Shown in pieces: positions 1-64,000 of a DNA stretch of 64,000 bases (its first letter is position 1; every line of letters begins with the position of its first letter). Position numbers and translations under genes: made by a program. The notes under the pieces are model-generated. The model searched no databases. It saw only the letters and a list, made by a program, of their open reading frames with translations, and had not been told where the DNA came from. The DNA is from Diadema antillarum (taxonomy: Eukaryota): the NCBI RefSeq assembly GCF_040938485.1, contig NW_027270937.1:1364001-1428000 (forward strand), in the 5' to 3' direction.

Positions 1-474
1 AGATTTTCATACTCTGCCCAAAAACCCACTTTCCAGACATTTTGGTAATTCAAATGCATTGAAATGCTCACAGTTTAGTGCACTTCAGACTCTCCTTCGT
101 AAGTTTCAGATTAATTAAGGTGTTTTTGTTTTTTTCCTGCAAGTCTTGTCACACACCTGTGCTACGATGGCTGTGTCATATAATGCCATTGTATAAGAGC
201 GTGCATGATTCTTAGTTGCAGTACTCAAAAGGGAATACTTCTGTATGGAGATGTGATGTAGAATGGAGGTGTAGTCTTAGTACAAGTTACATTCTGATAT
301 TAATTTTAGTAGAATCCATTTGAATTCAAGATATACATCATGTTAAAGCTTAAATTATGCTCTTTTAGAATCAGCTCTTAACTAAAAATTCATATCTGAA
401 GACTTTTTTATTGGTTCTGTGATGCAGTGTCACATATTGTAATCAAATCTTTTACCTTAACTAAACACTCTCAG

Positions 475-518
475 ATACATTTTGTCAGTCTTTGCAGCTG
501 GAAGTGTTGTATTCACAG
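475..518 (+). CDS. MED14: MED14 exon (TFCQSLQLEVLYSQ)
   Basis: ctctcag|AT...CAG|gtgaga; matches MED14 HSFCLSLQLEVLHSQ. Confidence 0.9.
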
Positions 519-3500
519 GTGAGAAAAGGAAAGAACTTTCGAAGAGCAGACAAAACTGATGTGAGCTGCATGTGCTATCTTGTCTGTTTACAATATTGTA
601 ACATCTATTTTGACTTAAGAGCCAACATATGATGGAGAAGTGTTGGATCTAAGCATGGACCATCCATGGATCCAAGCATGTTGCATGGAAATTGATGCAG
701 CCATTGTTTAGATGGAACATATTTTATGTTTCTACATTTTAAGAGAGAAAAAAATAATGTCCTGTTTAACAAAAAACTTTTTAATTTTCATGAGGTCACT
801 CAAAGCAGTACTCTTGAAAGTCTCTGCATTATAGATTTCAAAAGGTTTTCAGTATTTTTATGCCTTCGCCACGTAGTGGTGCCGGAGGCATTATGTTTTC
901 GGGTTGTCCGTCCGTCCGTCCGTCCGTCGTAGCGTCCGTCCGTCCTTCCCTCCGTCCGTCCGTCCGTCTTTCCGTCCGTCCGTAATGAATTTTGTGGACA
1001 AGGTAACTATCAAAACCTGTTGAGGTATCCCAATGAAACTTGGCATGTATGTGTATTAGGGGGTGAAGTTGTGCCTATCAACTTTTGGGTACACGTGCTG
1101 AAGGTCAAAGGTCAAAAGGTCAAGGTCAAATACATAAAATTTCACTATTTCCACCATATCTATGCAATGCCTGAAGATATTTTCTTGAAACTTAGTGTAT
1201 ACATGTATTACCCAATTTAGATTCTCTTGTGAAAGTTTGGGTCATGAGGTCAAAGGTCAAAGGTCAAAAGGTCGAGTAAAAGTATTAAAACATTTTTTTT
1301 TTCTATGTAAATTGGAAAATTGTTCAAGGTATCTTCATGGAACATATAGTATATACATGTACTGACTGGCAGTGATTATCTAGAGAATGTAGGGTTCATG
1401 GGGTCAAAGGTCAAGTGCAACACTTCAAAATTTTACTATTTCCCTCATGTTCATGCAATGCCAGCAGGATTATTATTTTTTTTTTACACTTGGTGTGTGC
1501 ATGTGTAACCTAATAGAAATTCTCTGGAGAGTTTCTTTTTCTTTTTCTTTTTCTTTTTTGCCTCAAAGGTCAAAAGGTCAAAGATCAAGTGAAAGTGCTG
1601 AACTAACTTTTTCCTCCATATCTCGGAAGTGGCTCAATTTATCGTGAAACTTACTGCATATTTATGCATGTTCTACCTGAAAGTGATTATCTTATGAATT
1701 TTAGGGTCAAAGGCCAGATGAACATGGTAACAATTTACTATTCAGTACAGAAATTGCACTTTTTCTCCATACCGGTACCATGAAAATTACTCAATGCATA
1801 AATGTACGAATGGGTCAAAGTGAAGTTAAAGTCCTTAAATCCCCAAATGCATGCTCTCCTTTTCATCCAATTAAACCAAGGTCAAGGAAGGTCAACATTC
1901 AACACATTTGTGACAAACCTGTCATTTCAATATTTTGCCAGTTTTGTGAAAATGTAATCACACATTGTCCACATGTACTATCTAGACCTATTAGGAGAAT
2001 CATGCATTATGGCGGAGGCATACCAGTCGCCATAGCGACATTTCTAGTTCATTATTGGCTCTGAAACTGTCTTTGCATAACTTTTTTTTTTTTTATTTTA
2101 AAGATTGCATCACTAGATCCATATAAATCTAATCTGCAAACTGTATTTACTTAAGTCTAACTGTGCACATCATCATGGAAATCACTTTCTATTGGTGTTG
2201 TTGACAAAAGTTTTCTTGTGATTTGTCACAGGTCCAGCGTCTGATCACGGAGAGATGGGGGGAGCATGTGATGATTGACAAATACACGGCTGGAGAAAGA
2301 CTCGTCATCTCATATTGGAGGTAAAACTTTCAAGAGTTGGGTGATAGGGGGCAGATGCTTAAAAAGGATGTAAGTAGCAGTGGTAGTGGTCGTGGTAGCG
2401 GTAGTGAAAGTGGTAGTGGTCGTGGTAGCGGTAGTGAAAGTGGTATTGGTAGCAGTAGTGGTGGTTGTAGTAGTGGTAGTGGAAGTGGTAATTGTAGCTG
2501 TAGTGGTAATTGTAGCTCTAGTGTTAGAGGTAGCGGTAGTGGTGGTAGTAGTGGTAGCAGTAGTGGTGGTGTTAGTGGTAGTGGTGATGATGTTGGTAGT
2601 GATGCTTGTTTTGGTGTGGGTAGTAGTGTTGTTGGTTGCGGCAATAGTGGTAGTGTTGGTGGTAGTGATGGTGGCATTAGTGGTGTTGGTGATAGTGCTG
2701 ATGAATGTGATAGTGGTGTTGGCGAAATATCCCAGAGGAAGATACAATTGTACCCTCTAATGTTGCTTCTGTCTGATATGTCAAAGACTCCACAAAAAAG
2801 TCTCATAGGGCAACTCCCTGGTGGGTCTGAAAATATCTGTTTTGAGTCAGCCTTTTCAAATGACAAGGTAACATTTTTTCCTGAAGGAACTATCCTGCCA
2901 TGTAAAACTGAAGTTGAGAAGCATGAAATGAGGATTTAACTAAAGGTTCATGCTAGAAGTGTGGGTTACTGTCATGATGGGTATAATGATGGCATCCTGT
3001 AGAAGTAAAGTTTTTTGCCATTGGTCTATTCAAGCTCTGGCCAATTAATTGTGCATTTTTAGCAGAAGACATTGATAAAGGTGATGACAATAACGATAGA
3101 TTATGTTAGATGTATCAACAGATTTACTCTGCTTTATGAATTTACCCTCTTCATTGACTTCTTTACCCCATGGGAACAAAAAAAAATCTTTTAAAACCAT
3201 CACATTCTGTTCTTGATTATAATCATTTGCTAGTGGCTTTGTAACCTGCCTATCCTTCCTTCAAACTCTCCTCCCCCTCCAAGATCCCAGAGTTTACATA
3301 CGTCCAAGCAGCCAGAGTTTTACAAACTCTCGGTGACGATAGATGACGATGATGTGGCCAAGCCGCTCCAGGTCTTGCACGACCCCCCTCTGGAAATGGT
3401 GGACGCCAAGCAAGTCAACCAGGCCATCAGGGTAAGATGAGACTTTCACGTTCTGGCCTATCCATTTGTCTGCTTACACAGTCTTCCCAGCCCACAAGTA

Positions 3501-6500
3501 CCTCATCCATTGTCACCATGTGTATTAAAAAAAAAAGAAAGACAGGAAAAAAAAAAAAAAGAGTTCAGTTGCATTATGCCCTGATTGATTAGGAACTTAG
3601 TCCCACCTATGCATATCTGTGTCTGCAGTTCGGGGAATTTTTGAGTAGCTTCAAGAGGCGAAATATTCAGCCAAGTATTTGGGTAATTGCACTCATGTGA
3701 ATGCCCTCAAAGGCTGCAAATATGATTTCATTTGGGTGACCTCAAACTGTTTTAGGTGTTTAATCAACTGCTGTGTTGGTTTTTGCAAGCAGATGGCAAA
3801 AACTCCTTTAGCCCCAAATGTGCTGTTCATTATATGACAAGCTGTTCTGCTTGCTTTTTTTCAGCCAGGTACATTAAAGTGGTAAAATTATCAAATTGTA
3901 TGAACAAGGTACATTCAGCTGTGAATCTATCAAACTGAATGCTCCCAAATATCACCGTATATTCTTTCCTTCCTTCCTTCTGTTCACAGTGTGATCATCT
4001 GGCTGTGGAAAGGCTCCTTGTTGAGACTGTCTTGGTTCGTTCAAGAATGAAACTCATGGTGAGTGTCCTGGCAAGGGTGCTAAAGACTCGAGCAATATTC
4101 CTGATGAAAGACTGGTCACTAATGGCCGTCTAAGGGACTTTTTTTTTTTACCTCCAGTACTTGTGGTAAAAGAGATGCAAGTACAAGATATTTAGTGACA
4201 AGTGTTGCCAAATTAGGATAGATATGGATGTAATGTAGTGTAGACTGTTTAAGAATTTGAATGGGAATCATTTGATTTAACAGTATGTGGAATATGTAGA
4301 GAAGTTTCAAGTGTCTCAGCTGCTAGTATTAAAAGAGTAAACTCTGCCCTGCAGTCAAGTTGACTTTAATGAGAAGAATGAGGTCAAACAAACAGAATGG
4401 TGAAGTTTTGATGGAACTCAGACTAAAGATTAATACAAAGAAATAGTGATGTTGATCCCAATCCATTTGCATATCAGACAAGGGGGAAACATAACTCTTC
4501 CTTGGTTTGTATAATTATGCTCTCATGAAAATATGATTAAATCATTTGTTTTGTCGATAATGCAGTAATTACCATAGAATTCCCTTTCCCTTTACGTCAT
4601 CATTTGCCAAATCCTGTTAGCTTTGGAACTATTTGATGTGAGGGATGAAAGGTCTTTATTGAATTTATGTCAGAAAAAGATATGTGTAGGGATTTGTGTG
4701 TAATTAAATGAAAAACTCTGAGGGTGTGACATCATCATGATTTTGTTCATCACGATTTTGTTCTGTTTTTCAAAGCTCATTCATTAATGGAGTGGATTTT
4801 CACTTGAATAGTTTGGAGTTAAAGGATATGAAACACCAAACTCATTTCATTTTCTGTTTGTCTGTTTTGTGCAGGAGCTTCAAGGACAACTCGAAAAAGA
4901 TCTGCCTGGGTACAAATGTAAGTGTGTGCTTTCAGAAAGAAAAATAGTGTGCCTCGGAAAATTTTGATCCCCTGTGCAAGCTTAAAATCCATTTGCTTAG
5001 GTGGTAGTTTGGGCAGAAACACAGAACAGTTCTGTCTGAAGTGTGCAAATGTATGAAATGTTCCAAGGCACAGGGATTGAGTATGCTAGATAAATATGCA
5101 AAGTTCCTAGAGCACCTTGCAAATTGTCTATTCATTTTGGGGGACATGCAAGTGCATTGCTGCTCAGGTAAAGGCATTGTAATGAGTCAAACATTAGGCA
5201 ACTTTAATCAATGCCCTGTGACTTTAAAGGGACTGTACAGTACTGGTTGAGGTGGGGATTCATGTTTTGAACATTCCTAAGTGAGACAATGAGAAACCTC
5301 TCATGAAATATGAAAGAGCATGTAATTTTAAGAAGGGTTCAATGTTTATTTGATGAAAATTGGTTTTCAAATGCCTGAGATATCCAAAAAAGTGATAATA
5401 ATAAAAGGCAACAGGCCACGCCTTTTATTAGGATCTCTTTCTTTCACCTTGCTTTTGGATATTTCAGCCATTTCAAAACCGATTTTCATCAAATAAACTT
5501 TTTGATACCCTTTAGAATTGCATGCTCTTTGACATCTCATAGAGTGGTTTCTGAATATCTCGCAAAACGTTAAAAGCTAAATCCTCACCTCAACCAGAAC
5601 TGTACACACCCTTTAAGAATTGATTTCCAGTTTGAGAAAGTGTTCAGTACAGTCTATACAACAAGAAATCTACCGTAATCAGTCCACCGAAGCAAGGATG
5701 AATGTTATGCTTAGTGATATGACAAACTAAAGCTAAAAGCTTCTTAGTTTGATTGTGTAAGATAAATTTGCGAAACTCCATATGTATGTTAAATCTTCTT
5801 TTTTTTTCTCTGTTGTTTAATTCAGGCCAAGTGTCTGGAACTCCTCCACTGCTCAAGATTCCCATAGTCAAGCCATGCAGTGATGATGAACAGCTGATTG
5901 TCTCTGTCGACATGCAGACGGGATTCTACAACCCAAGCACAGCTCACTGTGGTAAGAGTCTTGCCCTAGCTGGCTACTATAACAGTACTTGTCTTATGTA
6001 GTTTCGCACTTCAATAGGCATCGTCATACACTGTATATTGCATCCATGTCAAATTTTAGGGTCAATATTTTTGATGGAAGAAAAACGTGGGGGCATGGCG
6101 GCATAGTGGATAAGACTCTTGACTATCAATCAGCAGTTCCAGGTTCGAATCCTGTCAAGTGCTTACCTTCTTCGACAAGATTTTTTTTACCCACCATGTC
6201 CCTCTCGACCCAAATGTATAAATAGGTACCTAGCAACGCTAGGTTGTAATAATAATGGCAGGGCCCTCTTGTAGAGCAGTGGCAAGATTCAAGAGGCTAC
6301 CCTGAATAAGAAGAACGTATTATCATTATTATTCTTTTGTCTTCAGAGGAAAGTTATGCATGAAAGGGGTTTGTGATCATTGTAGAAAAATAGCAATTAC
6401 TGCAGTTTTTCAAAGCGACAGCTGAAACACATCAGATCAGTTTAAACTCTCTTGATGATGCTGTAGTGACTCAAGACTGCAAATATTGTACCTTCAAATG

Positions 6501-9400
6501 ATTGTGAATCCCTTTGTGAAATGAGCCCAGAGTAAGTTACTCTTAGATGCTATTGATGAATACTTTTCATTCCTTGAACACAGTATATATGATTTATTTT
6601 GAAAGTTACAAGTGGCTTGTGTGAAATGACAAATACTTTGTTCTCAAAGGGATTTGACTTCTGTGGAAAATAGATCCAACTTTGATACCAACAAAATGAT
6701 ACAACTACCAAAACTGTACAGTTTTGAACCACAGATGGTTTCTCAATTGAAGGAGAGGAACTTTCCGGCCAGTGGCGATACTTGTTAGCATTGACGTGAG
6801 GTATTTTTTGCAACTGTTGTCAAGCAAATCGTGATGTTGAATCTCTCATCTTTGTCAACAGAACCCTCTCTCATGGAAGAGATAGAGCAGAGCCTGAATC
6901 AGGACCAGAGCAAGTTGGAGCCACTCGTCACTAAGCTCAGGTGTGGAGGGGATGGGGTCCTTTTCAATGCAAATCGTCGGTTGAGAATGAGAAGGGCATT
7001 AAAGGTGCATAGTCCCCGTAGTGTAGAGGGCGCTGTTGATGATATTGCTGATCATCGTTACCATTGATATGAAGATTACCGAAGTTGAGCTGTCATCAAG
7101 AGTAAAGTGCGTAGGTGTTACTAAGTAACGTTGCCTTCGTTGTCTTCTCTGCACATCGCGCAATCTGTAGTAATGCCAGGGTGCGTGCATATGTGCTGCT
7201 TATTATGACATCACAAAAGAAGTTTGCTAAAGCTGTCATCCCCCTCAGCCGAATCATGAGCCGAACTGTGATCTGACCACTGACTACGGTGAATCAGACT
7301 TCTTCGGACTCGGGGAAGTGGGCCACAGCGTAAGCGCTAAAGAGGAGCCGATAGCGTAGGACTCTATAGGAAACTTTCGCCGTTTGCCCGCGTACGCATT
7401 TGACTAAAACACCGGGACCATGTGCCTTTAATTTGTCTCGAACACTATGGCTCTAGTGGCAACTTGATACCCTTAACATTCTCAGCTGACGAAATAGTTA
7501 TTAATGGGTCTATATATGCACTCAGACTTTCCTTGCACTCAGTGCTTTATAAATATGTTCACTTTATGATAACATTACCATTGGTACTGTTTGTACCAAC
7601 TTTTGTATGTGACTCTTCACCAGTCCTTTGTCCAAGTCCCCCTCCCCCCTGTTTTTTTTTTTTTTTTCTAGTGCTGAAGCATAGCTTAGTTTCTGTGAAA
7701 TTCAAGTCTAGGTCTAGGTAAGAAGTAGGATTTAAAAAAAAAAAAATCTTTTGAAGATGTTATTCATGTCACAGTTTTACTGAGTTGGAAGGAAAGCAAG
7801 AAATGTACAATCAAGACTCTAAATTATTGAAAAATACTTTGCCACACTCTATGGTTTTTGTATTATTTTGTTGCTAGTCTTGATTGCTAAACGTGGCTCA
7901 GTGTCAAGCTTTGAAATGAGTCGCAGTGAATTAACATGCGCCCATCACTGCCACCACCGTGTAGGATCATGCTGTTCCTTGGCCACTGCCGCTATTCGAT
8001 CAGCACGCTCCCAGTGACGTTCATGAAAGAGCTCCCTCTGTTGCCCATGTCGCCGGACCACCCGATAAAGCGACTGCAGCCCAACTGTGTGTACCTGCGA
8101 CTGACGCAGCACCCTCAGTACTACATGGTGAGTGTAACATGACCAAGTGATGACATGGGAATGTGAATGGACTTCTTTTTTAATTTTCCCTGAATTATGT
8201 GATTACAGTGATTACAGTGGGCATCTCACTGGCTTGGAGACTAGCTAGGGACATTGTGACTCGAGTCTCGCTGGACATGGAGTGGTAGCTGAGATATCTC
8301 TGTGACGTCTTCTGGAATCTAGCCTGGACCCCGTTTCATAAAACTTGTAGTCAATAACAAGTTACGATACTTGTTACAAGCTAATGAAATCCTTGCATCT
8401 GATTGGCTGAGAGCAAATTTGTCATAGAAATGTGGCAGTTGTTACTGATAACAAGTTTTATGAATTGGGACCCTGGTCTCCGGGGAGTAGTGAGAGAATC
8501 CAACATGTACATTTTTTTTTTTTTTTTTGACTCATTCCAAACTCCAGCTGGTTATGTCTCTGTGATGTCTCCTTAGTCATGACTAAGTCGTGGAGACTAA
8601 TTTTGTCTGCAAACTTGTGTACACTTTTGGCACTCCTGTGCATGCTAATAAGAAAACAAAGAGTGCAAACATGACTCGTGTCTGTGCTTCTGATTGGCTA
8701 CATTCTTGAACTCATTTTTACAAAGGTGGTTAGCTTTGCTATGGGCAAGGTACAAGGGGGTTTCCAGTGTCGCTACCATCTCCTTCACTGCACCCCTGTG
8801 CCCTTCAGCGAGGGCCAGTCCACGCCCCAGGGGGGCTCCACCCCTTCCAGCCAGAAGGAGAGCCCCGAGACGGCTGAGCGGTACCTCAGTCCCGACACCT
8901 TCATCGACCTGGACCACTCGGCCATCCTGCGGGGACCGGACACGAGGATTGAAAGTAGGTCCTCTCCGTGCTTGACATACATACCCTTCTCAATACCAAC
9001 ACTCTAGATGAATGAAGCTCTGTAATCGATTCTTGCATAGGTACCAATTGATGCTGAGTGACCGAAAAGGTTGTGCAACATTCTGCAATCTGTTGTAGTT
9101 GTTGAAGGTAGTGGTGTAGGTCAATGTGCGATGTGGCTATGCAGGGATATTGAATAATGATTAGATACACACTTTTTGTTTTACTCGATATTGGTGTACA
9201 TGTGTATTTTAAAGAGGCGCTGCAGTCTTTCATTTTGTACCTTCATAAAGAGCCATTTCACCTGCCAAAGGTCAATATTTGCCTTTCATTATTTCAGGAT
9301 AGGGTACCTTTTCCTTTTAAGGCTATTAACATGTTGTCAATATGCTGTGCCCCAAGATACAGTGTAACTTCTTTCATATGTTTTGAAATATTATCTCATA

Positions 9401-9446
<46 letters not shown>

Positions 9447-12400
9447 GCTGTTAATGCTCCAGTGTAACAAGGAAGCTAATCATATTTTTGCTCGAAGCTG
9501 CTTGTTGTCAGCAAAACAGAGGTCATTTATTATTTTTACGTATGTTTTAACTTGTTTTCATCCCCAGACCTTGATGTAGATGATGAAAAGAAGCGGAAGG
9601 TATGTATGGCTATGGTAATTTAATGGAAAATATGAACTGCACAGATTGCAGGGGACAAAATTGAAATTGGCAGAAAGTTGATGCTATGTATTAAGTCAAA
9701 GAGCATCAGAGTGTTCATGCAGGCAACAAATTGACCTAAAAGTCAGTCCATGGAGCGGTGTTCCTGCCTGATGCTTGTCATCCAATGTCCACTTCTGTTT
9801 GTCCATCAAAACTTCCAAAATTATTTTTTTTTGTTCTTGCAGTTATGTGATTGTAGAGTTTTTTTGGTTTGTATAATGTTTTGCAGCTTGAAATTGGTTA
9901 AAGATTTGCACCCAGTGTATGCTGGAAATTTAGAATTGAAAAATGTTCATAATCCTTTTTGCTTGACACCTTATTTGCATTCCACCTTTGTAGTGTTATT
10001 TGCCATTATACAAAACACTGTGGGTTTTTTTTTTTAATGTCTTGAGTAATGCTGAGTTTGTAACTATTACATGATATCTTGGTCTGAGTTGGTTTTGTGC
10101 AGTGGTTCTGGCTGCAAAATTTTTATGTGTGTGGTCAGTAATATTCAGTATTGAATTTCCAGAATATATAGGACTGCAACTTGTACTATTTGCCTTTTTT
10201 TAATCACATGTAATTATGCTGCTATTTGGAACAGGGCATTATCAGTTATAATCGTACCCCCTACAGAAGAGATAATTTGACATTTCTACAGATGTGAAAG
10301 ATATATTTAAACTTTAGAGGGGGTAAAATTCCCCCAGATGTTACACCAAGTAGTTATTATTAAAGCACTTTGAAGAGAAGTTATGCTTCAGGTTTTATGG
10401 CTTGAAAACAGGTTAATGGAGATCATCGATTCATTGATGATCATTGCGGGAGGGCCCCCTCTACATTGCTGGATGTGTCACATAATTTGGCTGCGTCATA
10501 CCAACAACAGCACAGTTGCCCTGGTCATTGATTGTTAGTCGATCTTATCCAAAATCATGTGATGTGCTACAAACGATCTCATGAAAGTGTGTGGGTGCAT
10601 GCAAGCGTAATGGTTGCTTCTTTTCTTTCATTGGACAGCTGCATTCGTCATTCCCGGGAATAAAGAAAAAGAAGAAGCCGTCGACCCACTGCGAGTTCTT
10701 CAACTACACCCTATCTCACGTGGTTTCTCTCTGCAACATTCGAATACCTTTTGTCAAACTCTGCGAAGAGGTCAGTCAGTCCCTGTGTTTTGCACATGTC
10801 ACGGTATTGATTGAGTCATTAAAACATCGCTGTAGCAGCCCATGTTATATTTCATTTTATCTTCGGCATGTGTGGGATCAAATGAAATGTTTTCTCATTT
10901 CACATAATACCGGCTGGATTTCATAAACCTCTACGCTGATAGAACTGAATGCACCAGACTTGCAATTTTCACACTTGACAGTTTAGGCTTGAATTTGAAA
11001 AAAAAAAAAAAGAATTGGCTCACACACAAAAGAAATATAAATGGATAAGTACTTGTTATATCACATCACAGTGAAGCTGAGATCATGTAATACAATTTTG
11101 TTTCTTTTTTTTTCTAAGAGTATTTATGCAAGGGAATGATGACAAAGAAAGTAATAGCTTTTGCACACAGATTTTACTACTATGCATTGCTCATAGTTCA
11201 TGTCCGCAAAGTTGATGGGCCAGTCTAGGGCTTCAGTGTTTGATGAAAACACTGACTTACTTTTCAAACTGATTATTTCGTGTGAACTCTATGTCTTAAA
11301 GGTCCTGTTTACCTTTGGGAGCAGTGATTTGAAAAATGTTCAAGATATAACTTTTGATGCATATGTGTAGGTCAGTTGTATCACAAAACATCCTACCATA
11401 TAGAATTTTTGCGATAAAGCCTAAACTATAAAGAGATATCACTATTTTTCTCATTAAAGCATAACTGTAGATGGTCTAGTCTGGAAACATTTTTATTATA
11501 ACTATTGTTCATATTTTGTATATTTGACAGTACTTGACATCGATTATACTGGTTCAAATTTTTACATTGGTTGTTTCTATCCCTCACTCACATTTTAGAA
11601 CTATTTTGAAGCACTAATGCTGGGTTTTTGTTTCATCTGCAAATGGTAAATTATGCCTTTAAGAAGTGCTGTGGCCGTATGTATGTACACTTATATGTCC
11701 AAGTCTGCCGGCTCCCGTACGTCCCTCAATCTGCCGGTCGGTCTCTTCTGTCTTGCAGCTGTCGCAGAACGGCCTAGCCCACCAGGGGGTGCAGGTGGAG
11801 GGGGAGGGGGTGGGGCTGGTGGTCAGGCTCTGCTCCCTGCCCCCCTGCAACAAGGTCTCGGCGGAGACCAGCCAGGCGCTACAGATGGCCCTGCTGGACT
11901 GCTCCATCCGTCTCCACCGCAACCAGCATGGCATGTGGCAGGTGCAGGTTAGTGTCAGTCCCCATTGGTGAGGGGCAAGTGTGGCAGGAAACCTAGTGCC
12001 AGCTCTGGCTGGCTGGTAAAGATCAGCATTCACTTGCAATTTGTCAAATGGATATTGAGTAAAATTCAGGTGGAGATGCAGTGATGAAAGTTACTGTGAA
12101 AATAAAAAGAAGAAGAAAAAATTGTGATCCTGCATCACAAAATCAGCAAAAAGTCGCCAGACATGGATTTTTAGTTAAGGTGGATTCTCAAAGAGCAGAC
12201 TTTAATCTTTAAACTGATGTATAACTCAATTCAAATATACACTAAACCTATGTGAAAGAAGGCACACACTCGGGGAAAAGTGTGTACTGAGAAAAGAGGC
12301 TCCAAAGTATGGGGTGTATTCAAGCACTTAATCTTACCAAACTGTGCTAGCTGTGCAATGAATGGGACAAAAAACAGGATGTAAACCACCTTAGCAACAA

Positions 12401-15400
12401 CAATGAAGGGATTATCAAACTAAGCTGAAACTGAGTATGCTCTATTAACTCATTCTGTCCTTGACTAATATCCACTTTCAAAGCAGTAGCACCATCCTTT
12501 AAAAGGTTCATAGAATTGAAAGTGAAGAGTGTGTAAAGGATTTTTAAGGAATGAAAAGGGGCCTCTAAAACATGCGTAGTTACAATATGTACACTATTCT
12601 ACAAATAAGTGTTCTAGAAACACTGCTAAAAACACAACTTCCCAAATGTTTTATGATCCCTAACTTGAAGAAAGTATGAAAAACTGCAGATTGACTTGTT
12701 ACCTCCGCCAAGGGAGGAGGTTATGATTTCGTTACCATTGGTTTCTTTGTTAGTTAGTTTGTCCATGTGCAAAATAACTCATAAGGTAGTTAACGGATTT
12801 GGATGAAACCTGCATTAAAGGTTTAGAATGATACAAGTAACAGATGATTAAATTTTGGTAGTGATCCGAGAATTTTGGGGGAATTTATGAAGGATTTTTG
12901 ATATTTTGGCAGGTAGGGTCAATGAACTTGGGAGTTCAGGCTGCGCATACATGTATTTGAGGTTTGCATGCGCACACTAAAGTCTGTGCTCTAGTTTCTG
13001 CTAGGGCGAGGTGCGCCGTGCAGCTGAGGGTTTATGACGTAACAAAGGCTTCTATATTGGGAAATCGGGCGACTTTCAGCACGCAATGCTACAATGTATA
13101 AGTACGTATGGGTGGAAATCACTGATATCCCTATGGAAGAACAAGATCAGTGGTGGAAATGAGCTGCATGCCTGGCGGAGGTCTGCGCTCTCAGAGTGCT
13201 TCTCTAGTTTGATCTGTTTCACCAACTTTGAATCCTCATGTAAGATCAGGGCGTGAGACTTTTGTTGGTTTGTGATGCACGGTCACAATTGTACATACAT
13301 TTATTGTTATGCTTAGGTTGCGTACAATCATGCAACAATGTTTAGTGGATAGTAGTTTCAGTTTCCTTGATTGCATTGAATATGATATGCATGCTGCCAT
13401 TTATGTTGAATGAGCTGAATGTACTTCAGAAAGACAAAGCAATTATTAGATTACAGTTCTTCATGGACTGCACATATGATGCGTGGAACACTTGTGGAAT
13501 CATGCGATTTAAAGAGCACTTCTTTGAGCTATTCAGCAATGATAAGTGATGGTGCTTTTCTACCCAATGTTAACCCATTGAAGACGAATCCTGGGTATAC
13601 TTGGGCAAGGGTCTATGGGAAATGCGTGCTGTAGCAAAATTAACCCGTCATTAACGGGTCAAATGTCACGTTTGTCATGCATCACTATGTTACATGTGGG
13701 GTCGGGCAGCAGGGCAGAACCATTATAGATCTATATCTGATGGTACTTGTGATCCCAGAATACAGGTTTAGCCATTTCCAAGAGTTGTAGGCTGTGTGTT
13801 CTTGAAATAAAGTAGTGTCAACAAATTTGGCTGATATTTCTGATTCAAGGCGACTGGTTGACACTTCATTGGTTAGACTAGATCAGTTGGTAACATGAAT
13901 GCTCTTTTCTCTCTCCTAATATTCCCCTCAGCTTGTGTTTGCAAACTGTCCTGTACACAGCTGTGCTGCAAAGGAACAAGGTGAGACTTACATGTAGTTA
14001 TTGGAAAAATCAACTGATGTGCAATGTCTGAAAGGGTGCTAGTTTTACTTGTAATCCATGGTAAATGCGTTATATATTATGTGTGTTTTATCTTTGGGAA
14101 TATAAAAAAGAAGTATGTTTTAGTGCACTGTTTATTGATATTTTTTCCTTATTTAAAGAAAAGAAGAATGTATTGATAACAATGAATTCCCATTGGACTT
14201 GCATGCATGTACAATTGTGTAGAGAGTGATGTATCATTTTAAAGTGATGTTTACCTCACATTTGGTATGTGATATGGTGAAATGACTGACAGAATCCTGA
14301 ATATTGCATCAGAATTTAATAATAAGCATAGGGAACCCTTTCATTCATGACTGTGCAGCTTTTTTGGAGTGATTATGAGTGATGTAAGCAGGAATTGAGA
14401 CATGCCCACTTGCCATTCTCCCTTGGTGACAGTGCTTTCTCTCAGACAAAGTAAATATGATAGTAAGCTTGTCGAGCTTGGAGACGCACACACATCTCTG
14501 AAAAGAGTGTTGTGCCTTTATGAAAAGATGATTATGAGAGTAACCCTCAGGACATAAGGACGAGATTTACAAAATGTTGATAGTATCTCTGCAGTGAAGA
14601 TAGGTGTTCCCTCGTCCCTATGTTACTCCTGTCTCTGTGTTTACTAGTACTTCATCATTTTAAAGGTGCATAGTCCCAGTAGTGTAGAGGGCGCTGTTGA
14701 TGATACTGCCGCTCACCGTTAGCATTGATACGAAGATTACCGAAGTTGAGCTGTCATCAAGAGTAAAGTGCGTAGGTGTTGCTAAGTAACGTTGCCTTCG
14801 TTGTCTTCTCTTCGCATCGCGCAGTCTGTAGTAATGCCAGGGTGCGTGCATATGTGCTTGTTATTATGACGTCACAAAAGAAGTTTGCTAAAGCTGTCAT
14901 CCCCCTCATGATCAGCCGAATCATGAGCCGAACTGTGATCCGACCACTGACTACAGTGAATTGGACTTCTTCGGACCCGGGGGGAAGTGGGCCACAGCGT
15001 AAGCGCTAAAGAGGAGCCGATAGCGTAGGTCTCTATAGGAAAATTGCGCCGTGCGCCCGTGTACGCATTTGTTTGTTTGTTTGTTTGTTTGGGTTTATTT
15101 CTGCATTTTCTTTCTCCGAATACAATTGCAAATGAAAACAAAATGATACAGATACATACAAATCAATACAAAAAAAAATCATTTGCGTAACAACATTCAG
15201 TCTGAAGTGGCATAATTATGAATCAAAATAACATATTAAGGCTTACTGTATCTAATAACAAAGGAGAAATCAATACAGGGGACCGTCATCATAAGCAGAG
15301 CTTGACGTGGATGAGGCCCTATCTGAATATGTGATACCAATGTAATACAACACCAATTATATATGTACTCATAAAACTCTTAATCTTAATACACAAAACA

Positions 15401-18400
15401 CATTTTGCTACAGAAAAAAAAAACAGAAAAGAAAAATAGTGACTTGGCGCTTTAGAACAAGAAAAAAAAAAACAGCACGCAGCACCATTGACTGCTGCAT
15501 GGTATAGTAGACAATAAAAGTGTAGGTGTGTGCGAGTGACAGTGCGTCGTGTGTGCAGGTGACAGTGCAAGAGAGAATAAAGGCTGTAGCATGCCTATTT
15601 TGGGGGTAAGGTATACGCTTTAATGAATGTATGCAATATCATTATCAAAGAAAGGAAAGGAACGGGAGGGAATGAAAAAAACACTTTGCATGGATCAGGG
15701 CTTACTGAGACTTCAGAAAAAAGAAGAAGAAAAAGTAAATTGATCAAAAACTACTAACTGGAAACATATTTCAATAATAAATACTTTTTTAAATGAGCTT
15801 TAAAGGAAAACAGTGAAGTACACTGCTTTAATTGATCAGGTAGGTTATTCCAGACATCGGGACCGTAATGTCTAATTGATTTCTGAGCTAAAACAGTTTT
15901 GGGGTTTACAAACACCGGGACCATGACTAAAACACCGGGACCATGCACCTTTAAAGGACAAGTTCACCTTCATAGACATGTGGGTTGAGTGAATGCAGCA
16001 ATATTAGTAGAACACATCAGTGAGAGTTTGAGGAAAATCCAACAATCCGTTCAAAAGTTATGAATTTTTAAAGTTTCTGCTCAGTCATGGCTGGATAAGA
16101 AGACTACTATAGCTTGTGATGTCACATGAGTACAACGGTATAAAGAAAGTATAAAGAAAATTCACCTTATTTTCACTTTTCTCGCATAACAAAAGAACAC
16201 TCAACTTCTCTCTTTCAGAAGGCAAGGGGAATAATATTATCCTTAACATACATCAGTAACAAGTCCAAGAAATGTGCACTTTATTCAAAAAGTAAAATTT
16301 TGTGAAATTCTCTTTTTATTTTCATTATATCGTTGTACGCATGTGACATCACACACTATAGTAGTCTTCTCATCCAGCAGTAATTGCGCAGATACTTAAA
16401 AAATTCATAACTTTTGAAGGGATTGTCGGATTTTCCTCAAACTTTCACTGATGTGTTCTACTAATATTGTTTCATTCACTCAATCCACATGTACATGAAG
16501 GTGAACTTGTCCTTTAATAAGGATTGCCGTGGATCTATTTCTGTGTGATTATGGTTCCCCTCTGCAGGCTCCACCCGGCTGGTGTACCTCTTCTACAAGG
16601 TGCTGGGTGCCCACTCTGTAGTGAAGCTGTTCCTCAGGGACTGGGACTCCATCGGTCGTCTCTACCAGCTAACCCTTGACCTTCCCATCTGGCTCCCTTA
16701 CCTGACCCTCTCCCCTGCATCGCGCTCGGGTCTCATCATGGGTGAGCAGCCCCTTTGGGGGTCCATTTAACTGTCAAACCCTTTTTAAAGGGATGGTATA
16801 GTTTTGGTTGTGATGGTGGGAGAATTAAAATGTTCCAGTGTTAACTTTTTGTGAAAAAATGAGAAACCTCTGATATGAAATATGAAAGAGCATACAATTC
16901 TAAGAGCAATTCAAAGTTTATTTCATGGTGATTATTGTTTTGGTTTTTTTTTATGGTTGAGATATCCAAAAACAAAGAAATTGTAATAAAAGGTGGGACC
17001 TACTTTTAAATAGGACCACTTTGTTTTACTTTGTTTTTGGATACCTTGGCAATTTCAAAACCGATTTTCATCAAATAAACTTTGAATTCTTCTTTGAATC
17101 GTATGCTCTTTACTATTTCGAAGTGGTTTCTAATTATCTTGCAAAAAGTTAACATTTGAATTCCCCATCTCAACCAAAACTATACTATCCCTTTAAGGGA
17201 AAAGAAAAACTAGCCCCACCCCAATAACAGAATGGTTCTGTTATCTATTGTTTGACTTTTAATTTTTGTCAATTAGTTGGTTAGTTAGTGTGATGGATAT
17301 TAAAAGAGATAGGTAGATAGATAAGTAGGTGGATGGATGGATGAATAGATGGATAGATGTAGATGACATTGATTGATAGAAAAATAGATACATTTACAAT
17401 TGTAGATGATAGAGATAGATTGAAGTATATGTTGTGCATTCTACATTCATGGACAGTAACAATTCATCAAAGTGATTGAACAAGGAGTTGCATGTAAGAA
17501 AATCAGACCATAAAATAATTTGTCACCCTTTTTTTTTTCAGTCATCTGTAGCATAGTAATTGATGCATGTACAAGTACAACATTATCGCAGTGCTGACAT
17601 TTTATGCACTTGAGGGACCAGCTTCACAGTCTGGGCCTCAGAGTCTGACCCTCAAACTTCGTAGCCCAAATTTTTAATTGCCACAAGGGCTTGCTAGATA
17701 ATCAGTTGATAAATCTGTTGTAAGTCATTGTTATAGATAATTTATGAATAAGAAAGAAGATATTTGATTGGTATAGTAATGCCTTGTAAACCTTGGAAAT
17801 GATAGTCTTGATAGGCCGATAGTCTTGATAGGCCGATTTCTTCTGTGCCTGCACTTGGATACAAACTTGGTGTTCTGTCATTGGATGCTGGATTACTAGT
17901 ATTATGTCAGTCTATGGGGAAACACAGTGTTGTACATGTAAATACAGTGCTCATTGGATGCACACTGATGTTTGGGGGCTTTCATATCAGGCCTACGTAG
18001 AGTTGCACAGTGCTGTGTACCAACTACAGTGAGCTTATCCTACCCCACGCTGTGCCTACATCAGCCTCTGTAACAATACACCGTGGGACACAAAGGGTTA
18101 TGCAAGGTGAAAATATATCTTTGTATTGTGTAGGCACTGTATTTTTACAAGTGTTATACTGTAAGGGTCAATACTAATATCTGCCCTCCCCTTGCAGATC
18201 CTCCCTTCACCACACTAGTGGACGTCCAGTCGTTCACCTACCAGAGGATCACCATAGCCTATGGCAAAGACCGGTCCAGCACAGTATGTATACACTCTTG
18301 TTTCCTCACAGAATGTAGTGGATAGTAGAATGGCACAGCACTGAATACCTTTCTCACCAACTGTCGCTATTGGGGGGGGGGGGGGGGGGGGATTTAAGTA

Positions 18401-21400
18401 CAATGCATTGAGGATGTTTTTTTATTGTATGCACACACATGAACACAAGCACACCCAGACATGACTCCCATGGACTTATCTGAACTTTCTGACAACTTTC
18501 TGGTCTTAGCAATAGTGAAGGAAAGGATTAGCGGTCCAATCCATTGTTGGGAGTCAGACATTGTTTTGTGTGTGTATGGTACTCTCACAAAGCATAGTTC
18601 TTCTAATGCAATTCCATTCTATACTCAAATTAACTACAGTATAAGGTCGCATATGCACATGCATTGAAAAAAAAAAAAGTATATGGGTCATAACAACACG
18701 TACATATTAGCAGAGATGATCTCATCACCTCGTAAGTATGACAGTGTGACCTGCCCACATGTTTTTACTAATCTGCATGTGCGGTTGCAGTGGATATCCA
18801 TGTTTTTGTGAAAACGTGGGTTGCTTTTGAGTTCCACAACTTTTTTACTTCAAGTCCGAGTTAAATGAAACTTTAATCGTGTGTATGTGTGCTCACTCAA
18901 TTTGTGAAGGTGGACTTTGAAGTAAAGTGACTTTGCTCTTCAAGTAAGGTTTATCTCTAGTTACCAAAGAGCTAATGGATGGAAAAAGAAAGTAGATTCA
19001 TTTTATTATTGTTACAAGGTGTCATTGTGACATACCCTGGTTCTCACTGACATTAAGGCTGAATGTTGGAAAGTTATGTTTTGTAACATTTCAGGTTTGA
19101 GAATGTGCAATATACCCCTGTTAGCACCAAGTGAAAACATTACCTTGGACAAGAAGAGGGAACCACACATGATTGCCTTCATTATTAAGATACCAAACAC
19201 AGGACAATAATCTTGATGCAACACCTGTCCGTGTCCCTTTGCGTCTTCTTTCCCAGGTAACGGTGACGTGGGACCCAGAGGCCGCAAAGTTCAGCCTGGT
19301 CTTCGGCGCCGTCGGTTCCACCTCCACCGCCAACTGTCACACCATGGTGCAGTCCTACCTTGAAGATGAACTCAACGAGGAGCAAAGCCTTCCCAAACTC
19401 ATCAAGGTCAGTTGACCTTAGATCCTCTTTTTAAAAACTTAAAAAAAAAAAAAAATCAAGTTTGAATCGGTGAGACAAGATGAGAGCTCTCAAAATGAGG
19501 TGTTGCTATAAGATGCTGGTGTAATACTTCTCTGTGCTCTATTCTCTCATCTACTAGTTGTATATTTGATTCTTTCTTTATTTTTCTTATAAATTTTGTT
19601 ACATATTTCCCCTTTGGTCTGCACCATCATGTGATGTGTCTGTGTTTAACTCATTTTTTTTTTTCACTTAATCTTCTTCTTTAAAAAAAAAAAAAATAAA
19701 TAAAATCTATGTTATTCCTGTTACTCAATCTATAAACCTTATCCATCATTTTGTTGTCTGTCTGTCTGTGTGTGCCCTTTTGAATCTACCCAGAATCTGT
19801 GTGACAGCCAGGGGCCCCTCCACGCCATCTGCAAGCTGCCGCTCATCCCCTCCCTGGGTCTCCTGGCCCCCACCAACCAGGTGGCCGGCCCTATCCACAA
19901 GTTTGCCCTTCTGCCCCAGTCCAGCACCCACTACCATGTCATCTTCCACAACACCTACTGTCTGGACGTTCTCTGCAAGAGCAAGAACACAGTGGCCGTC
20001 CGTGGTGAGTCGTTGTCCCCCGGAGAGAGGGGTAATTTCTTTTGTGTCTGGTTTTCGATCTCTTCTCCATGTCACATTTCGGCCCTGTCCTATCAAAGAG
20101 CAGCTAATGATCGTAACTTCAGTGTATACAAGGCAACTTGAGTATGGTTTGCCTAGCATCATTACCTCCGCCAAGGGAGGAGGTTATTATGTTTTCTTTG
20201 GCGTTTGTTTGTTTGTCCGTGTGCAAAATAACTCAGAAAGTTGTGAATGGATTTGGATGAAACTTACAGGAAAGGTTGAGAATGACACAAGTAACAGATG
20301 ATTAAATTTTGGTAGTGATCTGGCAATTTTTGTTGATTTTATGAAGATTTGTGATATTTCGGCAGGTTGGGTCAATGAACTTGGGAGTTCAAGCTGCGTA
20401 TTTTTGAGGTTTTCATACACGAAGAAGTGCGTGCTGTAGTTTCTGCTAAGGCTTCTAATTGGGAAATCGGACGATTTTTCAGCATGCATAGTATGGGTGG
20501 AAATACTGATCTCTATTTGTGACTGTGCATCACAAAACGAACAAAAAGTCGCACACACTGATTTTGTGTGAGGACTGAAAATAGGTGAAATGTATCAACC
20601 GAGCCGATCTTGACTTTTTCATATTTTCTGAAAGAGCAAGCCTTCTTCTACATTATGCTAAAATTTAGGATCATAAAACGGGCAAGAAAGTGTGTTTTTC
20701 AGCAGTTTATCTCGAACAGTTTTTTGGCAGAATAGTGTGATTAAGTGTGTCTTTAGGGTCCCCTTTTCATTCCTTAAATACCTTGTACACTCTCTTCACT
20801 TTCAACTCCTATAACTTTTGAAAGGATGAGGCTACTGCTTTGAAAGTTGGCATTAATTAAGGACAGAATGTGTTAATAAGGCGTGCTTAATTTCAGTGTA
20901 GTCTGGTAATCCCTTATCAGACTACACTGATTGTTATTATTCCAGTGGTTTACATCCTGTTTCTTGTCCCATTCATCACACAGCCAGCACGGCTTGGTAA
21001 AGATTAAGCGCTTGAATGGACACTGTACTTCAGAGCCTCTTTTCTCAGTTCACACTTTTCCTGAGTGTGTGCTTTCTTTCCAATATTTAGATAGGTTAGG
21101 AGAGTCCATTTGGTTTGAGTTATACACCATTTTAAAGCTTAAAGCCTGCTCTTTCACAATATGCTCTTAACTATGATTTCATGTCTGGCGACTTTTTGTT
21201 TGTTTTGTGATGCAGGGTCACATACATTGTATGGAAGAACGAGGTCATTGGTAGAAATTAGCTGCTTGGCGAAGGTCTGCGCTCTCAGAGTGCTTCTCTA
21301 GTTTATATTGAATTGTCTATGATTTTGTCTGACCATGCATCACTATTGATTCAACAGGCCCTCTTACACAGTTACAATCGTAATTAGTAGTAAAGAAAAC

Positions 21401-24400
21401 ATAAAAGAAAAGAAAAAAGGATTGTGTAAATATGTAATTGTCTTATTAGTTGTAGTGAGGTGAATATAAGATTTCACTCAAATTGTAGTGGTGTTGGATA
21501 TCCCACATTATTGTCAAGCAGGTTTTTGTTGTTGCAATGTTCATGTCATTTATTACCCAGAGTGCTTTTATTTCATTTCATGATTGTTATTATTATTATT
21601 TTTTTTTTTCACACAGATGGGTCATTCAGCTTGTTTGATGTGCGGAAGATTGTGGACAGTCTTTACCCTGTGCAGAATTTGAAGGTGAATACTAAGAATT
21701 TTGATTTTCTAAATTCATGTCAGCATCATATTTGTTATAATTATTTTTCTGTTGTGTTTTTTTGTCCGCATTTGATTTGTCTCTTTATGTCTATTTTGTT
21801 TTCTTTGTTGTCTTTAGTGATATGAATGATGTTTAATGGAACCTCAAGTACACTAGATAATTATACATACTTAAACCCATGATATCAGTTTCTGGAACTA
21901 TTGCACTAATAGGAGCTTACAGCATTGATTCTGTGACAACATTCATAGTCTGATTTTCAGTGTTAATTTTTGATCAGTGATAGTGTAATTGTCTGACAGT
22001 CATCTCGATTCTAACCTCCGCTGTTTCTCCCAAGGCTTTTCTGGAGCTGTTCATCGATGAGACAGTGTCCTATCATCATCAGCACCGCAATAGCCGCACC
22101 CTGCACGCCAATGAGGATGACGGCAACCCCCTCTCCCCCATCAACATGGACCCAGGCCCCACCCCACCTGACCCCTACCTTCCCAGTCAGGTGCCGTCGG
22201 CTTACCCACCTGGGGCCTCGCCGATGTCCCGGGCGGGGCTGGGTCAGGGTGGCACGGGAGGCTTTGCCTACCCCATGACTCCGCCCACAGCGCCCGGTGG
22301 ACCGGGCAGCAGCAACCCGGCCACACCCGCCTCACCACACACGTCTGTTCTTTCCTCACAGGTAGGTTGCATCTTTGCCATGTGTGTTACTGTAAATGAA
22401 AGTGTATCAGGATTATAGTAAGAGATTGTTGTGGTCAAATGGAGAAGTGGAAAATTAGGGGATGTATCATTCTGATGAGGTGATAGTATTAAGCTACATT
22501 TGATGAATCTCCTCTAAGGTATTTTGACAGGTATTTGGCTGTGATATAGCTTCTGCATGCTCAAATCAAAGATTGTTAATACTGAAACTTGCTTCTCCGC
22601 ATACATTGATTCTTGATACTTAAGCTTTAATGCTACATGTAATATGTGCAATAAAATGTGGTGGAAATATATGCCAAAGTGTGAGAAAGGGAAAGCTTGT
22701 GCCTTTGTTTGCAACTTTGTGTTACAACTTTTGTTTTCCTTGTGTGTGTGTGTGTGTGTTCATTTGTTCACTACTACATGTGCAGTACACAATGTCTCCT
22801 GGTGCGTACCCACTTGCCTCGCCTCCGTCCATCCCCGGACCTTCCCCATCGGCTGTCATGAAGGGGACCCCCTCACCAGGTATGCTGGCCTATTTCACTA
22901 CTTGCCCTTTACGGATGTAATTTACCAGACCTCTTCTGGAAAGATATTGGCATTGTGTTTGTAAAAGTCAACATAAGTCTGTCGTCACCTAACGGTACCC
23001 CTGCACAAAAGTATTTTGCATTCTGTAAGACATTTGATGATATTATTTAAGCAAATGAGTGATTTTTTTTTTTTATTATCCTTTAATAGAAGATAATCAT
23101 ATCACAGCACTCCCTTTGAGAGACATAAGTTTAAGTTACAGAGCTGTTAGTGTGCACACAATATTTGTGATTTTAAAAAAAATGCTGTCACCTTGTTCAG
23201 TTTAGCTGCAGTATCTTTCAGTCTGTTTGTATGTCTGGACTATTTACATTGTATCTACAGTAAAGCATGATAAATTTAATCTTTGCTCTTATCAAAACTT
23301 AGTTAATGGGTTAAATATGATGGACCAGTTGAAGCAAAGATGATAGAAACTCTGAAAGTGGTCAGAAGGAACATCAAACATTGATTGTACAATCATTCTT
23401 TTTTATGGAAGACCTCTCAAGAAAAGGAAGCATGTTTTAGGAACGAAGGCAATTCGTTTTGCAGAGATGATGTACCATAGTTACAGAGGCTTTCTGTTTG
23501 AATGCTGCTCTCTCTATGAATGAGATTGCCGTATGCTCAATCTGTATTACTGTGAATACCAAGATAAAATTCATCGAGGGTACAATTGGCAAAAAGAAAA
23601 CGTCAGGAAGCATGTTTGTTGATTAAACTTAATACACAATTATAACATGACAGGAGGCAAGACTTCAGATGATGTCTGCAGATTGTCAGTCAAGGATCAC
23701 TGTCTCCACTTGCTCTACTATGCCTTTTTCCCCTCACTTTTCTGCCCATCCCCCTCCCTCTCAGGTCTGGCGGAAGGAGGTTCGCCCTTCACCGCCTCCA
23801 TGGGTCTTGCCATGCCCTCGCCGGGCTCCCGCCAGTGGCCCGGCAGTCCCTCCATGCCGGGCCCCTCCCCCGTGCAGCGCTTTGGGATGGCCCAGTCGCC
23901 TGGCAGCATGGGTGCCACCACCCTCTCTCCGGGGAGTAGCGGCATGACGGGCCAGCAGGGACAAGTTGGTAAGATGATCAAGTTTGGCAGATCATCATGT
24001 GCAGGAGATGTATATGTGGTAGTTTTTCTGTGTGTCGTACCTTAATCGCCAGCTACTTTTTAATGATGATGTATTACAGATGAAGGTAAATTTGTGGTCG
24101 TTTCAAGAAATTCATTTGGTGTAAAGAAAAATTGCATATAATGAATTGTGATAAGTGATGATGCTCTTAATAGTAACTATGACGATAAAGATGTTAATTA
24201 TGTTATCAAATATGTAAATAACGATGATGATGATAATCGTAATGGTCTTATATTCAATAAGACTGGCCTCTTCAGTGCTAGCACTGCAATTCTAAATGGA
24301 CCCGCCATCATTGCTGCTTCTGCAGCTTAATATCTAATCGTCACACAACGGTCAAGAGGTGACTTACATTATGTGCTAGTCTCACCTCACTCCACCGTAA

Positions 24401-27400
24401 TTGTGTTATCCTTTCTACTTCTTTTCTTTTCTTTCCTTCTGTGTGGTAGTGCCACGCCCAGCCCGCATCATGCCCCATCGCAACCTGGCCACCTGCCTCC
24501 CCACCATCCTCTCCCACGATGCCCTCAACCGGATGTTCACCCCGGCCGCCATCCCGGGCACGCCCACCTCGGTGAGCACCTACCTCTGCGCTCCCATCGA
24601 GCGGTTCCTGGGCTCCACGTACCTCCAGCGCCACCTCAAGCGCGTGCTGACATCTGAACAGGTGATGACCATTTGCCTGCACAAGGAGCCAATGCAGAGC
24701 TAAAAATCAAAAGCTCTGCTTTGCTTTGCCCAACCATTACCATATGTGCCATATACTTTGCTAATGGGAACTTGTGAAAGAATTTTGCGAGGGGTTGAAC
24801 TCACAAGTAAGAAGCACATTGACATAGTGAGAAAGAAGTATTGTATTTTTTCAGGAGAAAAGGCACAAACTTCCAACCTTGGAAACCATATCCAGTGTAT
24901 CTTTGTCTTGGGAGGCTAAATCTTTGTGAGTTACTAATTTTGTGAATACACACCATCAAGTATATTGCATGTACAGTATTCAGTTAATATTCATCTGTGG
25001 GTAACAATTATCATTGTAGTGGGGACATTGGCCATTGTTTTTTCCTGTACATATCCTGTGTTTCTTTCCCAGCCAATATTCAGATATGCCATCCATAGCT
25101 GGCTCTTTCATTACTATTAGCAGCAACATAGGTCATACATTGACTCATAAATGTCAGCTCACACAAAGAATTTCGTAGGACATAACAAAAGGAACAACAG
25201 AGAAAACTCCAGATTTTTTTATGCCGCCACGGACCTAATTTTTAGGCCGAGGTTTTCTTTTTGTACAGACCAACATAGTTTGGTTACCAGTCTTTAGTAA
25301 AGTGATAAGTTGTGTCTTCTGTGATCAGTAAATCTTTATACAGAACATGGGGTCCATTTCATGAAGTCATCACATAAAAATCCTTACATAAAATCTCAGA
25401 GTAGTCGAAGTCAATCATATGTAGCTATACAGAGAAATAAAACCCACTTCATGAAGTCTCTCATAAGTGTGTCTTATGAGCAAAAAGTCTGTCATAAGAC
25501 TTTCTTGAAACATGCTTACATTTATGGTTTTCAGGTGTGTTTAGATCACCTTGACTGAATACTTCTTGTGGTATACATGACATTGTTTACCCCCTTTCTT
25601 TATTTTTTTCCCTTTTTTCAGAATCAAACCATACCCCCTTCAGATCAAGGATTCCGGTCTAAAGTAAGTACCAGCTTTCTAAGTTGCTATACCCTCCTAT
25701 TACTCTCCGTCAGTTTTTCATCTGGATGCTAAAGAAAGAGTCTCACGCCAAGAATAGAAAAATCATCAAGGAATGAACAAACAAACAAACAAACAAACAA
25801 AACCAATCCCTTGCTTTCATGTTGCTGTGTGCATATAAAATGATGCAGTTTTGTCTGTTTTTGTGTTGTTAGCTTCTGTTATGGCTCTGTTAGACATCAG
25901 ACCATTATTCAAGTCATATACATCTTTGATCTTTGTATTAGTAACGAGCTTTTACTGAAGGGTGATATATTATGACATTGTGAACAAAATCAAGATTGCA
26001 GTTACATGTATGATTTGAATGATATAACATGCTCTTGTCCTGAGAAAACAAATGGAATGATTGACCTTTCATGATGGGGATTTCTTAAAGGACTGTTGAA
26101 GACTATTTTCTGTGCCAAATAAAGCTTCTTATAATCAGTGAAATGTCTCAAAGATTTCAACAGTCATACTCCCATTGCTATTTAGTGATTGCAAAACTCA
26201 GAGCTTTCTTCTCCTTGCACTTATTTGTAGAAGAAATAAAAATATCTTGATTGGTACCATCTCTCTGTGTCCCAGTGTCATAATGAATGCAATCTTGGCA
26301 ACTTCAGCCCACTACCAACATAGAGGAACATGCACAAGTCTGTGGGGAGATTTTAGAATCTCGATCAGAAAGCTTGAAGTAAAACAACATGTGACATTCT
26401 TCGCAAAGAAGTTCTCTACTCTCTTTATTTGCATGCCCTTTTCTCAAGTCCTTACATGTAGCTTATCTGATTCAGAATAGATTGAGCAGAGAAGAAAGTT
26501 TAGGGACAAGGTATTATTCTGCCTAGTCTTTCACACAAGGTTGTGTACATGTGGGGATTGTAACATATCTTACACCCGCCTGTTCTCTTTCGGATTTTTT
26601 GTACAGCTGGCGATGCTTCCGCAGAGCGACCAGGGGGTGCAGTTCAAGAACAGCTCCCTTGAATTTCGTGTCTGGCTCAACCCAGCGCACATGCAACAGT
26701 TGCATCTACAGGTCAAACAGAGCCAAGGTAAAATAAAAAAAGGCATATCACCCTACACAAGATCGCTTGTGTGGGACTACCATCTTTGGCCAGTGTATCA
26801 TGTGGCTGGAATGTTGTAACAGTTCACATGTACAAACAAGTAGACACAATAGGAAACACAGTCTTTATTATGTATACACCTAGAATAACAAAATATTGGT
26901 AACATATTGTGTTTGCATGAAGAAACATCTATTTTGCCTTAAGCACAGATGAGAGATGATTAAAATTATATCCTGTCTACTACAGGGGGTCTTTAATGAC
27001 AGTTTCCTTGACAGAGTATGGCTGATTATTTGTATTAACCCGTGCTAGTTTCCTCGAGTAATTAGATTTTTGTTTTATTTGATACAAATCAGAAGTATTA
27101 AAAAAACCATTCATACATCACTGTAAGTTTGCCTTATGAAAGCATCTTAAAGGGATCGTATAGTTTTGGTTGAGACCTAATTTTAGGTTTCTAACATTTT
27201 TTGGTGAGATAATGAGAAACCTCTTATGAAATATGAAAGAGCATGTAAATCCATGAGGAATTCAACGTTTATTTGATAAACATTGGTTTTGAAATGGCTG
27301 AGATATCCAAAATAGAGCGATTCTAATAAAGTGTGGGACCCACACTTTTTTACGATCGCTTTGTTTTTGGATGTTTCAGTCATTCCAAACCTGATTTTCA

Positions 27401-28305
27401 TCAAATAAACTTTGCATTCCTCTTTGAATGGTATGCTCTGTACTATTTCATAAGTGTTTTCTCGATATCTCGCAAAAAGTTAAAAGCCCAATTCTCATCT
27501 CCACCAGTACTGTACTATCCCTTTAATAGTTCATGATGATTAGCTACTAGGACACTCTTATCCAAACAGTATGAAATATATGTATATTTTTAAAGCAAAT
27601 ATGTCACTGTAATATCATCGGCCGAGAATGAGAAGGGTATTAAGTTGCCATTAAACCTGTAGTGTTCGAGGCAATTTAACGTCCTTCTCATTCTCAGCCG
27701 ACGATATATGCATGCCCTTGAACATTACCCTATTGCCCTATAATGAAGTTCAATTATATGGAAATCCATTCATGAGCTTGAACAAGGGAATTTTTTAATG
27801 AAATTGTTTATTCACTTTGTTTGTATTACAGATGCTAAGGAGAGATGGAATCCAGAGGAGCTGCAGGTCATTGAGCGTTACTTTGAGAACAAGGTGAGAG
27901 CTTTTAACGTGATCTCGTCCTTTTTAGCTGATAAGTTGACTTCATTGCATGGGTCTGGCCCTATTGGCTGCCAGAAGTGGGTGCAGGAATCATTCCAGTT
28001 AAAGGCAACCAAAGCCCAAATATACATGTGGATTAAGTGAAAACAGCAATATTAGTAGAACACATCAGTGAAAGTTTGGAGAAATTCAGGCAATCCATTC
28101 AAAAGTTATGATTTTTTTTTTTTTTAAAGTTTTAGTGCCATTACTGCTTGATGAGAAAGACTACTTCACTTTATGATGTCAACGTTTTGATAATTGTTGA
28201 TTACATGTTTGAATAGAGAAATATGTGATAGATTTTGTTTTCATTAATTTTGTACACGCATAGAGACTTGACTATCTTATGGTATTATGCGTTCTAGGAA
28301 CTGAC

Positions 28306-28363
<58 letters not shown>

Positions 28364-31174
28364 GTTATTGTGGACAGCAATATAAAGAAATCATGAAGAA
28401 AATGCAACATATTTTCACTTTTCTAGCATGATGAAAGAGCACTTGACTTGCCTCTTTCACAAAGCAGGAGGAATAATATTGCCCTTCACATATGTCCATA
28501 ACAAGCTGATGGAATATACACTTTTCATGAAAAATTAGATTTTGTGGAATTCTCCTTTATTTTCTGTACATTGTTGTCCAAAATGACGTCATGAAGTGTA
28601 GCAGTCTCTTTATCCAGCAATGATGGCACTGAAATTTTAAAAATTCATAACTCTGGAATCGATTGTTCGATTTTCCTCAAACTTTCAATAATGTGTTCTA
28701 TTAATATTGTTGCTTTCACTTAATCCACATTGATATTTTGGCTTTGGTTTCCTTGAACCCTCTCAATGCCATTGACAGCCTTCGTCTGTCTCGAGTGGCA
28801 GTGGGCAGTTTGGGGCGACGGTCCTGTCAGGGGTAAACACGGCTATTTAAGGGATAAAAACTTGACCATGAAGAGAATCATCTTGACTTTCTGCTTGTTA
28901 TTGTTGATGTTGGGTTTCTTCTTTTTTTTATTTGAGGAAAAGGGGGTTTACTCCTTCCATATGACTGGTGCCTGCCACTCCTTCCATATGTCCTACCTCT
29001 GTCATGCTGAACTGGTTGCAGCATAGAAATAATGGAGAAGTTATGAGGGCTTTTATCCTCATCTTCTTTTCATTATAAATCATTTATACATGAAGTGATG
29101 GGAAGGAATGTAAGAAGATAAGAGGGTCCAGAAGACATCATGAATTACACAATTTTTCCTTACTCTTCTTCCATTGCCCTCCATTCCCCATGTCTTTACT
29201 ATCACATTTGCTTGACTGGTGCCTGCCACCCCTTACCCCTAAACCCTTCTCACACAGGTGGTGTGTCCGCCGTTCAAGCCCAAGGCCCTCACCTCCTTTG
29301 TGCGCATGCTGAGCGCCACGGCCGGTGTCTTCAAGGACCTCATCCAGCTGATGCACCTGGAGACCCAGCCAGACCCGTCCCTCAGGTGGTCCCTCCAGCT
29401 CTGCCTAACGGTGCCCCAGGGGTTCCAGACCTTCGCCGCTGCTGGCATCCCCGCCGTCGTCATCAAGTCTAAGATGCTACTCTTTGTAAGCTCCCTCTCA
29501 CCTCCCACTCCGCACCCTTCCCCTCCCCCATCCCCCCATCCCCCCCCCCCCCCCCCCCCCATACCAACCATGCATAAAAAATAGTGAACCTTCTCTTTGG
29601 TGGTTCCATATGTCAAAAATTTTAACGAGTTGTAGCAGCACTGGATGGGAGAAGAACCTCTCAGTTTTCATGAGCAGTTTGTGTAGATAGTTAGTAGTCT
29701 CAGAATTCGTAGTGATGTCTCTGAGATTGTTTTGCATTCCCTCTGGCCATGTAATACTGAACTTCATTCGCTTTTTAATATTTGGCATTCGTTCAAGAAC
29801 AGTTGGTGCATATTCCAATCACACTGAAATGAAAATTTTGTGAAGTGATGTAGTTCATGGTATCATAGTGAAGTCAATTATTTTTTTGTGTCTACATTCA
29901 CAAGATTTAAAATGTGTAATGTGAAGAGTCATCCATTGAAAGTAACTGCAGCCAGTATCTCCTGAGAATTGTATCAGCATCTGCCATTACGAAGAATAAG
30001 CTCATCTTTCTTGCTCCAAAATATGGACAATATATGTCAGGCATCAGTAGATGGCGGTGTCATAACAGTTTGATTGAACCATTAGAAAACCCCACCCCCT
30101 CAAAAAAAAAAAATGAATAAATAGAAAAATAAAAACAATAAAGAAATAAATGAATTAATAGAAGTTGGAAATCTGTTTGTAATTTGTTGAGATATAAAGA
30201 TACATGTTAATAAGATGCCCATGACCCTCATCCCACCACACACCCAGGTCCAGCTGAGCCGGCAGGCGGAGGTCGCTGGGCTGGTCGGCCAGGAGCACCA
30301 GTCCGTCATCGTACCCATCCTGTATGACATCCAGGCCAACTCCACCCAGCACATCTCCGACATTCGGGCCAACATGCCCACCAGCCAGAACGACACGATC
30401 ATCGCTGGCATGCTGCGCCGATGGGCAGAGTTCCCCAATAACAGTGAGTTTTATGCTTTGTGTATTTGTTTGTTTGTAGTTTTTTTTTTGTGTGTGTATG
30501 TGTGCCGTTGTTTTTTGTTGAATGGAATGTAGACTTTCATGTGTATTCACAAGTGAATATAACAGTTTGTTGTCTTTGACACTTTTATAAAAAGTGAATC
30601 AGAAATTGTCAGACTTGCCTGATGCAGCTGTATGAAGATTTGATTTGATTTGATTTGATTTGATGTTCAAATGTATTTAAAAAACAAAAAGATGTTCAAA
30701 TGGATAAAAAACAATTTAAGCATTCATTTTTTTTTTTTTTTTGTTGGTCATTATGCTATCGGTAGATATAGGCAGAATGACAGGCCATGTCTTGGCATGT
30801 TATAATTATGTAGTGCAAGTAAAGTGTGAAAGCTTAAGATCACAATTCGTAATGATTACTTCCTTTCTAATTTCATGCTTCTATGCAAAAGACATGCATT
30901 TACCCACCACAAATGTGTTCACACACACAAAATGTACCACCTACCAATTAATGCATCTATAAGCAACAAGTTATGTATTTGCACACAGGCAACACGCTAT
31001 TAAATGTGCATTATTGTGAGATTATGTTTGTGTGCATGATATTGACTGCATGAGAAATGAGACTGAAATTTGATAGCGGTACTTTCGAAATTTCACTGTC
31101 TCCCCCCTTTAGATGAGTGCACCCTCTTCCCCTCGATTCGAGAGTTGATGTCCAACCTCATCCTGCCAGTTTGA
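475..31174 (+). CDS. MED14: Mediator of RNA polymerase II transcription subunit 14, 5'-partial, spliced (27 exons plus one candidate micro-exon; about 1,195 codons in window)
   Basis: Exons 475-518, 2232-2320, 3284-3431, 3990-4058, 4875-4917, 5826-5951, 6862-6940, 7965-8127, 8726-8954, 9568-9599, 10639-10770, 11759-11947, 13932-13980, 16568-16741, 18198-18283, 19257-19406, 19794-20004, 21617-21684, 22035-22361, 22786-22879, 23765-23968, 24450-24661, (25622-25663), 26607-26727, 27832-27893, 29258-29485, 30248-30443, 31113-31174. All are flanked by AG/GT with compatible phases. Peptides match recalled vertebrate MED14 in order (SLQLEVLxSQ, KPLQVLHDPPL, HQGVQVEG, LVFANCP, LPQSSTH, YLCxPxERFLGS, WxPxELQVxExxFE, AVVxKSKMLxF, C-terminal ECTLF..IRELMxNL). 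Confidence 0.96.
855..2049 (+). mobile_element. Non-autonomous Helentron/DINE-1-type element (HINE), family A, copy 1
   Basis: 5' T-run + subTIR ATGCCTTCGCC, internal IR GCCGGAGGCAT, (GTCC)n microsatellite, 3' subTIR GGCGGAGGCAT, hairpin GTCGC-CATA-GCGAC, end CTAGTT; near-identical copy at 36692-37928. Confidence 0.8.
2232..2320 (+). CDS. MED14: MED14 exon (VQRLITERWGEHVMIDKYTAGERLVISYW)
   Basis: cacag|...|gtaaaa; matches LIRERWGDLVQVERYHAG. Confidence 0.9.
2370..2725 (+). repeat. Degenerate (GGT/AGT)n low-complexity tract in MED14 intron
   Basis: GTAGTG/GGTAGT triplet periodicity; produces spurious Gly/Ser, Val and Thr ORFs. Confidence 0.9.
3284..3431 (+). CDS. MED14: MED14 exon (..KLSVTIDDDDVAKPLQVLHDPPLE..)
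   Basis: ccaag|...|gtaaga; matches KVTIKIDENDVSKPLQIFHDPPLP. Confidence 0.92.
3990..4058 (+). CDS. MED14: MED14 exon (CDHLAVERLLVETVLVRSRMKLM)
   Basis: pyrimidine tract + cag|...|gtgagt; matches IDHLSIEKLLIDSV. Confidence 0.9.
4875..4917 (+). CDS. MED14: MED14 exon (ELQGQLEKDLPGYK)
   Basis: gcag|...|gtaagt; phase 0/1 links the neighbouring exons. Confidence 0.82.
5228..5612. mobile_element. Kolobok-type (T2-like) MITE, family K1
   Basis: TTAA at 5224-5227 and 5613-5616; ~33-bp imperfect TIR AGGGACTGTACAGTACTGGTTGAGGTGGGGATT; purine termini + TTAA fit Kolobok rather than piggyBac; related copies at 16789 and 27151. Confidence 0.8.
5826..5951 (+). CDS. MED14: MED14 exon (QVSGTPPLLKIPIVKPC..VDMQTGFY..)
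   Basis: ttcag|...|gtaaga; matches PALVVPILEPC..VDLHSGMF. Confidence 0.9.
6088..6333 (+). mobile_element. tRNA-derived SINE
   Basis: tRNA-like head with degenerate A box and B box GGTTCGAATCC (6142-6152), central ..GACCCAAATGTATAAATAGGTACC.. core, (TAT)n tail; related to 42722 and 54033 copies. Confidence 0.8.
6862..6940 (+). CDS. MED14: MED14 exon (PSLMEEIEQSLNQDQSKLEPLVTKL)
   Basis: aacag|...|gtgtgg; matches LDDMEKSVNDD..IQQLK. Confidence 0.87.
7003..7427 (+). mobile_element. Kolobok-type MITE, family K2, copy 1
   Basis: TTAA at 6999-7002 and 7428-7431; TIR AGGTGCATAGTCCC vs reverse complement of right end AGGCACATGGTCCC; highly similar copy from 14664. Confidence 0.8.
7965..8127 (+). 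CDS. MED14: MED14 exon (..NCVYLRLTQHPQYYM)
   Basis: gtag|...|gtgagt; matches LFIKLTRLPQYYI. Confidence 0.92.
8327..8472. mobile_element. Short PIF/Harbinger-like MITE
   Basis: TIRs GACCCCGTTTCATAAAACTTG / CAAGTTTTATGAATTGGGACC, CTG on both flanks (3-bp TSD). Confidence 0.65.
8726..8954 (+). CDS. MED14: MED14 exon (VVSFAMGKVQGG..RGPDTRIE)
   Basis: aaag|...|gtaggt; GC-rich, open and phase-compatible; poorly conserved S/T-P-rich middle. Confidence 0.85.
9403..9438. repeat. (GT)n microsatellite
   Basis: Direct reading. Confidence 0.95.
9568..9599 (+). CDS. MED14: MED14 small exon (LDVDDEKKRK)
   Basis: cccag|...|gtatgt; restores phase; KRK matches NAKRK. Confidence 0.82.
10639..10770 (+). CDS. 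MED14: MED14 exon (..FFNYTLSHVVSLCNIRIPFVKLCEE)
   Basis: gacag|...|gtcagt; matches [21 protein letters not shown]. Confidence 0.9.
11300..11658 (+). mobile_element. Kolobok-type MITE, family K3
   Basis: TTAA at 11296-11299 and 11659-11662; imperfect TIR AGGTCCTGTTTACC; a homologous fragment lies in reverse at ~40210-40338. Confidence 0.65.
11759..11947 (+). CDS. MED14: MED14 exon (LSQNGLAHQGVQVEG..LLDCSIRL..WQVQ)
   Basis: tgcag|...|gttagt; matches PHQGVQVEGDG..LLDCTFRLQ. Confidence 0.94.
12123..13287 (-). mobile_element. TGTGA-TIR MITE (family X) carrying a nested HINE-B
   Basis: TIR TGTGATCCTGCATCACAAA / TTTGTGATGCACGGTCACA, AT on both flanks; body is the reverse complement of 20518-21222. 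Confidence 0.75.
12699..13209 (+). mobile_element. Helentron/DINE-1-type element family B, copy 1 (nested in MITE X)
   Basis: subTIRs ACCTCCGCCA / TGGCGGAGGT, 3' hairpin GCGCTCT-C-AGAGTGC, end CTAGTT, inserted at TT. Confidence 0.75.
13932..13980 (+). CDS. MED14: MED14 exon (LVFANCPVHSCAAKEQ)
   Basis: ctcag|...|gtgaga; matches LVFANCPLNGTSTREQG. Confidence 0.92.
14664..15950 (+). mobile_element. Kolobok-type MITE K2, copy 2, interrupted by a LINE fragment
   Basis: TTAA at 14660-14663 and 15951-15954; colinear with 7003-7427 up to ~15071, resumes at ~15925. Confidence 0.8.
15069..15909 (-). mobile_element. 5'-truncated L2/CR1-group LINE 3' end
   Basis: Minus-strand peptide KTVLAQKSIRHYGPDVWNNLPDQLKQCTSLFSFKAHLKKYLL (typical ORF2 C-terminus, GPxxWNxLP..SFKxxLK), then a 3' UTR and a (CAAA)n tail at ~15069-15090. 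Confidence 0.75.
15955..16513. mobile_element. Kolobok-type MITE, family K4
   Basis: TIR AGGACAAGTTCACCTTCAT / ATGAAGGTGAACTTGTCCT; TTAA at 15951-15954 (shared with K2) and 16514-16517. Confidence 0.85.
16568..16741 (+). CDS. MED14: MED14 exon (STRLVYL..VVKLFLRDWDSIGRLY..)
   Basis: tgcag|...|gtgagc; matches VVEMFLNDWNSIARLY. Confidence 0.92.
16789..17192. mobile_element. Kolobok-type MITE K1, copy 2
   Basis: TTAA at 16785-16788 and 17193-17196; TIR AGGGATGGTATAGTTTTGGTTG. Confidence 0.8.
17305..17420. repeat. Degenerate (GATA/GGAT)n tract
   Basis: Direct reading. Confidence 0.75.
18198..18283 (+). CDS. MED14: MED14 exon (PPFTTLVDVQSFTYQRITIAYGKDRSST)
   Basis: tgcag|...|gtatgt; matches SEVRVYNYRKLILCYG. 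Confidence 0.88.
19257..19406 (+). CDS. MED14: MED14 exon (VTVTWDPEAAKF..ANCHTMV..KLIK)
   Basis: cccag|...|gtcagt; matches ISIQWNS..SNCHNTI. Confidence 0.9.
19794..20004 (+). CDS. MED14: MED14 exon (NLCDSQGPLHAICKLP..LPQSSTH..)
   Basis: cccag|...|gtgagt; matches DTQAPLNAINKLP..LPQSSTHI. Confidence 0.94.
20162..21303 (+). mobile_element. Helentron/DINE-1-type element family B, copy 2, carrying a nested MITE X
   Basis: Same 5' TTACCTCCGCCAAGGGAGGAGG and 3' GCGCTCTCAGAGTGCTTCTCTAGTT as 12699-13209. Confidence 0.75.
20518..21222 (+). mobile_element. TGTGA-TIR MITE (family X), nested in HINE-B
   Basis: TIR TGTGACTGTGCATCACAAAACGAACAAAAAGTCGC / GCGACTTTTTGTTTGTTTTGTGATGCAGGGTCACA. Confidence 0.78.
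21617..21684 (+). CDS. MED14: MED14 exon (GSFSLFDVRKIVDSLYPVQNLK)
   Basis: cacag|...|gtgaat; matches DGAYSLFDNSKLVEGFYP. Confidence 0.9.
22035..22361 (+). CDS. MED14: MED14 exon (AFLELFID..NEDDGNPLSP.. start of Pro/Ser-rich region)
   Basis: ccaag|...|gtaggt; matches FLNMFVD..NEDDNPPSP. Confidence 0.9.
22786..22879 (+). CDS. MED14: MED14 exon (YTMSPGAYPLASPPSIPGPSP..)
   Basis: tgcag|...|gtatgc; GAYPLxSPP motif, phase-compatible. Confidence 0.85.
23765..23968 (+). CDS. MED14: MED14 exon (..QWPGSPSMPGPSP..)
   Basis: ctcag|...|gtaaga; matches NWPGSPQVSGPSP. Confidence 0.9.
24450..24661 (+). CDS. MED14: MED14 exon (..PTILSHDAL..YLCAPIERFLGS..)
   Basis: ggtag|...|gtgatg; matches PTILTHSAL..YLCSPLERFLGS. 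Confidence 0.93.
25622..25663 (+). CDS. MED14: Candidate MED14 42-nt in-frame micro-exon (NQTIPPSDQGFRSK)
   Basis: Long pyrimidine tract + cag at 25619-25621, consensus donor AAA|gtaagt, phase 0-0, no stop; 6/14 aa identical to the first 14 aa of exon 26607-26727. Confidence 0.65.
26607..26727 (+). CDS. MED14: MED14 exon (LAMLPQSDQGVQFKNSSLEFRV..LHLQVKQSQ)
   Basis: tacag|...|gtaaaa; matches GVIMFKTDALKCRV..LQLKV. Confidence 0.9.
27151..27522. mobile_element. Kolobok-type MITE K1, copy 3
   Basis: TTAA at 27147-27150 and 27523-27526; internal similarity to 5228-5612 and 16789-17192. Confidence 0.8.
27612..27707. repeat. 38-bp-arm palindrome/hairpin (possibly core of a Crypton-type palindromic non-autonomous element)
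   Basis: Arms 27612-27649 and 27670-27707: 32 WC pairs, 3 G-U, 3 mismatches, 20-nt loop; flanks TTAAAGCAAATA...TATTGCCCTTA. Confidence 0.6.
27832..27893 (+). CDS. MED14: MED14 exon (AKERWNPEELQVIERYFENK)
   Basis: tacag|...|gtgaga; matches WKPDELQVLEKFFETR. Confidence 0.93.
28003..28753. mobile_element. Kolobok-type MITE related to K4, with internal (TTA)n tract at ~28306-28366
   Basis: TTAA at 27999-28002, TGAA at right; TIR AGGCAACCAAAGC / GCTTTGGTTTCCT; body similar to 15955-16513. Confidence 0.75.
29258..29485 (+). CDS. MED14: MED14 exon (VVCPPFK..AVVIKSKMLLF)
   Basis: cacag|...|gtaagc; matches VAGPPFK..AVVLKSKMLFF. Confidence 0.95.
30248..30443 (+). CDS. MED14: MED14 exon (..SVIVPILYDI..MLRRWAEF..)
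   Basis: cccag|...|gtgagt; matches SIIVPIIYDM..ILKRFAEM. Confidence 0.92.
31113..31174 (+). CDS. MED14: MED14 last coding exon (ECTLFPSIRELMSNLILPV*)
   Basis: tttag| acceptor; matches ECTIFAAVRDLMANL; TGA at 31172-31174 followed by a second TGA. Confidence 0.93.
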
Positions 31175-31625
31175 TGATCGGAGGCTGAAGTGACAGCCGG
31201 CCAGCCGAAGTGACCGGAGAAAGTCTTGTTTCCTCAGCCTTTCCACGCAGAAGAACTAGTAGAATAGACATAGAATTCTTGTCAGAAGATGAAATTTCCC
31301 TCTCCCGTCCTATAATTTTGCCTTTCTGCAGAGGAAAATTTGTAGTACATAAAGTCAAATCTGCAAAGGGGGACCACTCAAGGGAAATGAAGGAGGTGGC
31401 CTTTGTAGGCAGATGACCACAGTGGACAGGTTGGAGGCCAAAGTGATTGTTGCATTAATATCTACATCACATATCTCACATGCTATCTACCCTGCACTCA
31501 TTGATATGAAGGCCTCATGTTGCTAGGCCTCATTGTTGTTATCGCGAGAAAATTAATGGATGTAAGCAAAGTGCATTGTTTTACAATGTAGGTTTCACTC
31601 TCGGTCAACAATGTGGTTGTCCCTT

Positions 31626-31631
31626 AATAAA
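31626..31631 (+). terminator. Possible MED14 polyadenylation signal (first AATAAA noticed after the stop)
   Basis: AATAAA ~450 nt after the stop; no transcript evidence. Confidence 0.3.
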
Positions 31632-34600
31632 TGGTCTTTCTATGAGGTGTAAAAACTCTGATGCGAGTACGGGGCCCAGCCTGTAGTCTGTGAGCTCTGC
31701 ACGCAATGATTTGTGGCCCACGAAGGATGTAAAACAAGTAACCGCAATACACAAATGGTTGTGAAGACAGGTGTAAGTGGACTGTAGGTATGGATTTATA
31801 ATCCTTTTTAAAACAAGTGCGCATTGCTTCTGCCCTTGCTGCACAGAGCTCCTTGTATTCACACATAGAGCATCCGTTGTTATTCCTTACATGCATCACA
31901 AATATGACTTGTGCACGGTAAAATGTTTGCATTTTTCATCAAGGTTGCTAGGAATATCGCATGTGGTGGTCTCAGAATGCCATTGTGAATGCATAGAGTG
32001 AATCAGTGAACATAGCATAATCACAATAGAACAGTAAATATTCTGCTCTTTTTTTGCAGCCCCCCCCCCCAATTCAGACTCAAAATAATGTTTACCTGAT
32101 AGTAGCTGTAGGAAAGGTTGTCAGTGCTCCTGTCTGCATTCATTTCAAGCTGCTTTCCAGTGGAAAGTAGGGTCTGAACAAGGAGTCTTTGCTCTATATA
32201 TTTTGAATCGTCATAATAGATTGCCCAAGCATAATGACTTGATACTGGTGATATGGAGTGACCTAAGTTTTGATTCATCCAGGAAATGAGTTAGTTACAC
32301 ATATTTTATTAAGTTTTGTCAAGGGCTCTTCAGAACATGAAGACAGAAAGTAGAACATTCTCAAGGGGCTTTGTAACACAGTCTAAACATTGTGGTGTAT
32401 GTCCTTTGCGTACCAGGGGATGAATTGCACAGACATGAATATTCGAGGAAAGAAAAATCCTTCACAAATGTGCGTGCCAACATTTGACATCTCGTGTCAT
32501 GCGGTCAGGCAGGAGTCCAAGATATTCTCATGATCAGACATACGGGTATTTAGCGGCAGCTGGAGTGAAAAAAAAAACCGATGATGATCAGTGCAGGATT
32601 GGCGTACTTATGAGATGACATTGTCTCCTTTTTCTTTCATAATTGGCTTTGAAATTCCATGAAATTATCAGATATGGTACATCTTAACATTTCTGATTGC
32701 CACAAGAAATGTTTAATTGAAAAATTTTGGTAAAGAATGGTAGAGCGAGGATTCTGGTCGCCAACCCTGTGTGCCGTCTGTATCACCTCATAGATTCATA
32801 CACTGCTTGCTCAATTGCTTGCATGCATGCACTGCGTTCACACCGATTCACTCTCCAGCTACAGCTCTGCACGCGCATGTACTGCACAGGGGAGCTGTTT
32901 GTTTTCATTCCAGCTGTACCGGAAGCGCCGTATACCTGACCATGAGATTTCTTGCCTCTTAGGGCATCGCTTCAGAGGATGAGGTGTATCCATCCTTAAA
33001 AAGAACCCGGATGATTTGAAAGACTTTCAGGAGTTTGGGAAGCCCTCCCTCATGGGAGAGGAGATATGGGAAACAGCCTTTCATGGCCAAACATTGCGCT
33101 AGTGAAAGTACATGCGTAAAAAGAGTACAAGAACTTTGTAAACACTCAGAAATAACATTGATCCTTTGAAGTGAAAATGATTAGATTGTACTTGATTGGC
33201 ATACCAAGTTTTGCAATAAGTTTAGCATTCCTCTGTAGTGTAAACATGTGCACAATAGGATGCGAGTCAGTGCACTTCAATGGACTCCTAAGCTTAGAAA
33301 TTTTTCTCTCAAAGAAACATTATTCTAGTTTGGAGTATGTCATTGATTATAAGAGTAGGTTGGCACCATCCAATTTAGGTGAATTGCATCCATTTTAAAG
33401 CTGCGAATTTACTCTGCAAATCTGACCAAGACTACGTAGGAAATTTGACGTGGTAACTGGTTGATGGTGTTGAAGTGCTGAGTGGCATAAATTCAAACCA
33501 AGCATTCCACTACATGCAAATTTGCTTTAGGATGATACCTATGGGGTTAAGATTTTATTTCTCACATTTCCATGACCCACTATTGATGTACTTTTTATGT
33601 TGGAATGTTTATTCATGTGATTTAACAGATTCCCAGAAATAGATTTTCTGTGCTCAAACAACCACTTGTGTCGGGCTCTCCAAATCTGTAAAATAAAAGC
33701 TTTTCTACGAAATAGATTCCCTGAGCTCAGACAACCACTTGTGTCATGACTATCCAAATCTCTGAAATAAAGCTTTCCTTTGAAGTAGATTCCCAGTGCT
33801 AAAACAGCCACTTGTGTTGTGGCTCTCCAGATCTCTGAAATGGAGCTTTTCTACGATTTGATATCTTGTTTGAAGGAAGGAATTGGAAATGTGCATGTAT
33901 CAATCCAGTGGTTTTAATCAACTCAAGGAACAAAGGGCGTGTCATGAAATAAAGCTGGAATTGGTATCATGATACCGCGGTGATTAAGACGGAAATTTGG
34001 ATGATGAGTTTTTAAAGTGCTAAACGCAGAACTGTTCTTTTTGCTTTGACATTTAAAATACACCGTACAGTCAGCAAAGACTTGAATCGCTCAAAACAAG
34101 GAAGCAAGGAAATTCATACTTGTAGCTGATGTCAATAGATTCAATTGTGAGAATTGAACTGGGATTGAATTTGTTAGATAAAGCAATTGCCAATTTTTTT
34201 TTGAGAACTGAGTTGCAAGCTGTCCCAAGCTGATTGATATGACTGTATTGTCAGCTGCTAGCTATGAACTTGGAAGACTAATGATTGCATGTATTACGGG
34301 CATACATGCAGCGAGTAGAATTAAGAATCCGTACATAAGTTGCGATTACTTACGGCAACTCAATCCTGTAGATATTGTGTGCCTCAGGCAGTGGGGAGTA
34401 ACCACATGCATGATAAACTTTTGTGAAAGGGAACGGATCAATCGTGTAGACTAGAAAATTGATGAATTTATATGTCTCGTTGTGATGGAAAGATAGTAAG
34501 ATATGTAATGCACTTTATTTGAAGAAAAAAAGAAGAAGAAAGTCATGGAGTTGGACAAATGGTGTCTGTTATTTAAAGTTATAAGATTTGACTGTATGAT

Positions 34601-34692
34601 TCATTTCTACCACTGGAATGTGGTAATTGATCTTGAATAAAAATACAGGTATATGTGCAGAAAGCTTGGCTAGTTACAGAATCATTCCCTTG

Positions 34693-37600
34693 TAGTGGAG
34701 CGGCATAGCTTGAATTAGAGGAATTAGAGAAATTAGAGGAATTGTGCATTTTGTGATAAAAGCACCAAATTTCGCACATATGTTGACAACTACATTTGAA
34801 ATAAATTCAGATATTGGGCCATCGTAAATAGCGCCCTCAACGGCCATGGCAGCCATTTTTCAAAATGGCCGCCATAAATGCCATTTTTTGTAAAAATTTA
34901 CAAATTTCAGAAGGGAAAATCAATAAGATTTTGCAAACGAGTGGGAAATAACATTCAAAATAAATTTAGTTATTGGGCTACGGAAAATTACGCCCTCAAC
35001 GGCCATGGCACCCATTTTTCAAAATGGCCGCCATAAATGCCATTTTTCGCAAAAAAATTGAAAATTTCAGAAAGGAAAATCAGTAAGATTTTACAAATGT
35101 GTGGAAAATAACATTCAAAATAAATTCAGAAATTGGCCCATCGTAAATAGCGCCCTCGACGGCTAAAACAGCCATTTCTTTTCAAAATGGCCGACATAAA
35201 TGCCATTTTGCTTGAAAATTTACAAACTTCAGAAGGGAAAATCAATAAGATTTTGCCAACGTGTCGGATATGGCATTCAAAATAAATTCAGATATTGAGT
35301 CATGGCAAATTGCGCCCTCAACGGCCATGGCAGCCATTTTGAAAAAATGGTCGCCATAAATGCAATATTTCGCAAAAAAAATACAGATTTCAGAAGGGAA
35401 AATCAACAAGATTGTGCAAACGAGTGGGAAATAAAATTCAAAATAAATCTAGATGTTGGGCCATCGCAAATTGCACCCTCAACGCCAATGGTGGCCATGT
35501 TTAAAATTGGTTGCCATAAATACCACCTTTTTTCTCTGAATTTACTTATTCCAGATGGAAAAGTCAAAAAGCTCTTGCACTCAATTTAAAAATTTTGTTT
35601 GAAATATATCTTGCGCTTATGTATTACATTGTAAATAGCGCCCTCAATGGCCATTGCAGCCATTTTTCAAAGTGGCCACCATGGATTCCACTATTTTTTA
35701 TTATCTGATATCACAAAAGGAAAAGTCAATAAGATTTTGCACACAATTTGAAAATTATGTTTGAAATAAATATTTGTATTAGATTCTTATAATACTGCCC
35801 TCAACGGCCATGGCCGCCATATTCCAAAATGGCTGCCACTGTCATAATCATTTTGTTTTAAAAGAAAAATCAACAAATGTTTACATAAATTGAACAATCA
35901 TGTTTAAAATCAAACAATATATCTAGATTGCATTAACTCTAGAAATTGTTCCTTCGCAAATTTTCAAGAAGAAAAAAATGCTTATAACGGTAATTGCAGC
36001 CATTTTCCAAAATGGCTGTCATAGATGTCATTTTTCTTTTATGAAGATGTCCTAATGCCGGAAGAAGACAATAAACATTTTTTTTTTTTTTGCGCAAGTT
36101 GACAATTACATACAAAGAAGTTTAGACATTGAGCCATCATAAGCTGTGTTCTCAATGGCTATTTCAGCTATTTGTCAAATTGGCTACAATACACTCTTCT
36201 TTATTTTTGTCTTGAAAATTTGCTTAACTTCAGAAGGAGAAGACAGTAGAATACTCACAGAGACATTATATAACCTGAAATATGGTGTTAGAGAAATCAT
36301 TTGAGGAACAACTAAAATAAACAAGGCAAATGCTTAGCGATTATATCTCACCAATGATGAATGCATATTTTATGTGGCCAACATGAAAAATTTCCAAAAA
36401 AAAGAGAGTAATATGAATATCCAAGGATAATGGCGCCATGTATTAACTTTGACAGTAACACCATATCATTGAATATATGGGACTATATGACGTGTATCTA
36501 TTCTAAAATGTAACTTCCTAGATATTCTTAAGACAGGTACGAAAAAATGGCCTTTCATTTTAGGAAAAAAGTTAATGTACTTCCTAAGCTTCAATAAAAA
36601 TACATACCTTTGATATCCATACTGTTAGCCGTCACACGCGAAATACTGCAATTAGAACTAAACTGAAAAGAACCAACCCATCAATGAAACCTTTTTTATG
36701 CCTCCGCCACGAAGTGGTGCCGGAGGCATTATGTTTTCGGGTTGTCCGTCCGTCCGTCCGTCTGTCCTTCCATCCGTCCGTCCGTCCGTCCTTCCGTCCA
36801 TCCGTCCTTCCGTCCGTCCGTCCGTCCGTCTTTCCGTCCGTCCGTAATGAATTTTGTGGACAAGGTAACTATCAAAAGCTGTTGAGGTATCCTAATGAAA
36901 CTTGGCATGTATGTGTATTAGGGGGTGAAGTTGTGCCTATCAACTTTTGGGTGCACGTGCTCAAGGTCAAAGGTCAAAAGGTCAAGGTCAAATACATAAA
37001 ATTTCACTATTTCCACCATATCTATGCAATGCCTGAAGATATTTTCTTGAAACTTAGTGTATACATGTATTACCCAATTTAGATTCTCTGGTGAAAGTTT
37101 GGGTCATGAGGTCAGAGGTCAAAGGTCAAAAGGTCGAGTAAAAGTATTAAAACTTCTTTTTTTTTTCTCTGTAAATTGGAAAATTGTTCAAGGTATCTTC
37201 ATGGAACATAGTATATATACATGTACTGACTGGCAGTGATTATCTAGAGAATGTAGGGTTCATGGGGTCAAAGGTCAGGGGTCAAAGGTCAAGTGCAACA
37301 CTTCAAAATTTTACTATTTCCCTCATGTTCATGCAATGCCAGCAGGATTAGTATTTTTTTTTTTTACACTTGGTGTATGCATGTGTAACCTAATACAAAT
37401 TCTCTGGAGAGTTTTTTTTTTCTTTTTCTTTTTTTATTGCCTCAAAGGTCAACAGGTCAAAGATCAAGTGAAAGTGCTGAACTAACTCTTTCCTCCATAT
37501 CTCGAAAGTGGCTCAATTTATTGTGAAACTTACTGCATATCTATGCATGTTCTACCTGAAAGTGATTATCTTATGAATTTTAGGGTCTAAGGCCAGATGA

Positions 37601-38896
37601 ACATGGTAACAATTTACTATTCAGTACAGAAATTGCACTTTTTCTCCATACCGGTACCATGAAAATTACTCAATGCATAAATGTATGAATGGGTCAAAGT
37701 CAAGTTAAAGTCCTTAAATCCCCAAATACATGCTCTCCTATTCATCCAATTAAACCAAGTTCAAGGAAAGTGAACATTCAACACATTTCTGACAAACTTG
37801 TCATTTCAATATTTTGCCAGTTTTGTATAAATGTAATCACACATTGTCCACATGTACTATCTAGACCTATTAGGAGAATCATGCATTATGGCGGAGGCAT
37901 ACCAGTCGCCATAGCGACATTTCTAGTTTTTTTTTTTAAATTCAAATTTCTTTGAACACCAGATTGCATTAGATATAATGGCTGTTTAGCAGTACTCTAT
38001 TGCTTTTTCCTTCTAGAATAAGCAAAGAAAAAAAAAGGAATGTGTGGACGCAATTTTGACAAAGAGCTGCCATAGCCGTTGGGGACGATGTTTAAATAGT
38101 GGCTAAATATCTTCATTTCAAATTCAAATTCAAATTCAAACTTGAATTTATTTGAATTTCTTTTGTCAATTTGCACAAGAAATTGTATTGTCTTCCTCTG
38201 GCATTATCATATTTTCAAGAAATAAATAGCATTCATAGTGACCATTTTGGAAAATGGCTGCCATGGTCGTTGATGGTGTCATTTGTAATAACTTCATATA
38301 TTATTTTCTTTTGAATATGATTTTCAACATGTACAAATTTCATTGATTTTCTTTCTGAAATTAGAAAATCTTTCAAAAAAAGAAAAGAAAAATGCTGAGA
38401 AGCAGACATCCATGGCGGTCAGCATGGCCCTTGAGGGCGCCTGCTAAGAAGACCTTATATTTAAATTCATTTTTGAGCATAATTTTCAACTTGTTTGCAA
38501 AGTATTATTGACTTTTCCTTCTGACATCAGCATTTTTTTTTTTTTTTTTGCCAAAAACAGGGGGGGGGGGGGCATTCATGACAGCTGTTTTGAAACTTGG
38601 CTGCTATGGCTGTTCAGGGTGCACTTTTGGATGGCCCTATTATCAAATTCAGTTTGAATGTAATTTTTAATTTTCCACCTTTGTGGAAATTCTGATTGAC
38701 GTCAGCAATACTTTACGAAAAAAGACATTCATGGTGGCCATTTTAAAAAATGGCTGGAATGGCCATTGAGGGGGTAATTTGCAATGGCCCAATAAGTTTA
38801 CTTTTGAATGTGATTTCCCACCTGTTTACAAAATCTCATTGGCTTTCCCTTCTGATTTTAGTAAATCTTTTCGAAAATATAGCATTTATGGCGGCG
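34693..38896 (+). mobile_element. Large non-autonomous DNA transposon with long repeat-built TIRs (Academ-like), left end and body
   Basis: Starts TAGTGGAGCGGCA after host TTG (34690-34692); about 8-9 forward ~160-bp repeats (34817 to ~36200), reverse-oriented repeats ~38050-38896, no coding capacity, HINE-A nested. YR termini and a 3-bp TSD fit Academ (superfamily call is inference). Confidence 0.65.
36692..37928 (+). mobile_element. Helentron/DINE-1-type element family A, copy 2 (nested in Academ-like element)
   Basis: Near-identical to 855-2049, including subTIRs, (GTCC)n and the 3' GTCGC/GCGAC hairpin + CTAGTT. Confidence 0.82.
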
Positions 38897-39832
38897 GCCC
38901 CCCTTTTTTTTTGCCTGTCTGATGATTAAACCCCAGAAGTGGTGAATGAATTGTTTTGCGCCCCTTTATGGAATACCTCGATCCGCCCCTATACTCGTAC
39001 TTATGGTGATCGTATCAGAGCAAATTACCCCGAGGACAATTACCCCCGGCTCAATACTGGGTAGTGATAAGGTTAGAGTAAAGATTAGGGTTAGGGTTAG
39101 GTTTAAGGGGTAGAGTTAGGATTAGGTTCAGGATCAGGCTTATAGGGTTAGGGGCACGGGAAGTGTCAAGGGTAATTGCCAAGGGGGTTATTGCCCTAGA
39201 CATGTGGTGATATAATGAACAAAGGAGGAGGTGGCATCTGAATTGATGATGCATGGTAGTTGATTTGCTCAAGTTTTACTTCCGTATTGACTCATGTCAT
39301 ACAGAAATTATAGAATGCAAAGCAACGTTATGAAACCAAAGAAATCTCCTTAAATCATCACTTTAGACTTCGAACTATAGGTGTAAAGAAAAGCGGAAAC
39401 CCATAAAAAGATGTGAAACATTCAACTCTGCCCTCTCCACTCTACGTTACCCAGAAAAAGAAAAAAAAAAGAGAGGAAATTCTGGAGAAATCGAGACATA
39501 CTGGTTTATGGACTGCCTAGAGATGTACACACGCACTGGTGACAAAGAAAAAGAAAGTGTGTATTACTTGACTAGAATAATATGTTCTAGGGCAGTCAGG
39601 ATTATAAGGGGACTTTTACGATCTTCAGAATGCAAATAACATCAAGAAATTAGGAAGTTCTTTGAAACAGGGTGTCAATAATGACAAATATTATCCCAAC
39701 AGAATAAACTGACATTCATGCATATTTCGACTTTCTTTTTCGATTCCAGCTCTAGGAAGCGCCTTTCACCCACATTTGGTGTTTGTGTGTGTTGTGGTAC
39801 ATTTTTTTTTAAATGTGTATAAGTGTATGTGT

Positions 39833-39904
<72 letters not shown>

Positions 39905-40032
39905 GTGTGGTTTGTGTCCAATTTCGTCCATTTATAGATTAATTTAAATACATTTACTACATGTGTATATTATACCTGCATTAAACAATGTCATATTCCA
40001 CAGGCATATAACATGATTTCACAATCTCACAA

Positions 40033-40200
40033 TAGTGGAGCGGCACAGCCGAACAATTGTGCATTTTGTGATAAAAGCACCAAATTTCGTACACAGGTTG
40101 ACGATCACCTTTAGATTAAATTTAGATATTGGGCCATCGTAAATAGCGCCCTCAACGTCCATGGCAGCCATTTTTCAAAATGGCTGCCATTTTTCAAAAT
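40033..40200 (-). mobile_element. Displaced, inverted right terminus of the Academ-like element
   Basis: TAGTGGAGCGGCACAGCC.. matches the left TIR; preceded by CAA (40030-40032; TTG on minus) and by inverted host sequence matching TTGTGAGAATGTGAAATC of the uninterrupted paralogous site at ~52750. Confidence 0.75.
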
Positions 40201-40209
40201 GTCTCCTTA

Positions 40210-40338
40210 TATTCTAGGCTTTATTGCAAAATTTTTATATGGTCGGAGGTTTTGTGATACAACTGGCCTCCACATTATGCATCAATGTGATATCTTGAAC
40301 ATTTTTTTTTATCACTGCTCCCAATGGTAAACAGTACC
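40210..40338 (-). mobile_element. Fragment (5' end) of Kolobok-type MITE K3
   Basis: Reverse complement aligns to ~11300-11430. Confidence 0.7.
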
Positions 40339-41067
40339 ACTAAGTCCATCCCAGTCCATCTTGTCTGCTGTCCTGTCTACCACTCTCCCGTCTTTCATCT
40401 CCACACACACGCACACACACACACACACACACTGACACACATACACTTATACACATAAAAAAAAAAATGTACCACAACACACACAAACACCAAATGTGGG
40501 TGAAAGGCGCTTCCTAGAGCTGGAATCGAAAAAGAAAGTCGAAATATGCATGAATGTCAGTTTATTCTGTTGGGATAATATTTGTCATTATTGACACCCT
40601 GTTTCAAAGAACTTCCTAATTTCTTGATGTTATTTGCATTCTGAAGATCGTAAAAGTCCCCTTATAATCCTGACTGCCCTAGAACATATTATTCTAGTCA
40701 AGTAATACACACTTTCTTTTTCTTTGTCACCAGTGCGTGTGTACATCTCTAGGCAGTCCATAAACCAGTATGTCTCGATTTCTCCAGAATTTCCTCTCTT
40801 TTTTTCTTTTCTTTTTCTGGGTAACGTAGAGTGGAGAGGGCAGAGTTGAATGTTTCACATGTTTTTATGGGTTTCCGCTTTTCTTTACACCTATAGTTCG
40901 AAGTCTAAAGTGATGATTTAAGGAGATTTCTTTGGTTTCATAACGTTGCTTTGCATTCTATAATTTCTGTATGACATGAGTCAATACGGAAGTAAAACTT
41001 GAGCAAATCAACTACCATGCATCAATTCAGATGCCACCTCCTCCTTTGTTCATTATATCACCACATG

Positions 41068-41253
41068 TCTAGGGCAATAACCCCCTTGGCAATTACCCTT
41101 GACACTTCCCGTGCCCCTAACCCTATAAGCCTGATCCTGAACCTAATCCTAACTCTACCCCTTAAACCTAACCCTAACCCTAATCTTTACTCTAACCTTA
41201 TCACTACCCAGTATTAAGCCAGGGGTAATTGTCCTCGGGGTAATTTGCTCTGA
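41068..41253. mobile_element. Small TIR element with TTAGG(G)-like core (mirror copy 39015-39200)
   Basis: TIR TCTAGGGCAATAACCCC / GGGGTAATTTGCTCTGA around (CCTAA/CCCTAA)n. Confidence 0.55.
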
Positions 41254-41276
41254 TACGATCACCATAAGTACGAGTA

Positions 41277-41602
41277 TAGGGGCGGATCGAGGTATTCCAT
41301 AAAGGGGCGCAAAACAATTCATTCACCACTTCTGGGGTTTAATCATCAGACAGGCAAAAAAAAAAGGGGGGGCGGGGGGGGGGGGGTGGGGCTTCAACAG
41401 GTATTTTCGCGTGCCACTTCCGGCTTTCATCAGCTGAAAAGTGAAACACAGTCGGCTGACAAGGATGGTTTCTCCAAAGGAAAAGAACAGGCCCCCTTTC
41501 AATTTTTTAATCTTTATTTTTATTTTTTCTTGCTTTTGTTTTTTAGGAAAAGAAAAGTAAAGGGGGCTTGCACCCAGTGCGCCCCTCCTGGATCCGCCAC
41601 TG
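41277..41602. mobile_element. hAT-like MITE with GGCGGATCC termini
   Basis: AGGGGCGGATCGAGG...CCTGGATCCGCCACTG; related short copy at 47325-47438, internal remnant at ~53240-53300. Confidence 0.6.
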
Positions 41603-42721
41603 CGGGTATGAAGATACAGTATATTAACCTTCATATTGATCATATTATCTGAATGGTTTGTCCAGTCATGCTATGTCTCTCCAGCAAGTCATGTTACCAT
41701 CCATGATTCTTTTAAGTCTGGCTGGAAAACAGCGCCAGTTAGCCAACATTACTACTTGGGTCTTGAGCTAACTTGACCATCAACCCTGTCATTTCATCAC
41801 AATATTATTACTGCTAATCCATTAATATCCTAACAACGTAGCTAAATCGCCACTGGATCATCAAAGCTGAGGTTATAACTGGACAATGACCATTGATCAT
41901 GACCTTATACTTGTTACTACATTACACTTTGATGTTAATGCCAATAAATGTTGATTCATGTTCACTTACATTAGATTGCTTTTGGATATTTCTACCTGAA
42001 GTAATGGCTGGAAATGAAAAAAGAAAGAAGAGAAGTGCAAAGACATTGAAACTTTACCTTTGACCTCAAACTGTGACCTTCAAAGCAAAAAAGAAAAGAA
42101 AACAAGAAAACAAAAAACAAAAAAAGCAAAAACAAAAACAAAAAACCAAAACAAACAGGGATATTTCTTCCCTTTCAAATTCACTTAAACTTGGCGTTCC
42201 TATTTGATCGAGGTAATAGCCGGAAAGGACAATTTAGGGCAAAAGTACAGTGGCCTTTGACCTTGACTTTTCACCACTTTCATTTAATGTACTAGTAAAT
42301 AATTGTTTAACTGAAGTTACTTACCCTTCATTCCAAATCGTATTGGTAGTGGGCATTTCGGGTCAGCTGAAAGTGCCACTTTGGGGTTGTAAAAGTTCAA
42401 TGACCTTTGCCCAAGAGATTTTGCTTCGAATATAGTTTAATCTGACAATTTATCTGACATGTTGAAAACCCCCGATATGGATAGGCTTGCTTGAACAACG
42501 CCAATCTTTGCTCTTTTCAAAAATGCCAACAAGTCGGACATAGTGTGGAGTTTCTCTTCAGAATATCATTTTGTTTTCAAAAGTTTAATGTCTGAAAGAA
42601 TCATAGATATGAAAATAAATACTTCTTTCAAGAGGATGTGATATGTCAGCAGATGAATTCTTTTATTTCTGATTCTCCCCAACTCCAACTAAAATCAACA
42701 TAATACGAAATTCAAAATATT

Positions 42722-42950
42722 ATGCACTGTGGCCCAGTGGATAAGACTCCTGAATTTCAATCGGAGGTACCTAGTTCGAAACCCGTAAAGGGCCACGTCC
42801 TTAAGCAAGATTTTTTTTTTGCCCCCTAAGTCCGTTTCGACAGAAGCGTTTAAAATGGATACACTCCAACGAAAGGGAAATGATAATGGCAGGGTCCGCT
42901 TTTAGACCAGTTGTAGCATTGAAGAAGCTACCTTGGCTGAAGAAGACTGG
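42722..42950 (+). mobile_element. tRNA-derived SINE upstream of GPCR copy 1
   Basis: A box TGGCCCAGTGG (42730-42740), B box GTTCGAAAC (42774-42782); body homologous to 6088-6333. Confidence 0.7.
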
Positions 42951-43395
42951 ACTAACAATGCTCCACGGATACACTTTGCAGAACACGTTATCACAAACTG
43001 TACCGTAACATAACACGTCTAAGTAATCAATTTAAAAGCTAAGTTATGAATAGGCAAGGCGAGGAATGATTAAGAGGGGAATGATATGGTGATGAAAAAA
43101 AAAATCCTCATTTCCTGGTATATGTCTTCTATAGAAAACTGATTTCTGAACCAAGTATTAGGTGACGAGATATCATTGCACACGCCTGCGCCATCAACTC
43201 GAAAGAGTACACGTATTTCCTGTTATTGAGAGCTTAGATTAATGGAAACGTGAAAAACAACAACAACAAAGGAACATTCGCAGAGGTCTGAAAACAATTT
43301 CATAGCACATTTTGTCCTTTCACCATTCTGAACAGTGTCCGGAAAATTGCTCCTGCTTGGTTGTCATTTTAGTGCCATGCTTCCCTCGAGACAAG

Positions 43396-44496
43396 ATGGC
43401 GGATGTAGCTGGGTACCTTGACAGTAATGAGACGTTGGTTAAATCCAATTCCCGACTCGCTCCTGTAGATATTTGTTTAGCAGTAGGGTATAGCGCTGTG
43501 TTCGTTGTTGGCGTTACAGGGAACGTCGTGCTGTTGCTGGCGAGCGCACTGTCTAGAAAACTCCAGACGAGAACCTCCTGCCTCATCGTCAATCTTAGCG
43601 TCAGTGATCTGTTGGTTTCCGCTGTTCAGCCTTTTCAGATCGTCCCGATATTGGACAGACCACTACCGGAGGTACTGTGCCAACTGACAGCCGCACTTGC
43701 TATCATATCCATTGGGAGTAGTGTCATTACCATAATGCTGATTGCTGTAAATCGCTGTGTGCTCATCATCAAACCTAAGCACACATACAACCGCGTCTTC
43801 TCTTCGAGATATCTGGTCGTCATGGTGACAATACCTTGGCTGTATCCCCTCGTAGTTTTTGTGGTTCCTCATCTTACTGGTCATGGTCGTCTGGGATACA
43901 GCGCCCTCACACGACTCTGCATCTGTGACTTCACTCACAAGAATGCAAATACTTTTGTCTACCTTGTGGTAGGCACGTCGTCAATTGCCTTCGGTGTGAC
44001 GTTCTTCAGCTACTGGCTGATCTATAGGCACATGAAAAAGAGCGCCTTGAAGTCCAGGTCGTGCTCAATGCCGACCGAGAAAAGCTGTCGCAGGCACACC
44101 GAGCTTGTAATCACCAAGAATCTCCTGTGCGTGGTATGCTGCTTCGTCCTGTGCGTAACTCCCTTCATGTGTGTCTTTCTGGCTATCCCATTCCTGGAAG
44201 GACCCTCTCTGCACCGAGTTCTCAGCGTGATGCCCTACCTGTCTCTCCCACTCGTACTCGACAGTTGCTTTAACGCATTCATCTACGGCTGGAAGCATCC
44301 TCACTTCAGGATCGTCATAGCCTGCGTGCTCCGACGGCGCTGGCGCGATATCCCGGAGCCCTCCCGACTGCTGGCACGGATCCTCGCCTGCAACACTATT
44401 GATAGGCAGTGTGCGCCCCAAGATATCCGTGTTGCAAAGGGCTGTGAGGTACAGAGCGAAAATATGACCACTGAGACCAACAATGAAATTATGTGA
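43396..44496 (+). CDS. Intronless rhodopsin-class GPCR, melatonin-receptor/Tre1-moody-like (copy 1, 366 aa)
   Basis: Seven hydrophobic segments; GN (TM1), NLSVSDL (TM2), C3.25, NRC (TM3), W4.50, CVTP (TM6), DSCFNAFIY (TM7), helix 8 WKHPHFR; ATG in AAGATGG context (ORF-track start at 43312 is a TTG); AATAAA at 44536. Confidence 0.93.
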   Translation: MADVAGYLDSNETLVKSNSRLAPVDICLAVGYSAVFVVGVTGNVVLLLASALSRKLQTRTSCLIVNLSVSDLLVSAVQPFQIVPILDRPLPEVLCQLTAALAIISIGSSVITIMLIAVNRCVLIIKPKHTYNRVFSSRYLVVMVTIPWLYPLVVFVVPHLTGHGRLGYSALTRLCICDFTHKNANTFVYLVVGTSSIAFGVTFFSYWLIYRHMKKSALKSRSCSMPTEKSCRRHTELVITKNLLCVVCCFVLCVTPFMCVFLAIPFLEGPSLHRVLSVMPYLSLPLVLDSCFNAFIYGWKHPHFRIVIACVLRRRWRDIPEPSRLLARILACNTIDRQCAPQDIRVAKGCEVQSENMTTETNNEIM

Positions 44497-44639
44497 CTTT
44501 ATCGTGTGTCTGCCGTACATCATTTAGATACTGTCAATAAAATTTGTACCGTTTTACCATCGTAAACTCACAAACTAATATCACCAGAAAAAATAGGCAT
44601 AATGTCCGGGCCGTAAGTTAGCCATCGTGACTACATAAA

Positions 44640-45560
44640 TTAAAATTAGTGCTTCCTTGTATGATCACCCTAACGTATCTTCGGGTGAAACTGGACAGAC
44701 AGCAAATCGCCTTCACACAACACATTGTAGCACTGCGCGGCAAAGCATACATCAAGGAACAATCTCCTGCGTCGTCTTGATGGTTCTTCCTGGGGAGGTT
44801 ATACCAGAACCCTTCGAGCAGGGGCCCTGGCCCTCTTTTACAGTGCCGCAGAATATATGCTGCTCCAGCATGGAGGAGGAGGAGCCACGTAAGCAAACTG
44901 GATGCTACCCTAAACGACACCATGAGAGTAATCACTGGATGTCTATGTCGAACCTCAGGGAAGTATTTGCCTGTCCTGTTGGGTATTGCTCCACCAGCTC
45001 TTCGTCGGGAACATTTATAAAATGTCCGAGCTAGTTAAGAAGTCACTACAGGACACATTTATCCTTCTGCATGCCCGCATAACAACAGCCCAAAACTTCG
45101 GCCGCCAACGCTTAGGCTCTCGTCGGCCTTTTGTCAACATGCAGTATATTATTGCTCGCAAACTCCGACTTGAATCTAATGGAGTCGTGGAAGCATGACT
45201 GGCAAGAGATGGCAAAGCCTGCGCAGCTCACAGTCCATCCCAGCACAGACACTCCACCAGAGTCAATCTCTCCCGCAAAGAGTGGGTACGGTAACCCTAA
45301 ATAGCCTCCGGACTGGAGTCGGCAGTTTTGGCGCCAACATGCACCAATGGGGCCTTCGTCCGTCAGCAGCGTGCATGTGTAGTGCTCCAGAGCAAACTGC
45401 AGACCCCATTTTGCGAGACTGCACCAGGCTTGGACCTCCTGGGAAACCTTCCATCGACTTGACCAACCCAAGTCATGACACCGTTGGATGGTTACTGCAG
45501 CTTCGAGACGTAGTGTAGCAGCCGTAGTAGCAGCAAACCTCATACAAAAGAAGAAGAAGA
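44640..45560 (+). mobile_element. Degenerate 5'-truncated LINE (Ingi/Vingi-like) ORF2 3' part
   Basis: Frameshifted peptides YLRVKLDR..RNNLLRRL..SSWGG..LRAGALAL.YSAAEY..KLDATLNDTMRVITGCL and VTLNSLRTGVGSFGANMHQWGLRPSAACMCSAPEQTADPILRDC (degenerate CCHC finger), ending in an (AAG)n tail; clade assignment tentative. Confidence 0.82.
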
Positions 45561-47324
45561 TTAGAATGACAGATCTATGGCATTAATGTCCAGAGTATGT
45601 TGCGAAAACTGCAACTTTCGTCGGCGCCGTTTCAGAGGCGATGCAATCTTGTCCAAGCTGACATCAATGCTTCAAGGTTTTGAATGTTCCGAGTGTGCTA
45701 TACTCTATCACAATTACAGTCTTTGATGTAGATGTGTGACGTAGGGCCTATGCTCAACAAAATGAATTGTTAAGGAATTGTTAGTCTGGTGAAAAGGAAA
45801 CAATATTACATCGTACCATATTTCTCAAAATCGGCTATTATATTCTTTGGACGTCATGGACGTAAATCCCGGATGGGGGATGGGGGATGCATCCTCCCAC
45901 CTCCCCCTTGGAGGAGGAGGAGGGGGATGATCTGTACAAACACCCCCCCCCCCCGGAAATTTGAAAAAAAAATGGAAGAAGAATAAATGTTATTGTATTA
46001 ATTTCGGCATAATGCATGACGTTCGCACGCTCGCCTAGTGAGAACTAAACAGAACTTAACAATATTCTATCTTGTAGGATTTGTATACATACTTTCTCAA
46101 GCGCTCGCTCACTTCGCTCTCTCGCAAATAGTAATATCGGCTTAAAGTATGGTTCAGATGTTGATGCCATAAAACATCATACATGTGGTATGAAGCGCGC
46201 CCTCGGGACCATCTACAAATTACGTACGAAAAAATAAAATTCCTCCAGAATTTACCCCCCCCCCCATGTCCCCACTCCTCACGCAATGACATACACCTCC
46301 CCTCCCTTCCAAAGGGATGACTCAGCCACGAAACATCTATGTTGTATAGGTATGCAGATGGGCAAACACAGGGATGATCAAGGGCGTCGATCCTGCGGGC
46401 AAAAGGGTAGTTGCCCCCCTCCCCCCACCAATGAAAATGTTGGGGCAAACATTAATCGCCCCCATCTCAATAATTCCCAAGCTGAGGGAATATAATATCG
46501 TACTTTTTTTGTACAAAATTATCCAAATATTCATCCAGAAGTATGCACCAGATCGTTTAATTGCAATTTTGAAAATTCAAACATTCCCCGCTCGGTCCCC
46601 TTTCATACACCCATAGACTTTGTACACTTTTGAGATTGACAAATTTCCGAATATTTCATCAAAAGTGTGTACCAGATCTTAAACTTAAAAAAAAAATGCC
46701 AAAGTTCCCTCATATGAAAGGTGATATCCCCTCCCAATAAAGCCTTCCAAAAATTGAAAATTCTCCAAATAATACACTAAAAATGTGTACGATGTGTCTC
46801 ATGTCAATTCTAAGAATGCATAAGCTCCCTCGTGTTTGATGGGGATACAGATACTATGAATTGTTTAACCTTTGAGGATCGGCAATTTTTCAAGTATAAC
46901 ACCAAAAGTGTGCACTATGACAATCAAAGAAATACAAAAACTCCCTCGTGTGGAAGGAACTAGGATAGTATATCCCCCTTCCCACATCCTTCCCGGCCCG
47001 CACGTTACCCTGAATTTAGTCTTCATTTTTGTGCTATTTGATTATAGACGCAAAAATCGAATAATATCCACTAACAGTGTACACCTGCCATCATAATTAT
47101 CTCAGAATTTTAGATCTGAAAATGCGAAATCTCCCTCGTGTGAGAGGGGTCCTTTCGCTTCTCATAAAGAAATAAAAGATAACATTATATAAAACAAATC
47201 TGTGCTCAACCGTTTAGCATGAAGATTGTCATACATCTACATATTGAATAGATTCCCCGAGTGCGCGCGCTGTGCTCAAAGAACCACTACTGGTGTGGCT
47301 CTCTAAATCTCTGAAATAAAGCAT

Positions 47325-47438
47325 CAGGGGCGGATCCAGGAATTCCGTAAAGGGGAGAAGCCTTTACAAAATTAAAGGGGCGCACGCCGCTCCCCCCATT
47401 TTCTTTTTATTTCTTTTGTTTTAAGGATCCGCCAATTG
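47325..47438. mobile_element. Short hAT-like MITE (CAGGGGCGGATCCAGG terminus)
   Basis: Terminal similarity to 41277-41602. Confidence 0.5.
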
Positions 47439-48999
47439 GCGACTGGATCCGTCATTCGCGGAGCATGACTATAATTTAATATCACATGTTTGACAGAAAG
47501 TCACGTGGCCGTTTGCTGTGAAGAAAGTGGAAACATGCATGCTTTAAACGAGTGGTTTAAGTCAGCTCCTTACAGAAAAACTGAAGTGCCATGAAATGAA
47601 GCTACAATGTGAATCACCATACAATGTGTTGGTCACGGGGAAACTTGGATGACGAGTTTCATAGTCTAAACTGGATACTTTCTCTTTGCTTTGGCATTTA
47701 AAACACAGTGGATAAACACTTGAATCGTTCGAAACAAGGAAGCAAGAAATGTGTGAAGAGGATTGATATTCTATCAATTGATTCAATTGTGACAAATGAA
47801 TTACGACTGAATTTGTTGGATAAGGCAATCACCAACTTCTAATTAGAACAGAGTTGAAAACTGTCCCAAGCTGGTTGACGCGACTGTATCGTCAGTTGCT
47901 AGCTATGAACTTGCGAGACTAACGATTACATGTGATACGGGCATGCAACGAGTAGAATTAAGAATCCGTACATAAGTTGCGATTACTTATGGCAACTCAA
48001 TCCTGTAGATATTGTGTGCCTCAGGCAGTTGGGAATAACCACATGCATAACAAACTTTTGTGAAAAGAATGCATTTATCATGTAGGCTAGAAAATGGATA
48101 TGATATGCCACATAAGCGTCGTAATGGAAAGATAGTAAAATATTAAATGCCCTTAATCTTTAGAAAGGAAAAAAAAATAGAAGCAAAGTAATGAAGTTCA
48201 GCAAATGTTGTCTGTTGTAAAGTTAAAAGTTATGAATAGTTGATCCATTTCTACCTCTTGAAATGTGGTAATTGATCTTGAATAAAATTACAGAAACATG
48301 TGGAGAGAACTTGATTGGTTGAATACAGTGTAGAATCATTTCTTTGTGAGAATGTGAAATCGTTTAAATACACATGTGTGAAATAACAGTCGTACAATGT
48401 CGTACACGTATCGTGAATATTTGAATTGATATTAGATTAAACCAAAGTGGACACATACCACATGCACACACACACACACACAAACATAAGAATATACACA
48501 ACGTACACAAACACAAAATGCAGTGGATGATAGTCGAGATATGATTGAATGTCAATTTGTTTAATATAAATATAACACAACATGACTAATGCATGTCATA
48601 AAGTTGGGAAAAAGATGAATGAGTGGAAAGGAAAGGGTAACAATCAATCATGAGGAAAGATAAAAATCGTCTTCTATACATGGTTAATCAAAGCTACATT
48701 GTATATACCTTCTACAGAAACAGATCTCTTGAACTCAAGTAAGCATACGTCTGAAACAATATCATTGCTTAACGGGTTAGCGCCTGCTCCATTGATACTG
48801 GAAATGACATTTCATGTCATGAATATCTTAAATGGAAACTAGGAAAAGAATAGCACTTCTTAAAAGGGAACTCTCACAAGTCGCACATAAATCGCACTGA
48901 ACGTTTTGTTCTTTATAGGCATATGTCATGAACAAAGTGCATTGAAAAATGCTCCAGTGTGGTTGAAATTTCAAGGGCTGCTTAACCCAACGAAACAAG

Positions 49000-50097
49000 A
49001 TGGCAGATACAGCTGGCTACCAAGACAGGGATGAGGCTTTGGCCAAAAACACTTCCAGTCTCACCTCTGGAGATATATGTCTGGCCGTAGGATTCAGCGC
49101 TGTGGTCTTTGTTGGGGTTTCGGGAAATGTTGTGCTGTTGCTGGCGAGCGCACTGTCGAGGAAACTCCAAACGAAAACCTCCTACCTCATCGTCAATCTT
49201 AGTGTCAGTGATCTGTTGGTTTGCGCTGTTCAGCCGTTTCAGATCGTCTCGATGTTGGCCAGAAACAGCCGGGCAATACCCGAAGTGCTCTGCCAACTGA
49301 CAGCTTCACTGGATATCATATCTACTGGCAGTAGCGTCGCTACCATAATGCTGATTGCTTTAAATCGCTGTGTGCTCATCATCAAACCACGGCACACATA
49401 CAACCGCATCTTCTCGTCGAGAAATCTGGTCGTCATGGTGACAATGTCATGGTTGTATCCCACTGTAGTTTTAGTCCTTCCTTTGCTTATTGGACATGGT
49501 CGCCTTGGATACAACGTCCATACACAACTCTGCATCTGTGACTTCACTCACAAGAATGCAAATACTTTCGTATACCTCGTGATTTGCTCGTCGTCAGTTG
49601 CCTTCGGCGTGACGTTCTTCAGCTACTGGCTGATCTATAGGTACGTGAAAAGGAGCGCCCTCAAGTCCAGGTCACGCTCAATGCCGACCGAGAAAAGCTG
49701 TCGTCGGCATACCGAGCTGGTAATCACCAAGAATCTCCTGTGCGTGATATGCTGCTTCGTCCTGTGCGTAACTCCCTTTATGGGTGTTATGATATCGACG
49801 TTATTCTTTCAAGGACCCAGTCTTTACCGTGTCAGCAGCCTGATAGCATACGCCAGTCTCCCCTTCATAATCAACAGCTGCCTAACTCCGTTCATCTACG
49901 CTTGGAAGCATCCTCACTTCAGGGTGGTCATGACCTGTGTGCTGCGACGGCGCTGGCGCGATATTCCGATGCCCTCCCCACTGGTGGCACGGATCCTCGA
50001 CTACAACACTGGTGATAGGCAGACACCGCAAGGTATCAGTGTTGAAAAGACCTGCGAGTCACAGAGCGAAGATCTTACCATAGACACGAATATCTGA
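49000..50097 (+). CDS. Intronless rhodopsin-class GPCR (copy 2, 365 aa)
   Basis: Full ORF paralogous to copy 1; D3.32, NRC, CVTP, NSCLTPFIY; 3-aa longer ECL1. Confidence 0.93.
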   Translation: MADTAGYQDRDEALAKNTSSLTSGDICLAVGFSAVVFVGVSGNVVLLLASALSRKLQTKTSYLIVNLSVSDLLVCAVQPFQIVSMLARNSRAIPEVLCQLTASLDIISTGSSVATIMLIALNRCVLIIKPRHTYNRIFSSRNLVVMVTMSWLYPTVVLVLPLLIGHGRLGYNVHTQLCICDFTHKNANTFVYLVICSSSVAFGVTFFSYWLIYRYVKRSALKSRSRSMPTEKSCRRHTELVITKNLLCVICCFVLCVTPFMGVMISTLFFQGPSLYRVSSLIAYASLPFIINSCLTPFIYAWKHPHFRVVMTCVLRRRWRDIPMPSPLVARILDYNTGDRQTPQGISVEKTCESQSEDLTIDTNI

Positions 50098-53000
50098 CGT
50101 CTTTGTGTCTGATTCTCGTCCTTTTCAATTATTCATTACTTATTATTACTTGTTATTATTTTTTATTACTTTTTGTACCGTTGTATCATTATGAGCTCAT
50201 GAACTCATAATCATCATGTAAAATACGTCAGCTATTTTGATACAAAGATTAGGCCTAGTATAGGAATAAAAAAAATACTATATTAATATCTAGAGTGTAC
50301 GGGCAAAACTGCATATAGGAATATGGCGTTATACACCTGTCGCTTTGGTTGTGTTTGAGGCGGTACAGTGTTGTCCAAGACTGCAACGGTGTAAATTCTC
50401 ACTGCTTTTGAACTTACTTGGATCGTGCTACATGTATAGTTATCACGATGATACACAGTCTGTGAGATGTCTGCGTTACGTTATGTTCCATAAAAATGAA
50501 GTGCTGAGGAATTTCCAATCTTTGTGAAAGTAAAATTGCTTCATGCCAATAATGTGAAACTTGACTATTTGTCACGCTAATGAGATCATACGTTTGATTG
50601 CTCAGAATAAGTTTAACTTTCTGGTAGAAGTGAAGTTTATAATTTATAATTATGTACGGGTGTGTGTGTTTGTTTCTGATGTTAATCACGAATACGAGAA
50701 GTTAAGTCACATTATAACTTTTTGAATCTGTGACCTTGCTGAAGGCAAGCAGTACGAAACATCAGTAGTTGCTAGTCAAATCTATGGTGTATTACAAATG
50801 TTTATTTAGTCAATATTAGTGCCCTTTTCCTGGCCACAAGTAGGCCCAGACTGCACAGAAATGCATGTCGAGTGTTGTAATTTGCACGTGTGTCACGAAT
50901 GTGTTCCGAAATATCGCCATACACATTTTGCGTTTCTTTGTCAAGACGGGCTATGAAAATCGGAGAATAGAGATGTTCTCGATATACCCGTGTAAACGTA
51001 TATCAATGAAAGAAGTTGTGCTGCGCGTCATGTACGCTGCCCCGAAGACGACACAAGAGGGCAATACGAATATGAAATTGTCAATTTCGTGCGAAGTTGG
51101 TCCGAACTTGGTCAAAATCCTATCAACAGCCGAAGCAAGTACAGAAGGTCACAGACCTCCAGCACCACACATGAAGGCGATACATGAAGATGTGAATCTT
51201 TATATTCTATGATTAAATTTTACTCGAAGGACACACGAAGGAAACGCAGTAGCTACAAGGAAGATTTTGACACGGCTCATGAAGTTGCTGCTTGAGACTA
51301 CGAATCTCCACCGGCGGTCGTAGGACGGCTTAAGATGTCCTCGCGAATGATCCAATGCTTTCTCGTCTAAGAATCTGACGTATAATAAGAAATCTGATCT
51401 GGCAACTGTTGGTGTTAAGGTGCAAAGTTACATAATGCAAACCAAGCATTCCATCCCTACTGCAAAGAAAACAGTGTCCCACAGCGTGAGAAACACAGTG
51501 TGAAATCTCTCCACACTGTTAAATTCGAGCGTTTTAACAGTGTGAACACAATGTGAGTCATCAATACACAGTGTGAAACAAAGCATTACTATTTGAACGC
51601 TGTGAAAAAACCATACCACAGTGCGAAATCATCTTCACACTGTTAGATTCGAGCGTTTTCATAAAGTCGACTATGTGAACACACCGTGGGACACTGTCTT
51701 CTTTCCAGTAGAAATTGCACGCACATTTGCTTTAGAATCTTTCGGATGACACTTGAAGGACTAAATTCTTTTTACAGGATCACTTGTACAATTTTGTGTT
51801 GGAATGTGTGTGTGTATATGCGTGATTTAACAGATCAAAAGAAATAGATTCCTCCTACTCAAACAGCCACTTGTGTCGTGGCTCCCCAAATCTGTAGATT
51901 AAAGCTTATCTATGAGTTACTGTCATATTTGAAAGAATTAATGTCCCTGCCGTTTGCTGTGGAGGAAGTGAAAATGTACATGTTTTTACACTACAATGTA
52001 ATTATTTTAATCAACTCTTCAAGGAAATATAGATGTGCCATGAAATGTAGCCACAATTGGAATCACCACGCTGGGCAAGGGGCACACTTGGATGATAAGT
52101 TTTCTTTGACATTTAAAACACAGTGAGGAAACACTTGAATTGTTCGATAAGAGGAAGCAAAGAAATTCATACTTGTAGCTCATTCTTACTGAATAGATTC
52201 AAATTCCAAAAATGTACTATAGGACTGAGATATTGTATTAGATAAGGCAATCACTAACTTGTGATGAGAATAGAGTTGAAAACTGTCCCAAGGTGGTTGA
52301 TATGAATGCATCGTCAGCTGCTATCTTTGAACTTGCAGGACCTATGACTACCATGTGTTAGGGGCATACATTAAGAATTGGTACATATGAGTTGCGATCA
52401 CTTACGGCAACTCAATCCTGTAGACATTGTGTGCCTCAGACAGTGGGGAGTAACCACATGCATGATAAACTTTCTTGAAAAAGAATGAATCTTGTGTAGA
52501 GAAAAGAATTGATAAAATTATATACCACGTAAGCATCATGACGATAATATAGTAAAGTATAAATGCACTGTGTCCTTAGGGGAAAAAGAGGCAAAGTCAT
52601 GGATTTATGAATACACAAATGCTGTCTGTCAGTTACAGTTGCATGATTTAACTTTAAGATTCATTTCTATCACTAAAAATGCGGCAATTGAACTTGAATA
52701 AAAGTACACGTACATGTGCAGAAAGCTTGGCTGGTTACAGAATCATTCCCTTGTGAGAATGTGAAATCACTTAAATATGCCTGTGGGATAATGACACGGT
52801 ATAATGTTGTATAATGTACTCATCTTTGAATAAACCAAAGTAGACACAAACCACACGCTTCACACACGCACACACACACACACACACATGTACAGAAACA
52901 AAAAAAAAACACAAACTTTGGATAAAAGGCGATTCTTCTCAGAGCTGGGATCAAAAAAAAAAAGGAGGAAAGCTGAAATATGAATGAATGCCAATTTGTC

Positions 53001-54032
53001 CTGTTGGGATAAGAAATACCACAACCTGTTTCAACGAACTCTCTAATTTCTCAACATTGCTTGTATTCTAAAGATCATGACAGTCCCAATATAATCCTTA
53101 CTGCCCTATTATTCTGGCTAACTGAGACACATTATTTACCACCAGTGCTTGTGTACATCTCCAGGCGGTACATCTAGTTTCCCTCGATGTCTTCAGAATT
53201 ATCTCTTTTTTTTCTGGGTAGCATGGAGTGGAGCAGTTTATTTACCACTTCCGGGTTTAATCAGCTGACAAGCAATAAAAAAAGGGGGGCTCAACTGGTA
53301 TTCGTCAGTCTCACTCGCAGCACTCAAAACGCAGGATCGATTTAGTCTTTTGTCAATCATTTTCGTTAAATTTTCATTCGTATTCGTCTCATATCTCTAT
53401 CCGGTGTGATTTCCCAGTCAGTCATGTATTTTTTTTCTGTAACCGTTCACATTTTACATTCAAGAGTTAACATACACACAAGTGTCCCCCCCCACACACA
53501 CACAGAACCACAGATACAGACACACACACAAGCAATCCGAGTACACACTGATTCAAACAGACGTACCGTCTCGCAAACGAAAACACTGACAAACGATTCT
53601 AGGCAAACATGATTTGAGACAAAATTTTAAGTGTAGAATTGTAGCTTGTTTAATGTCAAAGAATGGATAACATAATTACGTTTGCTTACGAGAGAAAGTA
53701 AAAATATGTCGGCTTAAAGTTGGTTCACCCTCAAAATAAAGAATCGACAACATCTGGCTAATTTGAATGAAAAATTCATGAAATCAAGTGAACAAAAACG
53801 AATTTGATCTTCACATTCTGCTATCCGTCAGCGGGAGGGATGAATATGAATTACAATTGACGATTCTGAATGCTATGTCGTCGAAAATTTTTGACGAAAA
53901 ACGAATTACAATGACAATTGACGAAATTGAAGTTAGGATTTGCATTCCACGTGCTTCTCGGGACGGAATTGAATAATAAATCTTTGAAATTGAATGACAA
54001 AAGTGCGAAAATGGATAGGAAAACCTATATTG

Positions 54033-54260
54033 TGCACTGTGGCATAAAGGAAAAGACTCCTCGCTTTCAATCGGAGTGAACTAATTTGCATCCCGTTAAT
54101 GTCCAGCGTTCTTGGGCAGGATGTTTTTAAACCCTCATTGTCCCTTTTGAAAAAAAAAAACTGTATTTAAAATGGAGGTTACCCTCCAACGCTAAGGTAC
54201 TTATTATGGCAGCGCCCTATTGTATAGCCGTTGTCATACTGAAAAGGCTACCTTGTGTAA
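54033..54260 (+). mobile_element. Degenerate tRNA-SINE, paralogous to 42722 copy
   Basis: GCACTGTGGC..AAGACTCC..TTTCAATCGGAG head and GCTACCTTG..AAGAAGAC 3' part at the same position relative to the GPCR unit. Confidence 0.6.
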
Positions 54261-54564
54261 AGAAGACCAGACTACACGGACACACATCGCAAAACACGCT
54301 GTAACTATTAAACTTGTAACATGACGTCGATATAGAGCCTAAAAGCTAAGCTATGAATAGGCGATGCGATGAATGATTGAGAGGTTTATGGTATTTTGGT
54401 GACAAATTCTCATTGAACGGTAAATCATAGATATGCCTTGTATAGAAAACTGCTTTCTGGACACCGATATCTTGGTTAGCGCTTGCGCCATCAACTCGCG
54501 AGAGTGCTTTATGTTAATGAAAGCTTAAATAAATGGAAATGTAAAACAGCAACGGTAACAACAA

Positions 54565-55643
54565 GGTGACCAAGACAGTAATGAGACTTTGGGTAAATCT
54601 AATTCCATTCTCGCTCCTGCAGATATATTTTTAGCCGTAGGATATAGCACCGTGTTTGTTGTTGGGGTGACGGGGAATGTCGTGCTGCTGCTGGCGAGCG
54701 CACTGTCGAGGAAACTCCAGACGAAAACCTCCTGCCTCATCGTGAATCTTTGCGTCAGTGACCTGTTGGTATCCGCCGCTCAGCCTTTTCAGATCGTCCC
54801 GATATTGGACAGACCATTATCCGAGGTACTGTGCCAACTGACGGCCGCTCTTGATATCCTATCTGTTGCGAGTAGTGTCATTACCTTGATGCTTATTGCT
54901 ATAAATCGCTGTGTGCTCATCATCAAACCTAGGCACACATACAACCGCGTCTTCTCGTCGAGAAATCTGGTCGTCATGGTGACAATGTCTTGGATGTTTC
55001 CAGCTGTAGGTTTAGTCATTCCTCAGCTTACTGGCCACCAGGTCTGGGATACCACGCACTCACCCGACTTTCCATCTGTGACTTCAATTACAAGAATGCA
55101 AACACCTTCGTGTACCTTGTAAATTTCGTATCGACATTTTCCTTCAGTGTGACGTTCTTCAGCTACTGTCTACTCTTTAGGCACGTGAAAAGGAGCGCTC
55201 TCAAGACCAGGCCACGCTCTATAATGCCTGCCGAGAAAAATTGTCGCAGGCATACCGAGTTGGTAATCACCAAGAATCTCCTGTGCGTGGTATGCTGTTT
55301 CGCCCTGTGCATATCTTCCTTCGCGGGTGTCTTTATCGTTATCCCATTCCTACAAGGATCCGCTCTGCACCGAGTTCTCAGCGTGATGCCATACGTGTCT
55401 CTCCCACTCGTATTCGACAGTTGCCTTAATCCGTTCATCTATGGTTGGAAGCATCCACACCTCAGGGTGGTTATGGCCTGTGTGCTGCGACGGCGCTGGC
55501 GCGATATCCCGGAGCCCTCCCGACTGCTAGCACGGATCCTCGCCTACAACACTGGTGACAGGCAGACACCGCAAGTTTTCAGTGTCGCAGAGAGCTGCGA
55601 GACACAAAGCAAAAATCTGACCATTGACACGAACAATATGTGA
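54565..55643 (+). pseudogene. GPCR pseudogene (copy 3): no start codon and a 1-nt frameshift
   Basis: Begins at codon 6 of copy 4 (GGTGACCAAGAC); in-frame TAA at 54556-54558 upstream; GGCCAC-CAGG-TCTGGGA vs GGCCAC-GGTCG-TCTAGGA in copy 4 gives a -1 frameshift near 55040; ORF track splits into 54589-55122 and 54990-55643. Confidence 0.9.
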
Positions 55644-57640
55644 CTTGTGTGTGTGTGTGTGCTTTGCATCATTTTAAACCGTATGCCATAACTTTTGTAT
55701 CTTTTTATCATCGTAAGCTCACAAATTTATATCATCGGGTAAGTGAGCTATTTCGATACAAAGATAAGATGAAAAGATGAAAAAAAAAAAACCTGCGCGC
55801 AATATTAATATCTAGAGTATAGTGCAAAACTGTAGCAATGAGCCTCAACCTGTCGCTTTTGGTGCCGTTGAAGACCCCCCCCCCCCCCAATGTTTTACAG
55901 TCTATGTTCATAGCTTTTGACCTTTCTTGGCATGTGCTAATCATCACAATCAAATATAGTCTGTGATAAATGTACGTGACGTTCTGTTCCATGAAAATGA
56001 AGCGTTGAGGAATTTCCAGTGCTTTAAAAAGTGAAATTGTGCCGTGGCAAGTTCTATCAGAATTGGCAAATTGACTCGTTATGAGATTATACGATTGATT
56101 ACGAGAAGTTTGTTCACATTTCCAGAATTCATATTATGACGTTTTGAATTTGTAACCGTGCTGTAGACAAGCAGTACGAAACCTCAGTAGTTGCAAAACA
56201 AAGTAATGATGTATCACGATTCTTTCTTTAATCCATATCCCTGGCCACAATTAGTACACAGAGATCACGAGTGTTGTTATTTCGTATATGCGTCACAATA
56301 TCTAATGAGTTTCTTTTTTCGTAGACATTTCGCATTTCTGAGTCAAGACTAGCTAGGAATATCGGAGGGTAGAAATGATCTCGATGCGACCGCGTGTAAA
56401 CGCGTAGCAATAAAAGAAGTTGCGCTGAGCTATACTGTCCCGAAGTTGACACAACGTTTCGTAGGAAGTTGGCCCCGAACTTTAATAGTTAAAAGCCAAC
56501 AAACAGCCGAAACAATTACGATACCCACTGAGTGTCACACAATGACACGAGAACGACACACGAAGCTGTGAATCGTTATCAATTTACTCCTAAGAACATA
56601 TGAGAGAAACACGAACTTGCTCCTGGAGCCTGAAAAACTACACCGGTGGCCATACTGTGGCTTTTAAAAGAGACCCTCACGAATGACCCTATCTTTAGAC
56701 GATCTGAGCCGATTTGTTCATTTTAATCGTGTGTCCGATCTACATAATCCTTGTTCAATATCAGGAGAGTGTGACGCCTGTATTATATTGGTGCACACAG
56801 TTTTACCTGTCTTCTTGCAGTCATGTCTGTGTGTTTCATGTGCATAGTTCAAAGTTAATGCGTTTCCATGCATGCATCCTCTCCTTTGAGGAGCTGTTTT
56901 GTCAAAAGAAACACTACACTTTGTACTTGAGTTTGGAGGAAACTATTAACCACTTGGGTCGATTGGCTTAACATTATCTAATTTTGGCAAGTTACTTCCA
57001 TTTTAAAGCTATGAATCTCTTCTCTCAGAGTCTTAACTACACTACGAAGTGGCAAATGCCTGATAGTGTTGATGTGCAAAGTCAAATACAGTAGATAAGC
57101 ATTCCACTGCACGCAAATTTGCTATACAGGACGACAGTACTTTAAATTTGATATTACCGAGATCAATTACAGAAGTAGTTTTGTATATTAATACCCCACC
57201 GTGTGATGTGACAGATCAGCAGAAATACTTGTAGATTCCACTCTGCTCAAGCATCTACTTGTGCCGTGATTCTCCACTATAAAACAAAGCTGATCGATTT
57301 CATATCACGTTTGTTTTGAAAGAATGTTCCGGCCGTTTTCTCTGAAGAAGGTGGAACCGAGCATGCTCTTGATCAAGGAGTTTTTAAGCCAGTTCTTACA
57401 GGAAAAGGATGTGCCATGAAGTGAAACTATAATTAGGTGGAGAAACTTGGATGCAGGACAATGGTTTGGAAGTGCTAATCTCATTACTGTTCTTTTTTTT
57501 TTTTGCTTTGGCATTCAAAACACAACGGGCAAACACAAACATGAATCGTTCGAAACGAGGTGGCAATGAAATTGACATGTGTAGCTGATTCCTACTCTGT
57601 ACATTGAAATTTGAGAATTGAACAAGAGCACTGGGTAAGT

Positions 57641-57642
<2 letters not shown>

Positions 57643-57682
<40 letters not shown>
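57643..57682. repeat. (CA)n microsatellite
   Basis: Direct reading. Confidence 0.95.
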
Positions 57683-57684
<2 letters not shown>

Positions 57685-58220
57685 GCACACAAAATGTAGA
57701 CAAAGAGGACAAAGGTTATTCTGATGACATCTGGATGTCATGAATATGTATTTTATGTAAATTGAGTGTAACATTTTCGGCCCATGTATAGAGCCAGAAA
57801 GTTTCGCGCGGCTTTTCGGAAAGACATGGCGCTTGAGGGGAGGATTAAAGTTCTGTTGCTTTTAGTGTAAGAAAGTCTGTTGTTGATCTGTTTGCTGTTA
57901 CTGATGATATGTGTGACGTCTTGTTGAGTTCCCACCATCTTTCACTCCCCTCCATAGCACTGGAATAGAAACGAAAAGTCGAGACATGGATGAATGTTGA
58001 CCACTGTTTTCTTGCGGTCAGATATATTTTTCTTGACACAACATGTTTCAAAGAACTTCCTCATTGCTCGATGCTTTTTTTAATCTTTAATGAAGGGACA
58101 CTTGCAGTGGTCTGAAGACGGTTACTATTTCATAGCACATTTTGTTCTTTTGACATGTGAACATAGCGTCCGGAAAATTGCTCCTACGTGGTAGTCATTT
58201 TAGTGCTGTGCGAGACAATA

Positions 58221-59315
58221 ATGGCCGATCTAGCTGGCGACCAAGACAGTAATGAGACTTTGGGTAAATCTAATTCCATTCTCGCTCCTGCAGATATTTT
58301 TTTAGCTGTAGGATATGGCACTGTGTTCGTTGTTGGGGTAACGGGGAATGTCGTGCTGTTGCTGGCGACCGCACTGTCGAGGAAACTCCGGTCGAAAACC
58401 TCCTGCCTCATCGTGAATCTTTGCGTCAGTGACCTATTGGTATCCGCCGCTCAGCCTTTTCAGATCGTCCCGATATTGGACAGACCATTATCCGAGGTAC
58501 TGTGCCAACTGATAGCCGCTCTTGATATCCTATCTGTTGCGAGTAGTGTCATTACCTTGATGCTTATTGCTATAAATCGCTGTGTGCTCATCATCAAACC
58601 TAGGCATACATACGATCGCGTCTTCTCGTCGAGAAATCTGGTCGTCATGGTGACAATGTCTTGGTTGTTTCCCGCTGTAGGTTTAGTCCTTCCTCAGCTT
58701 ACTGGCCACGGTCGTCTAGGATACCACGCACTCACACGACTTTGCATCTGTGACTTCAATCACGAGAATGCAAACACCTTCGTGTACCTTGTGAATTTCT
58801 TATCGACATTTTCCTTCAGTGTGACGTTCTTCAGCTACTATCTACTCTTTAGGCACGTGAAAAGGAGCGCTCTCAAGACCAGGTCACGCTCTATAATGCC
58901 TGCCGAGAAAAATTGTCGCAGGCATACCGAGTTGGTAATTACCAAGAATCTCCTGTGCGTGGTATGCTGCTTCGTCCTGTGCATATCTTCCTTCGCGGGT
59001 GTCTTTATCGTTATCCCATTCCTGCAAGGACCCGCTCTGCACCGAGTTCTCAGCGTGATGCCATACGTGTCTCTCCCACTCGTATTCGACAGTTGCCTTA
59101 ATCCGTTCATCTATGGCTGGAAGCACCCACACCTCAGGGTCGTCATAGCCTGTGTGCTGCGACGGCGCTGGCACGATATCCCGGAACCCTCGCGACTGCT
59201 GGCACGGATCCTCGCCTACAACACTGGTGACAGGCAGACACCACAAGTTTCCAGTGTCGCAAAGAGCTGCGAGACACAAAGCAATAATCTGACCATTGAC
59301 ACGAACAATTTGTGA
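58221..59315 (+). CDS. Intronless rhodopsin-class GPCR (copy 4, 364 aa)
   Basis: Full ORF; D3.32, NRC, TM6 CISS (no Pro6.50), DSCLNPFIY; ATG at 58221 (ORF-track start at 58188 is a GTG). Confidence 0.92.
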   Translation: MADLAGDQDSNETLGKSNSILAPADIFLAVGYGTVFVVGVTGNVVLLLATALSRKLRSKTSCLIVNLCVSDLLVSAAQPFQIVPILDRPLSEVLCQLIAALDILSVASSVITLMLIAINRCVLIIKPRHTYDRVFSSRNLVVMVTMSWLFPAVGLVLPQLTGHGRLGYHALTRLCICDFNHENANTFVYLVNFLSTFSFSVTFFSYYLLFRHVKRSALKTRSRSIMPAEKNCRRHTELVITKNLLCVVCCFVLCISSFAGVFIVIPFLQGPALHRVLSVMPYVSLPLVFDSCLNPFIYGWKHPHLRVVIACVLRRRWHDIPEPSRLLARILAYNTGDRQTPQVSSVAKSCETQSNNLTIDTNNL

Positions 59316-62300
59316 CTTATGTGTGTGTGCTTTCCAACATTTTAAACCGTATGCCATAACTTTTGCATCTTTTTATCATCATAAGCCCACAAATTTATAT
59401 CATCGGGTAAATATGTGAGCTATTTCGATACAAAGATAAGATGAAAAAATGAAAAAAAAAACTGCGCGCAATATTAATATTTAGAGTATAGTGCAAAACT
59501 GTAGCAATGAGCCTGAACCTGTCGCTTTTGGTGCCGTTGAAGAACCCCCCCCCCCCCCAATGTTTTACAGTCTATGTTCATAGCTTTTGAACCTTCTTGG
59601 CGTGTGCTAGTCATCACAATTAAATATAGACTGTGATAAATGTACGTGACGTTCTGTTCCATGAAAATGAAGCGTTAAGGAATTTCCAGTGCTTTAAAAA
59701 GTGAAATTGTGCCGTGGCAAGTTCTATCAGAATTGGCAAATTGACTCGTTATGAGATTATACGATTGATTACGAGAAGTTTGTTCACATTTCCAGAATTC
59801 ATATTATGACGTTTTGAATTTGTAACCGTGCTGTAGACAAGCAGTACGAAACCTCAGTAGTTGCAAAACAAAGTAATGATGCATCACGATTCTTTCTTTA
59901 ATCCATATCCCTGGCCACAATTAGTACACAGAGATCACGAGCGTTGTTATTTCGTATATGCGTCACAATATTCAATGCGTTTCTTTTTTCGAAGACATTT
60001 CGCATTTCTGAGTCAAGACTGGCTAGGAATATTGGAGGGTAGAAATGATCTCGATGCGACCGCGTGTAAACGCGTAGCAATAAAAGAAGTTGCGCTGAGC
60101 TATACTGTCCCGAAGTTGACACAACGTTTCGTAGGAAGTTGGCCCCGAACTTAGTTAAAAGCCAACCAACAGCCGAAACAATTACGATACCCACTGAGTG
60201 TCACACAATGGCACGAGAACAACACACGAAGATGTGAATCGTTATTAATTTACTCCTATGAACATATGAGAGAAACACGAACTTGCTCCTGGAGCCTGAA
60301 AAACTATACACCGGTGGCCATACTGTGGCTTTTAAAAGAGACCCTCACGAATGACTCTATCTTTAGACCATCAGAGCCGATTTGTTCATTTTAATCGTGT
60401 GTCCGATCTACATAATCCTTGTTCAATATCAGGAGAGTGTGACGCCTGTATTATATTGGTGCACACAGTTTTACCTGTCTTCTTGCAGTCATGTCTGTGT
60501 GTTTCATGTGCACAGTTCGTAGGGCGAAAGTTAATACGTTTCCATGCATGGATCCTTTCCTTTGAGGAACTGTTTTGTCAAAAGAAACACTACTTGAGTT
60601 TGGAGGAAACTATTAAACACTTGGGTCGGTTGGCTTAACATTATCTAATTTTGACAAGTTTCGGGGGTAGGCCTACTTCCATTTTAAAGTTATGAATCTC
60701 TTCTCTCAGAGTCTTACCTACACTACGAAGTGGTAAATGCCTGATAGTGTTGATGTGCACAGTCAAATACGCTAGATAAGCATTCCACTGCACGCAAATT
60801 TGCTATACAGGACGACAGTATACTTTAAATTTGATATTCCCGAGATCAATTACAGAAGTAGTTTTGTGTATTAATACCCCACCATGTGATGTTACAGATC
60901 TGCAGAAATACTTGTAGATTCCACTCTGCTCAAGCATCTACTTGTGCCGTGATTCGTCTCCACTATAAAACGAAGCTGATCGATTTCATATCACGTTTGT
61001 TTTGAAAGAATGTTCCGGCCGTTTTCTCTGAAGAAGGTGGAACCGAAAATGCTTTTGATCAAGGAGTTTTTAAGCCAGATGCAGGTTTGAAAGTGCTAAT
61101 CTCATTACTGTTCTTTTTTTGCTTTGGCATTCAAAACACAGCGGGCAAACACAAACATGAATCGTTCGAAACGAGGTGGCAATGAAATTGATATGTGTAG
61201 CTGATTCCTACTCTGTAGATAAGCACACAAAGCGTAGACAAAGAGGACAAAGGTTATTCTGGTGAAATCTGGATGTCATGAATATGTATTTTATGTAAAT
61301 TGAGTGTAACATGTTCAGCCCATGTATAGAGGCAGAAAGTTTCGTGCGGCCTTTCGGAAAGACATGGCGCTTGAGGAAGGAATAAAGTTCTGTTGCTGTT
61401 ACTGTAAGAAAGTCTGTTGTTGATCTGTTTGCTGTCACTGCTGATATGTGTGACGTCTTGTTGAGTTCCCACCATCTTTCACTCCCCTCCATAGCACTGG
61501 AATAGAAACGAAAAGTCGAGACATGGATGAATGTTGACCACTGTTTTCTTGCGGTCAGATATATTGTTTCTTGACACGGCATGTTTCGAGGAACTTCCTC
61601 ATTGCTCGATGTTCGTCGTTTTTTTTTTTCCTGCAGATCGTATAACAGTCGTATGATTCCATTTTATTCTCGACTTCTATACAACATACTACCCTGGACA
61701 AAATTGGGCGAGACGCTCTGTTTGCTGTCCGTGCGAGTGTGCTTCTCCTGACACAGAGTGGCAGTATACTGTGTATGGATTCCCTCAGCTTTTCTTTTCG
61801 ATTAACTGGAGTGGAAAGTGCATGCGGAGTGGTATGTTTCGTATATTTCTGTTGGTCCCCACCCGCATTTTCCTTTTTGTTTTCTTTGAATATGTGTGTG
61901 TGTGTGTGTGTGTGCGTGTGTTTACTCTGAAGAGGCGAAAATAGCAGAATTTCTTTTGATGATGACAACACTTACCCGTGAAAATCACGGAGACGACAAT
62001 TTCGTCACTCGCCCGACAACTGTCCGAGTTCACTCTTCCCCTCTGACTGCATGACTGGCGATCGTTCACCCGTAACAGATGAATAGACAATGTTTAGATG
62101 TTGAGGAACTTTCTGTATCACCAATCTGCATGTCGGTGAAAGGTTATGTCGGGGTCCCCCTCCTCTGGAGAAGGAAGGGAATTCCGTTTACGCAACTCGG
62201 TCGAGTCACGAAGCTGTCGAACCGTGATTTTCACAAGAGAGTCAAGTCAAACAGATTTAATTACGTTTTGTTAAATCATATATTGTACTTCCTAACTCAA

Positions 62301-62544
62301 TCAAAATCTATATAGATAATACCAGACTTTTTTTTTTTAGTTCCGTAACACTGCACTGGAGTCTATTATTCATGTGTGAGATCTTCTTTAGAGTGTTATT
62401 CTGTCTTCAGCAATGTCCAAAAGCATAAAAGTTCGATTTTACCGATGGATATGTTATTTATCCCATGATCTATTCTTGAAGGTCTGATTTGATTCCTCAA
62501 ACTGAAATCAAAGTCAAGATAATACGATAAAAACAAAACTTGGT

Positions 62545-63020
62545 TACAGTTCGTGTTTTCGAAGGTACAAAATTCTAAAGGTTCGTTAATACGAAAATTA
62601 AATTATGTTCGTTATTCCTATGGTTCATTAATCCAAAAGGGAAAAGAGATTCGTCATTCCGAACGTATAGGTTAATCTGAAAGCGAAATAAAGTTGGTAA
62701 TTCCGAAGCTTCGGTAGTACGCACGTCTATATTTTCGAATTAACAAACCTTATTTCATATTCGGACAAACGGACCTTATTCAATTTTGCAGTTACGAACC
62801 TTCGGAATGACAAACCTTATTTCATTTTCGGAATTAAGAACTTTCAGAATAACGAACCTTTGGAATAACGCCACAAATGTTTGGATTAACGAACCCTTTT
62901 TATTTTCGGATTGATGATCCCCTCGGTTTAGGGAATTAGTGTGTTCCGGAATAACGAATTTTTGAAATAACGATTCCTCTTTCATTTTCGGATTAACAAA
63001 CCTTTGGAATAACGAACGTC
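62545..63020. mobile_element. Foldback-type element built from TTCGGAATAACGAACC-like ~15-mers
   Basis: Motif is inverted in the left part (GTTCGTTATTCC) and direct in the right part; termini approximate. Confidence 0.55.
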
Positions 63021-63483
63021 ACACAAAACTTATTGCAACTTATTGCAAAACACATTAGATGTAACGCAACACGACTACAGTAAATAATCAATATGTATCC
63101 CCTCGTGGGATATTGACTCTTCACCCTTACCTACACATACAAACACACCTCACTATAAAAGTTTAACCTTCTATTGACTTATGAGGTGAATTAATAATAT
63201 CTGAGACGTCCTTTCTGCAGAAACCGACACAATTACCTTGTACTTCTTGTCTGAAACGTTTTCATTGTTACTCCTGTGCAATCAACTGGAATGAGCGCTC
63301 TAGGCTAAGGAGATCTCAAATCAGCCAACAATTAACAACAACAACAACAAAAGATAGCGCCGATAGAAGCTTTCAAACAATCACGTTAAACATTTTATAA
63401 TTCAGACATTGTAATAATCAGGATGCACTTAATATTACCCCTGCGTGGTTTCCTTTCAGGACTGCTTCCCATGATGAGACAAG

Positions 63484-64000
63484 ATGGCGAGTCGAGCAAG
63501 TTACAAAGACAGTAATGAGACTTTAGGCCAATCTGATTCCCGTCTCGCTCCCGCAGATATTTGTTTAGCCGTAGGGTTTAGCGCTGTGTTCGTTGTTGGG
63601 GTGACGGGGAATGTCGTGCTGTTGCTGGCGAGCGCACTGTCGAGGAAACTCCAGACGAAAACCTTCTGTCTCATCGTGAATCTTTGCGTCAGTGACCTGT
63701 TAGTATCAGCCGCTCAGCCTTTTCAAATCGTCCCGATATTGGACAGACCACTACCCGAGGTTCTGTGCCAACTGACAGCCGCTCTTGATATCCTATCTGT
63801 CGGGAGTAGTGTCATTACCATGATGCTTATTGCTGTAAATCGCTGTGTGCTCATCATCAAACCTAAGCACACATACAACCGCGTCTTCTCTTCGAGAAAT
63901 CTGGTCGTCATGGTGACAATGTCTTGGCTGTATCCCATCGTAGTTTTGGTGGTTCCTCATGTTACTGGTCATGGTCGTCTTGGATACAATGCCCTCACAC
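63484..64000 (+). CDS. Intronless rhodopsin-class GPCR (copy 5, 3'-partial at window edge)
   Basis: ATG GCG AGT CGA.. open to the window end: MASRASYKDSNETLGQSDSRLAPADICL..GN..NLCVSDL..CQLTAALDILS..NRC..WLYP..GHGRLGYNALT. Confidence 0.9.
   Translation, partial: MASRASYKDSNETLGQSDSRLAPADICLAVGFSAVFVVGVTGNVVLLLASALSRKLQTKTFCLIVNLCVSDLLVSAAQPFQIVPILDRPLPEVLCQLTAALDILSVGSSVITMMLIAVNRCVLIIKPKHTYNRVFSSRNLVVMVTMSWLYPIVVLVVPHVTGHGRLGYNALT

What the first reader, a model, noticed from the sequence alone, without database searches (positions are those of the whole stretch)
43396..64000. GPCR cluster with aminergic-type Asp3.32 on a non-aminergic scaffold: candidate convergent amine chemoreceptors
Seen: counting from C3.25 to R3.50 (CQLTAALDILSVGSSVITMMLIAVNR), copies 2, 3, 4 and 5 have Asp at 3.32, while copy 1 has Ala (CQLTAALAII). 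Established: Asp3.32 is the amine counter-ion in biogenic-amine receptors and TAARs. These receptors lack the aminergic W7.40/Y7.43, DRY and CWxP signatures and instead have NRC, like melatonin/Tre1/GPR84-type receptors. Intronless tandem clusters of this kind match the expanded candidate sensory (surreal) GPCRs described in sea urchin. Inference: a lineage-specific family that may have converged on TAAR-like amine detection, with copy 1 retuned to a neutral ligand.
Basis: partly seen in the sequence, partly recalled or inferred. Interest (0 to 1): 0.7.

Follow-up and report, generated by a model that had tools for sequence, protein, structure and literature searches.

The report
Sea urchin orphan receptor gene array
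This is a row of closely related, sea-urchin-specific receptor genes (four intact, one broken) that independently gained the acidic pocket residue that amine receptors use to hold their ligand; that hints at a positively charged ligand but does not show that they sense amines.

Summary
The window (Diadema antillarum) carries five tandem, same-strand class A GPCR genes, each with a single coding exon. Counting back from R3.50, copies 2-5 have Asp (GAT) at 3.32 and copy 1 has Ala (GCT). The array also continues beyond the window.

The genes form a Diadema-only clade of at least 19 members inside an echinoderm-wide orphan superfamily. Its profile matches melatonin-related, aminergic and GPR84 receptors about equally, so there is no orthology to any characterised receptor.

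Asp3.32 is derived. All outgroups have Ala, Thr, Asn, Ser or Ile, and only 5 of 129 superfamily representatives are acidic there. On the tree it was gained once and lost at least twice.

dN/dS of mostly 0.2-0.5 shows real but loose constraint. The aminergic partners (DRY, W6.48, W7.40, Y7.43) and the TAAR fingerprint are absent, and the pocket is mostly aliphatic.

A cationic ligand is a fair inference. Amine chemoreception is untested: no RNA runs were listed and no ligand data exist.

The scan had already noted a similar Asp3.32 orphan array on other DNA of this genome (s1-229759), with the same conclusion.

The parts
43396..44496 (+). Copy 1, intact single-exon CDS (366 aa, = P0008); Ala at 3.32, NRC, NAFIY (Ala at 7.50)
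43699..43701 (+). Copy 1 codon for position 3.32: GCT (Ala), one base from the GAT of the other copies
49000..50097 (+). Copy 2, intact CDS (365 aa); Asp3.32; Thr at 7.49; 92% identical to D. setosum P0001
49312..49314 (+). Copy 2 codon 3.32: GAT (Asp)
54568..55643 (+). Copy 3, pseudogene. Homology starts about 18 nt into the CDS, so the ATG and upstream block are replaced by unrelated sequence. It also has a 1-bp deletion and Cys45.50 changed to Ser. The Asp3.32 codon is still present.
54853..54855 (+). Copy 3 codon 3.32: GAT (Asp)
55038..55044 (+). Site of the 1-bp frameshift in copy 3 (break between the two tblastn pieces and between the two overlapping ORFs)
58221..59315 (+). Copy 4, intact CDS (364 aa, = P0009); Asp3.32; Ser instead of Pro at 6.50
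58524..58526 (+). Copy 4 codon 3.32: GAT (Asp)
63484..64000 (+). Copy 5, first 172 codons; the full gene (362 aa, = P0004) runs past the window end; Asp3.32
63787..63789 (+). Copy 5 codon 3.32: GAT (Asp)
43358..43372 (+). Pyrimidine-rich tract ending in AG, 23 nt upstream of the copy 1 ATG: a likely splice acceptor of a 5'-UTR intron (inferred from sequence only). Similar sites end near 48975 (copy 2), 58203 (copy 4) and 63459 (copy 5); copy 3 has none.

Best explanation
The window holds the start of a Diadema-specific tandem array of orphan class A (rhodopsin-like) GPCR genes, each with a single coding exon, evolving by gene birth and death. In the window there are four intact genes and one pseudogene. 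Just downstream lie at least two more intact genes and two more broken ones. A near-identical second array sits 1.2 Mb away on the same contig.

The clade belongs to an echinoderm-wide expanded orphan superfamily. Its marks are N-R-x instead of DRY, no Trp6.48, a conserved ECL2 motif GxGxLGY, and a conserved helix-8/tail motif KHPxF...IPxPS. It has no one-to-one relative among characterised receptors.

Asp3.32 faces the pocket by homology. It was gained once at the base of the Diadema clade and has been kept under purifying selection. Single-base changes removed it at least twice: copy 1, and the P0005/P0006/c7 lineage.

Shown: gene structure, family placement, the derived state of the Asp, and selective constraint. 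Inferred: the proteins are ligand-sensing receptors of the lineage-specific, probably environmental, kind, and the Asp most likely pairs with a positive charge on the ligand. An amine is one candidate among several (basic amino acid, betaine, polyamine, Lys/Arg of a peptide).
For: - Family: Pfam 7tm_1 hits. An AlphaFold model has seven helices, mean pLDDT 89.7 and pTM 0.86; TM3 is helix 95-128 and Asp is residue 105 in a block with pLDDT above 90. Foldseek returns only class A GPCRs, with no favoured family.
- Asp position: gapless TM3 alignment puts the Asp on KOR Asp3.32 and GPR84 Leu3.32.
- Relatives: the closest are only Diadema and Lytechinus, then other echinoderms.
- Tree: a Diadema clade of 19 has 100/99 support. 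Outgroups carry Ala, Thr, Asn, Ser or Ile at 3.32. The minimum history is one gain plus two losses. The AU test rejects one clade for the non-Asp copies (p = 0.023). Copy 1 is c5-like along most of its length.
- Rarity: only 5 of 129 superfamily representatives are acidic at 3.32.
- Selection: dN/dS is 0.22-0.49 in all but one pair. Pocket positions are slightly more variable than other TM positions (0.75 vs 0.58 bits, p = 0.045). Between paralogues pocket dN/dS is 0.52 against 0.33 for the rest of the TM.
- Birth and death: pseudogenes and fragments. The array extends beyond the window.
Against: - No expression data: no RNA run was listed, and all database members are genome-annotation models. 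Sensory or any other tissue use is therefore unknown.
- No ligand data.
- The usual partners of an amine-binding Asp3.32 are absent (Tyr7.43, Trp6.48, Trp7.40) and the rest of the pocket is mostly aliphatic. The Asp could belong to an internal polar network instead.
- The excess pocket variability is weak, and no dN/dS exceeds 1.
- I could not read model coordinates, so 'pocket-facing' rests on alignment to solved receptors, not on measured geometry.
- Several copies deviate at microswitches: Ser6.50 in the copy 4 group, Ala7.50 in copy 1, Thr7.49 in copy 2.
Confidence: 0.7

Rival explanations
1. One reading: the array encodes TAAR-like chemoreceptors for small waterborne amines, expressed in sensory appendages. 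Asp3.32 is the amine counter-ion, and copy 1 has been re-tuned to a neutral odorant.
For: Asp3.32 is the canonical amine site in aminergic receptors and most TAARs (PMC8890504). Here it is a derived, conserved residue in a hypervariable pocket position. Tandem arrays, single coding exons, pseudogenes and dN/dS of 0.2-0.5 resemble chemoreceptor families. Amines such as histamine act on urchin metamorphosis (PMC3460732, listed). Echinoderm expanded GPCRs have been found in tube feet, spines and pedicellariae (PMC7042368).
Against: There is no expression evidence. The TAAR fingerprint NSxxNPxxYxxxYxWF is absent, as are Trp7.40, Tyr7.43 and Trp6.48. There is no second acidic or aromatic cage residue beyond Phe6.51/Phe6.55. 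Asp3.32 is not specific to amines.
Confidence: 0.2
2. Asp3.32 pairs with a cationic group that is not a small amine odorant: a Lys, Arg or N-terminus of a peptide, or a basic amino acid. This is how opioid, somatostatin, NPBW and urotensin receptors work.
For: With the clade profile, kappa-opioid receptor is the top solved relative and SSTR1 scores close behind. KOR Asp3.32 aligns with the family's Asp. The automatic names given to clade members are opioid-, somatostatin- and NPBW-like. The model has a beta-hairpin ECL2 (169-172, 177-180), as in peptide receptors (my own knowledge).
Against: The scores are equally close to GPR84, 5-HT4 and beta-adrenergic receptors. With the superfamily profile, melatonin-related and aminergic receptors lead instead, so the opioid-like names probably reflect the Asp itself. 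Fast lineage-specific duplication is unusual for neuropeptide receptors. The N-terminus is short.
Confidence: 0.2
3. The Asp is not a ligand counter-ion. It is part of an internal polar network or a tolerated substitution, and the receptors bind uncharged or lipid-like ligands, as GPR84 and melatonin receptors do, or signal constitutively.
For: The pocket is otherwise aliphatic: Ile3.33, Leu5.42, Val6.48, Val7.43, Leu7.42. GPR84 is the best single-sequence solved hit. Asp was replaced by Ala or Gly at least twice without loss of the reading frame or of constraint. An unusual second Asp at 7.45 in 17 of 19 members points to altered internal polar sites.
Against: A buried unpaired carboxylate is costly, yet it is kept in 15 of 19 members of two species under purifying selection. 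Position 3.32 is hypervariable across the superfamily, as expected of a ligand-contact site. In the lineage that lost Asp, 2.60, 3.37 and 5.46-5.47 changed as well, which looks like pocket re-tuning.
Confidence: 0.3
4. The array is decaying: the intact-looking ORFs are recently dead or unexpressed duplicates with no function.
For: There is one pseudogene in the window and more next door. Some copies deviate at Pro6.50, Pro7.50 and Cys3.25. No transcripts were found.
Against: dN/dS is well below 1 in close cross-species pairs and in paralogue pairs. ORFs of 362-366 codons are intact in both Diadema species. Ala7.50 also occurs in a vertebrate melatonin receptor (NAVIY in P0025).
Confidence: 0.05

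Closest known systems
Sea-urchin rapidly expanded GPCR lineages (surreal-GPCRs of S. purpuratus) and the OR-like GPCR arrays of starfish and sea cucumbers
   Same: Echinoderm-specific class A orphan receptors in tandem arrays, with single coding exons and lineage-specific expansion (PMC5442662 and PMC7042368).
   Different: This expansion is specific to Diadema; the nearest Lytechinus relatives recovered were few and carry Ala3.32. Assignment to a published surreal group (A-F) could not be tested. No expression data are available for these genes.
Trace amine-associated receptors (TAARs) and aminergic receptors
   Same: Asp at 3.32 in the same TM3 register; class A fold; tandem gene arrays in the case of TAARs.
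   Different: No DRY (NRC instead), no Trp6.48, no Trp7.40, no Tyr7.43 and no TAAR TM7 fingerprint. The Asp was gained independently inside an echinoderm family whose other members lack it.
GPR84 and melatonin / melatonin-related (GPR50) receptors
   Same: Best solved hits by sequence: GPR84 with a single sequence and GPR50 with the superfamily profile. N3.49 is shared with the melatonin receptor NRY, and copy 1 even has the melatonin-type NAxxY.
   Different: Identity is only about 25%. Scores are no better than to 5-HT1A, M4, alpha-1A or KOR. GPR84 has Leu at 3.32 and GRY, and a vertebrate melatonin receptor has Met at 3.32.
Opioid / somatostatin / NPBW peptide receptors
   Same: Asp3.32 aligns with KOR Asp3.32; these are the top hits with the clade profile and the source of several automatic gene names.
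   Different: No DRY, no Trp6.48 and no Tyr7.43. There is no preferential similarity once the profile is widened to the superfamily.

Membership tests
Class A (rhodopsin-like) GPCR | Pfam 7tm_1 match above cut-off and a seven-helix fold | tested here: met
   7tm_1 scores 72-124 bits against a cut-off of 30.5. The AF2 model has 7 TM helices plus helix 8, pLDDT 89.7. All Foldseek hits are class A GPCRs.
Class A (rhodopsin-like) GPCR | Anchor residues N1.50, D2.50, R3.50, W4.50, P6.50, (N)PxxY, and the Cys3.25-ECL2 Cys pair | tested here: met
   Present in most copies. Exceptions: Ser6.50 in the copy 4 group, Ala7.50 in copy 1, Thr7.49 in copy 2.
Aminergic receptors | Asp3.32 | tested here: met
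   Copies 2-5 have Asp; copy 1 has Ala.
Aminergic receptors | DRY at 3.49-3.51, CWxP with Trp6.48, Trp7.40, Tyr7.43 | tested here: not met
   NRC; Cys-Val/Ile-Thr/Ser-Pro/Ser; Leu7.40; Val/Ile7.43.
Aminergic receptors | Descent from the aminergic clade, with Asp3.32 inherited | tested here: not met
   The nearest outgroups and 124 of 129 superfamily representatives lack an acidic 3.32, so the Asp was gained within Diadema. No reference aminergic sequences were in the tree.
TAAR | TM7 fingerprint NSxxNPxxYxxxYxWF (PMC8890504) | tested here: not met
   TM7/helix 8 reads N/D-S-C-L-N/T-P-F-I-Y-x-W-K-H-P-H-F, with no Tyr at +4 and no WF.
Opsins (several copies are auto-named rhodopsin- or melanopsin-like) | Lys7.43 for the retinal Schiff base (established knowledge) | tested here: not met
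   7.43 is Val, Ile or Ala in all 19 clade members.
Melatonin receptors | Specific orthology; NRY and NAxxY motifs | tested here: inconclusive
   N3.49-R3.50 is shared, but 3.51 is Cys. NAxxY occurs only in copy 1. Profile scores to GPR50 and MT1 are no better than to 5-HT1A, M4 or GPR84.
[quoted passage not shown] | Echinoid lineage-specific expansion, tandem clusters, single coding exon | tested here: met
   definition taken from PMC5442662 and PMC7042368.
[quoted passage not shown] | Placement in one of the published S. purpuratus groups A-F | not testable with these tools
   The original paper and its sequences are not held. Only one S. purpuratus relative (P0183) was recovered, and its group is unknown.
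[quoted passage not shown] | Expression in tube feet, pedicellariae or spines | not testable with these tools
   No RNA run was listed for the stretch.

The most novel reading that the evidence does not exclude
A sea-urchin lineage built its own cation or amine chemoreceptors by placing an Asp at 3.32 of a non-aminergic orphan scaffold. It then lost that Asp again at least twice to re-tune individual copies. This would be an independent, datable replay of TAAR and aminergic receptor evolution, in a species whose larval settlement cues matter for reef restoration.
Probability: 0.2. Interest if true: 0.65.

Novelty: new member of a known kind. Interest (0 to 1): 0.35.

Why it matters
If the Asp really binds a cationic cue, the clade offers a compact natural experiment. 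There is one gain and two losses of the key residue among genes that are 70-90% identical. Paired D3.32A and A3.32D swaps could therefore test how ligand charge selectivity evolves in GPCRs outside vertebrates. It could also lead to receptors for waterborne cues in Diadema antillarum, a keystone Caribbean grazer. As things stand, it is a well-documented but ordinary lineage-specific orphan GPCR expansion with one suggestive residue.

Tried and rejected
- The first structure prediction, from the 17-sequence family alignment, was unusable (pLDDT 42.5). It was replaced by a 144-sequence alignment.
- The RNA run search returned nothing, so read laying was not used and expression stays open.
- The original surreal-GPCR paper is not held, so group assignment was dropped.
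- I first assumed copy 1's Ala was shared by descent with its syntenic D. setosum counterpart P0005, which is also Ala and also lies upstream of the copy 2 orthologue. The tree, the AU test and a sliding-window comparison argue against that.
- I suspected that a 217-aa RefSeq model (P0216) was the second ORF of pseudogene copy 3. It is a truncated model of copy 5.
- An opsin reading, suggested by the automatic names and the squid rhodopsin top Foldseek hit, was rejected because there is no Lys7.43.
- A reference phylogeny with aminergic, TAAR, MTNR and GPR84 sequences was not built, because no tool supplied those sequences. Ranking of solved structures by profile was used instead.
- Model coordinates are not exposed to scripts, so pocket geometry and docking were not possible.
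Full report
**What is in the sequence**

The second half of the window carries five similar open reading frames on the + strand, spaced 3.7-5.6 kb apart.
- Copy 1 is at 43396-44496 and copy 2 at 49000-50097.
- Copy 3 is split into two overlapping ORFs between about 54568 and 55643.
- Copy 4 is at 58221-59315.
- Copy 5 starts at 63484 and runs off the window end.

All are rhodopsin-family 7TM proteins by Pfam. The window is from Diadema antillarum (GCA_040938485.1, contig JBFRCO010000049.1, roughly 1.364-1.428 Mb). Copies 1, 4 and 5 equal database proteins P0008, P0009 and P0004.

**The residue**

TM3 aligns without gaps between Cys3.25 and Arg3.50 to GPR84 and to the kappa-opioid receptor. The family's Asp lies on the opioid receptor's 3.32 Asp. 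Counting back from R3.50, the codons are:
- copy 1: GCT (Ala), 43699-43701
- copies 2-5: GAT (Asp), at 49312, 54853, 58524 and 63787

The family has NRC for DRY, Val/Ile at 6.48 instead of Trp, Leu at 7.40 and Val/Ile at 7.43. One detail is wrong: GPR84 has GRY, not an N3.49 motif.

Copy 3 is a pseudogene for three reasons.
- Its first 18 nt or so and the whole upstream block are replaced by unrelated sequence, so there is no ATG.
- A 1-bp deletion near 55040 shifts the frame.
- The conserved ECL2 Cys is Ser.

'Intronless' is true of the coding region only. Copies 1, 2, 4 and 5 each have a pyrimidine tract ending in AG 17-24 nt before the ATG, which suggests a non-coding first exon (sequence only).

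**Extent of the family**

- The array continues past the window with copy 6 (Asp), copy 7 (Gly3.32, DRC), a fragment, and a frameshifted copy 8.
- A second array 1.2 Mb upstream on the same contig is 98.8-99.2% identical over 12.5 kb, including intergenic DNA, apart from a 3.8-kb indel.
- Further copies lie at 245-265 kb on that contig.
- D. setosum has a syntenic array.

**Relatives**

- Word-based and exhaustive profile searches find close relatives only in the two Diadema species. A few Lytechinus genes follow at 42-47% identity.
- Beyond that comes a large echinoderm superfamily (260 representatives at E below 1e-30) from Diadema, Lytechinus, Strongylocentrotus and Patiria. Its members carry contradictory automatic names: melatonin-, moody-, melanopsin-, adrenergic- and nociceptin-like.
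- The superfamily shares N-R-x, an ECL2 GxGxLGY motif and a KHPxF...IPxPS tail.
- Against solved structures, the clade profile scores KOR, GPR84, 5-HT4, beta-adrenergic, GPR50 and SSTR1 within a few bits of each other.
- The superfamily profile favours GPR50, 5-HT1A, M4, alpha-1A and GPR84 equally.
- A confident AlphaFold model (pLDDT 89.7) matches class A receptors generically, including squid rhodopsin, mu-opioid, alpha-1A, MT2 and GPR84.

There is therefore no orthology to a characterised receptor, amine-binding or not.

**History of Asp3.32**

- In a maximum-likelihood tree of 26 proteins, the 19 Diadema genes form one clade (100/99).
- Its outgroups have Thr, Ser, Asn, Ala or Ile at 3.32.
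- The fewest changes are one gain and two losses: copy 1, and the P0005/P0006/c7 lineage. Each loss is a single-base change from GAT.
- Forcing the non-Asp genes into one clade is rejected (AU p = 0.023, though the group was named after seeing the tree).
- Copy 1 resembles the Asp-bearing copy 5 group along most of its length.
- Across 129 superfamily representatives, 3.32 is hypervariable (Leu, Thr, Ile, Val, Ser and others) and acidic in only 5.

The Asp is therefore convergent with the aminergic Asp at the residue level.

**Selection**

- Pairwise dN/dS is 0.22-0.49 for cross-species and paralogue pairs. The one exception is copy 4 against D. setosum L3c, at 0.97 on very few differences (dN = dS = 0.015). 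The intact genes are constrained, but loosely.
- Canonical pocket positions are a little more variable than other TM positions (p = 0.045).
- Between paralogues their dN/dS is higher (0.52 against 0.33) but never exceeds 1.
- Copy 1 shows no extra relaxation (0.37-0.38). Its Ala7.50 has a precedent in a vertebrate melatonin receptor, which reads NAVIY.
- The lineage that lost Asp also changed 2.60, 3.37 and 5.46-5.47. That looks like pocket re-tuning rather than decay.

**Function**

Nothing here shows what the receptors bind or where they are made.
- No RNA run was listed, and all database members are annotation models.
- In characterised receptors, Asp3.32 almost always pairs with a positive nitrogen: an amine, or a Lys, Arg or N-terminus of a peptide. 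This is established knowledge; for TAARs see PMC8890504. A cationic ligand is therefore the leading guess.
- Against a classical amine site, Tyr7.43, Trp6.48 and Trp7.40 are missing, the TAAR fingerprint is absent, and the remaining pocket is mostly aliphatic.

I put the specific 'TAAR-like amine chemoreceptor' reading at about 0.2.

**Comparison and verdict**

This is a new, Diadema-specific member of the known kind 'lineage-specific expanded orphan GPCRs of echinoderms' (PMC5442662, PMC7042368). Its one suggestive derived residue is worth a mutagenesis test. The scan had already reported a similar Asp3.32 orphan array on another piece of this genome and reached the same conclusion (s1-229759). 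I did not re-examine that DNA.

Noticed in passing
window 42788-55255 versus L007 (same contig, 168-189 kb): A second copy of the array, 1.2 Mb away on the same contig and in the same orientation, is 98.8-99.2% identical over 12.5 kb including intergenic DNA. It has a 3.8-kb insertion at the point matching window 45145-45150. Its proteins differ from copies 1, 2 and 5 by 6, 1 and 1 residues. It is either a very recent segmental duplication or an uncollapsed haplotype in the assembly.
   Followed up: partly
window 56000-62000 versus L003; window 45000-54000 versus L002: Divergence from D. setosum is uneven. The copy 4 locus is about 96% identical including flanks (dS 0.015). The copy 2 locus is about 89.5% identical (dS 0.17). 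Not all 'orthologous' pairs may be true orthologues, or the rates differ.
   Followed up: partly
window 44065-44523 (-) and 58884-59357 (-): Antisense ORFs of 152 and 157 aa overlap the conserved 3' ends of copies 1 and 4 and resemble each other. They are most likely a by-product of the conserved sense sequence.
   Followed up: no
copy 2 residues 305-338 (window about 49912-50013) and the same region in all copies: Helix 8 and a further predicted helix (327-338) carry a tail motif, KHPxF...RRRWRDIPxPSxLLARIL, that is conserved across the whole echinoderm superfamily. It may be a docking site for a shared intracellular partner.
   Followed up: no
L002 4815-6674 (D. setosum, between the copy 1-like and copy 2-like genes): A 619-aa ORF that looks like a non-LTR retrotransposon reverse transcriptase lies in the intergenic spacer; it was judged by eye and not scanned against any family library. 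It is absent from the matching D. antillarum spacer.
   Followed up: no
L004 5952-7046 (d1) and L005 15140-16234 (c7), L004 10007- (P0012), D. setosum P0010: One otherwise intact copy has Trp in place of Cys3.25, so it has lost the disulfide Cys. Three clade members have reverted NRC to DRC.
   Followed up: no
window 2310-2939: A low-complexity Thr/Ser/Gly-rich repeat gives long ORFs in several frames on both strands; this is a simple-sequence artefact.
   Followed up: no
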